DNA from: Eledone cirrhosa
Taxonomy: Eukaryota
Direction: 5' to 3'
Length of the DNA stretch: 64,000 bases
NCBI GenBank assembly: GCA_964016885.1
Contig: OZ024742.1
Span: 49,972,001-50,036,000, forward strand
Shown: one piece after another, positions 1 to 64,000 of the stretch
Layout: each line of letters begins with the position of its first letter
Position numbering within the stretch: position 1 is the first letter of the stretch
The notes under the pieces: model-generated
The model's input: only the letters and a program-made list of their open reading frames with translations
Database searches by the model: none
What the model was told of the DNA's origin: nothing
Translations under genes and position numbers: made by a program

Positions 1-480
1 GAGTAAATCAGACAAAGTTGGAATTCCTCTTATTAATATAATCTTCTATACACAATCATACACACCCGTGTATATTTACCTATCTATCTATCTATATATA
101 TATATACATACATATATTTGTGTTTGTGATAGCGAGACAATAGTAAGATTGATAGATATATAGAAAGAGCATCCTATATTTTGTAATACCGTCCCTATGT
201 ATTAAACGCTGTCATTGGAACCAGATGTGCTTGAAATGTTTTGTTATGTAACTTTACTAACACTTCCTGACCGAGGAAATATTTGAATGGAAGACGCATT
301 GGCAATAGTCGGTTAAGCCTGAATAGCACAAATACGCATGCAACATATCGTTCATATAAACAGTTACACACAAACACACATACACACACACACACACAGA
401 TACACGTATATAAAAGCCATGTATTTACTCAGAGGAAGAGAATAACAGTTGGTGGTGGGGTAGAGAATGCTGGATTGTGG

Positions 481-483
<3 letters not shown>

Positions 484-546
<63 letters not shown>
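484..546. repeat. (GA)n microsatellite
   Basis: Pure GA run; explains the ERERER ORF at 283-609. Confidence 0.95.
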
Positions 547-549
<3 letters not shown>

Positions 550-1045
550 CTAGTTAAGCTATGTGGCGAAAGTCGAGCAGTGTGTAGGAGTGTAGTGTTA
601 TGTCATTAATTGAATCACTAAGCAATTTACTGTTTCTCCTAATTTTTTAATCACTTGTATTAAATAGTTCATTTCACGTCAACTGTAATATTCATTAAGC
701 CAAAACAAACATTGTCTCGTTTCCTGACATTTCTCACACTTCGCTCTTTTCCTAATCGTTATTGCTGCTACTGTTCTCGTTGTTGTTGTTTTGCTTCAAC
801 TACAGTCTTTTAAGTTTTTGTGAAACTTTACTAAGAAAATGTATGTATGGAACCGCAAGTCCTGTTGGAGAAGTAATGAGGGAGATAGCGATAGAAAAAG
901 GGAGTGAGAGACAGGAAAGATTGACCCCAGCACTGGATCGGGCATTCTTTTATTGACTAAAATGATAAACGGTAAATGCCCACCTACAGATTTCACTTCC
1001 ACCAACATTTCTGGCCTTGTGCCTAAATTAGTAATAATTATATGT

Positions 1046-1248
1046 TGGTGGATTGGCAGTATCGGTGGAGCGTCGGACAACATGTTTCTCTGCATAGAAT
1101 TACGTCCCTTTACGTTCTAAGTTCAAATCCCGCCGAGGTTAGCTTTGCCTTTTATTCTTACGGGGTCGATAAATTAAAGTACAAGTCACACACTGGGGTC
1201 GACTTTTCCCTCCCCAAAACTGCTGACCTTGTGCCTAAATTAGAAACC
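1046..1248 (+). mobile_element. tRNA-derived SINE with Nin-like central domain
   Basis: A-box-like TGGCAGTATCGG, B-box GTTCAAATCC, central GCCTTTyATyCTT..GGGGTCGATAAA, 3' tail CCTTGTGCCTAAATTAGAAA. Preceded by a tail-only piece (1010-1041) and a minus-strand fragment (918-978). Confidence 0.85.
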
Positions 1249-1253
1249 ATTCT

Positions 1254-1441
1254 GGATTAGCAGCATCGGTAGAGGGTCGGACGCCATGCTTTGACGCATA
1301 GAGTTACGGCCCTTGCCATTCTGAGTTCAAATCCCGCCGAGGTTAACTTTGCCTTTCATCCTTATGGGGTCAATAAAATAAAGTCCCAGTAATGTACTGG
1401 GTAATTGCTGGCCTTGTGCCAAAAAGTAGAAACAATTATTT
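1254..1441 (+). mobile_element. Second head-to-tail SINE copy (internally deleted variant)
   Basis: Same boxes and Nin-like domain; nearly identical to 29615-29790 including the same deletion before TTGCTGGCCTTGTGCC. Confidence 0.85.
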
Positions 1442-4196
1442 AGTAAACGAAAAATGATATTAAATATAAACTCTCTAGTGCTTTTAACACCGGGGAAATA
1501 GATTTAGTTGAGATAAAACGTACAGTCTCCTTAGTCTACTATGTAATGTGTCAAGAAACACAGCCTCAGTCAAGGATCATCTAAATGGTCATTCGATTTG
1601 GTCACGCTAGGACAACTATTTACATATCGATTGAATCATAGGCCACATTAAGATAGAAGTATTCAACATATGGGGCTCGGATACTTTTAGATTTTTACGT
1701 ACGGTGTGATATTCTATACATAATTTCTATGGGCAAAACTAATAGTGTGCCATAATAATAAGACGTCGCTGACCTCTACATTAGATAATACAGCTAATGA
1801 GACCTCTAAATTTATGATAATCACATATGGAACTCGTTTAAAATTACTTGATCAGGATTGACCTAAAGAGTAAAAAGAAAGAAAACAAAAAAGAGAAATG
1901 CAAATAATAATTAGGTACAGCTGAAACATGTACGGATATGATTGGGACCTGTCTAATAATTTAGTGAAGAAAATCTTGATAATAATTTATGCGAAGGCGC
2001 GTCATCACTTATTCAACAATTTATGTAGTAAACAAGTGTTGGACATATCTGGATATAAACAAGTCCAGTCAGGTTATAAAACACTCATCACATCTTGACT
2101 ATAATTGCAATAAATAAAGGAAGTAAAAATATATAAAAAGCAGACATTATAAATGGTACACCGCTTAAACAAATAGACAGATATTAACTTGTCATTGACA
2201 GATTCAAAGGAAAATTTAGCCCACAGTCTTTCAATTGCTATATCAGTTGATAATGATTTCATGATTTTTTGAATTTGGCAGATTTTATAACACCAACGAA
2301 TTTATAACACCAACGAATTTATAACACGTCGATTTATTTCTGTTAAATAAATCGGAGTGGTGCTTGTGGCCTTTGCTGACCCATCACGTATATCGAGTTG
2401 AAAGCGATTGAAGTTGAGTCTGGTTTTCTCTCAATTAATGATAGTATGGCAAATATGACTAAAGAGAAAATAAGAAAGGACTTCCCTTCTGTTGAGAAAA
2501 AGGAGGCGTGTCGGGGATGATACGTAAGATAGCAATAAAAAGAATAGTAACGTAATTTGATAAAGTGTATGGTAAAATCTGGAATTGGATAAGTACAGTG
2601 GTGGTCTGTGTCGGCAAACATTTTCTGTGAGAAGTTTATTAATCTAATGCTTCGTATACTTATCCGTTAAGGAGAATAGTATTATCTCCTAGGTCACAAC
2701 AATGCTATTGAAGAAATGAAACAAGTTAAGGGAGGAGGTGAAAGCCGGGTCATATGAGGTAAGGGATAGGGGAGGATGAAGGGAAATGAATGCCAAGTGG
2801 ACATAGATAGAAAATAATTACCAACTGCTTGTGCATCAGAAAAGTTGGAATATTTCACTTTTCATAGAATATATTACCAAATCATATGTAATCTAAATTG
2901 TATTTGGCAGGTACGATACAACGTCGTTTCGTATTGTTTCCTACAAGTCTAGACATTTCTATGTAATCTGTAGTATTAAGTCCTTTCGAAATAAAAGTAG
3001 ACTTCTGGAAGGAGAGACAGGTGCATGGTGTTTCAGTTCTTCTGTACGGCGAATTCCAACCTTTTAACCAACTAAGCATTTGAGAAAACCCCAAAGTCTC
3101 AGATTATAATTCTGCAATACAAGTTATGAATATCTTAGTTCTCCATCTTTATTCTATACTTTCTTTTTTATTATAATAATTCTTCGTAGCGTAATTAGGT
3201 AAGTGGGTTTCTATGACTATCTAAAGAAATGCACGGAAGCAACATTTTGGAAATATTTCATTAGCCACAATATCTTAGGATAAGGATGTGGTACTTGTTT
3301 TCTTGATTTGGGAAAGAAAAATGAATAAGATATAATTTTATGGGGTTTGAACTGAGAACGTATAGAATCGGAAGGAAAACCCTGACATAAATTATGTTAC
3401 ACTAAAATGATTCTGATAATCCGTCACATTTTAATAACATCCAACAAATACAGACATAATATAATTGTCTAAACATCACCAAAACTTTACGTAAGTGCAC
3501 ATAGCACACACCTACACAAATCCTACGTATATTCGCATAACCACGCACACATTGTAATTTTACCTCCACACATACACATGCACTATAATTATTCACACAC
3601 TTTATATTTTCACAAACACATACACTCCCTAATTCTCTAAGTATAAACAAACCCACACTCACCCTCGACAAACTCATTACAAACATGATCTTCCAAAATG
3701 TAATTCTCTAACAGCACTAAAATAATCTAAATACATACAAAAGCACAATATACAACAATTAACATAAACATGCTCCCACACGTTACATTTTTGCACGCAC
3801 ACCTAAATACATGCCACACAGATGCATATGCAGACAAACACACACTAAGACACAACATAAAATCCCACATATTTCCATTGGCATATTATCTCCCCAGATA
3901 TCCGCTCTCTTTTTTCCGTCTCATTTCTTGCCCTTTCCAATATGGCTACCTTCGAAGATAACAGCGTAAAAAGTCTGCTCCCTTATTACTTTTTCTTCTT
4001 TCTTTATTTGTTATTATTTTCTCAGATGAAAAACATTTTATCCGAAACGTATGTTATTTCCTGACTTTTATTACTTTCACAGTGAAATACTAATGTACCA
4101 AATTCCCATGTATGTGTGTATATATATATATAGGGAGAATTTGTTTTATTTACCATGTATATGTCTAATTACATACACATATGTTTACTTATATAC

Positions 4197-4258
<62 letters not shown>

Positions 4259-5357
4259 GTATAAACACACACACAACAATTCGCACATACGTGTATGTAG
4301 ATTTATATATAGACATACGTCCGGGAAAATATTTTTTCTCTATGTCTTGCCTTAAAAATTGACGAGACGCAGATTGTAAGACCAAATAATGAATATTTTA
4401 CTTTCGTGTAATCCTATATATTTACTGCAAATTCTTCGATTGCTCTACACAATTTACAATTACAGCTATTATACTTAACAAATGGTAACCTAATTCCCGA
4501 ATCCACTTAGTCACTTTCTCTCTCCCACTCTCTCTCTCTCATTTTCTCTCTTTTATTTTCTTTTGTAGTATATATAGCCTTCATTGAATATGTTTGTTAT
4601 TCCTCATCGCTCTGTCCTCTCATGCATAGGCTCTTTTTCCTAAGTTAAGCCAATATACATCAGCAGAAATATTCTTAGTTCCTTGATTTATATATTTTAA
4701 TTTTTTGCTACATATTTTCTACTAATATTCACACACACACACATACACACACACATTCCCTCACCCCCGCTCTCTATCACACACACATAAATATATTGAT
4801 ATATATTTGTGTCTGTCTGTGCATATGTATATAGACATGTATATTGTATATATATATATATATATATACATACATATGGATACACATATGTGTTGTGTTT
4901 ATATATATACATATAATATATTTATATATGTATATATACACATATAAATGTATATATGTGTGTGTGCGTGTGTGTGTGTCTTCCTATTTATTCTTAAATA
5001 TATATATGTTCGTATTCTTTGAGTTTCAATTCGTTTAATATTTCTTTTATATGTTTATATATTTTTATCATTCACAATTCTTGTTCTTTTACGAACCTCT
5101 TTCTGTTTCTTTTTTTTAAATTTATATCTGGTAAACTTCTTCCATCCACTCCCTGTGCCTGGTCCTCCAATGGATCGTTTTGTTTCTTTCAATTTCTTTT
5201 CTATTAGAAGAAAAGTAAATAAATAAAAGAAAAGGATAAATAAAAGAACTGAAATGGTGGAATAAAAACAGAACGGGAAATGGACAATATTCCTTAAGTG
5301 GAAAGAGTTTATTAAATATATATCAAACAGCACAACGAATCGACATATCGAACGGCT

Positions 5358-5369
5358 AATATACATACC

Positions 5370-5423
<54 letters not shown>

Positions 5424-5424
5424 G

Positions 5425-5475
<51 letters not shown>

Positions 5476-5476
5476 G

Positions 5477-5518
<42 letters not shown>

Positions 5519-5609
5519 TATGTATGTATACTTACGCCATCTTTGATGACGTAAACATATGTATGTAAACACGTATATATATATATATATATATACATAT
5601 ATGTATATA

Positions 5610-5642
<33 letters not shown>

Positions 5643-5696
5643 ATATATATATACATATATGTATGTATATATATATATGTATATATATATATTTAT

Positions 5697-5736
<40 letters not shown>

Positions 5737-5785
5737 GTATATATATATATATGTATATATATATATGAATATATGTATATGTTTG

Positions 5786-5825
<40 letters not shown>

Positions 5826-5841
5826 TATATGTATATGTTTG

Positions 5842-5873
<32 letters not shown>

Positions 5874-6010
5874 CTTATAACTATGCACATTAAACCACAA
5901 AGACAACATAGGCAAACTTGCACACACATACATACAACTATAGATCGATATAGTTTGATATACTTCAATATATACATAAATACATGCATGTATATATATA
6001 TATATATATA
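5358..6010. repeat. Compound (TA)n/(TATG) microsatellite block
   Basis: About 650 bp of interrupted TA repeat; source of the YIYIYI ORFs. Confidence 0.95.
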
Positions 6011-6694
6011 AAGAAAATCATATGCATAAACACACATGTATATATTTATGTGTGCGTATGCTTTTCTTTGTGTGCTTGTGTATGTAATTATCTGTCAGTA
6101 CATGGACGTTAATATGTGTACATTAGCACAATTGCTCTATGCAATTTTTATGAAGGACCAAGTGTTTCCGTTTGCTTAGAGCAACCGCCTGCTTGTCTGT
6201 CCTGTGTAAGGAATATGTTTCTAAAGCCAGAGAGTATGGGAAGATCCGAGTTCTCCTTGTAATTGTTGTTATCTGATGTTAGGTGTGATGGTGGAGTGGT
6301 CCGGTTACTTGAGATATTTGCATTGATTTTGTTAGTGGTTCTAATATTTTATCGAAGAGTTTGTTGTTCTTTTACTGTTTGAGATATATGGCATTGTTGT
6401 TGCTTCAACTATTGAAGACACTGCTACTGTTGTTGAAGCTGCCGCTGCTATCTCTGCTGATCTTACAGCTGTTGTTACTGATGATTCTTTTTGTAATAAT
6501 TCCTAGCAGCATCGGTACATTAGGTTCGAACCCCAATGTTTGTAAAATAAAATAAGTATAGATATTGGTAATTTTATTCCTCTCAGATTGTCTTCGAGAT
6601 ATTACATCTATCATTTGGGATTTATCCTATGATGCCTAACTAAAATAGCAAAACGCTTTGGATAGGAATTAACAAATATTGCTATTTGGGTAGG

Positions 6695-8092
6695 TGAGGT
6701 CCGTTTTGTATCTGGGTCCATTTTTTTAGGGGTATCCATTTTTTTTATTCGGGCGGTTTTTATTTGAGGGGAGAGTTTTTAATTTAGGGAACCCATTTTC
6801 GTATTTTGGTTTCCGTTTTTTATGGGGGGGGGGGGCTTATTTAGAGGGTCCGTTTTTTATTTGGGGTGGGTTTATTGAGGGGGATCTATTTTTTATGAGG
6901 GGAATTTATTTTTTATTCGGGGGCGTTTTTTACTTGGGGGATCCATTTTCTCATTTTTTTTTTGGGGGGGGGGGCACTTTTTTTATTGAGGGGTCCGTTT
7001 GTTATTTGGGGGATCTATTTTATTATTGAGGGAAGGACCTTATTTTGTTTGTGTGCGAGTGTGGGGGGAATTTTTAATTTGGGGGGATCCATTTTTTATT
7101 GGGGGGGCTCCGTTTTGTTATTTAGGGGGATACCATCTTTTTATTGGCGTGTCCGTTTTTTATGTAGCGGGTCCGTTTTTTTTTATTGTGGGGGTTTATT
7201 GGGGATATCTACTTTTTATCGGGGTGGTCCGTTTTCTATTTGGGGAGGGTGTTTTTTATTAGGAGTAAGCCATTTTTTATTGGGGGCCGTTTGTTATTTG
7301 CCCCACCAATAAAAAGCGCCCACTCCAATTAAAAAAGGCCCGACCCCAAATAAAAACGGACCTCTCCAATAAAAACTGGATCCCCCTATAAAAAATGGAT
7401 CCTTACCAAATAAAAAACGACGTCCAGTAAAAAGTGGATCCCCAAAATAAAAAAAAAACAGACACCCAATAAAAAACGGACCTCCAAAATAAAAACGAAC
7501 ACCCTAATAAAAAATGACAGCCCCCCCCCCCCCAATACAAAACGGAACCCCCAAATAAAATATGGATCCACTCAATAAAAATTGGATCCCTCTAAATAAA
7601 AATTCCCCCCGACCCAAATAAAAAAGGGACCCCGCAATAAAAAATGGAAGCACCCAATAAAAAGTGGAACCCCCAAATAAAAAGCGGTCCACCCAAATAA
7701 ATAAAAACGGACACACAATAAAAAATGAATCCGCCCAAATGGAAAATGGATCCCCCAATGAAAATGGATCCCCCACAAATAAAACAACGGATCCCTCAAA
7801 TAACCCCCCCTCCCCAAAAAATAAATGGACCCCCTGATAAAAAATGGATCCTCAAAATGAAAAACGAAGCCCCCAAATAAAAAATGGATCCCCCGAATAA
7901 AAATCGGAACCCCACCGCAAATTTGGTATTTTTTTCAAGAGGCATATTTCTACAAACCGATGACTCTAATTTTGTTTTGTGGGGATACGGGTCCGTTTTT
8001 TATTTGGTGGGGAGTGTTTTTTATTTGGCTGGATCCATTTTTTTATTTAGCCAGTCATTGGTTTGTAGAAATATGCCTCTTCAAATAATTCC
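6695..8092. repeat. ~20-bp minisatellite in two opposed blocks
   Basis: Units like GGATCCATTTTTTATTGGGG from ~6700-7300, reverse-complement units (AAAAATGGATCCCCCAAAT) 7301-7915, then a short T-rich block 7970-8050 flanked by a 40-bp inverted repeat (7925-7965 / 8053-8092). Confidence 0.85.
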
Positions 8093-9017
8093 AACTTGAA
8101 GGAATCAATGCTTAATAATATCAGCCTTATTGAGATCAGGATCAAGATGTATAATTGCAGTATTTAATCTAAATGGCGGAATAAGTCAAAATCTTTAGAG
8201 ATTTGAACACAACTTTATAATATATAATTTAGATATCTTTATTAAATTTCTGAGTTCAAATCCTTCATGTGTTTGGTTGATGTTGTCTTCATATTAAAAT
8301 CATTAAAATAATATATGTTTCCAGATATTAGGTGCGTTATAAGCAATGTTACCTATGAATGCAGTGATCTGGCATACGGAAAATCATTTGCCTAAAACAA
8401 GTAAGAGAAATCGCAGAACAATGTTATTTGACATCATGAAAATCGAACCTATATGGTTCAGCTTATCAAAAGCCTGACAACCAATGTTACTGAATTGGCA
8501 TTTTAATTATATTCAATCATTAATCTACAAACATTTCTAATTTTCCCTCGGCTATATTGTCACACTCAAATTTAGTGTCATGACAGAAGTCAACTGATAT
8601 AATTTCAGTTACGATCCCAATTTCTAACATTAGATAGAATACTACATCAATAAGCCAAATGCAATGTTGTAATCATAGAAAAATCCAGAAACGAATAAAA
8701 CGTAAAGCAATAAAAGGGGTATGTAACATACGATTCTCTTTATTTTTCTATTCCGCTTTCAGTTGCTGCTTTCGAAATATTATTTGTGGCCATGCTAGTA
8801 TCAAAAGTGTGTGAGCTAGATACTGAAGGTATAATCTCCTGCGTATTCACACACACACACACATAATTACATAAATACATATACATATGCACATACACAT
8901 ATAGTTACCTATATACATATCCATATGCACATACACACATATATGTATATATGTGTGTGTATAGATGTGACTTGAACACACAAATATACACACACACACA
9001 CATATATATATACATAC

Positions 9018-9049
<32 letters not shown>

Positions 9050-9390
9050 ATGTTGGTGTATGTGAATATGTTTGTGATGTGTGAATCCTCGTGATTTAGC
9101 ACGGATATTTGATATATTGTGGCAAGCAGTGTGATAAGAAAACAAAATGAAACACGAATATATGAAATAACCGAAATAATACCAAGAACCATGTCCACAA
9201 AATGTATAAAACAACTACAGCAATACATAAGAATATAGAAGTATCACTCGCCTAAGTATAAGCAGTTATCTTTATGTACGAGAAGAATAAAAGACAAATA
9301 AAATAAAATATATAGAATATATATCTATTTATATATATATATATGTATATAAGTATATATATATGTACGTATGTATTAATGTATGTAAAT

Positions 9391-10030
9391 ATATAATTAT
9401 AATTGAATATAAAAGAAAAACGAATACAGATATATACATATATGAGTTCAAATCGTAAGGGACCAGATTCGCTAAGGTGAAAAGAATACTAACTATAGAC
9501 AATTGGGTTTGCTTGTCTCAATTTAAGAAAATAACAAGAAAATAAATACAAACTGGAATTGTGGTAATTACCGATCACCTACAGTGGGTGATAAATTAGT
9601 ATCCTAGACACTTCTAAGTATATTAAGAAACTGAACAGTGTGCCATATATAATAATAATAGCGCACATGGCGTCCTAGCGTGTCTCACAAACCCACACGA
9701 CTAAAAATAGCAGCCAGGTTTATTAGACATTTGAAATAGTTCAACAAATTAACGGAGCCGAATATATCAAAGGTATATATTGAGTTTGTATTTATTTTCT
9801 TGATTTTTTCTTAAATTGGGACAAGCAAACCCAATTGACTATAGTTAGTATTCATTTCACCATAGCGAATCTGGTCCCTTACGATTTGAACTCATATATG
9901 TATATATCTGTGTTCGTTTTTCTTTTATATTCAATTATAATATACGGCTCGGAAATATCTCTTTCTGAGAGCTATTTTGTTGTAAGAGACTATTTTGAGT
10001 TCCTAACTCAATATATACCTTTGATATGTA
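9391..10030. mobile_element. Non-coding fold-back element in (TA)n with asymmetric tail
   Basis: Arms 9391-9554 and 9783-9943 are near-perfect reverse complements; only the right arm continues, into the bulged hairpin GCTC-GGAAA-TATCTC-TTTCT-GA-GAGC (9947-9972). Confidence 0.7.
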
Positions 10031-10207
10031 AATATATATGTACATTTATGTATATATGTATATATATATATATATCTATCTATATATATATATATGCATA
10101 TATAATATATACATATATATTTATATGCGTATAATATACCTATACACACACAGACATACACACAGATAAAGACCCTCCCTTTCACACAAACACAGACACA
10201 TAAATAC

Positions 10208-10239
<32 letters not shown>

Positions 10240-10676
10240 GTTATTCATTACAAACAAAAGAAAGCTACAATTTTAATTCCGCGAAATAGCCGGGGTTCGT
10301 CATCCGTTGCAAGACTTAGGCGATTACATTAGAAGTTGATTGCAGATTATGGCGAACACCAGCAGAGAATAGAAAATAGAGGACAGATTTGATTTGCCGT
10401 ATACCTGTCATTACATATAACTAATTCAGCTTTCAACTCCTGATGAAATCGCCTAAGTCTTGCATCACGAGGAGATGATGAAACTGGGTCATTGAATTGT
10501 GTATAGTGTTTTTACGAAATTAAAATTTTGAAGAAAGTTTCCAGTCCGACCTTGGGATATTACATCTAGGAAGGATGATTTGTATAACTTCGAGTGCTTT
10601 AATTCATTGCATCGTTGTTTACTAAGCGGAATCACCACTCCTACCCACTGGTAAACAACGTAACATAACCGGAATA
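10240..10676. mobile_element. PLE terminal-repeat fold-back relic with hammerhead
   Basis: 10270-10350 is a diverged inverted copy of 10425-10500; bounded by (TA)n on both sides; contains an HHR and a bulged hairpin at 10539-10557. Confidence 0.6.
10432..10498 (+). ncRNA. Type I hammerhead ribozyme (decayed)
   Basis: CTGATGA (10440-10446), stem II ATCGCCT/AGGAGAT, GAAAC-TGG-GTC, then ATTGAA pairing partly with upstream TTCAAC. Confidence 0.6.
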
Positions 10677-11417
10677 TATATATATATATAGTAAGTATAA
10701 TCACTTGCCTGTAGCTACACACACATACACACACATGTCCGCGCGCACACACATAAATATATATATATATATATATGTGCTTATGTGTGTATCTGAATAT
10801 ATATATATAATATATAAAATCTTCTGATAACAGAGATTTCTGTGGATGTTTTCGCTTATTTCCTTTTTCTTTTGATCCCAGGAAGCTAAACGTGGCGTGT
10901 ATTTAGATAATACAAGTAAAGACAGGATATGCTTTCTCAGTCTGACTGGCTGATTGTTAAAACAAATAAATAACTAGGGAAATAAATTTTAGAAAAAATG
11001 TATATATATATAAGATATAAAACGAAAAAATAATCAAAATCATGCACAAATCAGCATTATTAGAGATAAATGCAAGAACAATACCAACAACAACAAAAAT
11101 AAGAGTATCGAGAAGAGTATAAAAAAGTAAAAATTAAAACAATATATAACATAAAGTAAAAAAAAATATATCGAAGTGAGAAAAATGTGAATCAAAGTTT
11201 TTTTTTTATCCCCATCTAACAGTAAGTTAGAAAACGAAGAAATCTTTCTAGCAACGTGATTTCCCTGAAGAAACCCTGATTTCCCTAAACGTAAAGAACT
11301 GACAACCCTGATTCAATCAGCTACCACGTCTGTTCAGAAGTTGAAAAAATTTGCAAGCTATTGTCACTTCCGAGAAGTTTGTGTATATAATTTTCTCTTT
11401 CTAAACACACACACATG

Positions 11418-11468
<51 letters not shown>

Positions 11469-11469
<1 letters not shown>

Positions 11470-11631
11470 ACGAAGCAGTTGTGGTAAGGAATAGGATGGA
11501 CCATAACGCACCACACTACTCAATACTTAGGGTTGTAGAGTGGGTAATAGGAAAATGTATGACCCCGACGGCAGAGCTCAAGCCGTTTCGACGGCTATTT
11601 CTGGACAGAAATAGCCATCAAGGTCATACAT

Positions 11632-11640
<9 letters not shown>
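11469..11640 (-). mobile_element. Short PLE terminal fold-back relic (same family as 46988-47123)
   Basis: Minus strand reads stem II 3' half-GAAAC-GGC..GCC-GTC-GGGGTCATAC, then tail with ACTC-TAC..GTA-TT-GAGT; a deleted plus-strand arm follows; flanked by (TA)n. Confidence 0.65.
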
Positions 11641-11677
<37 letters not shown>

Positions 11678-12050
11678 GATATATATATATATTTATTAAA
11701 ATGACAGATTAAAGTTTAAGCAAAAAATCGCTGCTTTCACCCTTAACGGGATGTTCTGAAACTAAAATAATCAATATGTGAACGCAGAAGTAAATATTTC
11801 GAAAAACGTTGCAACCGAAGGAAGTCAGGAAGACGATACTTTGGTTCGTGGAGACGTTTCCTGGCAATGAACGGAAAAACGAAGATAATACGTCATGATG
11901 TGGAGCGGTGAGAACAATTACACGCAAAGACAAAACCACGTAAATTATATAGCAGAAGTCGTAGAGTAAAATTCTATTTAGGAAACCGAATGATTCTCGG
12001 CTTCAGAGTTAAGAATAATGTAAATAAATTACAGAGGTTATTGAAATAAA

Positions 12051-12480
12051 CAATAATTAACTATATACATGCACGCATCCATATACGTACATACACATGC
12101 ATACGCGAAAACACGCGCCATAGGTATGCAAATACAGGCACGTACACAAAAAACACGCGCACACATACAAAAACCCAGGCAATGCCTGTACCCGCACATT
12201 AAATATATACATGCATGCGTCCATATACGTACATACACATGCATATGCCAAAACACCTGCCATGGGTATGCAAATACAGGCACGTACACAAAAACACGCG
12301 CACACATAAAAACCCACGCAACGCCAGTACCCGCACAACAATAATTAAATATATACATGCACGCATCCATATACATACACATGCATACGCCAAAACACCC
12401 GCCATGAGTTTGCAAATACAGACACGTACACAAAAACACGCGCACACATACAAAAACCCATGCAACGCTGCCAGTGACCA
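12051..12480 (+). repeat. Three tandem ~140-bp repeats
   Basis: Unit ATATACATGCACGCATCCATATACGTAC...CAAATACAGGCACGTACACAAAAACACGCGCACACAT recurs at ~12051, ~12198 and ~12340. Confidence 0.9.
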
Positions 12481-12559
12481 GGTATATTTTAATCGATTTT
12501 CGCAACTATTTTTCTGTGGATCGATTATTGTCATAATCATTTGAGTTGCGACGGACTTC

Positions 12560-13190
12560 TCTTCTACCACTGACATTTGCGAGGGAGGTTCGTGGGGGAA
12601 GAGTCTGAAAGCACTCGTTCCATTGGGTCCTGTCAGAAACAACACACACCAGTGTATCCGGCTGGATCCCCAACCGAAACCAGCCGACCTCGTGGATATT
12701 ATCCAACCATTTTAATCGGCTTGTACCCATGAGTCTCCTGTCGATTGGTTTTACCCGTAAAACTTGTCCAGCGATTCTTTCGATAGACATTCTTACCACA
12801 TGTCCGTTGTATAAGAGCTGTGATCTCTGAATTCGGAAATGTAGCGGCTTTAACGGGGACGACTCTTTGATATCCGATCTACAAATTTCATCGAGTAACG
12901 TTATTCAAAAGTCCCTTCGAAGGACACCATTCCGGCTGCTTGTTTTCATGATCGTATTCTCTTAGTCATTAGATAAGATTCGTGACCATAAAAAAGAGCT
13001 GGTATGACTAACGAATTGAAAATAGCAAGTTTGGATTTTTCATGCACCTCGCTCTTTCTGATGGCAGATTGCTGAAGCTGGTTCATACAGTACCAGAGCA
13101 TACAGTACCAGAGTGCATTCCATCACTCGTAATCACGGTCCTGAGATATTTGATCTTCTCTAGCTCCTTCAGCGGAATTCCACTCACATC
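12560..13190 (-). mobile_element. RTE-clade LINE 3' fragment
   Basis: Minus-strand peptides LEKIKYLRTVITSDG and GHVVRMSIERIAGQVL..P..RR..G; homologous to 53520-54170 and 47720-48010. Confidence 0.8.
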
Positions 13191-13645
13191 TAAAATATAT
13201 ATATATGATAAATTATATCTGGTTATATACAGAATTGAAACAACAGAACATGCGTAGAGACATAAGTAAGTGTATACATTGTTTTGGTATACAGAAAAGT
13301 AATCATGCCAATTATACACATTTCACTGAAAATGGAAACAGAATGATAAACTCCTTCCCACAGTCTGGTTTACTTCTAGTCTCTATATAAACACATATAA
13401 CTTTATTTTATATATTTCCGCTGCTTAACGCACACCTTAAAATATATATGTATTAATTACCATGAGCGCTAATAAGATGCATATTAGTACGTCTAACACA
13501 GGATATTATTAAAGTGATAGGATCTATAAACACTTCAATTACATATGTCCTGTGGTTGTTTAAAGGATATATATATAATCTGGTACCAACGCCAGTATTT
13601 CACAGTACTACCCCCCCCCCCCCCCCACTATGTATATATATATAT

Positions 13646-14184
<539 letters not shown>

Positions 14185-14434
14185 ATACATACCTATTGAT
14201 GATAGTCTAATTAGGCCTGACAGCATATTCAATGTGTATCAAATTCGCATACTTAGCATGTTTTCATCTCTCGATACTACATATCTGCACATTTACGCAG
14301 ATTTCGGTTACTTCTATTCTGTATATATGCACATAACCTCATCCTATATTTCGGTTGCTTTATTAGTCACACATTTATAAACATATATAACATATGTATA
14401 TACATATGCACACACACATTTATATAAATAGACG

Positions 14435-14549
<115 letters not shown>

Positions 14550-14600
14550 ATGTGTGTGTGTGTGTATGTGTGTGTGTGTGTATATCTATATATATATATA

Positions 14601-14960
14601 ACCCAGAATAATCCGTCGTCAGTGGTCTACTAGCCATCATAGGCATTTCTCGGTACGAAATCCTTTCCTCGCTCACATTCGCATGGCCAAGATGTGTCTT
14701 TCGTCTTCTCGTCAATATTCGCACGTTCTTATGTTCAAAATGAATTATTGACTTGATTTTCTCAATTTACCCTCTCTTTACGTTGCCTCACCATTCGTGT
14801 TTGTTTACCTGTCTCTCTTTCTCCACCCAACTCTTTTTATCCCAATAACTTATTTTAGTTATTGCATCGCCCTAGCTTGAGGTATATTGTCTGTAATGCG
14901 AAGAAATACCTATGATGGCTAGTAGACCACTGATGACGGATAGTCCTGGCTTCTATTTAT
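14601..14960. mobile_element. Short fold-back relic with hammerhead 5' core
   Basis: 14603-14650 is the reverse complement of 14902-14949; both read GACCA-CTGAYGA-CGGAT outward; no GAAA half seen. Confidence 0.5.
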
Positions 14961-15116
14961 AATTCTTCATATATATATATATATATATGAAGAATTAGAA
15001 ATAGACTTACTTTCTCATATATTGCTCTGATTGTTGATTATTTGATTAATTAATTCGTCATTGAGCCACACCGTGTATGGATGCCAAAAATACATATATA
15101 TATATATATATATATA

Positions 15117-15483
15117 TCTATATAAATACTAGGTAAATCTTATGTGGGTGTTGATCGCGGATAAAATAGCTATCGTTTATTTATCTATTGTTTCTTCATA
15201 GGTACATTTGAAACTTATTGCCACGTTTAATTGATTTTTTTGTGTGGTTAATTATGGTGATTGGGAGGGGAAATACTGTATATTTTTTATCAAATGATTC
15301 TATGGACTTACTTTCTTATATATATATATATCCTGAAGTAAAAGTTAGGTTCAAATATCCAAGAGTAAAAACACTCAGTCCATAGAACGAGTTTAGTATA
15401 AATAATTACAACAGTGACATACATATGAACTCAAGTTTCGTTGGGTTCTGGGCCCCAATTCATTCAGCCTGTGATGACATGTA

Positions 15484-15518
<35 letters not shown>

Positions 15519-16081
15519 TATATATATGTATGAAACTAACAAAGTCAACCTGTGAACGCATTTTGGTTGCGTTAGAGCCTGTAACTCGAGAAGTATCAAC
15601 CGATTTTTTTTTTTATTTTGCATATGCATTACTTATGTTCCACAAATGTTCTTGACTGAAAAAGATTTCGAATTTTAGCCCGGGTACCATGTTTGTTTAG
15701 CATTTGGGTTGCGTTAAGGCCTGTAACCTTAACAGTATCCAACTAAATTATTTCATGCTCTCCACCACTGCAGTCCCACATGCTTACTGCTCTGTAACTA
15801 TTGCTTTCATTGTACCATAGCACAACAAATGCATGTTCGGTTTGTCGAATGCCTTTTTACTTAACCCTATAGTCTTGGCTTTCGTGGGTTGAACATTTTA
15901 TACTCAGGCACCCAATTAAGTTAAACCCCTGGTAATTTACTACGAATTTATTTTAAAAGCACAAAATGTAGACATCATCCTCAGGTCGGGGTAGTCCGTA
16001 CTGCTCTGTACTGTTTCAGAAACGAGGGATAAACATGCCAATCCATATTTAGAATCCCGAGCAACGCCGGGCATTCTGCTA

Positions 16082-16082
<1 letters not shown>
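15117..16082 (+). mobile_element. Non-autonomous Helitron-like element
   Basis: 3' end AGAATCCCGAGCAACGCCGGGCATTCT-G-CTAG|T (subterminal hairpin + CTAG); candidate 5' end A|TCTATATAAAT at 15117 is less certain. Confidence 0.55.
15331..15484 (-). mobile_element. PLE terminal-repeat relic (HHR + tail) between (TA)n runs
   Basis: Minus strand: CTGAATGA-ATTGGG..CCCAAC-GAAAC-TTGA-GTT (15422-15473), then ACTC-GTTC-TAT-GGAC-T-GAGT (15373-15392), similar to the tail at 30178-30240. Confidence 0.65.
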
Positions 16083-16121
<39 letters not shown>

Positions 16122-16529
16122 ATAGTAAAAAGGAAAAAAAAACACAGTAGAAAAAGAAAATGCGGGAGGGAATTTTTTCAGTATAATAAAACATATATTT
16201 ATCGTGTACCAGTTTCAGCATTATACGCTTTTTCAACGACGGAAGTGTACAGTGCAGTTAAATTGCATATTTATACGAATGATAAGAAAACGGAGAAAAA
16301 CATATTAGTCTTTACTTACATATTTAGAGAGGGAAGTTTATATTTCTGTCCGAAGCTCTCTTTCGCTCTCTGCTTGTTTCAGTGTTTTATATATATAGAG
16401 AGTGAGAGACGAGATAACTATATGTTCTCGACTGTTCTCAAGTCAAGCAGTTGCGAGCGGTGGGAGGGACCGTTCTGAAGAATTGTATACAGCTATGCCG
16501 GAAGCTAAATCCTATTTCTATTATATATC

Positions 16530-16596
<67 letters not shown>

Positions 16597-18000
16597 ATAA
16601 AATATCGTTGCCTAAGTCAGAAAGTCATCAGTTTGTTCAATCTGAAGTTATCTAGGTCGAAACAACAATAACAATAACAGCACATTATCGAGTTCTGAAT
16701 ATCTAAATTGATAGACTATAACTTAAAGTACATCTAGTAGTCATTTGTATCATTATAGTTGCATTACAATTTGCACTAAAAGTATGTTGGTTCAGTTAAT
16801 TCCACGCAGAGACTAACTAATTTTAGACATACATTTGTCGTGAGATATTATTTAGTTTGCAATTCCTACCCAATATCTTGTAGATAAATATGGAAAAGAA
16901 AGTTTTGAAAATGTTTATAAGTTATTCATCAAATTTGTGCACTCATAGATTCTGTTGACATGTTTATCATTTTAGAAATAATTTATGACTAAAATACTAT
17001 TAATATAGACTTGTGTGATATGTTAACGGTGCTACGTTCAAATCCTCCATTGAAACCTGAGGAGAGAAAATGAGATCCACTGAGCGTGACTCTTTACAAC
17101 AAATTTCCTATTTAAGTAAGTATAAATATATATGTGTCAAGGTGCATTAAGAACCAGAGGAAACATCTGTGAAACTATGCCGAATATTTAATCGAAAGTT
17201 ACCTGTAATTTTTCTAAGCCAAAAGCCCACAAAACAGAAGTAAAATCAATAAAAGATCATCTAATTGATTGGTACAACGTTGTTCACCAATATGTTAGAA
17301 ATACTAGCACACATGTTCAAAGTGTCTGATTTCTATGTAATATAGTGAGCAGCGAATTTTCTCAGTCATTAGAACGTCAGATAGAATAATTTGGTGTATT
17401 TGCGGTATTTGTTCTGGCTCTCTGACCCCAATGAGTTCAAATCGTGTAAAGTTGAACTTTGGTATTCGATCTTTCGAGGTTTCTAATTGGACCAGAATAC
17501 TACTGCGGCTGATTTTATTTCTTTATTTCTGTTTCTCAATTCCTGTCTCTCCTTTTCTAAAAATAGTCGGCTGTGTTCAAACCCGGAGAAATAATGCGCT
17601 ACGACTAGTTTAAAGTGAGTGTGACAAGCCATATGTCATGACAGCTCCATACCACTCCGACAGAGGTACGGGTCCATATATACATACATACAGCAAACAC
17701 ACTGTGGCTATTTGTGGACACTGATCTGCTGAACTAGTAAGCTGATTACAGCAACAGTTCAAATCTGTCTGAAGACATTACTCAATTTCCCTTGTCATCA
17801 CTTCTGCCTTTCCTTGAAATGTGCCCTACATGACTTCAAGGGATTCCTGACTAGAATCCTACACATTATAGATTTCCTTCATGTCAATGTTTTTTCTCCA
17901 TTCAGCAACATGCACAAATTTAATCTGAGCATCTATTCATTGATTGTAGCAATATAGATTATCGGAGCTACTTCCCTTCAAAATAAACAATTGTTTCTAC

Positions 18001-18172
18001 TTTTGCGCACAAGGCCAGCAATTATCCCAGTGCATTACTGGTGCTTTAATTTATCGACCCAGTAAGGATGAAAGGCAAATTTAACCTCAGTGGGATTTGA
18101 ACTCAGACCGCAAATGGACGTATCTGTATTCTGCAAAGAATGGCGTCCGACCCTCTACCGATTCTGCCAGTC
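18001..18172 (-). mobile_element. Nin-like SINE copy
   Basis: Reverse complement of the head, B-box (GGGATTTGAACTCAG), TTTATCGACCC..GGATGAAAGGCAAA and tail GCACAAGGCCAGCAA. Confidence 0.8.
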
Positions 18173-18949
18173 CACCGTTCCAAATATAAATACAACCCAA
18201 ACATGTATTCACACACCCATACGTTTTTCTCCATCTCACTATCTTTCTTTTCCCCCACCTTGTATATATACACACACACACACACACACACATATAAACA
18301 TACACACATACACACACCCCCACACATATATATATGTATATATATATCGATATGCAAATTAGGCTGCTCATCCGTTAATATGCATAAGGAAAGTATATAC
18401 TTTCAAACGTTCAATCGACTGACAGGAAGGTATATGGTGCTGATGACAGCTAATAAGCTAGAAACTAGTTCAGCGTTCCTTTGTCAGTGTTGAACAAAAT
18501 GGCAACGATGCTTGCCGAACACTGTACGGCTAATAATTCGGGCTGTTTGTTTACAAACACACCGAGCATTATATTAAATGTTCGGTAAACTCATACGTAC
18601 ACACATATATATATATATATATATATATGTGTGCATGCATGTATGTATATACATACTACTGTACGTCTGTATACATATATGTATGTACGTATACATACTG
18701 ATATTTAAATATCAGCCGTACCAAGAGTGAGAAATGAAATTTCATTTTTTCCATTTATATATATAAAATATACATAGTCTCTAACACACAAATATATTAA
18801 ACGCTATAACAAAAACACACTCAATCTTTCTAAGACATAAACATGCATTCGTTTATCACCACATAGTGTTCATCACTGCTTGCGATTATTCAAGCTAACG
18901 GATTGCAGTTAGCTGAAATTTGCAGTGCATATCATGAAATTCAAATTAA

Positions 18950-19580
18950 GATCTCATGGCTTGCTTTCGCGAACGAAGTTTAAGAAGGATGTGGTACACG
19001 TTGACTGCAGGAACGCTCGTGGATGTTCAGGCCAATGCGGAAGAGGCAGGCACAACCACAGCAGCTGCTGCTAAATGTCTCGTCCAAGTTGATGACTTTG
19101 TGATTTGGGTCATCCTCCTGCAGCCTTTTCCCTCGAGGGTGGCCCTGCGGGTGTTTTCGTGGGTGATATCTGACGCGATGATGCACGCCAGGTAGGTGAA
19201 CCGATGGCTAACTTCCAGCTCAAAGAGTTGGAAAACCTCTGAGAGGCAGGAATTGATGCGCTGCACGGCTCTTTCTGTGTGGGTAACAAGAGCAGCATCG
19301 TCAGTAAAGCGGAGGTCTCGCATCAGTTGCTCCAGGGTCTTCCTGTGGGCTTGTGGTCGAAGAAGTTTAAACAGGCTGCCAACAAGATGTTATCTGACGT
19401 AGATTCTGTCAGTCATCATCAATATCCTCTGTGGCCTGCTTGAGCATCATGCTGAACAAGACGGTAAAGAGAGTCGGTGCCTGGACGCAAAGTTGCCTCA
19501 TTACGTTGAAGATCGTTGAAGTGTCTGGAAGCTCACTACTGAGTGTGACTTAGCCACGCTGGATGACCATGTTCAGGAAC
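18950..19580 (-). mobile_element. RTE-type LINE reverse transcriptase fragment
   Basis: Minus-strand LFNLLRPQAHRKTLEQLMRDLRFTDDAALVTHTE (degenerate FADD) and FTYLACII. Confidence 0.8.
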
Positions 19581-20054
19581 TCTGAAGAAACGACAGACTC
19601 GTCCCATGATCTGCCACATTCTTTTTCTGTTCACTGTATTAGTGAAATCAATGAACGATCAACTGCTTTAGGCAAATCAACGAACGCCTTTTACTGTACA
19701 ATCTTTTATTTCCCCCCGGCACTTCTCGTGGAGCTGCCTGGTAACAAATGCCATATCTATGGTGCTCCTGTTGGATTTGAAGCCACACTGACACTGGAAG
19801 GTATCCATCAATGTTGGTGGGTACCAGCCAGTTCAGCAGATTCCTTGCAAAGTTCGTTTCCAGCGACAGAAATCGAAGTAATTCCCTTGCAATCTAAGTA
19901 AAGAAGAAATCTATGATGTTTAAACATTAGCAAAGAAAACGCTAAAACACTTACATTTCAAACGCTCTGACCGTACGGTGTCAAAGATTGATAACTACCT
20001 GTTTTAAAAATTGTTAATCAGCAATTAATACATTTACATAAATATATAAATATA

Positions 20055-20490
20055 AAACTTTGCACTAAGCAGCCAAAATATATCAAAGTATATGATAAAA
20101 GCATAAATAGATGTAAACGAGCCTGCATAAATGTGTAAATGTGTAAATGTATTGAGATATATTTCATATCGTTATGGAAATATTTTAATTTACGTATTCC
20201 CTAGCAAATTGAAAAAGTAAAGATAAACACCTTTAACCAATTTTCAAGCCTAGTTGATCCCTTACCACAAGGTATAAGAATGATCGAAACAAACACAAGG
20301 ATATAAGTAATCGAGAGGGTTACATACCCTATTTCTTATAGTAATGTACTGAAAAATATGTACTATTTTTAAAATTATTATTAGTGCTGATACTGATATG
20401 CATTAAGTTGTGCGCTAATCAGCAGAATTATATAATATTATTTAAGTATATATCCTGAATATAAGTGACCGAGTCTGTGTAAATGTGTAT
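20055..20490 (-). repeat. Decayed copy of ~345-bp hammerhead tandem family
   Basis: TGCrCTAAkCAGC recurs 350 bp apart (20061, 20411); HHR remnant TACCTT..GAAA..TTA-AAGGTG on the minus strand at 20228-20274. Confidence 0.55.
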
Positions 20491-20746
20491 CTTTCAATTT
20501 ACTAGCATATATGTGAATATTCTTGTATGTTGGTATCTATATGTGCCCCAGTGCATATGCCAGTTATGTTCATTTGAATTGAAGTGTGTTAGTTCTGTTC
20601 ATGCTGCAGTATCACCAAAAACATATGGCTCTATGCTCATAAAAACGTGCATTCAATCATATTGCATGGATGAAGATGCGCACGGAGTAATACATACACG
20701 GATACATACATTCACACACAGACACACATATGTTCATATCCGTTTG

Positions 20747-20818
<72 letters not shown>

Positions 20819-21711
20819 AAGATACATATATATATAACATAATCACATGACAGTAATTTACATAGAATGAAGATAAAATGCCAAAGTTGATTAATAAACA
20901 ACAACCACTGCCACACTCATAACAATAACAGGAATGCTAAATCAGTTTCAATTCCAATGTATGAGCAATAACAATGACGAAGAGAAAGAAGGAAGAGATG
21001 TGGGAATATCTACTAGAATAGCATTACATTAAGAATGTTAGGTTGAACGGCACCAGAGAAGTAGTAACGCAAGAGGGAATCAATATGGGAACCATGCAAA
21101 CATGCAGATTGGAGAAAGAAGAGAATGGATAGAAAGTGTAGAAGAAGCAAACATTTAATTTTATTGCACCACACCAAAGAAGACAAAATAACAGTATGCA
21201 GCATGTATATAATTCTCTCTCTTTCTTTCACACACTATATATATATAAAGCATAGTTTATCTAAAGCGAAAACATACATTGAGAGGACTACAAGCATGCA
21301 AACTAATATTAGAATGTTTCAGGAATTACGAAACACTGTTAATTATCCCAATAGATTAACACAACCAATACTGGAATAAATCCTATAATTTGAGGAACAA
21401 TTTGGATATACAAAATATATACAATAGATAGTAAAAAGACCTTGTCTTTATCAAACAGCATGGTGCGTTGAATACCACGTGCGTCATTCGACAATCAAAT
21501 TAATGTGTGAATATAAGGGCAATAGGAAATGATCGTAGTGGCGCTAGAAATGACACACATGATACTCGTCGTTCAACTCAACAATCAAGGTTGCTTGACA
21601 TTAGATAAACTATGTTTTAAATGCCTCTTAGATTCTTTTGAAAGAGATTTTGAAGTATATTATTGATAAACACCTTCCTGTCTGATATATATATATATAT
21701 ATATATATTAG

Positions 21712-21908
<197 letters not shown>

Positions 21909-21944
21909 TGTGTGTGTGTGTTTATGTATATACCTATTTATATA

Positions 21945-22355
21945 TTTTAAAAAGTGTGCTAAGCAGCCGAACAGTACGATAAAGTTATATCTGTATATAT
22001 ACAGAATGGTTTACTGAGACTGCGAAAATATGTATATAAAATACACACATTTTCAATATGTCGACATGTTAACGTTCCAGAAAATACGAATTTCTCTGTG
22101 AATTGAAAAATTGATAAACACCTTTAATCGAATAATGAATCTAGTTGTGTCCTTATTTTCTGACATATTTACTTATCTACATAATAAAAAGTGTACATTT
22201 ACTTAAATATTGTTGCATTCTCGATTATCAATTCTGTAGACTTCGCTGGCTTAACGAACTTCTTAATATATATATTAATTAACTACCAACACCAGCGCTA
22301 ATTATATGCAAATTAATACGTCTATTTCAGAAGTATTAAGAGCGCATGGGTACAT
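21945..22355. repeat. Two opposed fragments of the ~345-bp hammerhead family
   Basis: 21945-22170 aligns directly with 39505-39720; ~22240-22355 is the reverse complement of 39410-39520. Confidence 0.6.
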
Positions 22356-23446
22356 AATCCCATCAAAGACGTATTTTATTGTAGTTGATATACGTCAATC
22401 TCTTCTATTTTCAGGGAAATTCAAATTTTCTGGCATGTTTACATGTCTGTTCAATTTGGATTGCCTCGGAAACATAACCTTATTATGTAACAAGCTGTCT
22501 GACGAAGTCGCGACACTGGCACAGAGAACAAAGTGGCCACTGTCGCCATTGAAATATATATTCCAGCATTATTATTAAAAGACTTGAACATCTTAAACTA
22601 CTTCGCTTTTCCTTATTCTATACATATATATATATATATATATATAGAATGTAGGAGGTGAGTTTTATTGTAGCACAATAAAGCAATGCAAATATCGGAT
22701 AAGTAGCACTCTACAGTTTGTAGGACTGGCGAAAAACAAACTTAAACCCTAACTAATTTCTTTTAATATATTATATTATTACCATTAGAAAATATTTCGT
22801 AAACATATATACTTTTTGATGTTAGATATTTCCTTCCTTAAACATTCTTTTCTTCTTTCCTTCCGCGCTCATTTTAAACAAACTATTTACGTACACATAT
22901 TACATTACATAAAAACAAACTTAAACTCTAACTAATTTCTCTAAATTCATAACTCATTCATTCTTCTCCTTCTTTTCACATTATATCCTTAATATCATTA
23001 ATATTTTTATTTTAATAATATATATTAATAAATTATTTTCCTCGCACATATTATTAAACCCTTCAATATACAAACCTTAATTTAATACTATTCTTAATTC
23101 CTTTTCTTCATGCATAAACCTCATTAACTTTTAATTTCAAAATCTTTTAAATTATCTATTATCTTCCAACGGCTTTTTAATTTCTCTCTGTGAGGCAATA
23201 TATATTTTTTTCTCAGTTGCAAAGGCTATCTCTCTCTCTCTATCACCCATCTCTCCTCCTCTCTCATCCTTCCTTCTTATACTCCTGCCCCACCATCCTT
23301 TACTCTCATTTCTTCCTTTTCTTTACCTTTTCCAACCCCCCTTCACTTTTTCCCAATCTCATACATCAATCTTAATTTATTTTTCGTATGTTAATTTAAA
23401 ACTTCACTATTCACAAGTGTTCTTTAAACTTCATATCATGTCTCCC

Positions 23447-23503
23447 TATTTTATCTGATGAGAACGCATGATGATATTTGTTTTTGAAATGCGCATAATA
23501 TAA
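23447..23503 (+). ncRNA. Type I hammerhead ribozyme in 5' pseudo-LTR
   Basis: TATTTTAT-CTGATGA-GAAC..GTTTTT-GAAA-TGCGCA-TA^ATA; palindromic stem III; stem II shortened relative to the 3' copy. Confidence 0.8.
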
Positions 23504-23709
23504 CACTTGGAACTATTGTAACCATATTTTGATCTTATATTATTTATACTCCAGTCCTACAAACTGTAGAGTGCTACTTATCCGATATTTGCATTGCTTT
23601 ATGTGATACAATAAAACTCACCTCCTACATTAACTAGCTCCTTAACTGTTTGAGCGCTAACCCTCATAATCGGATACCTTTTGATGGTCTTTAATTCTTC
23701 TTCTACAAC

Positions 23710-26123
23710 ATGGATTATTACAACATAACAACTTCAACTAAAGACATTCCTATACCTGGTAAATCTGAATTCCCTAAACTTCTGATTGAAAAAACTGACT
23801 CCTTTGTGAGAAGGCTTAGATGGATAGCTTTTTTCCACGACCAGCCCCCAAAAGGAAATTTCTATACTAAGGAACATAACATTCTTGATCATTTATTTAA
23901 CTCTAGAAGTAATCCTCCTCTTCCAACAAAAACCTAGAGCAGTTCGAGGAAGAATTAACTAATATTATAAGATGTCTTAAATTCAAGAGAAACCCTTACA
24001 GAGGACAAGAGCACCTTGTAAATATCAGGAATACGATTTTAAACCTTAATTCCTCTAAAAATGTCTTAGTCCACTCCGACAAAACTAATAATTTATATGG
24101 CGTATCTAGGGATAACAATAATAACCTTATCCTTATGGAACTAAGGAAGAATTATCTTAAAATAACCATGACAATTTGGAATCTATAAACTTTGAAGCTT
24201 CTGAGATTATGTCTAAACTTAGCTTTGAAAAAAAGACCGAACCATTCCTCCCAAGAACTCCGAGGATAAATCTCAAGGATCATAAAAGTAATTTTCGAAC
24301 GGAACTGCCTGTTAGACTAATCGCCCCCTCTAAATCAGGTCTGGGGGTTGTTAGTAAAGCCATTTTGAATAGAATTATCCCAGAGGTTCGTTCTAATTGC
24401 TCTATTTCTAACTTAAATTTATGGTTTGGTACATCTGAAGTAATTGGCTGGTTCAACAACCTGAATAAGAAAAACAAACAAAAAATTATTCAATTTGATA
24501 TTGCCAGCTACTAATTCTTCTATTTCGCCTTCACTTCTCAACAACGCTCTATCTTTCGCATTTAAATATTCTGAGATCACCACAGATGAACTTTACATCA
24601 TTCTCACCGCAAGAAAAAAACTATCTTAGAATTCAACAATGAATACTGGACTAGAGCCGATACTTCCAACAACTTTGATATCACAATGAGTGCTTCTGAT
24701 TCATCGCAATTTACTGATTTGATTGGTATTTTTATTTTGAATTCTTTAAATCGGAAAATTCCTCAACTTCGCGGTGGAATTTATCGTGACGATGGACATT
24801 TTACTATCTTAAACTGCAACTTAGTTAACCTTAATATTATTAAGAACAATATACGTGATCTCTTTAAGAAACATAACCGTAAAATTGATTTTGATAACAA
24901 CGTCAAACTAGCTAACTTCTTGAATATATCCCTTAATCTTGACACTGGCCTATATTACCCTTACCATAAAAACAATGAGAATCTAAATTATGTTAATTTT
25001 GAAATCTAACCACCCCACTAACAATAAAAATGCTATAGACAGTAATATTGAAAAAAGAATCTCAAACCTATCCTCTAATAAAGATATCTTCGATGCTAAC
25101 GCCAATTGCTATAATAATGCGCTTTCTAAAAGCGGTTATCCTGATAAAATTAAATACAGTAAAGAAACCAATGCTAGAAGGTCTTACAGTAAAATAATTA
25201 ATTATGAACATTCCAATAACTTAAATAAAAGATCTAGATACAAACATATAATATGGTATAATGCTCCTTTCTCTATATCTATTAATAATAATATTCCTAA
25301 ACTATTCTTTAGGGCCTTAGATAAATGCTTCCCTCCCTCACACATCTATAGTAAAATCTTTAACAAACATACAATAACATGTTCTTATTCCACCACTTCC
25401 AGCATCTCTAACACTATCTCTAAACACAACAATAAAATATTAAATAATAAATCACATCCTTCCAACACTGAGCGTCATAATAATAGTAGTAGTACTCCCG
25501 ACGTCATTGTTAACTCTAGGCTAGATTCTGTAAACTTAAATGCGACGTCAAACGTAACTTCGTTGAATGTTCATAATACCAATCTAAATCAGGAAACTAT
25601 TATTCCTATCGCAAATAACTTCTCCGATCCAATTCCTTCTATAAATAACACTAGGTCACTTGTTAATAACTCTGTTAATTTCTCTAATCGTAATTGTAAT
25701 TGCCCTATTAAAACTAAATGTTCTCTTAATAACCATTGTCTTCATAAAAACTTAGTCTATGAATGTAAGGTTATAACTGATACCAATTCCTTTACCCATT
25801 TCGGTTCCACTTCCACTTCCTTCAAAGCTAGATTTTATAATCACAATTCGTCTTTTAAATACCAACTTAAAAGAACTAACACGGCACTCTCAGAACTCAT
25901 ATGGTCCTTGAAAAACAAAAATATTAACTATAACATCACTTGGAGGAAGCTTTGTTCTGCCTTTCCTTACCTGAATTCTTCCCTATCCAGAATATGTAAT
26001 CTCTGCCTAGCTGAGAAATTTACCATTATATCTAATTTCAATTCTATGATAAATAGACGCACGAATTTATTTTCTCTCTGCTTGCATAAATTCCACAGAA
26101 CATTCCATAAAGTATACCGCTAA
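23710..26123 (+). pseudogene. PLE RT-GIY-YIG polyprotein, frameshifted
   Basis: Joined ORFs: STKDIPIP..LIEKTDSFVRRLRW, LKDHK..PVRLIAPSKS, IQFDIASY, GIYRDDG, IIWYNAPFS, CNC..CSL..CL..LVY, FGST..FKARFYNH, CNLCLAEK, CLH. Confidence 0.92.
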
Positions 26124-27254
26124 TATACCTTACTAGTTTAAAATCCTTTTTCTCAAAGGCTTATATATGTTTTACAAATATACCCATCGTTCTACCTTAT
26201 TTCAATATTATATATTATATAATACAATTTACTCATTCTATATCATCCTCTTTATCATTTCCTTTTTTCCTTTTTTCTTTTTAATTTCTAACCTCTATTC
26301 TGTACCTTTTCTTCCCAACTACTTCTCAATTATTATTATTACTCACCACAACATTATCCATTCTTCCATCTTTCCTCATATCATTGGCCATAACAGTTAT
26401 TTTTTTAATACATTATAATATTACCATTAGAAGTCCTTCGTAAACATATACATTTTTTGACGTTAGATTTTTTTCTTCCTTAAATGTTTCATATCTCTTC
26501 TATCCTTTCATGCTCGTTTTAAACTACTACTTAATTTGACTTTTACGTATTACAATACATAAAAACAAACTTAAACCCTAACTAATTTCTTTTAATATAT
26601 TATATTATTACCATTAGAAAATATTTTGTAAACATATATACTTTTTGATGTTCGATATTTTCTTCCTTAAAAATTCTTATCTTCTTTCTTTCCGTGCTCA
26701 TTTTAAACAAACTATTTACGTACACATATTACATTACATAAAAACAAACTTAAACTCTAACTAATTCCTCTAAATTCATAACTCATTCATTCTCCTCCTT
26801 TTCACATTATATCCTTAATATCATTAATATTTTTATTTTAATAATACATATTAATAAATTATTTTCCTCGCACATATTATTATACGAACCTTAATTTAAT
26901 ACTATTCTTAATTCCTTTTTCTTCATGCATTAACCTCATTAACTTTTAATTTCAAAATCTTTTAAATTATCTATTATCTTCCAACGGCTTTTTAATTTCT
27001 CTCTGTGAGGCAATATATATATTTTTCTCAGTTGTAAAGGCTATCTTTCTCTATCACCCATCTCTCCTCCTCTCTCATCCTTCCTTCTTATACTCCTCCC
27101 CCAACATCCTTTACTCTCATTTCTTCCTCTTCCTTACCTTTTCCACCCCCTCCCTTTTTCCCAATCTCATACATCAATCTTAATTTATTTTTCATATGTT
27201 GATTTAAAACTTCACTATTCACAAGTGTTTTTTAAGCTTCACATCATGTCTCCC

Positions 27255-27325
27255 TATTTCATCTGATGAGAACGCAAATATCATCCCATGATTATATCTG
27301 GTTTTGAAATGCGCATAATAAAATA
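27255..27325 (+). ncRNA. Type I hammerhead ribozyme in 3' pseudo-LTR
   Basis: TATTTCAT-CTGATGA-GAAC-(long stem II)-GTTTT-GAAA-TGCGCA-TA^ATAAAATA; intact core, 7 of 8 stem I pairs. Confidence 0.88.
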
Positions 27326-27410
27326 CTCGGAACTCTTTTACCCATCTTTTACCCATCTTTTAGCCATGTAAATTATTTTTCTTTATAATATATGTATATA
27401 TATATATATC

Positions 27411-27621
27411 CAGGGAGTGTAACGCCGAGTTACTCTAGGTTCATACAGTTGAGCACTCGATGTTTAGGTTAATTCTGTCATTACTACCCCTGAGGTCCGC
27501 TGAGCCATTGATTACAGAGTTGGGCAAGATCGATACAGATCGAACCTTGAGCTGATCAATAGCGAAACGAGCGTCACCAACCAATAAATCTTAATGACTG
27601 AGTAACCATTTATCCTTGTTT

Positions 27622-27626
<5 letters not shown>
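27411..27626 (+). mobile_element. Short PLE terminal relic (inverted tail + decayed HHR)
   Basis: AGCACTCGA (27452-27460, inverted TCGAGTGCT tail motif); CGAAAC-GAGC-GTC-ACCAACC with upstream GTTGG; TA runs on both sides; catalytic core degenerate. Confidence 0.45.
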
Positions 27627-27701
<75 letters not shown>

Positions 27702-27774
27702 TCTGATCTGATGCCTATGTGTGTGTGTGTAATCATTTTACTATAATAAACAACACTATGAACCTAATGATTTC

Positions 27775-27925
27775 TAACTCAGGTATAAGGCCAACAATTT
27801 GTAGGGAGGATGACTCAGATTGTATCCACGCCAGTACATTATTAATACTATATTTTATCGATCTCGAGTAAGTGAAAAGCAAAATTGACTTAAGTGAGAT
27901 TTGAACTCAATGCGAAGATGGCAGG
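27775..27925 (-). mobile_element. Degenerate Nin-like SINE
   Basis: TTTCTAA..ATAAGGCCAACAA, TTTTATCGA, GATTTGAACTCA in the same order as 18001-18172. Confidence 0.6.
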
Positions 27926-28337
27926 AAAAGGTTTGCTAAATAACAGCCGACACACAAACGGAATGTAAAGCCTCCATAAATGTTCCTCAAAGCAAATTTT
28001 CGAAACTTTAATTATTCTGGTCAAATACCCTCATGTTATGGTTAAGGTTTGTAACCTTACACCACATGCTATCTTCGGTTCCTTTGCAATGATTTTGACA
28101 ATTTATCAATATTTTGATAAATTTTCTGACCTAGGAAAGATAACATCAAAAGGTGTGACGATTTTAATTTGGCTAGACTTTAAATCACACACACACGCAC
28201 ACTCAGACACACAAACACACATACACACACAGAGACACACATAGACACACACACACACACACACACACCTCATATATATATATATATATATATGTAAAAT
28301 AAATCAAAGAACGCCTACATACTCCTACCATTTTTAT

Positions 28338-28386
28338 TTGCTGACAATGTTTCATCCTTACCATTGGGCAGGAATCATTAGAACTT
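28338..28386 (-). ncRNA. Type I hammerhead ribozyme with core mutation
   Basis: Minus strand GTT-CTAATGA-T-TCCT-GCC-CAAT-GGT-A-AGGA-T-GAAAC-ATT-GTC^AGC-AAATAAA, about 47 nt before (TA)n. Confidence 0.7.
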
Positions 28387-29102
28387 TATAAACAAAAACA
28401 CAGTGCTGAGTATAAGCTCTACCGAGCTTAGTCACATGAACATTAGAAATACATATGAGAGTAACAAGAGAGAGATCGGAAATGGCGAGTACGGAGAAAG
28501 CGTATATTGGGGTTGTTATTCAGCACTACAGCTAAATGCGGTACAGGCAGAATTATTCACAAGATGCAGAAGCAGATGAGGGCACATAAAAGAAAAAAGT
28601 ATAAACAATAGTTAAAACATATAATAATAAAGTAAAACTAAAATAAAAATATAAAGAGATAAAACAATTAAAAAGAAAACAGAAAAAATGTTAAAGCACA
28701 CAAAAAACAGATGAAGCTATGCGTTGGTCACTATATATAACAGGTGATTTAGTTTTCCATAACTTAGAGTCATAGAAATACTAAATGGCTCCCAAGGTAC
28801 CTTCAGAAAGCCCAAATGGGATTTTATTCATCCCCATAGTATACATAATCAAGGTATACTAGTAGGTTACGGAATGATGTGGACCATGGGTGCTAAACAT
28901 GTATATAGACAGGCACCACATAAATACAAGCCAATCACAAGCAAAGCGGGGTTATTGCATGATCAAGCTAAAGCAAAAGTACATAACAAACATGGTTTAG
29001 TTCCTGAAAATAAGACACATCTGGCGAAGAGTCACTACATATGCATATCTATCGTATAGGTTAGTCGAATCGGTTTCATACGGTCACCAAAACATAACAT
29101 CA

Positions 29103-29206
<104 letters not shown>

Positions 29207-29219
29207 CGCACACACGCAC

Positions 29220-29279
<60 letters not shown>

Positions 29280-29607
29280 CGTGAGAGAGGGAGAGAGTTG
29301 GGTGCATGTGGTTCTGTATTTCTGTTACATTTGAGTATATTTGTAACGTGCCAAATTTGTACATTGTTGTCGTCTCTTCTGTAAGCATCTATCCTTTTGT
29401 ATGTATATATGTTTGTATGTATGCATGTATAAGCCAGACATAAAACCGGCTCAGTAGTTACTGATGATGTTGATCTTTACTTCTTTTCGGGTTATAGCTA
29501 CTGTCGCTCAGAGAGTGGGATTAATTCAGTGCAGAGTCTTTCCTCGCTTTGAAAAAATCTTCACACACAGGCATTGCACGATAGCATTAATAGATAGCAT
29601 TAATTGA

Positions 29608-29815
29608 GGGTGGTGAATTGGCAGTATCGGTAAAGGGTCGGACGCCATGCTTTGACGCATAGAGTTACGGCCCTTGCCATTCTGAGTTCAAATCCTGCCG
29701 AGGTTAACTTTGCCTTTCATCCTTAGGGGGTCGATAAAATAAAGTACCACTAATGTACTGGATAGTTGCTGGCCTTGTGCCAATAGAACTAACAATTACT
29801 TGATAATTATTAATA
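29608..29815 (+). mobile_element. Nin-like SINE copy
   Basis: Complete head GGTGGTGAATTGGCAGTATCGG, B-box, Nin-like domain and ATT tail. Confidence 0.85.
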
Positions 29816-29863
29816 ATGTTATATCGTGAAATGGCCATAAACGATTACGAGGGGGCAACCATC

Positions 29864-29912
<49 letters not shown>

Positions 29913-30140
29913 TGCATGCATGCACGTACGTATGTATGTATGTGTATGTATGTATGTATGTATGTATGTATGTATGTATGTATGTATGTATGTATGTACG
30001 TCGGTATGTAAGTTTATTTTCTTTTAAGTTCGTTAATATTTTTCCTGCTAACTTCCCGGTGGCAAATTTGTAAAAAAGGATCTTTCCGTCCACATTGTGC
30101 AATTGTTCATTATTACGAATGTCTTCCAAGGCCTGAACAT

Positions 30141-30172
<32 letters not shown>

Positions 30173-30177
30173 TATAA

Positions 30178-31957
30178 TGGTAGAACACTGGAAGGTAATA
30201 TCCGTAGTGGTAGAGCACTCAGTCCATGGGACGAGTTAGGTAGAAGTGGTCACACAAAGTTAGTTCACGATACCGAGAACAATAGTTTCACCTTAGCGGA
30301 ACCTCAGCTTGTAATGAACATTGTTATACGGAACAGGTAGGACAACCGTACGAACGCGCAGGTGCAGAAACGAATACTTCACACATGCAATACTAAAATG
30401 CGTGCGAGAGATGTAAGGGAGATAACTGCGAAAGTCCGAAACATTTCTATTTGATACGAAAATTAGGATGTTGTTGTAATTCAATACGGAGCTTTCTAGT
30501 TACGTAATACGTGTTTCGAGACGTGTGGACAACGTGTGAAGAATTCATTTCTCGTGTTTAGGCAATCGCTATTGCATAATCTCTTTAGAATAATTATTCG
30601 TTCCTCAATACATAGTCCACACGACATATTACGTGTTAGATTCCCGGACGTCCACACGGGAATATACCGCGAAGATGGACTGACCTTATCGAGCCATAAA
30701 AGTGGTCACGACCTCTACCGGTTTATAAAAGACTTAGCTTCTACCTTAAATGAGTTAGGACTTAGTATAACAGTAGCTACCAACCTCTCTAGCGTAGATT
30801 TCTTAGACATTAATTTAGACCTTCGCACACACACCTACAAACCCTTCCATAAGCTGAACGAAAAACTCAATTACATTCACACGGACTCATGCCACACTCC
30901 CACTGTTTTTAGAAACATCGCAAATAATATCAGTACTAGAATCTCAAATCTCTCCCCTAATAAGGCTATCTCTGACAGGGTGGCACCCTACTATAACACG
31001 GCGTTAGCTAACAGCAGCTTCTCGCAACCTATCACTTACTCTCCCACTATCAACAACAGCAATAAGAAAAGAAAGCGTAACAATACACAAAATATCTGGT
31101 TCTCTCTTCCCTTCTCACTCAACGTTAAAAGCAATGTAGGCGAAACATTTCTAGCCCTCTTAGATAGACACTTTCCCATAGGTCATAAATACCACTTCAT
31201 CTTTAACCGACACAAAGTAAAACTAGGATACTCCTGCGCTAAGAACATGAAGGCACACATCACCAACAGCCCTAAGAGCAACACTCGTAAGCCCGAGGTT
31301 GGTTCCCTTCAACAGCAATGCAACACACCCGCTGTAGTTTCTGAAGCTGTGGTCACTTCCAACCGACCAAATCAACCACAGGAGGTCAAATCCTACATGG
31401 GTATGGGGGAGGGCCACTTTAAGGAACCCTTCCTGAACCACCAGTCGACCTTGAGGTACACGGACAGATGTTCATCCACGAAACTCGCGAGCCACGTATG
31501 GTCCCTCAATGACTCAGGTATAGACTACTCCATTCAATGGTAAGCCATCACTAAGTCAAAGCCATACGCAAGGGGAAATCTGTCGTGTATGTATTGATGA
31601 ACGCGTAAATATTCTAAAGAGATTATGCAATAGCGATTGCCTAAACAGAAGCAATGAATTCTTCACACGTTGTCCACACGTCTCGAAACACCTCTTACGT
31701 AACTACAAAGCTCCGGATTCAATTACAACAACATCCTAATTTTCTTATCAACTAGAAATTTTTCGAACTTTCGCAGTTATCTCCCTTACACCTCTCGCAC
31801 GCATTTTAGTATTGGCTGTGTGAAGTGATCGTTTCTGCGACAGTGCGTACGTACGATTCTCCTTCCTATTCCGTAAAACCATGTCCATTTGGAGGTGAGG
31901 ATCCGCTAAGGCGAAACAATCGTTGTCGGTATGGTGAACTAACTGTTTTGTAACCAC

Positions 31958-31962
<5 letters not shown>
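30178..31962 (+). mobile_element. 5'-truncated PLE with inverted terminal arm (old)
   Basis: Arms 30241-30630 and 31577-31962 are diverged reverse complements; left-only tail 30178-30240; TA flanks; HHR remnants at 31888-31933 (+) and 30270-30314 (-). Confidence 0.9.
30635..31739 (+). pseudogene. PLE RT C-terminal half + GIY-YIG, disrupted
   Basis: GIYREDG, VDFLDINLDL, IWFSLPFS, YMGMGEGHFK..NH, TKLASHVWSL, stop at 31541, then CIDER..LNRSNEFFTRCPH. The first ~33 codons of the ORF-track call are inverted arm sequence. Confidence 0.88.
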
Positions 31963-31998
<36 letters not shown>

Positions 31999-32684
31999 TA
32001 GATAGATACATAGATAGATAGATACATAGATAGATAGATATTTAGATAGATAGATATGTTTCTTTAGATAGATAGATAGATAGATATATTAATAGATAGA
32101 GATGTATATACACACACATAATTATACATATCAATGTATATATAAACACAGATAATTGTAATTTGTCATTGAAACTCAATAATAAATCTATAAGATTTTG
32201 GTTTCATTTTTTCCTTTTATTTCCCCCTTCCCCAACAAAATATTGAAGTTTGTTTGGAAACAAATAACGAATTTCAATAAGACTTCAATGGCCCACATTC
32301 TTTTTTTTTCTGTTTTCATTAAAAGTATCGGTTAGATTTTTATCTATTCCGTGATATGAAGTAACGCTATCTCTTTTCTTGCATTGATCTTCGAGAACTG
32401 TTCATTAGATTCTGACGCAGTTAATGTTGAAATGCTTCTGTTGGTATACATACACCAATATTCACATGAGTGCAGATGACTAAAAGTAAGAACAAACACT
32501 GAACTATAAATCTTACTACATATAGAGCGGAAAATATAGTCATACGTATGAAGAAATATGCAATAGTCTCACACACACACGTACACACACCCGCACGTAC
32601 ACACGCACAAACACATACATTTACATATAATATACATTTGTTTATGGTATGTAGGTATATATATGTCCGAGCCATGTATGTGGC

Positions 32685-32788
<104 letters not shown>

Positions 32789-33116
32789 TATATAGATAGA
32801 TATATGTGCGTGTGGGGTGTATGTGTATGTATGTGTCTGTTTGTCTTTGTGTGAACATGTATATCATATTTACGTCTGCTTACGCATTGAAAATGATTGA
32901 AAATATAACCCATTAGTGAGTATAAAAAAATTACATTCAATCACGCACACACACACACACAATCTCACACTGGCAAACACTCACAATGTGATTGTATGTA
33001 CATATATACACATATCGAAATATAAATACGAAAAGCACTAAACGGAGCAATTGATTCTATGATAAATAAATTGATTCTATGATAAAGAAATTGATCTATG
33101 ATAAACAAATAAATAA

Positions 33117-33208
<92 letters not shown>

Positions 33209-33447
33209 GTATATATATATATATTTATATATATATGTATATATATATGTATATATATATATATGCATAAATATATATGCATATATATATATAAAGATAT
33301 ATACATATATATACATGTAAAGTTATATTTAAAATTGTTGGGTTACAACTAGTAAATATTTATAACTGATATAAAAGCACTCGACAAATACTTGGAGTAT
33401 ATTTACAATATTAAATAAATGGAAAACTATATTTATAAAACCATATT

Positions 33448-33513
33448 TATTTCATTATATATATTTCGGGGATATCATATTAACAATATGCTATGCCTTC
33501 ATCAGACAAAATA
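33448..33513 (-). ncRNA. Type I hammerhead ribozyme, inverted arm copy
   Basis: Reverse complement of 37615-37680. Confidence 0.82.
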
Positions 33514-33876
33514 CAATATAAACAGTTTTATAGATAAATATATTCGACATACCGTAATAAACATCAACTTCATTTGAAGAGGTTCACTCTAGCAGTGAAA
33601 ATACAGAGAGAAAGAAAGAGAGAGAGAAAAGAGGGAAATAAGAAAGAAAGAAAGACGAAACGAAGAAAAGGAAGAAAAAGAAGAAAAAGAAGAAATGCAT
33701 GGGACAAAATAGAGAGATGGAAAAATAGATAAAGCGAAGAGCTTCATGTAAAGAGACCGAAAGAGATATATATATATATAGAGAGAGAGGAAATAGAGAT
33801 AGATACATATATAAATATAGATATAGAAAAATTAGGTAGTGGGAGGTCATTTTGAGTAAGTGTATCAATGATGCAT

Positions 33877-33911
<35 letters not shown>

Positions 33912-34601
33912 GCTCAAGTATTAATGTAAGGGAGATATAGAGAGATATAGAGAGATATAGAGAGAGAAAAATTTAAAAATAGCCAGACATATTCGAGGCG
34001 TAGAAAACCCTATGTTTTAATGTATTAGTATTTATAAAACTTACACTATATTGTAAATATCAGTATTCCTGAATGAAACAAGTATTCACAATGCGTGAAA
34101 ATTCATTATCTTATGTTTAGTTTTTTTAAAAAATTCATATGTCTATGTGAATCCAACTGATTCACTCCGCAAATTCAAAGTTACCGGAAAACATTCTCAA
34201 TGTGGTATAAACATTTGAGCGTATTATTATTCTTGCGATTACTCTACAAGATTATCTATCAAGCAGAAATAGAGAGCAGATTTCAATATACTAATCGAAA
34301 ATATATATTATATTATAAGCAGAGATAACAATAATAATGATAATAAGTAAAAATATATAAAAATATAAAAATATAGAATAGAAAACTAAAAAAGAATATT
34401 ACGAAAGAATATTACATAATAAAAATATTGCATATTAAAAATACTATGTTTTAAAATTATTACGTATTAAAACTTTACATATAAAAACTTTACATATAAA
34501 AATATTAAAAATAAAAATAAAATAAAATAAAAAATAAAAAATAAAAATATAAAAATATTATAGAATACTACAATACTAAAAGAATAAAAATAAAAATAAA
34601 A

Positions 34602-36098
34602 ATTGAGTGGTTTAGGCAAATTAAATATGACAATAATAATAGGTTTATTCAACTTGATATAGCTAACTATTATTCTTCTATTACCCCTAGTCTACTAAAT
34701 AAGGCACTAAATTACGCATTCAAACATACGGACCTAACTAGCAAAGAAATGCATATTATATTATCGGCTAGGAAAACTTTGATAGAATTTGATGACAAAT
34801 TATGGACCAGAGCAGATAGAGATAGCAATTTTGACATAACTATGGGATCTTCCGACTCAGCTCAAGTAACTGACCTTGTGGGCTTATTTTTAATCAATTC
34901 GCTACATAGGAAAATACCTGGTACTACCGGAGGTTTATATAGGGATGACATGCTTTTACTCATTAATAATAATAACCCTGAACTAAATAGAAAATGTAAA
35001 CAAATTACAAAATTTTTTAATTACTTTAACCTTAAAATAGAAATTGAGAACAACCATAGAATAGTCAATTTCCTAGATATAACATTAAATCTCAACACAT
35101 GTCTCCACTATCCTTTTCACAAGTTGAATGAAAACTTAAACTATGTCAACTTTAACTCTAACCACCCCAGATCTGTCAAAAACACTATAGTAAACTCAGT
35201 CCAAAAGCGTATCTCTAGGATCTCGTCGAATAGAAAGATTTTTGACGAAAAGGCCCAATACTATAATGATGCACTAGCTAGGGCAGGGTATGCTGATAAG
35301 ATTGTGTACATAGATAATGATAAACAAACTAAACAAAGTAACAACTTTTTTAATTATGGCAACAACATTAACAACTATAATAGAAAGCATTACAATAATT
35401 CCAAAGGACAAAAAAGAAATAGAACTAGGAACATAATTTGGTTTGCCCCCCCTTTCTCACTAAACATTAAAACCCACATCGCTAAATTATTTTTCAAAGC
35501 TCTTGATAATCGCTTCCCTAGAACACATAGGTACCACTCAATCTTCAATAGGCATACAATTAAATTAACCTATTCATCCACCAAAAATTTAGCACAAAAT
35601 ATTAATAGAATAAATAATAGGAACTTAAAAACTACTGATAATAGCATAAATAATATACAAGTTAACAAATGCAACTGTAGAGATAGATCTAAATGTCCGT
35701 TAAATAACAACTGCTTAGTTAAAAATATAGTATACAATTGTAATGTTAATACTGACTCTAATTCTTTTAACTACGTCGGTTCCACATCGACGGAATTTAA
35801 ACTTCGCTATAATAACCACAAGAATTCTTTCACAGATCCAAATAAAAAATCTTCAACGGCACTATCAGGTGTACTCTGGCAACTTAAGCTAGATAACGTT
35901 AGATATTCGACGGCTTGGAATATAGTCTCAAGAGGGATTCCTTTTAATTCATCCTCTGAGACATGTGACCTCTGCGCAGAGGAGATATTCTTTATACTAA
36001 AATCTAAAAATTCCCTTAACCTACGGACAAATTTATTCAGTTGTTGCAAACATAGATTAAACTCAACGTTTAAATATAAATTTAAATTTAAAATGTAG
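34602..36098 (+). CDS. PLE reverse transcriptase-GIY-YIG ORF, N-truncated but uninterrupted
   Basis: Frame is open 49 codons upstream of the tracked Met (IEWFRQ..FIQLDIANYYSSI); then ITMGSSDS, LYRDD, CNCR..CPL..CL..IVY, YVGST..FKLRYNNH, CDLCAEE, LNLR..CCKH. Confidence 0.92.
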   Translation: MEWFRQIKYDNNNRFIQLDIANYYSSITPSLLNKALNYAFKHTDLTSKEMHIILSARKTLIEFDDKLWTRADRDSNFDITMGSSDSAQVTDLVGLFLINSLHRKIPGTTGGLYRDDMLLLINNNNPELNRKCKQITKFFNYFNLKIEIENNHRIVNFLDITLNLNTCLHYPFHKLNENLNYVNFNSNHPRSVKNTIVNSVQKRISRISSNRKIFDEKAQYYNDALARAGYADKIVYIDNDKQTKQSNNFFNYGNNINNYNRKHYNNSKGQKRNRTRNIIWFAPPFSLNIKTHIAKLFFKALDNRFPRTHRYHSIFNRHTIKLTYSSTKNLAQNINRINNRNLKTTDNSINNIQVNKCNCRDRSKCPLNNNCLVKNIVYNCNVNTDSNSFNYVGSTSTEFKLRYNNHKNSFTDPNKKSSTALSGVLWQLKLDNVRYSTAWNIVSRGIPFNSSSETCDLCAEEIFFILKSKNSLNLRTNLFSCCKHRLNSTFKYKFKFKM

Positions 36099-37216
36099 TA
36101 TATTTAGTTTGATTTATATTTATATGAGAACTAGCCGATAAATCTTTTGATTCCTAAATCTTTGATTCCCTCTTTTTACTGTTTATTTTATTGTATTTAT
36201 TTTTATTGTATTTATTTTTTATTTTTATTTTTATCTAAACATTCCTCATGAAAAATTAAGCTACCCTAAAAGCCGATGCTCCAAATTTTATGAATTAACC
36301 TTACACTTGATAAACTTATATATTAAATATAGGAACATATGTAGACATTATTGGACATCATAACCTTTTTTTTTTTTTTTTTGCGATATTCCTTGCTAGA
36401 TGTGATTTGATAGATAATTTTTGGCTTTGTCTTGTAGTGAACTTGGCAATATATTGTCAATTAACCTTGAAGGGTTGTTCTTTGTGGTTTATTTTTTATT
36501 TTTATTTTTATTTTTATTTTTATTTTTATTTTTATTTTTATTTTTATTCTTTTAGTATTGTAGTATTCTATAATATTTTTATATTTTTATTTTTTATTTT
36601 TTATTTTATTTTATTTTTATTTTTAATATTTTTATATGTAAAGTTTTAATACGTAATAATTTTAAAACATAGTATTTTTAATATGCAATATTTTTATTAT
36701 GTAATATTCTTTCGTAATATTCTTTTTTAGTTTTCTATTCTATATTTTTATATTTTTATATATTTTTACTTATATTTTTACTTATTATCATTATTATTGT
36801 TATCTCTGCTTATAATATAATATATATTTTCGATTAGTATATTGAAATCTGCTCTCTATTTCTGCTTGATAGATAATCTTGTAGAGTAATCGCAAGAATA
36901 ATAATACGCTCAAATGTTTATACCACATTGAGAATGTTTTCCGGTAACTTTGAATTTGCGGAGTGAATCAGTTGGATTCACATAGACATATGAATTTTTT
37001 AAAAAAACTAAACATAAGATAATGAATTTTCACGCATTGTGAATACTTGTTTCATTCAGGAATACTGATATTTACAATATAGTGTAAGTTTTATAAATAC
37101 TAATACATTAAAACATAGGGTTTTCTACGCCTCGAATATGTCTGGCTATTTTTAAATTTTTCTCTCTCTATATCTCTCTATATCTCTCTATATCTCCCTT
37201 ACATTAATACTTGAGC

Positions 37217-37251
<35 letters not shown>

Positions 37252-37614
37252 ATGCATCATTGATACACTTACTCAAAATGACCTCCCACTACCTAATTTT
37301 TCTATATCTATATTTATATATGTATCTATCTCTATTTCCTCTCTCTCTATATATATATATATCTCTTTCGGTCTCTTTACATGAAGCTCTTCGCTTTATC
37401 TATTTTTCCATCTCTCTATTTTGTCCCATGCATTTCTTCTTTTTCTTCTTTTTCTTCCTTTTCTTCGTTTCGTCTTTCTTTCTTTCTTATTTCCCTTTTT
37501 TCTCTCTCTCTTTCTTTCTCTCTGTATTTTCACTGCTAGAGTGAACCTCTTCAAATGAAGTTGATGTTTATTACGGTATGTCGAATATATTTATCTATAA
37601 AACTGTTTATATTG

Positions 37615-37680
37615 TATTTTGTCTGATGAAGGCATAGCATATTGTTAATATGATATCCCCGAAATATATATAATGAAATA
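37615..37680 (+). ncRNA. Type I hammerhead ribozyme at PLE 3' end
   Basis: TATTTTGT-CTGATGA-AGG-C-ATAGCATATT-GTT-AATATGATAT-CCCC-GAAA-TATATA-TA^ATGAAATA; 8-bp stem I, extended stem II, palindromic stem III. Confidence 0.85.
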
Positions 37681-37720
37681 AATATGGTTTTATAAATATA
37701 GTTTTCCATTTATTTAATAT

Positions 37721-37818
<98 letters not shown>

Positions 37819-37880
37819 ACAATAGTAATAAATAAATAGCATTAAATATGAATATATATATATATATGTGTGTGTGTGTG

Positions 37881-37980
<100 letters not shown>

Positions 37981-38467
37981 CATATATATAGAACAATAGT
38001 AATAAATAAATAACATTAAATATGAATATATATATATATGTGTGTGTGTATATTTATATATATACACACAAATGGACAAAGGAACCTAGAAAACGAAACC
38101 TCTGCCAAAAAAATGTAAATATATATTTCCCTTTATATACTTAGAAATGCTAATTCTTTTCACATATTGAAAATATATCGAAGAGTAGACTTTCTTTTGT
38201 AGCAGCTTCATTTACTAAAGCACATAGGAGATGTGAGGCAATTATGTTTTTGTTCGGACATCAATAGGCTATATAAATGGTTTCAGTATTGAGTAAATAA
38301 TCTGACACATAAATGCTTATCTAAGTAGTTATAGTGAGGTAAAAAAAAAAAAAATCATAACTACAGTCCGCTCATCATAGAGGGCATGGTAGTAAATGTA
38401 GATATTTGGGCAATGTGAATACCAAACGATAATATAAATATTGGTAAACAAATAAGTTTCATATCCT

Positions 38468-38498
<31 letters not shown>

Positions 38499-38523
38499 AT
38501 TTGTATATATATATGTATATTTG

Positions 38524-38659
<136 letters not shown>

Positions 38660-38714
38660 TATAAACATATATATATATGATAAATTATATCCTTATATAT
38701 ATATATGTATATAT

Positions 38715-38745
<31 letters not shown>

Positions 38746-39184
38746 ATTAAAAGTTTAACAAGGTTCAATGAATTCATCAATGAATAAAGTTTCACGATAG
38801 ATTATAAGTACTCTACAGCAAGGTTTATATATATATATATGTTTGTAAATGACATTATTCTTTCTGCCCCATTTCTTTAATCTGTGCAACACCACCATTC
38901 TACACAAATACATGTACTATCATTTGATAATGCATACAGATGCTGAAACCGGTAATAGACAATTATTAAATATATAAATAGATAAATAAATCCCATTGTT
39001 AATTAATAAATAAATCAACTAATACCTTAACACTTCAAACAAAGTAAAACATTTCATTTTAATCATTTTCTAACCCAGAAAAAAGAGAGAGAGAAATAAA
39101 AAAGGAAAACAATATATTTTTCTTCCTAATAATCGTTTTTCTTCCTGTTTTTATATTTTCATATATATATATATATATATATAT

Positions 39185-39785
39185 ATGATAAAGTAATATC
39201 TGTGTGTATACAAAATATGTAACCAAGACTGCCCCAATATGTATAAATATATACACATATCTGATATGTGGAAATGTGAACATGCCAGAAAATACGAATT
39301 TGGCTGTAAATTGAATACAAAAAAGAGCATATTTAATCGATTTCTAATTGGGCACTCATCGGAAGATGTGTATACTATCCAATCAAGGAACATGTATTTG
39401 TTGGGTATACGGACCCAGGCACTCTTAGTTTTATTGTGAAATGGACGTACCTAGTGGCACACAGTTAGCGCTTGTTTTGGTAATTAATTAAGATATATAC
39501 GAAAAAGTGCGCTAGCAGTCGAAGTGTATGATAAAGTTATATCTACATGAATACATTGTGTGTAACTGAGACTGCACCAATGTTTATAAATACAAACATA
39601 TAACTTATATGTGGGCATGCAAATATGGCAGAAAATACGAATCAACATGTAAACTAAAATAATGATAATCAATTTTAATTGATTTTCAGATCTAATTGGA
39701 CTCTCAGCAGAAGACATGTATATCATCCAATCAACCACTCGTTCTTAGTATTATTCTGAAATGGATATACTAATTTGCATATAAT
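39185..39785 (-). repeat. ~343-bp tandem repeat with one hammerhead per unit (retrozyme-like)
   Basis: GATAAAGT recurs at 39187 and 39530; minus-strand CATCTT-CCGATGA..GAAA-TCGA-TTA-AATATG (39328-39368) and CTGCTGA..GAAA (39670-39716). Confidence 0.7.
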
Positions 39786-40598
39786 AAATAAATGAAACAA
39801 AAGAAAAGAAAACGGAGATGCAAAATTACACAGTAATATCAGGTTCACACTTGAAGTAAGTGAAGGAGGTGGAGGAATGAATAACTATCCTATACACTGA
39901 ATAATAGGCTGTACATTTTCACTAGCAAGCCTATTAGTTCATTGAGTGAGTAGTAGCCGGAGCTAGCTGAAGTAAATTCGGTGAGCTTCGTATTCTGTGT
40001 ATATCGTTTCTCCCTCTTTGGCTGAATTGCTTCCTGTGAATGTAGAACATTTTTTACATTTGTTCTTCGATGTTTATATCGCAATTCTGCTCATGTGTAT
40101 ATAAGTTTTAAACTGGTTGAGTGCGGTTTTTGGAGGGAATTCCAGTTTCCATTTAATTCAAACCACTAAAATGTGCTTTTCTCAACATCAGTCCTCCTCA
40201 TGTATAGAGCTGACGTGTCAGTGCAAAATTAAACTGTTAGACTCATTGAGGCTAACTTTCCTTTTAGAGGTTTTCACCTTTAAGACAACAATTTTGGGAT
40301 GGGCAATTCTGCTGTTGACTCGCTGATAACTGATTGCATAATATCTGCTGATATTAGGCAATTATCTGCATGTAACACTTTTAATAACAGCTGTTACAGA
40401 CAGAATGCTGCAGAGAAACATGACCCATCAGGAATTTGATATGGATGTATGATTACCATAAGACAGCCATCTTACTTATTAATTAATTGTGGTGCACTCA
40501 CTGACACATAGCTTGTATTTTCTGACTTGGAAGCCTATTAGTTCATTGAGTGAGTAGGGGCCGGAACACGCTGGATTAAATTCGGTGACCTTTGTAAA

Positions 40599-40690
<92 letters not shown>

Positions 40691-40864
40691 GGCATCTACA
40701 GGACTAGAACTGTTTCATTACAAATTGTCAGGGCTTTCCCGGTGATTTATTTTGAATGAAACAATTGTAGCCCAGCAGAAGCCATTTTTATATTAAACTT
40801 GATGTTTACAGACTACTAATGTATTGAGTACCTTACTATCTGTGGTTACTCCCGGTTGAACCCG

Positions 40865-41037
<173 letters not shown>

Positions 41038-41426
41038 CACACACACACACACGCATATCTATATATGCATATATAAAAACAAGATGTGTCCAGTGATAAC
41101 CATTATGCAACAGCTATGACCTCATCAGGCAACTAGAATTTGGACAGAATAAACACAAAATCATAATGATTGATTAAAGCATACTTATGTTATTTCGATT
41201 TTTTTATATGCCCAGTGGTGAAATTTGGTGTTGCTCTCTCAAAGCACCGATGAGGCATAACAGGAAGGACACAAAATAAAAGCTCAGTCCCTGAGGAAAT
41301 CACAGAGTGCGTCAATGAAGAGCATTGGCAATCGAACCAACCAGCCAACAGGATATTTATAATAAATTGAAGTAAACACAAACAGGTACGTGTGTTTTTA
41401 TTGGTAGCATGGCCCTCCAAAAGTAT

Positions 41427-41504
<78 letters not shown>

Positions 41505-41728
41505 AATCTTACAGCATATTATAGAAACTACATAATACAACAAACGAAACCAAACAACATATGGCACACTCATATTAATAATTTAAGCAGGATAGGATTT
41601 GGTTTTGAAAGTGTGGTCGAAAGTATTTATATGTAATGTGTTCAATTAAGTCCCTGGCAAGCATTGGAGTTATTTAGAATAGTTTACGTAAAAGCAGTGC
41701 GCAATCGAGGGTCGTAGTTACGCACATA

Positions 41729-41775
<47 letters not shown>

Positions 41776-41779
<4 letters not shown>

Positions 41780-42437
41780 TGTTAGACTTGGGGAGGGTCA
41801 TATTTGTGTAATATTGCCAGAATTAATAACAGAACACACTCACTGTTTGGTTGGTTTTCGCTTTTCGCTTCTGTGTCTTTTATATCAGTAAACTAATTTA
41901 CTCGGTCCTCAATGTTGCTATTGACTGACCGACGGTCAAAAATAATACAGATACAATATAGACACAAACACATATATATAGTTTATCATAAATCTTTCGT
42001 TGCACATCTGCAACATCGTCAGTGGTGCTATTGTTTCCTCCCGTTGCATTGTATGTCTACGCCATTTTTTTTAATTTTTTTTTTAAACTAAATAAAAATG
42101 GCATAGACTTACAATGCAACGGGAGGAAACAATAGCACCACTGACGATGTTTCAGATGTGCAAGGACAGATTTATGATAAACTATATATATGTGTTTGTG
42201 TCTATATTGTATCTGTATTATTTTTGACCGTCGGTCAGTCAATGGCAACATTGAGGACCGAGTAAATTAGTTTACCGATATAAAAGACACAGAAGCGAAA
42301 AGCGAAAACCAAACAGTGAGTGTGTTCTGTTATTAATTCTGGCAATATTACACAAATATGACCCTCCCCAAGTATAACAATAATTGTTTCGACACACGAT
42401 TTCATATAAAAAACCTCGCAAAACTAATTCATCGCCG

Positions 42438-42438
<1 letters not shown>
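41776..42438. mobile_element. ~300-bp-arm fold-back element with hammerhead, in (TA)n
   Basis: 41776-42070 pairs with 42090-42383; right-only extension 42384-42438. Confidence 0.85.
41983..42028 (-). ncRNA. Type I hammerhead ribozyme in left arm
   Basis: Minus strand CCA-CTGACGA-T-GTTGCA-GATG-TGCAAC-GAAA-GATT-TA^TGAT; right-arm copy (42148-42180) mutated in stem II and GAAA; stem I weak. Confidence 0.7.
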
Positions 42439-42507
<69 letters not shown>

Positions 42508-45500
42508 ATATATATATATCTGCGTGTGTGTGTTTGTGTGTGTGTGTGCGTGCGCGCGTGTGTGTGCGTGTGAGTGTGTGTGTATGTGTGTGCGTGGATT
42601 TCGCACCGTTGTATATATATATATATATCCATATGTTTGCATGTATATTGCTAAGTTAGCAAGATCAATATGGTTATTTGCTATTTGAAAAACTGTGATA
42701 AGGGGGCACCTATTTATCAGTTCAGATAGTTGAGATCAAACGAAAAAAGATGTACAGTTTGCCTATGTGAAGGTACGCTCTACCTTACTGGGCCGAATCT
42801 AAATGGAGTTATTTTATACATTCTTTCTTCCTTCCTTTTTTCTTTTTAATTTCTATCTTTCATTCTTTGACATATAGATTCATTAATCTTTCATAATCTA
42901 TAATAAAACGTCCCTTCTCCTCAACCACCACAATTTCCTACAATGATTTCGTCCTTCTCCTTCTTTCGACGTATTATATCTTTTCTTATTTTGCTTCCTA
43001 CACTTCGTTATCTAAAATATATTCATTGTTTTGCTTCTTTCATTTTATTTTCCTCTTTTGATTCACATACCTTTCTATTTTACATGTTTTCATTCCTACT
43101 GATCTCTATATCGGTTTATGAAATTTCCTTTTAGATGTTTTCATATTGAAGAATTTGTTTACTCAGCGGATTTATAATTAGATATGTGTATTTAAATATA
43201 TCCTGTTTGTCGAAATAAGGAAGTATAGTTAAATATCATTAGCTTATATGTGTTCCATTTCCGAGTACGGATTGTCAGTTAGAAAACTAATCAGCAAACC
43301 TTCGACCCTCGAGTGGGGATGGGGTAGAATTTTATTGCACTGAAAATGTTTCAACCCGACTAAGGAGAAGCCCCACGAGGTGGGGTGGCTGTTGCAGCGG
43401 GTGTCACTGACCATTGTCCGCGGAAATACTTTTGCGGTCTTGTCCGAAGGGTGCAGCCTCAACACTACCGAGCCCTAGGCCTAGAGCCCATCACCCTCCC
43501 CGTCCCCTCCCATTGTTCTGTGACCCCAGAGCCGTTGCCCTTCCCTTCATTTTCCGTTTTTAAATATATGTAGTGTTGTTGTTATTTGAAATACATTTGT
43601 TTATGTTTTTTTTTAATTTTTAGTGTATGTTTAATAGATTTTCTGCGGAATTCCTGATACTCAGATAATTTAGTTACAGTATAATACATTTTATTTTATA
43701 TTAGCTCAGTGAGAGAGCTAGTGGAAGGGGGAATACTTACTAAACTAGTCTGCCTTTTGGTTGACAAACTAGTGTAGCCAATGGTCATATGTTGAATGTA
43801 AGATGGAGTGTCTAGTTGATATATGCTGACGAACGTTATACTATAATCTTCTATTAATATAATCCATTGCATGACTGAGCTATTATCTAACTTAACTTTT
43901 AATACTTTACCACAGAATACGTTCATGTAATAAACAGTTATATATATCCGTAGGAGCTAAAGAGACGTCCATCAATTTCGCAAGATTTTCGCTGTTTAAT
44001 GATATATTTATATTTTGATATGAACTACGTATTTCTATTTAGATAGACATGCCAAATTGTGAAGTGATTGTTTCGGTCATGCACAATAGGCAAGGGTAGA
44101 TCAAGGGTTTTCTCTTTTGATTGGTTGCTGTAGTTTGATGTTATAATTCGATGCTATAATTCGATACCATGTGACAGGTATTATTTTGTGACCATTTCCA
44201 TTCATTCTATGCATATATAACATAACTAAAACCATCATTTGTCTTAACTAAAACGTAAACAAATCTAATTTTATCCCATACTCTTCAAGATCTCAAGCAA
44301 AAGCAAAATCCAAATACTACAATAAATACCAACAATCATACACATAGCGCAAAAGTCATAGATTAAATTCAAACACAATATTCAAACTAAAATCCCTTGC
44401 GATTTCAGGAAATATACAACCAAACTGCTCCAAGAGTAAGTATGGATGTGAGGGACGGCATCAGGCTGTAACCGTTATAACATAGTTTTTTATGCTACCT
44501 TGCTCCCACTACGATTCAATTACGTAATTGGCATTGCACTCTGACATAATGACTACACACACCAGAATCTTCCTGCGACAGGATACATATCTTATATTAG
44601 GTATTTTTATCGTAAGCTATAGAGTTGTAGAGAAACCAGTAATTTCCCTTTGAATTTCAGGTCTTTGTCGTAAATAACAATGGCGTATGTCAAGCCAATT
44701 AACATCAACGAAAACTGTTGGAAGCATGGTTCACTCAGAGCTTACATATGTCTTTTTGGTGTTTGCTTCATCTCCCAATTTTAAATATGAATATTGAAGC
44801 CGGTTCTATCGCTAGCAAGTACCAATTAGTAGTCCTATAATTCACAACAATAATACATGAAAATATATCCAAATATCCACTTATTTTGTCAGAATTAAAC
44901 ATATCGTATATGCTTTGAACCTACTACCTAACTACTTCATTCAGAATATTACCTACTTATATTGATATACATAAATCATAGAATTAAAAAATAGATTGAA
45001 CAATACCAAGAAATGTTTTACGAATGAGTCAGTCAGTCTTGCTGTTCTATTTTTGCTGTCCCTTCTCTCCTCGAATATATTAGTCTGCCTTAAGTCTCAA
45101 AATATCAATCTTACGACATAGTGCAAACAAAAATCTCCCTTGACACTAAGGATGATTAAGTTACGAAAGAATAATTTAGTGAAAAGTAAATGTATTTCAG
45201 TTTCTGTTATCCTACGACAATGGACAACACGTACAGATTTCCAGATAAAAGATCAATGACTTCCGATTTCATAATTTGTATAGTGATATGTCAGGGGGCA
45301 ATTGTACTTTTATTTTCACTTCCATACAATTGACTGAATTGGAAGGAGATACCACGCGTGGTTGAATCCTATTGCGCTGCACAACAGAAACAGTATATAA
45401 TTACCGATTGTTTGATAGAATTGTAACGAATTCAATCTGTTCTAGAACAACTCAAAATAGAGAGAAACACAACACCAATTACAAATGTAAAAACTAAACT

Positions 45501-45719
45501 AAACAATTATAAAGAAAAACTGCATAAAATCTAATCTGGGGCAAAATAACCAGAAGAAACAGAGATAAGTTAATGTTTCAAAAATGGAAGCTAATTTTGG
45601 AAGCAATGTAGTTTCTATTCTAGCGATAGAAGAGTCACAGATGTCGTAAGTATGATACGGCAAAATCTCGGTTATTCTTATTTCCTCTAAAGCAATGAAA
45701 GGCGAAAATGATGAGAATA

Positions 45720-45763
<44 letters not shown>

Positions 45764-45914
45764 GTAATAGTAATAATAATAACAGATAATGATAATAATG
45801 ATAATAACAACAACAACAACACTACTAATAATAAACTAAGTTACGTATAGCATTTCGTGTCAAATATCCGAAGCAAATTTGGGGTAATTCGTTTCCCCTG
45901 TATCGGATGTAACT

Positions 45915-46008
<94 letters not shown>

Positions 46009-46187
46009 CTGTGTGTGCGTGTGTGTGTGTATGTATGTATATGTTTTTTCAGTTGACCCAGATGTGGTTATATTTATGTCAAACAAGCAAAACTAAAGCT
46101 AAAGCAACACGCACACACACACACACACACACACGCACACACACACATACAAACACACACACACACACATACACACACACTCTCTCT

Positions 46188-46234
<47 letters not shown>

Positions 46235-46622
46235 TGGAGACACATGTTGGCAATTATGAAACAGAATACTATTTCTTTATTTCAGTTAGATATTTCACGA
46301 CAGTATGAAATGGTTTACTTTCTTTACCAATCTATGATATACCCATGAGAAACAAAAATGTAGATAAAATATTCAGAGTTAAATCATGCATCGTTAATTC
46401 TGTTGCTTGAGGTATACCTACGTATCTTGTTTTATTTCGCAATACACAAACACACTCGTACAGACCCATATGCACACACACCTGTAACTCGATATCTCTT
46501 TACATATACACACACACGCATATATATGTATACACGCACACACACGCACACTCACACACGCACGCATACACACACGCACACGCATACACATACACATACA
46601 CTGAGACACACACATATACACT

Positions 46623-46679
<57 letters not shown>

Positions 46680-46942
46680 TCAGTACTGTTTTTTTTAGGG
46701 TAAAACTGACAGAAGTGTACAATATGATTGGTTCTTCAATGTTGTGCGAAACATGCCAATATCTGTGTCCATATCACCCATCATAGGAGATAACTGCAGT
46801 AAATACAGATAGAAATATATTGAGTTCGTACATCAAATATAGACCGTATCACATTTGTCATTCACATACATGCAATTATGCACAGATGCATGTTTATATA
46901 TGTGTTTATATGCGTACATCTATACATGTTTGTATAACTATC

Positions 46943-46987
<45 letters not shown>

Positions 46988-46989
<2 letters not shown>

Positions 46990-47119
46990 CGAAGGAAATG
47001 TGGTAAGGAACCAGGTGGACCATAACGCACCGGCTATTTAAATACCAGGATAAATTTTCATTTAGTCCAGAATTAGCCGTCGAAACGGCTTGAGCTCAGC
47101 TGTCGGGGTCTTACTGGTT

Positions 47120-47123
<4 letters not shown>
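46988..47123 (+). mobile_element. Short PLE relic: inverted tail joined to HHR 3' half
   Basis: 46988-47031 matches 11469-11512; 47032-47123 reads CGGCTATTT..AATTAGCCGTC-GAAAC-GGCTTGAGCTCAGCT-GTC-GGGGTC; TA flanks. Confidence 0.7.
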
Positions 47124-47183
<60 letters not shown>

Positions 47184-47719
47184 GTAATATAATATAATAT
47201 AATATATATATATATATATATACATACACACGCAAACACATGTATATAACATAAGTGATCCTGTGTCTTTATGCATGTGTGTGTGTGTATTTCTGATTAT
47301 TCGTAGTGTGTGTATGTGCATGTGTGTGAGTATGTATACATTGGTTCAGAAATTTATGTCGATTTTGTGGTGTGGTGTTTGAAAGAATAGAAAATATAAT
47401 AGTGAAGCGTCTTTCATCAATGTAATCTAGATACAGTTGTACACACCTTTTCCCAATTGTAGACTTTAAAATATGTCAGATATGAGCTGCAATACTTTAT
47501 ATGCTATATAGATTATAAATGTCATCCTTTCAAACAGAAAAGTCTATTTACGCTCGTCTCAATGTGTATGGAGTTTACCTCAAAACCTTCGTTGGATATG
47601 TATATGTCCGTATGCATAAATCCTTTATATACATATGTGTGTTTATTTATATCTATTTCTGTCTTTGTACCTGTAACATGTTTTTCTTAAAATATCAGAA
47701 TTTGTTTCAGTCTATATAT

Positions 47720-48010
47720 TATTTTGAGTCGCTCAAGGTAGGGCTGCTACTTCTTCGAATTGAGAGATTACCTCTATACTACGGCATGTGGATAGGATGT
47801 CTAAGGAAACACTCGCTGGGCAGATTTTACGGACAAACCCAACCGGCAGAAGACCTGGAAACACCGTACAAGGTGAATAGATATGCATTAACTATTTTTT
47901 GTCGTACTTGAGAATCCTGCCAGGTAAATTGGAGACGGGTGTTTCTAATAATACCCACTAGAAGATGTCTTTGAAAATTCTGCTCACCTATCACAACTCT
48001 CTCAGGAAAA
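47720..48010 (+). mobile_element. RTE LINE 3' fragment
   Basis: LLLRIERLPLYYG; homologous to 53750-54160. Confidence 0.7.
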
Positions 48011-48024
48011 AAGATAATTTCTTT

Positions 48025-49600
48025 ATTGACCAGAAGGGTCTACATATAGGGGACAATACAAAAAAGATAGGGACAGTGTGTTTACAATAAAATCAAGTAA
48101 AAAAACGAAGATAACAAACACAATTAACAATAAAAACATAACAAAATAAATTCCCCAAAAGGGGGCATAACAACCCAGGGACGACTCAGGCACCCCACCA
48201 ATCTTGAACTACCTGAGGCATCGAGAGCATCCGGGGAAATCACCCCTCTCTTTCTCAAATCAGCCAGCCTTCACGCACATGCATAGAGTAGGCCCAGTCA
48301 CACGGGCCAATCTTGCAACATTCACCCACCTTTTAGCAAATGACAGGGGAGGGGGTACTTCTCTCTCTACCCTCATGTTTCTTTCCTAGTGAGTTTCCAT
48401 GTAGTTGAGCGACTGGTCCTGTATGCCTTCGGTGTATGTCTTCAGTCCTTTCAGCATGGTCCCCCACACAAATTCTTTTGCTACTGCCACTAGACAGAGG
48501 GAAAAGGTCTGCCCTTCCCATCCAAACAATAAGCGGATCGATATTCATTATGGAGTCAGTTGACAGCCGGATCCATCCTACATAAAACAACAGCGCCTCG
48601 ACATAATTCCACAAGTCAGTAATTTACAGATTCCGTTCTAGTGCGTGCAGAATGGTTTCCTCGTTCTGCACACTTCTTGAGCAGGTCTGTCTCACTGCGT
48701 TTCTATCCCCGTAGAGATTGTCTTGAACAGCGTGCACTCCCGGTAGCACTGTCAAGTGAGGGGTTTCTGGAAGTTATTCAGTGTCTCCGTATTGAAGTAG
48801 ACTCCGGAGCAGACATGTTATTTCGATTTCGTCGACGCTCATAGACTCTCGAAGAGCTTCGTTGCACATGTACATCAATATCTCTCTATAGAACTCTAGC
48901 GTGGGTGTCCCACTGATCGCATTTCTAGCAGGACAGAGGGTAGTGAGCGCCATGCAACAGTCTGCATGCCAGGCGCCTAGTCTCGGTCTCTTTCTGACCC
49001 AGGACTGCAGTTCAGTCAAAGAGACTAACTCTGGAAAGGTCTGACTCACACACCGTGACCAAACCTGTTCACTGTTTTCGAATATCTACGCCGTAGATTT
49101 AGCGCGTGTTTCCGCATTGTCCGACACGGCATGCGCAGCCATCCCCGTAGAGGGTGCTGGCAGCAGAAGGAACACCTCATCAATGGTACATATCCCTTTC
49201 ACAAAAAGTCCAAAAGCAGACATTCCAATCTGGTGAGCTGCGAATGGGGGCAAGGCACGACGGTCAGGTAGTAGTAGATGACGAACGCAATGTATGCGTT
49301 TGCAACCTCCGCTTGACCTTTTATGGATAGCTTCCTCTTGGCCAATCGCTGAGAGTGAGTGGCCACTCTGCTCGTTACCTCGTCTCTGTTCTTACCCAGT
49401 CAGAACCAGACCCTCAGCAACTTTGCCGGCCCCTTCCCTATAGCGTCCGATGACGCGGTTGAACTGCATGGTTTTGCCTCCCAGGTGCTGAGATGCAAAT
49501 TCACCGACGTTTCCGGGTCTATCTTTGCTCCCGTCAACCCTTCATATTCTTCTAAAATGGTGCCAACCACCTCGATTTCATAGGTATTATTACTGTGATC
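48025..49600 (-). mobile_element. Tx1/L1-like LINE 3' part, decayed
   Basis: Minus-strand remnants of RT C-terminus (stop-interrupted KLSIK), Cys motif near 48780-48800 and T-rich 3' UTR; many frameshifts. Confidence 0.6.
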
Positions 49601-52312
49601 AGCGCGATGAATCGGCAGAATTGCTAAAATATTTGATGAAATGCTTTTCAGTATTGCATTATGTTCATCTATGTTCTGTATTCAAATCCCATCATGTTGA
49701 ACTTTATCTTTCATCCTTTTGGAGTATTTGAAAATTGTATCGTGTAAACATATGCGTGGAAGCATATTGAAAACATCATAAGAGTCTTGGATTTATAGAT
49801 ACTTTCGAATCAACCAGATACAAATACGTAGAACCTATCACACATTTATGTGTTTTCATCCCACATCGTTTGATCACCGTTCCTTCCCTGACATTCCTTT
49901 CTTATTTGCTAGCATATTATATTCAGTATTGACCAATCCTACATATTTATCCATGCTAAGTTATTATTTAAAGAAGAACGACGTGACTGATATGGCTTGC
50001 ATGCAGAGCGAGTGTCACGTTGTTTCTTTGGGAACAAAAATCCCTACAGATAACCTGCCAATGCTTTTATAGAACTGAATTGTAAGCTTCTCCTTTTGAA
50101 GAAGTCTAATGATATCGAAAGATGTCTGGAGTTGTCTTCCATAAAATTAGTCACTGAGGTAATATATTCTATTCATTGATTGCCAGTGTGACAATATTCA
50201 TCAAAAGAATATTATAGTGTTCTGCACCCGTTGCATATTTCCACTATATTGTTCTCTTCTCTAACATATTCCATTTCAAACTAAAACCTCACACTTCTTG
50301 TAATGCCCATAAAAGCTAATACTATTTTTTTTATTGTACTGGTGTTAATTTAATTTTCTCCCCTCTCCTGTAATAAAATAATGCCATCCTTATTCCTGAA
50401 TTTCATTCTTATTACGATTTGTATGATTTGTAAACAATAGAATATGTAAAATTAAATATACTAAGAGCTAAAACAGGTCTTAAAACATGTGTCATCTTTG
50501 CCTTGGCGAAAAGTTATTATTATTATTTGAGACATAATTTTTGTCCTGTTGTTTTTAGCAATATATGTATGATTATAGTAAAAGTGAAATAATAAGCTAT
50601 TAGATATCATGGACATCAATGCATTTGATATCAATTTTATACATCGCTTATTTTATATCTCTAACATTATTTACAATATCATTCCGTTCCGAAACACAAT
50701 AGCTTTTCTGAGGATTTCCTCGTGCAATGTTTGAATTCCTATCTAAGCCAGGATGATATATTACAGAATGTTACTAGAGATCATTTCTACTGCTATTAAT
50801 AGATTTAGATCCATTTACTTTATCCAATAGCCATATCGTTTCAATTTTATCCTTGAGATCCTTATAAATCTTTCAACCGTTCAGCGAATCCTATCATTGC
50901 AATATCATTGCAGTATCAATGATTTTCTTACTGTCACGTCAATTACAACTTCATCTGATCTGATATCTACTTTATGGATGTTGAAATCTCTGGGAAAGCG
51001 TGGTGTTTTAGACTTAATTCTATGAGAGATTCAATGTTTCGTAATATTTCAACGTTTCTAAGTTACCCCACGCACTTTCCTCTCTATCTCTTTATCTTTC
51101 TTTCTTTCTTTCTTTCTTTCTGTCTTTCTTTCTACAATTCTTCATACACAACCGTTAGCGTTTTATTAAATTCTTTTCTCACACAGGTTTACGCTTGAAT
51201 GATTAGTGTGTCAGGCTTGTAGTATAATTGAGGATATACAAAATATGTAGAAACAATCAAACCCAAATAGCATCCATCAATAACAGCAAAACCTGCGTGA
51301 ATTAATCTCCAATTTTTTATCTATCCTACATAAGATTAACATGACTACACAGAGAACAAATAAACATTTCCATCCAATACTAGTTACAGAGAAAGTAAAT
51401 TAATTAGATGTATGTATGTTTATATGTGATATAAAGATGTGTGTGGAAACAGTATATGAATAGTTTGATAGAGGATAATTATTTACATTAACAAGTTAAT
51501 TTTAGGGTTTGAAAAATAAAAGATGATTTAACACAAGTGAAGCACTGGTGGGAAAAGCTTCGCAAAATACGATTACGATCGACTTTGAAACAGGAAAATG
51601 ATTTATATTTCCTTTTGGCGAACTGAGATTTAACTTTCATAATTCGTGGATATAAAGTTATTACAGATGGAGAGGTAAAGAGAAAGAGTATCAGACAAAA
51701 CCATTTACTTAATATGTCTATAGTAAAGGTGCATCTACTCTAAAATATAGTTGTTAAGGTCTGAGCTTCTAACTATCGATATTGTAAAACTTATATACTT
51801 CAACTGCGTTACCTATCGTATATTGTATAATGTTTTATTGAGTCCTGTATATATTCGGAGTACTGCACTGATGTTGGAAGCCAATATTGTTATTTCATAC
51901 ATATCCCTGATAAAAAAGGTCACATAATTAATTGTTTCAGATTTCTTTGTTAGACAACGTACATTTATGCTTATATTTATTAATGCTGCAGAGAAACATC
52001 GTTGAACATATTCTGAACTCTGAAAACATGTCAGCACATATTACATTTCTTTAATCCAGGCTCCTCGATTATGAAAAGGATTTAGAAAGTAAGAATAACG
52101 TTTCAACCTTTTCCGTCTCTAGAGAATTGTGTTACTATTTTCATAGACTAGGAGTCTATGCTCACGCAAATTATACACCCATCTATTCCTCTGACGTTTC
52201 AATGTATTTTCATTATTACGATCTCTAAATGATTTAGGTGTTAAACATTCTTCCTTACTATCAACTTATATATTTTATTAAGAGTGCCACATTATATACA
52301 AGATCCCATGCT

Positions 52313-52512
52313 NNNNNNNNNNNNNNNNNNNNNNNNNNNNNNNNNNNNNNNNNNNNNNNNNNNNNNNNNNNNNNNNNNNNNNNNNNNNNNNNNNNNNNNN
52401 NNNNNNNNNNNNNNNNNNNNNNNNNNNNNNNNNNNNNNNNNNNNNNNNNNNNNNNNNNNNNNNNNNNNNNNNNNNNNNNNNNNNNNNNNNNNNNNNNNNN
52501 NNNNNNNNNNNN
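52313..52512. other. Assembly gap (200 N)
   Basis: Run of N. Confidence 1.
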
Positions 52513-53519
52513 ACATTCACATAAACACACACACATATACATTTACACAGGGACACACATACATTCATACAAACACACGCACATACATTTACACAAACAC
52601 ACAGATACACATACACTCACACAGCGTTCGATTATTTGGAAATGGGAGGGTAATGTGAAGTATAACTTTTATTTGTTTAAAGAATATAATAATATAATGG
52701 TTACAGAACGAAAACACAAACACATATAATATATACAAAGGAAAGGGGAAGGAAAAAAGAAAGAGAAAACACACATGCAGGTAATACATACATCTGGGAC
52801 AATATACGACAAAAGACAGACGAAAGGGGTGGACAAACGAGCAGCTACCAGAGCAACAGATAGCAATATCGCAAGGAGCACTGAGAGATCTCTCTAATTT
52901 TTTTTTAGGCAAGCCAGCACGGTCGCAGCGTTACCTCAGTTAGGCGAACCACCAGTGAAGATAAGAACCTCGCTGTCAGTAACCCATCTCGAACGCCATA
53001 AGCTGGAATATGTAGTTAGCCGACAGAACACGGTACGTTAAGATTTTGTTCAGTTCAGCTGCGAATGATGTAGCTCTTGCCTTTACCTCTACATCTAGGA
53101 TATGGGAAGAAGCAAAAGAGTCACTGTGACGTCCCAGATAGGGCACCTGCATCTTCACGAGGGACACAGGGTAACACCATCAGTCTTTACCCATCAATTC
53201 TGGCCAGCACAAACGGTACTATAATTAAGGGGATATTTTTACGGTCCAAAGCTCTTAAGTGGTAATAGGACAGTGTGTGTATGTGGGCGTGCGTAAGTTC
53301 TTAAATTAGAGTGCGTGTGTGTGTTTGTCACCGTTTTTAGGTTAGAGACATATATATGTGTGTATACCCTTCCTTCCTTTTACACACACATACATTCACA
53401 CAAACACACACACACATTGTATAGTGGACGGATGGACAGACGTTCCTGAAATTTATAAACATGTGAATGTGTTCGCGAGTGATTGAACCAACAGGCTGAA
53501 TTAAGTTCCAGAATTTCAA

Positions 53520-54170
53520 AAGTTGATGCAGTAATGCGCCAGATTCAGCATTCAGTTATCAGAAGAAGGGAGGTAATTGCAAAACCAAATTCTCTGTCTT
53601 CCTGGTAATCCTGCCAAACCTTACCGGGGGTCATGAATCTTGGGTAATCACCGAACGATTACAATTGCAAATACAAGCGGTAGAAACGGGGTTCCTCCGA
53701 AGGGTCTTTCGAGTAACGTTACTTGATAAAGAGCATAGCTTGGAGATCAGAGAGTCACTCCTGGCAAAGCTGCTACTTACTTCTCCGAATTGAGAGATTA
53801 CAGCTCCAATACTATGGGCATGTCGTTAGAATGTCTCAGGAAAGAATCGCTGGACAGGTTTTACAGGCAAAACCAACCGGCAAGAGACCCAGAGGTAGAC
53901 ACTGATCAAGATAGTTGAACTCTATGAAAAAATATACAACGGCAACATCATCTTTCTAACCCTTAACATCATGCTATGGTGAAAACATTTACGTTTGAAA
54001 TATTCTCTAACACAACTCAATCTTGCACAGCCAATTTCATGTAGAACGCTTTGGGATCCAGCTGGATCAGTTAGAGTTGGTTGCTTCTGACAGACTCGCT
54101 GGAAGGAGTGTTTGAGGAGGACTCTGCACCCATGACATTCTCAGAAATAAGTGGGTGAAGAAGAAGATAT
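53520..54170 (+). mobile_element. RTE LINE 3' fragment
   Basis: GHESWVITERLQLQIQAVETGFLRRV, LLRIERLQLQYYGHVVRMSQERIAGQVLQAKPTGKRPRGR; ends GAAGAAGAAG. Confidence 0.85.
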
Positions 54171-54763
54171 TGTCAATTTACTTTTCAATTTAGATATCAT
54201 ATCTATATGCATATATATTTGCGTATAATACCAATGTGCACACTACAAACGCTAGCAGAGAATCGCCTGAAGGGTGGTTTTCTGCTAGTAAAATATAATA
54301 GTAGTAATTGACACCAATATACTTGGTAGACAGATCTTTAATAAATTCTAGCTTGAATGATATTTAGCTGTGCCACAGGTAAGACATTTATAGAGAGAAT
54401 GTGAAGTCAAATAAATCAACATAAGTATAGGATTGGTATTTGCAACATTAACACTAAAAATATGAAACGTCAACCCATATCAATATTTGTTTTGGGAACA
54501 TGAATATTCGTAACTAAACACAACGACGTATGTATCGCAAACTATAATGTGTCTGTTACTCACAATATCAAGATAAATAAATATTTCTCCCTACAATAAT
54601 ATATATGAAGAGTATTGATAGGAATATTGAGACATCTTAATGGGTATTGCTCTACAAGATTGACATATACAAAAAACTAAGCCAAGAGAAAAATAATGAT
54701 AGTTTATTTTACATTCATATGCATCATAAAATCTGTCATTCTGTCTCTAGATCTCTTTTGTTT

Positions 54764-54796
<33 letters not shown>

Positions 54797-55865
54797 ATCT
54801 CTTTCTCTCCATCTTTCTTCCCTACTTCGTACACATACCCATACGCAACCACATGAAAAGGAAGGGAGATGAAAACAAACTCTCATTATTGGACCCACAG
54901 TAGCAGGAGTTAATTGTACTTTAAACTAAATATACAAATTGCATGAAACATATAACCATGACGTAATTCACCTAAAAGCATTGAATTGTTGTTTATCTGG
55001 TAACTCTAATATTTAAACAAATCCTAGTAATCACAATTTATGGTAAGGAAACAAAGAGAGAAAAAATCCCCTAATCATCGTTGAACAAAAGTAGAACAAT
55101 ATCCATTAAAATTTCTCAGTTTACATGAGTTGGAATCTATATCTCCATAGCTACTCTCTAACGAGAGAATAATCTGTCTGAAGCGTATAATCTTTTGAAA
55201 CAGAAATAGATGGAAAGAAATTTGTATTTAAATATACATGCAAATGACGTTGAGAATGTATTTTTAAACCTAATATTGTTGTAATTGCACGTGACAAAGA
55301 AATAGATGTGTTGAAATAATACACATACAATTAAATAGCAATAGGCACATCTATATATTAATTTCAACAACATCAGTATTCCGTGTGTCATAATTCTCGA
55401 TTATCATTGGTTCATAGGTTTCAAACGACTCCGCCCACCCTCAACGACGCCAAACTTAAATTAATACACATGATGCCAATGAGGGAGTGAGAGGGGAGAG
55501 TAAAACACAGAGAGGCAAAGAGAACGCTGTAACTATTACCATGTGTGCGTGTGTGTGTACGTGCGCGTATGTTTATGTGTGCGTATGGTTATGTGCGTGT
55601 ATGTTTGTGTTCCACAGAAAGTAAAAACTATCAACATGTGTGAGTGTGTAAGTGTGTGTAAGTGCACGGGTGCGTGTACGCGTTTCCATGCGTGTATGTG
55701 TGTGTACGTGGGCTGTTCCACAATCGCCACGCAGTTTATCTGTCTGTGTGCCTGTCTGTCAGTCTAACATACACAGAGTTGTGAAGGGAGTAAATAGGGA
55801 CCTTTTTTTACATTGACGACATCTTTTATATTTATTATTGTGTCATTTTTTGACAATTGCTCGAA

Positions 55866-56114
55866 ATGACTACTGATAATAAAAGCAATTCGACTTTATC
55901 AAACAGTGAACTACAGCGGCGACGGTGTGCAGCCAGGAATGAAGAAAAACGGACCGAACATCACCATCGGAACGCCGAATTTCAGAGGCGAAGGCATGCC
56001 GCCATGAATGAAGAGGATCTGGCTGAGCAACGCCAACGAAACAGTGGACCCAAGCAGCGACGGCGTGCTGCGATGGTTGAAGACGAACTGGCTGAGCATC
56101 ATCTTTTATATTAA
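55866..56114 (+). pseudogene. STPR-like 23-aa repeat ORF, probable Helitron Rep/Hel N-terminus
   Basis: Three 23-residue units (QRRRxAAxxEExxxE..RN); such repeats occur in Helitron protein N-termini; abuts a Helitron-like element. Confidence 0.6.
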
Positions 56115-56117
56115 TTA

Positions 56118-56477
56118 TCTATATCTATATCTACATATAATATAAAAGGTTGGAACTTCCATCATCCCTTTGAGAAACGTGGAACAACCACGTCTATGGA
56201 ATGATACACGTTTTACAGTCAGGCAGAAGATGAAGCATCTCCTAGAGGTCACTATTCTAGGTGGGAGCACCCAGAATTGTTCATATACTATGCACAAACG
56301 GTACAACGAAGAATCTGGTATATCTGGAATATTTTTGTAACTGTTTTTTTGTATCACACAGACACCACGGACTCGCCTCATACGGTAACCAGACAAATAT
56401 CCAATGCAGTTATTTTCTCTTTTACCTGTCTTCTCTTATCATCTGTTTACTCGTGCAAAGCTGGGTACGTCAGCTAG
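56118..56477 (+). mobile_element. Non-autonomous Helitron-like element
   Basis: 5' A|TCTATATCTATATC..TATAAAA; 3' ACTCGTGCAAAGCTGGGT hairpin then CAG-CTAG|T. Confidence 0.7.
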
Positions 56478-58063
56478 TAATATGTAAATAAAGAAATAAA
56501 AGCATTAAACTGTTATATAATTTATTAAAATGTTATATAATTACGAAACACCAGTGCAGTATACAAAATCAAATATTATATTAGAGAAAATTGTATGACT
56601 AAAGGCTGCGAATATATAACAAAAATAATACAAATCAATTGGATTTCTATATTATCTCCCTTTCTGTGTTAGAAATAATTTCTTTCACATTCTACATTCA
56701 TCGATGCTAGAGTGCTAACTATGAACATTGAAGTAACAAGTATAGTTAGGAATAAAATAATACCTCTAAAATGGAGCTTAAATCAGATTAGATTGGTACA
56801 ACCTTCATCCCAAATATTACCCTGTTACTATTTAAACAAAAGGTCCCAATATTTGATAGCTAAGGCGAGATCCTCATTGAATTACTGCTCCCAAATCTCG
56901 ATTGATTCTGGTGCTGCACAACGAGAATCATAGACATCATTCAAAGAAACGTATCTGCATTGATTGACATAGAAAGTAGTTGCCTATAGATACGGCAATC
57001 ACATACACTCGAATAGGATATTCGAGTAGGATATTCGAAGGCTGTGAGTATTACCTCTTCCTTTAGGAAGGTCCCAAAATGGACAAATATTCTAAGAGAT
57101 GATTCCATTTTACAAATGTTATGTATATTAAACTAAACCAAACTTGATATAGATACAAATCTTATCATAACAGATGACTAAACATTTTCGAAACGCAGAG
57201 GCAAATAAATACACACAGACAAACACACATACACACACACGCATAAACATACACGCACGCACACACATAGACGCACACAAACAATCAAAACATTTGGAAA
57301 ATAATTCACCCAATCAATAACTTAAAAGATCCATCACTGATTGCATTAACCACTTTGTAGGTGATCGAAGCGCAGAAGTTAGTAGAATAAACTTCTCTCA
57401 AATAATATTCTATTCTTTATAAATGTTTAACTTGGTATTATTTGAGCCTAGCACAAACATGAACGTATGTATATCTTAACATACCACCATTTAGTAAGCA
57501 GTCAATTAAAGTACTGTCAATTTAATCAGCCCCATACATGCCTTGGTATTTATTTTTATCGATATCCGCGTCAAGAATGATGAAACAAAAATCAACTGGA
57601 ATCAACCGTAGTATATAGAGAGACTTAACTAGAAACACAACACTACATTTATATCATTAAAATGATAATAACAACAGGAATATTAGGAACATTGTCATCC
57701 ACAACGTAATAGTTTTGAATGTTGTTTTATAACTGATTCTGGAGTCATGAAAGACAAAGTGGACCCCGTAACGTAAAGAGACCAAATGCCAAAAGATATT
57801 TAATTCGATGCTCTCCAGATTGCTGCAGTTCACAACCCCAAATAACAAAACAAAAATTCAAAAATATGAAAATCAACAGAATCCATGATGTTAATTTTTG
57901 TTTGGAATAAAACATATTGCTGAGATAAGGGTTAGGTATTTCATGTGTGTATGTCGGCCGTTGGTAAAACTCAGGTTTTTCGTTTAGAAAATATTTGAAA
58001 CCATAACATAGGAAGGGGTAGGGGAGAATGAGAGAAAGAAAGTGAGAGAAAAGAGTGAGGTAG

Positions 58064-58101
<38 letters not shown>

Positions 58102-58490
58102 ATGTGTATGAGAGGTTAGATGTGTAATGTTGCTTAATAGGTTATAAGGCTGAAAGAAAGACATCTGGGTAACCAGCAAAATTATTATAAAAGAGACTAA
58201 GAATGTGTAAGGAGATGTACAATCACAACAACCTCTCCGGATGTGTCTAACTAAATAAACAACCCTTCTGTAAAGGTCAAGAAAAGCTGATGTTTGCCAA
58301 GCAAATCTTATTAGCCATAAAATGCCCTACAACTACCATCAACAATGACATTAAAAACAACACCTTCAACCTCACTGTTACCAACACCATCTATAACACG
58401 ACCATTAGCAACATAATCTCCAACATCACCATTAGCAACGCACACACGCACATGTACACACACATATATATGTATACATATGTATTTTTG

Positions 58491-58522
<32 letters not shown>

Positions 58523-59203
58523 ATGTATGCATGCATATTAACGCACCCACGTACATATGTATATAAGGAGATGCTTTTCATTTTGGCTTGAGTTTTGTTT
58601 TACTATATTTGCATTGTTTAAATGACGTTTTTAGACATACAAATTCTCATCATTCCGAATTCTCTTTTACACTTAGGTATTCCAGCCGACTGGCTGAGGC
58701 CATGCTGGGGCACACATTTTAAACATCTTTTATTGTAGGCTTATAAATTTCATGAAATACTACAAACCTCTTTCTTTTCATGGGAGCGATACACCCCCCT
58801 CCCCCACACACATACAGACAAACGCACACACACAGACACAAATACACACACACAGACACACACGCACGCATATATAAATAAATATATATATATCACCATA
58901 TAATACCAGGAGTAGGATACTAACCAGTCAAATAGCATGCACAAGTCATAAACACCTGTGATATAACGTACAGTATTTCCAATGAAGCTTGCACATTAAA
59001 ATTTCGGTAAGGAGGTTATATTATGGTGCCAATATAAAGTCAGAAATTTAAATTATTTCATGAAATACATCTGCCTATAATAAACATCCGGGTGTCTGTG
59101 TGTGTTTATGTTCATTTATCTATTTGTTTATTTATTTATTTATTTATTTACATGTTACTGGTTGGTTGTTTGTTCTATGTGTGTGTGTGTTTTCACTTTG
59201 TCC

Positions 59204-59521
59204 TTAATTGTAAGTTGTGATGTTGCTGTTCCACTCATATATTCTATTTAATTTTGGTTGTAATTCTTTTATGTTTATTGCCTCTGTAATTTGTCTAAAC
59301 ATTGCGTCTTTTCTGTGTGTAGATTCTATTTTTATTTCTATGTTCTCTAATTTACCCTTGTGTTCTATCTTAGCATGTTGATAGAGTACATATGATTCTT
59401 TATTATCTTGAAGGTCTCGCCAGTGTTCATTTATCCGTTCCCCTATACTACGAGCTGTCTCACCTATGTACACTATATTTTTGTCTCTACATTGTCCTTC
59501 AGTACATCTTATGCTATACAC
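59204..59521 (-). pseudogene. GIY-YIG endonuclease fragment from a different PLE clade
   Basis: VYSIRC..C..VYIGETARSIGERINEH..LYQH..EH..RQITEAINI..LNRIYEW. Confidence 0.85.
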
Positions 59522-59673
59522 TACATTTCTAGTTTTACAGTTAATATGGGGGCTTATTTTACAGGTTATACATTTCTTATCTATACATGAGGGTCTACAT
59601 TAACATCAATAGATAGTTATAGATGGTTAGATGGATCGATAGAGATATAAATAGACAGATATACACAAGCACG

Positions 59674-59731
<58 letters not shown>

Positions 59732-59829
59732 CTCACACACACAAATGCACCCACCCACAGACACACACACACATATCTATATCTATCTATATATCTATCG
59801 TTGATAGTAGACGTGTGTTACTTCAGCTG

Positions 59830-62545
59830 CAGCCTTTTTGGATTTGCTTTACGTTTTCGACTGTGATTTTGTGTTTCATTTGTTTTATTTGTGTGAGCTA
59901 ACCTGCCGCCTGGACTTGCAGACGGGTGGTTATTTTATTTTTACCCTTTTTGGGGGTAAAAACTACTTTGAAAAATGTGTATACCAACTTACAATAATGG
60001 ATACCATACATGAAAACACCACAGCCACGCCCCCGAGGGAAAGTGATAAAGAGGAACAAGTAACTCAACCTACTGAAGCTTCCCGTCTCACGCTTTCGCA
60101 TGCGAGTATGGAAGGCGATTTGGCGAACAATTGTAAAAACTTGGGTAATAACCCAAACAATGGAAACAGTAAATTGAAAGAATGTATAAATTACACTGAC
60201 ACCTACAACACCAACACAAATAACAAAGAAAATAACACAAACACACAAACACGAAAACAGCAGCAACAATGACAAAGAAAACAACATAAATGTGAACTCG
60301 AAACCCGAGAGAATGGGTGAAAACACCCCAAAACTGTACCGCAAACAACATCAATCAAAACGCAAACACCCAAGAAAATAAGCACAACAGCAACGAAACT
60401 CAAAAAAAGACCCACTACACGAATATCGTTTGTCCAAGTCGTTAAGGACACCGAAACTTCCACCCCAGTTGACTTCAGTAATGCAGCGGAATTGCTAAAA
60501 GAGGGGGGGGGGAAATAGGTGAGGTTTGGTGAAAACGGTGAATTCACCATAATCTCCCCTAAGGATATTAAAAGAGACACAAAAATTACACAGACACAGC
60601 TATACACATACTTCAACACAAACAATATAAAACTTGTAAACAAAATTGAACAAAACCCTTCTGTGCAAACCGAAGGGCCAAATTTCACGAGGGACACAGA
60701 GAAAAATTATTAAAACTCCGATAGACATTGTCTTTTAGTTCTATATAAATGTCTATCGGAGTTTTCATAATTTTTCTCTGTGTCCCATTCAAACATCCTA
60801 CTCTCAATACAGCCATGTTGGCGGCGAAAGGGAAGAAAAAGAAAAGGCACCTATCTCTTTACGTCCCGGGGACCGGGCTGCACAACTTCCATAGGGGTGA
60901 AGGAGGGGTTGTTGGGTGGGAGGGACATCAGAGTGTGGTGGGGTTTGGGTGTTTGGTGTGGTGTGGGTGTCTGCGGTAGGGGTGGGGAAATGTTTCAAGA
61001 GGACCCGGTTCATTGGTTTTACACAGGGGGGGGGGGACCCAAGTCCTCAGGAAAATTGTCTTTTAGTTCTATATAAATTTTCCTGAGGACTTGGGCCCCC
61101 CTCCTGTGTAAAACCAATGAACCGCGTCCTCTTGAAACATTTCCCCACCCCTACCGCAGACAACCACACCCCACCAAACACCCCAACCCCACCACACTCT
61201 GATGTCCCCCCCACCCAACAACCCCTCCTTCACCCCTATGGAAGTTGTTCAGCCCTGTCCCCGGGACGTAAGGTGATAGGTGCCTTTTCTTTTTCTTCCC
61301 CTTCGCCGCCAACATGGCTGTATTGAGAGTAAGATGTTTGAATGCGCGTGGCCTGAGCTCACCTTGGAAGCAGGCAAAACTTCTAAATGACCCCAGGTAG
61401 CGCAGTATAAATGACATGGCTATTTGCGAGTCCAAGGTCAGCACGAACGCCAGCTAGTCCCCACCTTTAACGACTTTGAGATCTATGCATCTCTCTGTCA
61501 GCCAGGAGGTGGGGGTGGGGTTGTCGTTCTGCTTCAAAAAACACCTGGGCCTCGCAACGGAGACGGTGCACTTGGACCCGGTGGGTCGGCTGGTGGTACT
61601 AGACGTTGGCAGTGGTGAAGGTGGAGACTTTATGCTGGTCGCCTTTTGGGGCAGTGAGGCCGGACTTCATCTATCGTCTGGAGACTTTTAGTGGCGGACT
61701 GGAATGGTATCCTAGATGCACGTTGGGACTATATAGGAGCATGTCTTGACAGAGACGGGTGTAACAGCCTCAAACGGTTAATCGGCCGATTTGACCTGGC
61801 CGATAGATATCGACAAAATTTTCCGACTGCGCCAACCTGGACTTGGATTAACCGTAGCGGATCATCTAGGTCGTACCTAGATAGGGTCCTAGTTAGAAAT
61901 AAATATAGGGACCTACTAAGTTGTCCAGAGATGCGCATGGTTGGCTATTCAGATCACAAATTATTGACCTGCTTAGTCAACCTTGATAGAAAGCATAGAC
62001 AGGGACCCGGTTACAGGAAGCTGAACTTGTCCTTACCGGCAAGTAAAGCTTACAGGGATCGGATTAGTGCTTTAGTTAAGAGACGGTTGACGGGGGCTAT
62101 CGTCAACAGCAGGTGGTGGGGATCTCTCAAGAGAGAGATTAGAGTAGTCTCGATAGGTTTTAGTAAGGAATTAGCCTCAGATAGGAATAGGAAGGAAAGG
62201 GAGTTGGTAGATAGAGTAGAAGAAGCGATTAGAAGCGGCAACGTAGCCAGAGTGCTAGTGTCAAGAACGGCCTTAAACCAGTTTTTCGACGCGAAAGACC
62301 GATTTCAGCTGCTGAAATAGGGGACGTGCTGAGCCAATGTGGCACACGAAAATCCCCGGGTCTCGATGGTCTTCAATACGAACTTTATGTAGCGATGCCG
62401 GACTTTTTCTCCGATCTCCTCGAGGCGGTTTACTGCAACTGGCAACAGAACGGGAGAATTTCTTGTTCTATGACCAAGGGCGTAGTCTCGCTAGTGAGGA
62501 AGGACGAGGACAAGGGGGATGAAATAAGTAATAACCAGGATCCCA
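59830..62545 (+). mobile_element. Tx1/L1-like LINE, rearranged (ORF1 remnants, APE endonuclease, RT start)
   Basis: ORF2 start 61314 MAVLRVRCLNARGL; DWNG, TWTW, SYLDRV, SDH, GPGYRKLN, KSPGLDGL. Confidence 0.85.
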
Positions 62546-64000
62546 GCAGAGGTCAACATATGGTGGATCCTACGCTGCATCCTGAAGAAGGATGAGGACA
62601 CCCTCCTATCTGTAGACAGGAAAGACCGGCATAACTGGTTTGGAACCTGCATCGATGTTCTGGTACAAATGAGACCAGAGAGAGTTGAGAAAATACCGGA
62701 CAGGATCGTCTTTGAGGTAGATGTCATCTCCACTTTAGTGGAGGGGAAAAGACCTCAGTGCCATAAGTGTGGGAAAACCATACACTTAAAGGCCTTTTGC
62801 CCTCTCTTAAACAAACCGAGGACAAACAAGGTGTTATTACCAACACCAAAACCCCAACATCAACACTCCAAACCAAACACAACACAAACACCTGCAACAT
62901 CCACTCACACACCACCACAGAACAGAGACAACCACACACACAAAATCCCACTGAAAAACCCTCCATTGCCTCTTACCACCCTGTCAAATACTTCCACAAA
63001 CACCTGCACAAACACTCTACCACACAACATACCGCTTCCATCTACCCCTGATTCAGAAGTCACAGACACCGGAGCCTCTACATCTAAAAGTGAGAATGAA
63101 GAGGAACCCCAAAATCCAAAAAACAAAAAAAGACACACAAAAGACACAAAAACATCTACAGAAAACACGCACACACCCAACCACACCATAAACACACCGC
63201 GACAAACGACAAACACACCAACAACACAATCACCAGCAACACAACCAAACACTTCACCAACAAAACAAACACCCACACCACCACAATCACAAACCCCAAC
63301 CACAAAAAGAAAACTACAAACAGAAACATTACACATAAAAAACAAAACACAATACACATACATAAAAACAAAGAACTGGTGGAAACTGTCCAAAGCGACC
63401 CCTCAATACAAACGGAAGGGAAAACCTTCCCCACCAACGACCCACCTCCAAACCTCAAACTTATCAGGGTAACAACCCTACAGTATGAAACTTTAAAAGA
63501 GAACTTCCCACATGATGTGGGCCACCCTTGCCAAAAGCCCCTTAACCGTGTCCTGCTAAAAGAATTACGTCTCTCCCCAAACTCTACCAATCTGGACATG
63601 GAGATCGAACAACCCGACCTCCAAGAAACGAAAAGGTAAGTTTTCATGCCTTTTCTCTCCTTCTTCACCAACATGTCCTGGAAACAGGGCTAGCTTTTAA
63701 ATGATCTCAGGTCAAATTGTATAGATGTGATAGCCATCACTGAGTCCAGGATTCACGAAAAGCAGCAGCTAACCCCCATATTCGATGATTTCGAGTTCTA
63801 CGCATCTCTCTCTCAGCCAGGAGGTGGAGGGGGAGTTGCTGTTCTGTTTCGAAAAAAACTTGGATCTCAAAATACAGACGATTCACTTGTACTCGGAGGG
63901 CAGCCTGGTGGTCCTGGACGTGAATGTTAGTGAAGGTGGAGCTTTCAGACTGGTGGGCGTATATGCCCCGACTGGGACATCGCGACCAGGGTTCTTCAAG
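62545..64000 (+). mobile_element. Second Tx1/L1-like LINE: ORF1 with zinc knuckle and start of endonuclease
   Basis: CHKCGKTIHLKAFC knuckle, T/P-rich region, NFPHDVG..NRVLLK (homologous to 61079-61140), IAITESR..GGGVAVLF; continues past the window. Confidence 0.85.

Follow-up and report, generated by a model that had tools for sequence, protein, structure and literature searches.

At its 5′ end, element A, a Penelope-like element (PLE), carries an inverted copy of its tail alone, and we interpret this layout as the shortest-arm case of an integration in which both target ends are primed at two sites on the RNA, a reading to which we assign a probability of roughly 0.55. Inversion of the tail alone takes the usual PLE structure to its extreme and calls for no separate rule. 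Element A lies in the window, i.e. the whole 64,000-nucleotide stretch of Eledone cirrhosa DNA that was analysed, together with the insertions used for comparison (Table 1).

Table 1. Features of element A and of the comparison insertions (positions are those of the window; arms and tails as defined in the text)
Feature	Position	Strand	Description
Left (TA)n target tract of A	22624..22646	.	One additional base, 22647, between tract and element
Inverted tail of A	22648..22729	-	Outer end at site 2; inner end 0–2 nt from inferred site 1
Inversion junction of A	22730..22731	.	Head to head; 2 nt untemplated, or 1 mismatch and 1 tail base
5′ pseudo-LTR of A	22732..23548	+	5′-truncated copy of 3′ UTR; alignable to 3′ pseudo-LTR through 23530
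Putative type I hammerhead core, 5′ pseudo-LTR	23455..23497	+	Predicted cut after 23497
Internal direct tail of A	23549..23631	+	83 nt; between site 1 (23548/23549, inferred from element B) and site 2 (23631)
Broken single ORF of A	23710..26123	+	Reverse transcriptase (YRDD) and C-terminal GIY-YIG-type endonuclease, as assigned; 3 frame changes, 4 stops
3′ UTR of A, upstream part	26124..26560	+	Precedes the stretch copied into the 5′ pseudo-LTR
3′ pseudo-LTR of A, alignable part	26561..27350	+	Contains second hammerhead core; final 64 columns more diverged
Second putative hammerhead core	27263..27317	+	In 3′ pseudo-LTR
Probable 3′ terminus of A	27351..27387	+	Not reliably alignable; end of triplication and 20 AT-rich nt ending TTTATA, like site 1
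Right (TA)n target tract of A	27388..27409	.	Short; followed by separate candidate insertion H
Element G	10240..10674	+	No ORF; left, diverged inverted hammerhead arm, no tail; right, direct hammerhead and tail with GAGTGCT
Element C	30177..31962	+	Inverted tail 30177–30240; inverted arm 30241–30630; ORF remnant; direct arm 31577–31962, to site 1
Element B	33314..37730	+	Young Hydra-type PLE; inverted tail 33314–33397; inverted arm 33398–34603; 5′-truncated ORF 34605–36098; direct arm 36528–37730, ends at site 1
Element D	41776..42438	.	No ORF; head-to-head palindrome, ~300-nt arms, hammerhead core; 55-nt extension at right end only; no GAGTGCT

Judged from its sequence, A is a full-length, decayed and broken PLE of the Hydra clade, inserted within (TA)n. 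The preliminary description had called it full-length, which is borne out by the alignment of ATG 23710 with residue 1 of homolog P0010, and by homology continuing until ~26105; the copy is broken, though, its ORF running through frames 1, 3, 2 and 3 in that order, with all four stops in the frame-2 segment. The ORF fragments are collinear with full-length homologs and, in a by-eye alignment, also match published Hydra proteins. Assignment of the reverse transcriptase (RT) and endonuclease rests on these homologs and on motifs, and Pfam gave no relevant match for any of the five ORF fragments of A, nor for B, C and four homologs. The 23913 fragment contains DKT (a modified DKG), and a 378-residue fragment contains CxCx5C at 237, CxxC at 337 and CxH at 365; the GIY-YIG-like core has a single Cys, with CCHH absent, the CxxC and CxH flank the conserved E and N, and near the N-terminus, where the Hydra clade has RWK and homologs have RWK or RWR, the decayed copy reads RWI at the aligned position. 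The unit (23549–27387) measures ~3.8 kb, with an ORF of 2.4 kb, because of its long 3′ UTR, which includes an old internal duplication (26400–26596 versus 26587–26775, 80% match). Self-BLAST found no other copies of this family within the window. (TA)n is present on both flanks, and no target-site duplication is readable in such a target.

The inverted tail itself is clear. An inversion of about 80 bp had been claimed, and 22648–22729 is indeed the reverse complement of 23551–23631 in 80 of 82 columns (one substitution, one indel), with a local score of 152 compared with a maximum of 29 over 300 shuffles. Its inner end lies within 0–2 nt of site 1 as inferred from B, with which A has TATA/CTCCA in common, a coincidence with a chance of roughly 0.9% per insertion, on the basis of three arm lengths only and for a case picked post hoc. 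At the head-to-head junction we found neither a palindrome nor microhomology with the template on the pseudo-LTR (pLTR) side. The internal tail, which carries the motif GAGTGCT at 23569–23575, ends 78 nt upstream of the ATG, and the two tail copies diverge (1/81) to a degree that the pLTR baseline allows (27/713; p = 0.35).

The pLTRs of A (22732–23530 and 26561–27350) differ by 37 substitutions in 777 columns, identifying them as partial-tandem pseudo-LTRs. Exact hammerhead cores, which are putative ribozymes, occur in both; the 5′ copy passes the stem descriptor and the 3′ copy does not, and a 12-nt stem II stretch of the 3′ copy is missing from the 5′ copy. An Rfam search of 22000–28000 at E ≤ 1 returned no hammerhead, only four low-complexity chance matches.

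The 3′ end of A is less easily placed. The 3′ pLTR had been described as stopping where the tail starts; 27368–27387 and 23531–23548 both end in TTTATA, so that mapping of the 3′ terminus onto site 1 appears plausible from the sequence but is unproven, whereas base-level homology ends at 23530/27350, 18–20 nt short of the tail, and the alignment of the last 20 nt with 23531–23548 is matched by shuffled sequence (p = 0.43 in 5000 shuffles). The related claim that the two pieces of A are adjacent and non-overlapping fits the end of the inverted arm, and would hold if the 3′ end is at site 1. An 11-bp triplication occupies 27334–27367, and the terminal 37 nt have no convincing match elsewhere in the window. 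The last 64 pLTR columns contain 10 substitutions (6/47 without the repeat array), compared with 1/81 in the tail (Fisher p = 0.0025 and p = 0.01, respectively), which is awkward if the tail was copied at the 3′ junction of one and the same RNA; seven of the 10 are transversions, compared with 8/27 upstream. The divergence changepoint is best placed at 23473 (interval 23196–23504, permutation p = 0.005), with 7/33 substitutions downstream of the predicted hammerhead cut versus 30/744 upstream. Element C also shows an excess of divergence near its ends (24/128 versus 22/257, p = 0.007). A switch exactly at the cut, as from a template jump at the ribozyme site, was considered and is no more than a weak lead, given the breadth of the changepoint interval and the location of the excess in C, which is mainly in the second-last bin (the hammerhead and sequence just upstream); Frangieh 2024 (PMC11167929) reports no reads terminating at the hammerhead cut, which also counts against such a jump.

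The same layout recurs in the window. In all five hammerhead-bearing inverted insertions examined there (A, B, C, G and D), just one of the two arms bears a tail, and each of the three Hydra-type ORF regions (tblastn, 124 homologs) lies in an inverted insertion with a tail on its 5′ arm (82, 84 and 64 nt); the 3′ arms of B and C end immediately before the tail. In B the tail-bearing arm repeats 1206 nt of the other arm, the two differing by 2 substitutions in 1191 columns, and the direct arm extends ~1.9 kb past the inverted one; the overlaps are 390 nt in C, ~300 nt in D and ~95 nt in G. One transcript giving non-overlapping pieces, as the preliminary description proposed, is therefore not supported as a general mechanism, four of the five insertions having overlapping arms. 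The two fixed sites that it also proposed are recovered, ~60–140 nt apart and one per insertion end in all five, but the rule is not new here, Frangieh 2024 (PMC11167929) having demonstrated it for a Poseidon PLE both in vitro and in genomic copies. Elements E and F were left out of the insertion count, no hammerhead core having been found in them; E, like D, has a perfect palindromic centre. Candidate H (27410–27624), considered as a second tail-only case, was left uncounted, as its hammerhead is within the chance rate (six descriptor matches in the window versus 0–5 per shuffle in six shuffles); it has no internal inverted duplication.

GAGTGCT is common to the tails of A, B, C, G and H. Site 1 is preceded by TATA in A and B and by TA in C, so that pairing with a nicked (TA)n primer would be possible; the tail start of G follows AAGT, not TA, which counts against our reading. 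It is likewise a difficulty that beyond the 7-nt motif the tails are barely alignable (pairwise shuffle p 0.006–0.37), and that a conserved tail hairpin was not established, none of the five tails folding clearly better than shuffles (z +0.06 to −2.07). Among the six novel Hydra consensi in the supplement of PMC8557442, inspected by eye, three stop before a related motif-bearing tail and three end with the tail; the accessible text of that paper makes no remark on a conserved tail motif.

We favour priming at two RNA sites, building on the geometry, identities, clade motifs and one-arm tails observed in the window. A cut in the (TA)n tract would provide two DNA ends, from each of which reverse transcription is primed to make one end of A. 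One of these reactions would be primed at site 1, ~51 nt past the hammerhead cut, giving a cDNA of ~4.7 kb that comprises the 3′ pLTR, the ORF, the internal tail and then the truncated pLTR; the other would be primed at site 2, ~83 nt further, and would copy the tail only, after which the two cDNAs would be joined head to head. Element A would then be a canonical inverted 5′-truncated copy with a one-end tail and a minimal arm, and B, C, D and G would be instances of that product in which the arm is longer. Since arms can overlap, the general case would need two RNA templates, for a protein predicted to form a dimer, or strand-displacement re-copying. Two internal start sites with extension of both strands are known from another clade (Poseidon) and would apply here by analogy; we infer that a single integration event involves priming on both strands, as we do the number of templates and the cause of the short-arm stop of A at site 1. 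Three further points weigh against priming at two sites: the 3′ end of A could not be mapped onto site 1 base by base, a fold-back suits the palindromic centres of D and E at least equally, and Frangieh 2024 saw no strand difference in start site (PMC11167929).

A stronger version, possible but doubtful in our estimation, is that every inverted integration in the Hydra clade obligately pairs site 1 at one end with site 2 at the other, that both sites are fixed by a cis signal within the tail, shared across the clade and made up of CTC(C/T) at the start plus a short stem and GAG(T/C)(G/A)CT, and that in A, and perhaps H, the site-2 RT ran into the site-1 hybrid of an RNA that both shared. If true, head-to-head inverted pLTRs with a one-sided tail, which have long lacked an explanation, would be accounted for by an asymmetric dimer, and obligate pairing would be testable by junction statistics alone.

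Strict twin priming on one transcript would have one DNA end primed at site 1 and the other at site 2 of a single RNA junction, and the site-2 RT halt at the site-1 hybrid, so that the pieces do not overlap, much as in L1 5′ inversions, with longer arms arising by strand-displacement read-through. The PLE RT is not known to have an RNase H, and the hybrid would remain as a block; the arm of A that ends 0–2 nt from inferred site 1 would suit this, and H may be a second tail-only case. We nevertheless consider this unlikely, since the arms of four of the five insertions overlap by ~95–1206 nt, the inverted tail of A is nearer to the internal tail than its 3′ end is to its twin, A was selected for this very coincidence, and the hammerhead of H is not above chance.

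Self-priming, in which the 3′ end of one cDNA folds or switches onto its own strand and element-specific endonuclease cuts at the tail borders leave a tail at one end, seems quite improbable. On this view the inverted arm would be copied from that one cDNA, in agreement with the near-identity of the arms of B and of the tails of A, as well as the palindromic centres of D and E. The junction of A, however, has neither palindrome nor microhomology, the longer direct arm of B is no simple snap-back product, and the idea is older than, and unneeded for, the in vitro demonstration that RT starts at the borders of the tail (PMC11167929). Least probable is a composite or post-insertion origin of A (a diverged 3′ end contributed by an older copy, a tail-only insertion arriving separately in the same (TA)n, gene conversion or an inverted-repeat assembly error), which would suit the diverged, transversion-rich 3′ end, the raised end divergence of C, serial insertions into (TA)n such as H beside A, and the warning in PMC8557442 that such structures disturb assemblies, but is opposed by the lack of any (TA)n where the inverted tail meets the 5′ pLTR, tail and pLTR divergences that allow a single age, recurrence of the layout in B, C, G and D, and the distance from A of the sole N run in the window (52313–52512).

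The layout of A bears on how PLEs integrate and on the origin of head-to-head arms with a one-end tail (PMC11167929, PMC8557442). Inverted 5′-truncated copies and one-sided tails are typical PLE features (PMC8557442, PMC3846280), and Craig et al. 2021 (PMC8557442) count inverted structures among the open questions of mechanism. Compared with canonical Penelope structures with inverted pLTRs (D. virilis Penelope, Adineta Pen2a_Av; PMC2377424, PMC3846280), the inverted copy of A is reduced to the tail, so that A has no terminal inverted repeat. As in the Hydra clade (PMC8557442; e.g. Hydra-1_Obim, Penelope-13_HM), A has DKT, the CxCx5C linker, CxxC and CxH around the end of the endonuclease, no CCHH, a type I hammerhead and a (TA)n target. 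It differs in length, members generally tending to be <3 kb, in its long 3′ UTR, and in its tail, 83 nt (82 nt in the inverted copy, at one end) rather than 30–40.

L1 twin priming (Ostertag and Kazazian 2001, cited in PMC11702581 and PMC3649969) uses one RNA, with the poly(A) end and a variable internal site chosen by microhomology, and its breakpoints show gaps or overlaps of 1–10 bp (PMC11702581). Likewise, two target ends of A would be extended in opposite directions and joined internally, with breakpoints 0–2 nt apart if its 3′ end is site 1. In contrast to L1, both sites are here fixed and internal, and the neighbouring elements overlap by hundreds of bases, L1-type non-overlap being absent from all four comparison insertions. 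No statement of twin priming or obligate site pairing in Penelope was found in the open-access literature searched; the word ‘tail’ is absent from a 2026 retrozyme preprint.

A further close parallel is PAc (Poseidon_Ac) of Anolis, in which two neighbouring RT start sites bracket the tail downstream of the hammerhead, the protein, predicted to be a dimer, cuts and extends both strands of an AT-rich target, and genomic ends fall on the start sites (Frangieh 2024, PMC11167929). Start-site choice there is alike for both strands, steps after initiation are left unvalidated, and per-event pairing and inverted products fall outside the tests described in its text, where ‘inverted’ occurs once, for a blocking group. 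A differs from PAc in clade and in position, the PAc start sites lying within the ORF and the tail of A ending ahead of its ATG. As a single decayed copy, A is an illustrative limit case and not a new mechanism. Nonetheless, the window points to a conserved tail motif, offers a cheap genome-wide test, and shows that the two-site signature of the Poseidon clade reaches the Hydra clade too, where the tails are longer (64–136 nt).

The inverted-tail Penelope-like element (PLE) A opens with a stretch whose 82-column alignment to the reverse complement of the segment following its 5′ pseudo-LTR (pLTR) contains one substitution and one indel. The local score is 152, against a best of 29 among 300 shuffles; the tail inversion seen here in the preliminary description is a real feature. 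A (TA)n tract lies on its outer side, one extra base away; on its inner side 2 nt separate it from the 5′ pLTR, and this junction shows no microhomology. The two pLTRs differ by 37 substitutions in 777 columns. The proposed exact coincidence of the 3′ pLTR end with the start of the tail (the sequence between the two reverse transcriptase (RT) start sites) holds in part: both copies terminate in TTTATA, but their homology stops 18-20 nt before the tail, giving way to an 11-bp triplication, and the last 20 nt of the 3′ pLTR align at shuffle level (p = 0.43).

Positions in the window of the features discussed
Feature	Position	GAGTGCT in tail
A, PLE with inverted tail	~22648-27387	23569
A, inverted tail	22648-22729	
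A, matching internal segment	23551-23631	
A, 5′ pLTR	22732-23530	
A, 3′ pLTR	26561-27350	
A, hammerhead cores	23455-23497; 27263-27317	
A, ORF	23710-26123	
A, Asn/Ser-rich insert	25440-25690	
B, insertion	33314-37730	33376
C, insertion	30177-31962	30214
C, compared arms	30241-30370; 31834-31962	
G, insertion	10240-10674	10592
D, insertion	41776-42438	
H, candidate insertion	27410-27624	27452
H, candidate hammerhead (plus strand)	27497-27575	
Palindrome with tRNA-like head	13646-14058	
ARAGORN tRNA-Ser (minus strand)	13792-13865	
Inverted arms with spacer	9396-10027	
Nested palindromes	60691-60786; 60786-61344	
Tandem duplication	61365-63945	
Degenerate palindrome	6742-7913	
Dispersed repeat	1002-1441; 17984-18176; 29611-29801	
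Assembly gap	52313-52512	

Divergence between A's pLTRs rises at their end: 10 substitutions fall in the final 64 aligned columns, compared with 27 in the 713 columns upstream (p = 0.0004) and 1 in 81 in the tail (p = 0.0025). With the repeat array removed the terminal count is 6 in 47 (p approximately 0.01 against either), and a changepoint of divergence is placed, with a wide interval, at a permutation p of 0.005. An inverted tail copied from just beyond the 3′ pLTR end would be expected to show similar divergence; A's instead resembles the internal tail, an identity pattern that, in this one copy, speaks with moderate force against copying from RNA beyond that end. The arms of C show a terminal excess resembling that of A, with 24 substitutions in 128 columns near the hammerhead and site 1 versus 22 in 257 upstream (p = 0.007).

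When all 124 homologs were compared with the window by tblastn, three regions (A, C and B) were matched, each ORF region lying within an inverted insertion flanked by (TA)n tracts (3/3). On the left of B a tail of 84 nt is followed by an inverted arm of 1206 nt, whilst its right arm stops just short of the tail; with 2 substitutions in 1191 columns between its arms, B is very young. Its RT-EN frame runs for 517 codons without interruption, and its family may, judging from the sequence, have been active recently. C's tail measures 64 nt and its inverted arm 390 nt, its arms being separated by 46 substitutions over 385 columns. In G the left side is a diverged inverted hammerhead arm that lacks a tail, and the right side combines a hammerhead with a tail of ~136 nt. 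D is a palindrome with ~300-nt arms and a hammerhead core, extended by 55 nt at one end only. The geometry is thus seen in the window itself: all five hammerhead-bearing inverted insertions (A, B, C, G and D) bear the tail on exactly one arm, which has a chance of 1/32 under independent even choice, A's end being uncertain. This count omits the insertions E and F (no hammerhead core found) and H. The latter lies directly 3′ of A between TA tracts. Its minus-strand GAGTGCT stands 44 nt from the tract, its degenerate hammerhead is not above the chance rate, and it may be a second tail-only inversion.

Site 1 has the sequence TATA/CTCCA in A as in B; A's site 1 accordingly falls between 23548 and 23549, 0-2 nt from the inner end of its inverted arm. 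Five tails (A, B, C, G and H) contain GAGTGCT; ten sites occur in the window, six of them in these tails, where base composition predicts ~3 for the whole window, and apart from this motif the tails of otherwise unalignable families barely align. Inspection by eye shows a short stem followed by a related GAGCACT or GGTGCACT in several published Hydra consensi. Of the six novel Hydra consensi in the Craig supplement (PMC8557442), three appear by eye to end before the related-motif tail and three with it, offering independent support for two termini in this clade. The motif is possibly an RT-binding or initiation signal.

Frangieh 2024 (PMC11167929) shows, for another clade, that both target strands are cut and extended, that RT starts at two adjacent internal sites with the tail being the sequence between them, that genomic ends coincide with these sites, and that the choice of start site shows no difference between strands; a dimer is predicted. 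The two-site rule, reached independently in the preliminary description, is not new, and its restriction to one transcript and non-overlapping products was over-specified, as arms overlap in 4/5 insertions. We favour (probability roughly 0.55) a mechanism in which each end of a cleaved (TA)n tract would prime at its own fixed site, the two cDNAs then being joined head to head. Since the arms differ in length and may overlap, this mechanism would need two templates or strand displacement; in this reading A is the shortest-arm case. The pairing in each event and the number of templates are what we infer.

A strict collision on one RNA accounts for A's junction and sits poorly with A's neighbours and identity pattern, making it unlikely. 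Somewhat less probable still is fold-back with EN-mediated resolution, which suits the palindromic cases; such resolution was proposed in PMC8557442 and self-priming in PMC3846280, and these papers, with PMC2377424, describe as typical both one-sided tails and inverted 5′-truncated copies that vary in size. A composite or artefactual origin of A would explain its odd 3′ end, but is improbable given the seamless junction. L1 twin priming has breakpoint offsets of 1-10 bp (PMC11702581), and no application of twin priming to PLEs came to light in the open-access literature searched. Active Penelope-like families of Octopus vulgaris are listed in PMC13282606, where the word ‘tail’ is absent, and a retrozyme preprint (10.64898/2026.07.22.740005) makes no mention of tails. 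The remaining interest lies in the pairing rule, as a hypothesis, and the clade-wide tail motif.

Elsewhere in the window, a palindrome whose head-to-head arms differ by 7 substitutions in 185 columns has a tRNA-like head, lies between TA repeats and is extended by 38 nt on its left side alone; it resembles a tRNA-derived SINE that integrated with PLE-like geometry. No second copy was found within the window, nor did a literature search bring up work clearly on PLE-mobilised tRNA SINEs. Set among TA-rich repeats, another feature has 159-nt inverted arms with a spacer and continues for ~80 nt on its right side; its segment 10005-10027 also matches 9764-9786, inverted. Nested palindromes followed by a tandem duplication (61365-61631 versus 63679-63945, 71%) look like another retroelement region (60691-63945). 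There is also a large degenerate palindrome of ~20-bp tandem units in opposite orientation, a dispersed ~190-nt repeat (four copies, 77-91% identity) that is probably a SINE family, and a 200-N gap far from A.

A's ORF contains 3 frame changes and 4 stops, and its initial ATG (23710) aligns with residue 1 of homolog P0010. A Pfam search gave no relevant match, whilst a search with B's intact 517-aa ORF returned 711 homologs, the best named among the 120 listed being an Argonauta hians hypothetical protein, from which a cephalopod-like host may be inferred. DKT, CxCx5C, CxxC and CxH motifs are present in A, as is an EN core with one Cys; these, with the hammerhead cores and (TA)n on both flanks, match the Hydra clade as PMC8557442 defines it, and by motifs and flanks A appears to be a new, Hydra-type member of a known clade. 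This decayed copy reads RWI at the position of the clade's RWK, and its unit is longer than typical. Between RT and EN lies an Asn/Ser-rich insert of ~80 aa, not in homologs, which recalls the N-rich inserts of Adineta PLEs.

Follow-up and report, generated by a model that had tools for sequence, protein, structure and literature searches.

How a Penelope-like element (PLE) comes to rest in a genome as inverted pseudo-LTRs (pLTRs) with a tail on one side only has, to our knowledge, been an open question since PLEs were discovered. The 64,000-nucleotide stretch of the Eledone cirrhosa genome analysed here (the window) raises that question directly: a first-pass annotation had seen the same bulged hairpin at the insertion boundaries of several PLE families, and had read it as a cis-acting RNA element that docks the reverse transcriptase (RT) and sets an internal priming site. 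All nine hairpin sequences on which that reading was built are found at the coordinates it gave, and our analysis confirms that the motif is real and more extensive than was described. It follows the consensus NCTC-[inner stem-loop]-TN-GAGN'-RCT and occurs in two copies per unit (HP1 and HP2) in Hydra-clade PLEs, the order from 5' to 3' being hammerhead, HP1, HP2 and ATG. HP1 lies 33-61 nt past the hammerhead cut, and HP2 lies 55-91 nt beyond HP1, immediately ahead of the ATG; the spacer between them measures 55-81 nt in other hosts versus 89-91 nt in families A and B. The insert between the halves of the outer stem runs from 6 to ~60 nt, with paired, switching bases. The second copy in the window, at 23637-23658, had been overlooked.

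Three retroelements, all of them decayed or truncated, lie in the window: A at 33.3-37.7 kb, B at 22.6-27.4 kb and C at 30.2-32.0 kb. Both hairpins can be followed in element B. An inverted long-arm stub (22648..22729, minus strand) copies 23551-23631; its last base, 23631, stands 5 nt short of HP2 at 23637, and (TA)n follows. The direct 5' pLTR (22732..23543, plus strand) is 91% identical to 26561-27350, and a minimal type I hammerhead motif with a palindromic stem III matches our descriptor at 23448..23505 (plus strand), its predicted cut after 23497 falling 50 nt before HP1. HP1 (23548..23575, plus strand) consists of ACTC, a 4-bp inner stem, a 7-nt loop, a TA bulge, GAGT and GCT, and HP2 (23637..23658, plus strand) of GCTC, one C-G pair with a 6-nt loop, a TTT bulge, GAGC and GCT. 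Short arms of family B end at a TA ~5 nt upstream of HP1, and long arms ~4-7 nt upstream of HP2. There follow the decayed ORF, in pieces that appear to encode a Hydra-clade RT with a C-terminal endonuclease (23710..26123, plus strand), and the short-arm 3' pLTR (26561..27380, plus strand, end approximate). A further descriptor match with a 56-nt insert lies in a tail beside (TA)n at 27453..27520 (minus strand, 3' coordinate approximate), and its 5' partner may be there by chance.

Element A shows the same junctions from the other side. Its inverted long arm (33314..34603, minus strand) carries a hammerhead, with a predicted cut after 33456, and HP1 at 33398-33376, and has (TA)n at the place where HP2 stands in full units. 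The 5'-truncated Hydra-clade ORF (34545..36098, plus strand) is open for 517 aa, and the 3' short arm (36528..37725, plus strand; hammerhead with a predicted cut after 37672) ends ~5 nt ahead of the HP1 position. Full family A units, with 67 pattern matches in the Eledone genome, continue beyond the long junction with TA, 4 nt, GCTC-CA-ATAC-TG-TT-GAGC-GCT and, ~20 nt on, the ATG. Element C (30177..31962) comprises an inverted long arm that holds HP1 (30236-30214, with a 1-nt bulge), a partial ORF (30500-31543) and a short arm that stops 4 nt before the position of HP1. Family D is represented by an HP1 at 11518..11541 (minus strand), with Hydra endonuclease remnants in other copies, and by a short arm at 47065-47124; these had been taken for partners and are separate insertions of one family, 35 kb apart. 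In a search for ORF 5' ends in the genome DNA examined, full units came to light only in families A and B, and no HP2 was located in C and D.

As members of one motif, six of the nine original hairpins stand. Those at 23548, 33376, 30214 and 11518 come from families with many copies, and a second copy preserves the fold both at 15373..15392 (minus strand), which is by sequence the HP1 of a C-related family, and at 9947..9975 (plus strand), a GCTC/GAGC HP1 in a fold-back with a short arm that terminates at 9396. For the other three, T-A variants, membership of the motif is unconfirmed. The hairpin at 13659..13684 (minus strand) has an outer TTTC/GAAA stem without the CTC/GAG core, and occupies the position relative to the junction that the motif does, also in two further copies; that at 10539 contains an A-C mismatch, and that at 6581 is single-copy in the DNA examined. 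The 13659 hairpin bounds a 371-bp fold-back flanked by (TA)n runs (13686-14056), which contains a tRNA-Ser(GGA)-like gene (13792-13865) and is possibly a tRNA-derived element mobilised by a PLE.

Comparison with shuffled sequence gives a clear excess in the window, where a strict descriptor makes 5 matches versus 0.75 (maximum 4) over 60 shuffles. In 664 kb it makes 35 matches versus 5-13 over 6 shuffles; 17 of these 35 belong to a single tandem array, and the remaining 18 versus 5-13 are a modest excess. The same descriptor finds just four of the nine hairpins originally noted. Folding energies are weak: the proposed fold is the minimum-energy fold in four of the nine, with z-scores from -2.5 to +0.3, and it is not the minimum-energy fold for HP2 of the window. 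The case for the motif is covariation and position, not stability.

The covariation comes from other hosts. A 40-protein alignment led to 78 loci in metagenomes, where the best 80 of 465 stretches were taken, and to 12 in MAG assemblies, all presumably animal host DNA; the Hydra PLEs in bacterial MAG or symbiont assemblies (L199-L210) are most likely animal host contamination. Of 105 hammerhead-bearing arms in this set, 71 contain the hairpin. Among the other 34, 12 enter (TA)n first, 12 reach a contig end and 10 lack the hairpin. By eye these 10 are short arms that pass into other sequence, copies that have been rearranged, a single spurious call and a single different family. Clustering at 80% identity left a non-redundant set of 45 HP1 and 28 HP2. 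The outer stem is GCTC/GAGC in 69 of these 73, and the bulge is TT in 51, TC in 14 and TA in 8; in the Eledone genome the HP1 outer stem is mostly ACTC/GAGT. In loci L202 and L205, GCAC/GTGC replaces GCTC/GAGC, a two-sided change within an otherwise invariant core. Since the CTC/GAG core is nearly invariant, the outer stem shows sequence conservation more than covariation.

For the inner stems, a MAFFT alignment of the 73 hairpins misplaced the 5' halves, and pairs were therefore counted with only the outer stem, the bulge and the 3' flank as anchors. Inner pair 1 of HP1 is Watson-Crick in 45 of 45 (28 T-A, 17 C-G); pair 2 has 37 Watson-Crick and 1 G-U of 43, and pair 3 has 27 and 5 of 35. None of 5000 partner shuffles, run on a row set that still included one mis-parsed row, later corrected, matched the observed counts for pairs 1-3. 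On a 36-row RT tree pair 1 makes five two-sided switches and shows no one-sided state; independent-pairs tests agree in direction and, with only 3 pairs on starred branches, are too small for significance (p 0.25). In HP1, G-U outnumbers A-C by 9 to 1 (p 0.03), which favours the sense strand, and in HP2 (2 G-U, 4 A-C) there is no strand signal. HP2 usually has one inner pair only (Watson-Crick in 26/28), and its outermost pair is mismatched in 4/28. A TA ends 4-7 nt upstream of 41 of 45 HP1 and 21 of 28 HP2, against a linker background of ~26% (25-27%), and the ATG follows HP2 at 15-42 nt in 24 of 28 units.

Position was assessed in the Eledone genome with queries taken only from upstream of the hairpin, so that ends were not preselected; the best 40 candidates per search were used, and the arm end is the last matching base, TA overlap counted. 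In family A (30 of 43 matches), the end lies at -5 or -8 of HP1 in 15 arms and 81-88 nt further on (-3 to -10 of HP2) in 14, and one arm reads through. Family B (30 of 41) has 18 short arms ending at -4 to -11 of HP1, 9 long arms ending 78-85 nt further on, and 3 other ends (-19, +34 and that of the unit in the window). In family C (39 of 40) there are 19 short arms (-4 to -7), one arm at -21 and 19 long arms, whose offsets are inflated by a reference that contains (TA)n. By eye the junction reads TA, 4-5 nt, then the hairpin, HP1 for a short arm and HP2 for a long one; the earlier claim that the short arm stops just before the hairpin thus holds, refined to a TA ~4-5 nt upstream.

In the DNA examined, arms lying head to head pair a long with a short one in 53 of 64 cases (duplicates removed by flank and span only). 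There are no short-short pairs, a combination excluded from the subset of 30 family A loci that came via a long-arm query, and one long-long pair; the remaining 10 have a read-through unit (4) or an odd end (6). Either arm can carry the ORF, and arms longer than ~55 nt are copied across the hammerhead cut site. In the other hosts 26 alignments stop inside the full-unit reference, 16 of them within -5..0 of HP1 (10) or HP2 (6); the 10 that stop elsewhere, by appearance mostly cross-family matches, are kept in the count. Since arms end before either HP1 or HP2, the known PLE tail is, in these families, the HP1-HP2 spacer. In head-to-head pairs at C3:355069492/355075636, C11:21132443/21136670 and C13:31044619/31050845 of G000, both arms continue beyond HP2 for kilobases in the upstream direction. 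Such pairs suggest cDNAs of more than one unit's length, and thus multimeric or circular templates.

Judged by sequence, elements A-C are Hydra-clade Penelope-like retrotransposons. ORF A aligns with 39 homologs across the RT and endonuclease, as a single ORF with a C-terminal GIY-YIG-type endonuclease, and Argonauta is the only named animal species among the top three protein matches. The available text of Craig et al. 2021 (PMC8557442) defines the clade by a CxCX5C linker, CxxC and CxH, without CCHH, and ORFs A and B show precisely this combination. A full family A copy (L217) has RWR and DKT, its homologs RWK or RWR and DKT, and the hammerhead motif and (TA)n targets of Hydra elements are both present. 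Size departs from the pattern: the family A unit has a period of 4011 bp in a tandem trio in the Eledone genome, and that text gives, as a tendency, less than 3 kb for Hydra elements in general. Pfam returned no match for ORFs A-C, so the endonuclease call rests on alignment and motifs, as does the Hydra assignment, the 36-row RT tree holding no reference-clade or outgroup sequences. The families had been called unrelated. Their shared Hydra motifs and the 32-45% identity of ORFs A, B and C to each other rule this out; they are diverged members of one clade, and the motif is therefore inherited, not convergent.

Nor did a general PLE motif survive, since the CTC/GAG core is missing from the tail of a fold-back that carries a different GIY-YIG type. 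By-eye inspection of 61 rows from a fold-back scan of 664 kb gave ~20 tail families, about half with the CTC/GAG motif, about three with a TTTC-type hairpin at the same place and the others with neither. The motif is a feature of Hydra elements and is not shown for all PLEs. Rfam has no match over 23548-23658 among the 150 matches listed, of 157, and among the matches listed for the window only repeat-driven miRNA matches and one tRNA; no relative was found in viral contigs. Several observations concern the neighbours of these elements. A GIY-YIG domain (Pfam PF01541) of a different PLE type lies at 59204-59596 (minus strand), with near-identical copies elsewhere on the contig, one of them in the fold-back with the motif-less tail, and the tail family at 41776-42383 looks the same as that of this type. 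Broken ORFs at 61658-62595 (plus strand), the first piece without a Pfam match, resemble a non-LTR retrotransposon endonuclease and RT start; degenerate 19-21-bp tandem repeats in two opposite orientations fill 6871-7913; and PLE insertions of different families nest within each other's flanking (TA)n, forming clusters (e.g. L235, L246, L273). Finally, ~33 tandem units of 610-625 bp (G000:C1:150104258-150124487 and 150084488-150086139, minus strand; L089, L091-L093) each contain a perfect motif hairpin and have no Hydra ORF match, no hammerhead match and no clear HP2. A small array of these units ends in (TA)n 77 nt past the hairpin, and the array is possibly a non-autonomous, retrozyme-like partner of Hydra elements.

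We believe it likely, from the arrangement of the sequences, that the hairpins dock the RT and fix internal priming sites on the sense RNA, one for each target strand. A hairpin that marks an end is absent from the arm that ends there, and so cannot act in the product and would act on the template. The variable insert and the G-U bias would make that template the sense RNA, the fixed TA suggests short primer-template pairing with a cut (TA)n target, and two coupled starts suggest two active sites. Consider, then, an element about to insert. Its endonuclease would cut both strands of the (TA)n target, and two RT active sites, probably those of a dimer, would each bind one hairpin. Each freed target end would pair with the UA just upstream of its hairpin, both RTs would travel the same way along the RNA, and their cDNAs would be joined at the variable far ends, leaving inverted pLTRs with a tail on one side only. 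With the hairpins placed 3' of the ORF, as this scheme requires, and the hammerhead site copied through, the RNA copied would be either a tandem transcript left uncleaved or a circle; given the tandem trio in the Eledone genome, DNA alone cannot choose between these two. The original proposal, a cis element by which an internal priming site is set, is thus supported in part: it is the best reading, and is strengthened by a second copy at the other boundary. A more ambitious version, which we offer tentatively and would not bet on, is programmed twin priming, in which a dimeric, telomerase-related RT would hold both tandem CTC/GAG bulged hairpins of a single RNA circularised by the hammerhead, initiate the two cDNAs simultaneously on the two strands of the cut (TA)n and roll round the circle.

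The same junctions would be produced if the hairpins directed RNA cleavage or 3'-end formation 4-5 nt upstream and the RT then used the ordinary 3' ends of RNAs, in the manner of LINE-type target-primed reverse transcription, and the hairpin would likewise stay outside the product. Such a scheme would, however, have to sort two differently cut RNAs to give one short and one long arm in 53 of 64 pairs, and in the available text of PMC11167929 the anole PLE primes internally on unprocessed RNA; we regard it as unlikely. It is more doubtful still that the motif works in DNA, as an endonuclease site in donor DNA or a cDNA hairpin, with the tail left by resolution of an intermediate. Craig et al. 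2021 do ascribe PLE tails to endonuclease resolution of an intermediate (PMC8557442, available text), the nearly invariant core could be a sequence-specific site, the Drosophila Penelope tail is reported to be needed for endonuclease recognition of plasmids (PMC11167929, available text), and strand polarity is mild in HP1 and absent in HP2. A duplex palindrome does not, however, account for inserts of 6 to ~60 nt whose bases switch while staying paired; on the sense strand G-U is commoner than A-C, and the marking hairpin is missing from the arm that it delimits.

We think it very improbable that antisense RNA serves as the template, with the hairpins as stop signals, or template boundaries, for self-primed synthesis. 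Hairpins do serve as RT stops in telomerase, and an antisense self-priming model was proposed for head-to-head repeats by Arkhipova et al. 2013 (PMC3846280, available text). Against this, the precise ends are those fused to (TA)n with TA overlap, as expected of primed ends, the G-U bias indicates the sense strand, and the anole assay primes on sense RNA (PMC11167929, available text). We give least credence of all to some other role, such as translation control or a promoter ahead of the ATG, with junctions simply tracking a nearby TA. The position of HP2, 15-42 nt ahead of the ATG in 24/28 units, would suit such a role. TA is common, however, occurring in ~26% of 4-nt linker windows, and yet ends fall at two hairpin-tied sites only, to which they stay tied although the spacer varies over 55-91 nt.

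PLE RTs are the closest relatives of telomerase, in whose RNA template-positioning and boundary elements place a protein-bound stem beside a short alignment region and are thought to set the RT register. Those elements govern the point at which copying ends and serve repeat addition, whereas the Hydra hairpins, located 3' of the start, would define the point at which it begins. A telomerase boundary stem is 5' of the template; here the hairpins are 3' of the copied region on the sense strand, and the analogy drawn in the first-pass annotation is a resemblance only. LINE-1 twin priming also uses two target ends that prime on element RNA, giving an inverted 5' part. In L1 a second priming event happens only now and then, at internal sites that vary, whereas in Hydra elements both starts are fixed, the copies overlap and the paired form is the rule.

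The closest experimental parallel is PAc, a Poseidon element of Anolis carolinensis, which initiates internally at two sites in vitro (Frangieh et al. 2024, PMC11167929). According to the available text, its genomic tail is delimited by two sites within the RNA at which the RT starts, downstream of a hammerhead whose cleavage is dispensable; the target is AT-rich, both strands are cut and extended, a dimer is predicted and a stem-loop lies at the start site. Hydra elements share the two discrete 3' ends that bound a tail. PAc differs in having one AC-rich stem-loop in one family, a start inside the ORF and a 30-40 nt tail, none of which is seen here: Hydra starts would lie in the 5' UTR at a spacing of 55-91 nt, with one copy of a clade-wide hairpin following each. 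The available PAc text describes no conserved or duplicated motif and no rule of one short and one long arm. In the PAc RNA as printed there, a hairpin can be seen by eye shortly after the downstream start, which we mention as a lead only.

For the Hydra clade itself, the available text of Craig et al. 2021 (PMC8557442) shares with our elements the protein motifs, the hammerhead, (TA)n targeting and inverted pLTRs with a tail, and neither that text nor the available supplement mentions the word "hairpin". In the Hydra consensus sequences available from that work, the motif, unannotated, is by eye clear in three of six, partial in one and not seen in two, and both copies are visible in Hydra-1_Ajap. 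We found no description of it in the full text of openly accessible papers, nor in the available text of PMC4209133, PMC3846280, PMC7229834, PMC5680766 and bioRxiv 10.64898/2026.07.22.740005. As regards novelty, then, the motif appears undescribed, as the first-pass annotation supposed, while internal initiation at two tail-bounding sites, at a stem-loop, has already been shown (PMC11167929, available text).

Overall, Hydra-clade PLEs carry an RNA motif that is duplicated and found across the clade, and from its two copies both insertion ends can be predicted with a precision of a few bases. It provides a simple marker for annotating the ends of Hydra elements and their non-autonomous partners, and the twin hairpin is a candidate minimal RNA handle for RNA-templated DNA insertion. 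If programmed twin priming should prove true, any RNA fitted with the twin hairpin, a portable "start here" signal of ~100 nt, could be written into DNA on both strands, and the PLE tail, the inverted pLTRs and the role of the ribozyme would be explained together.
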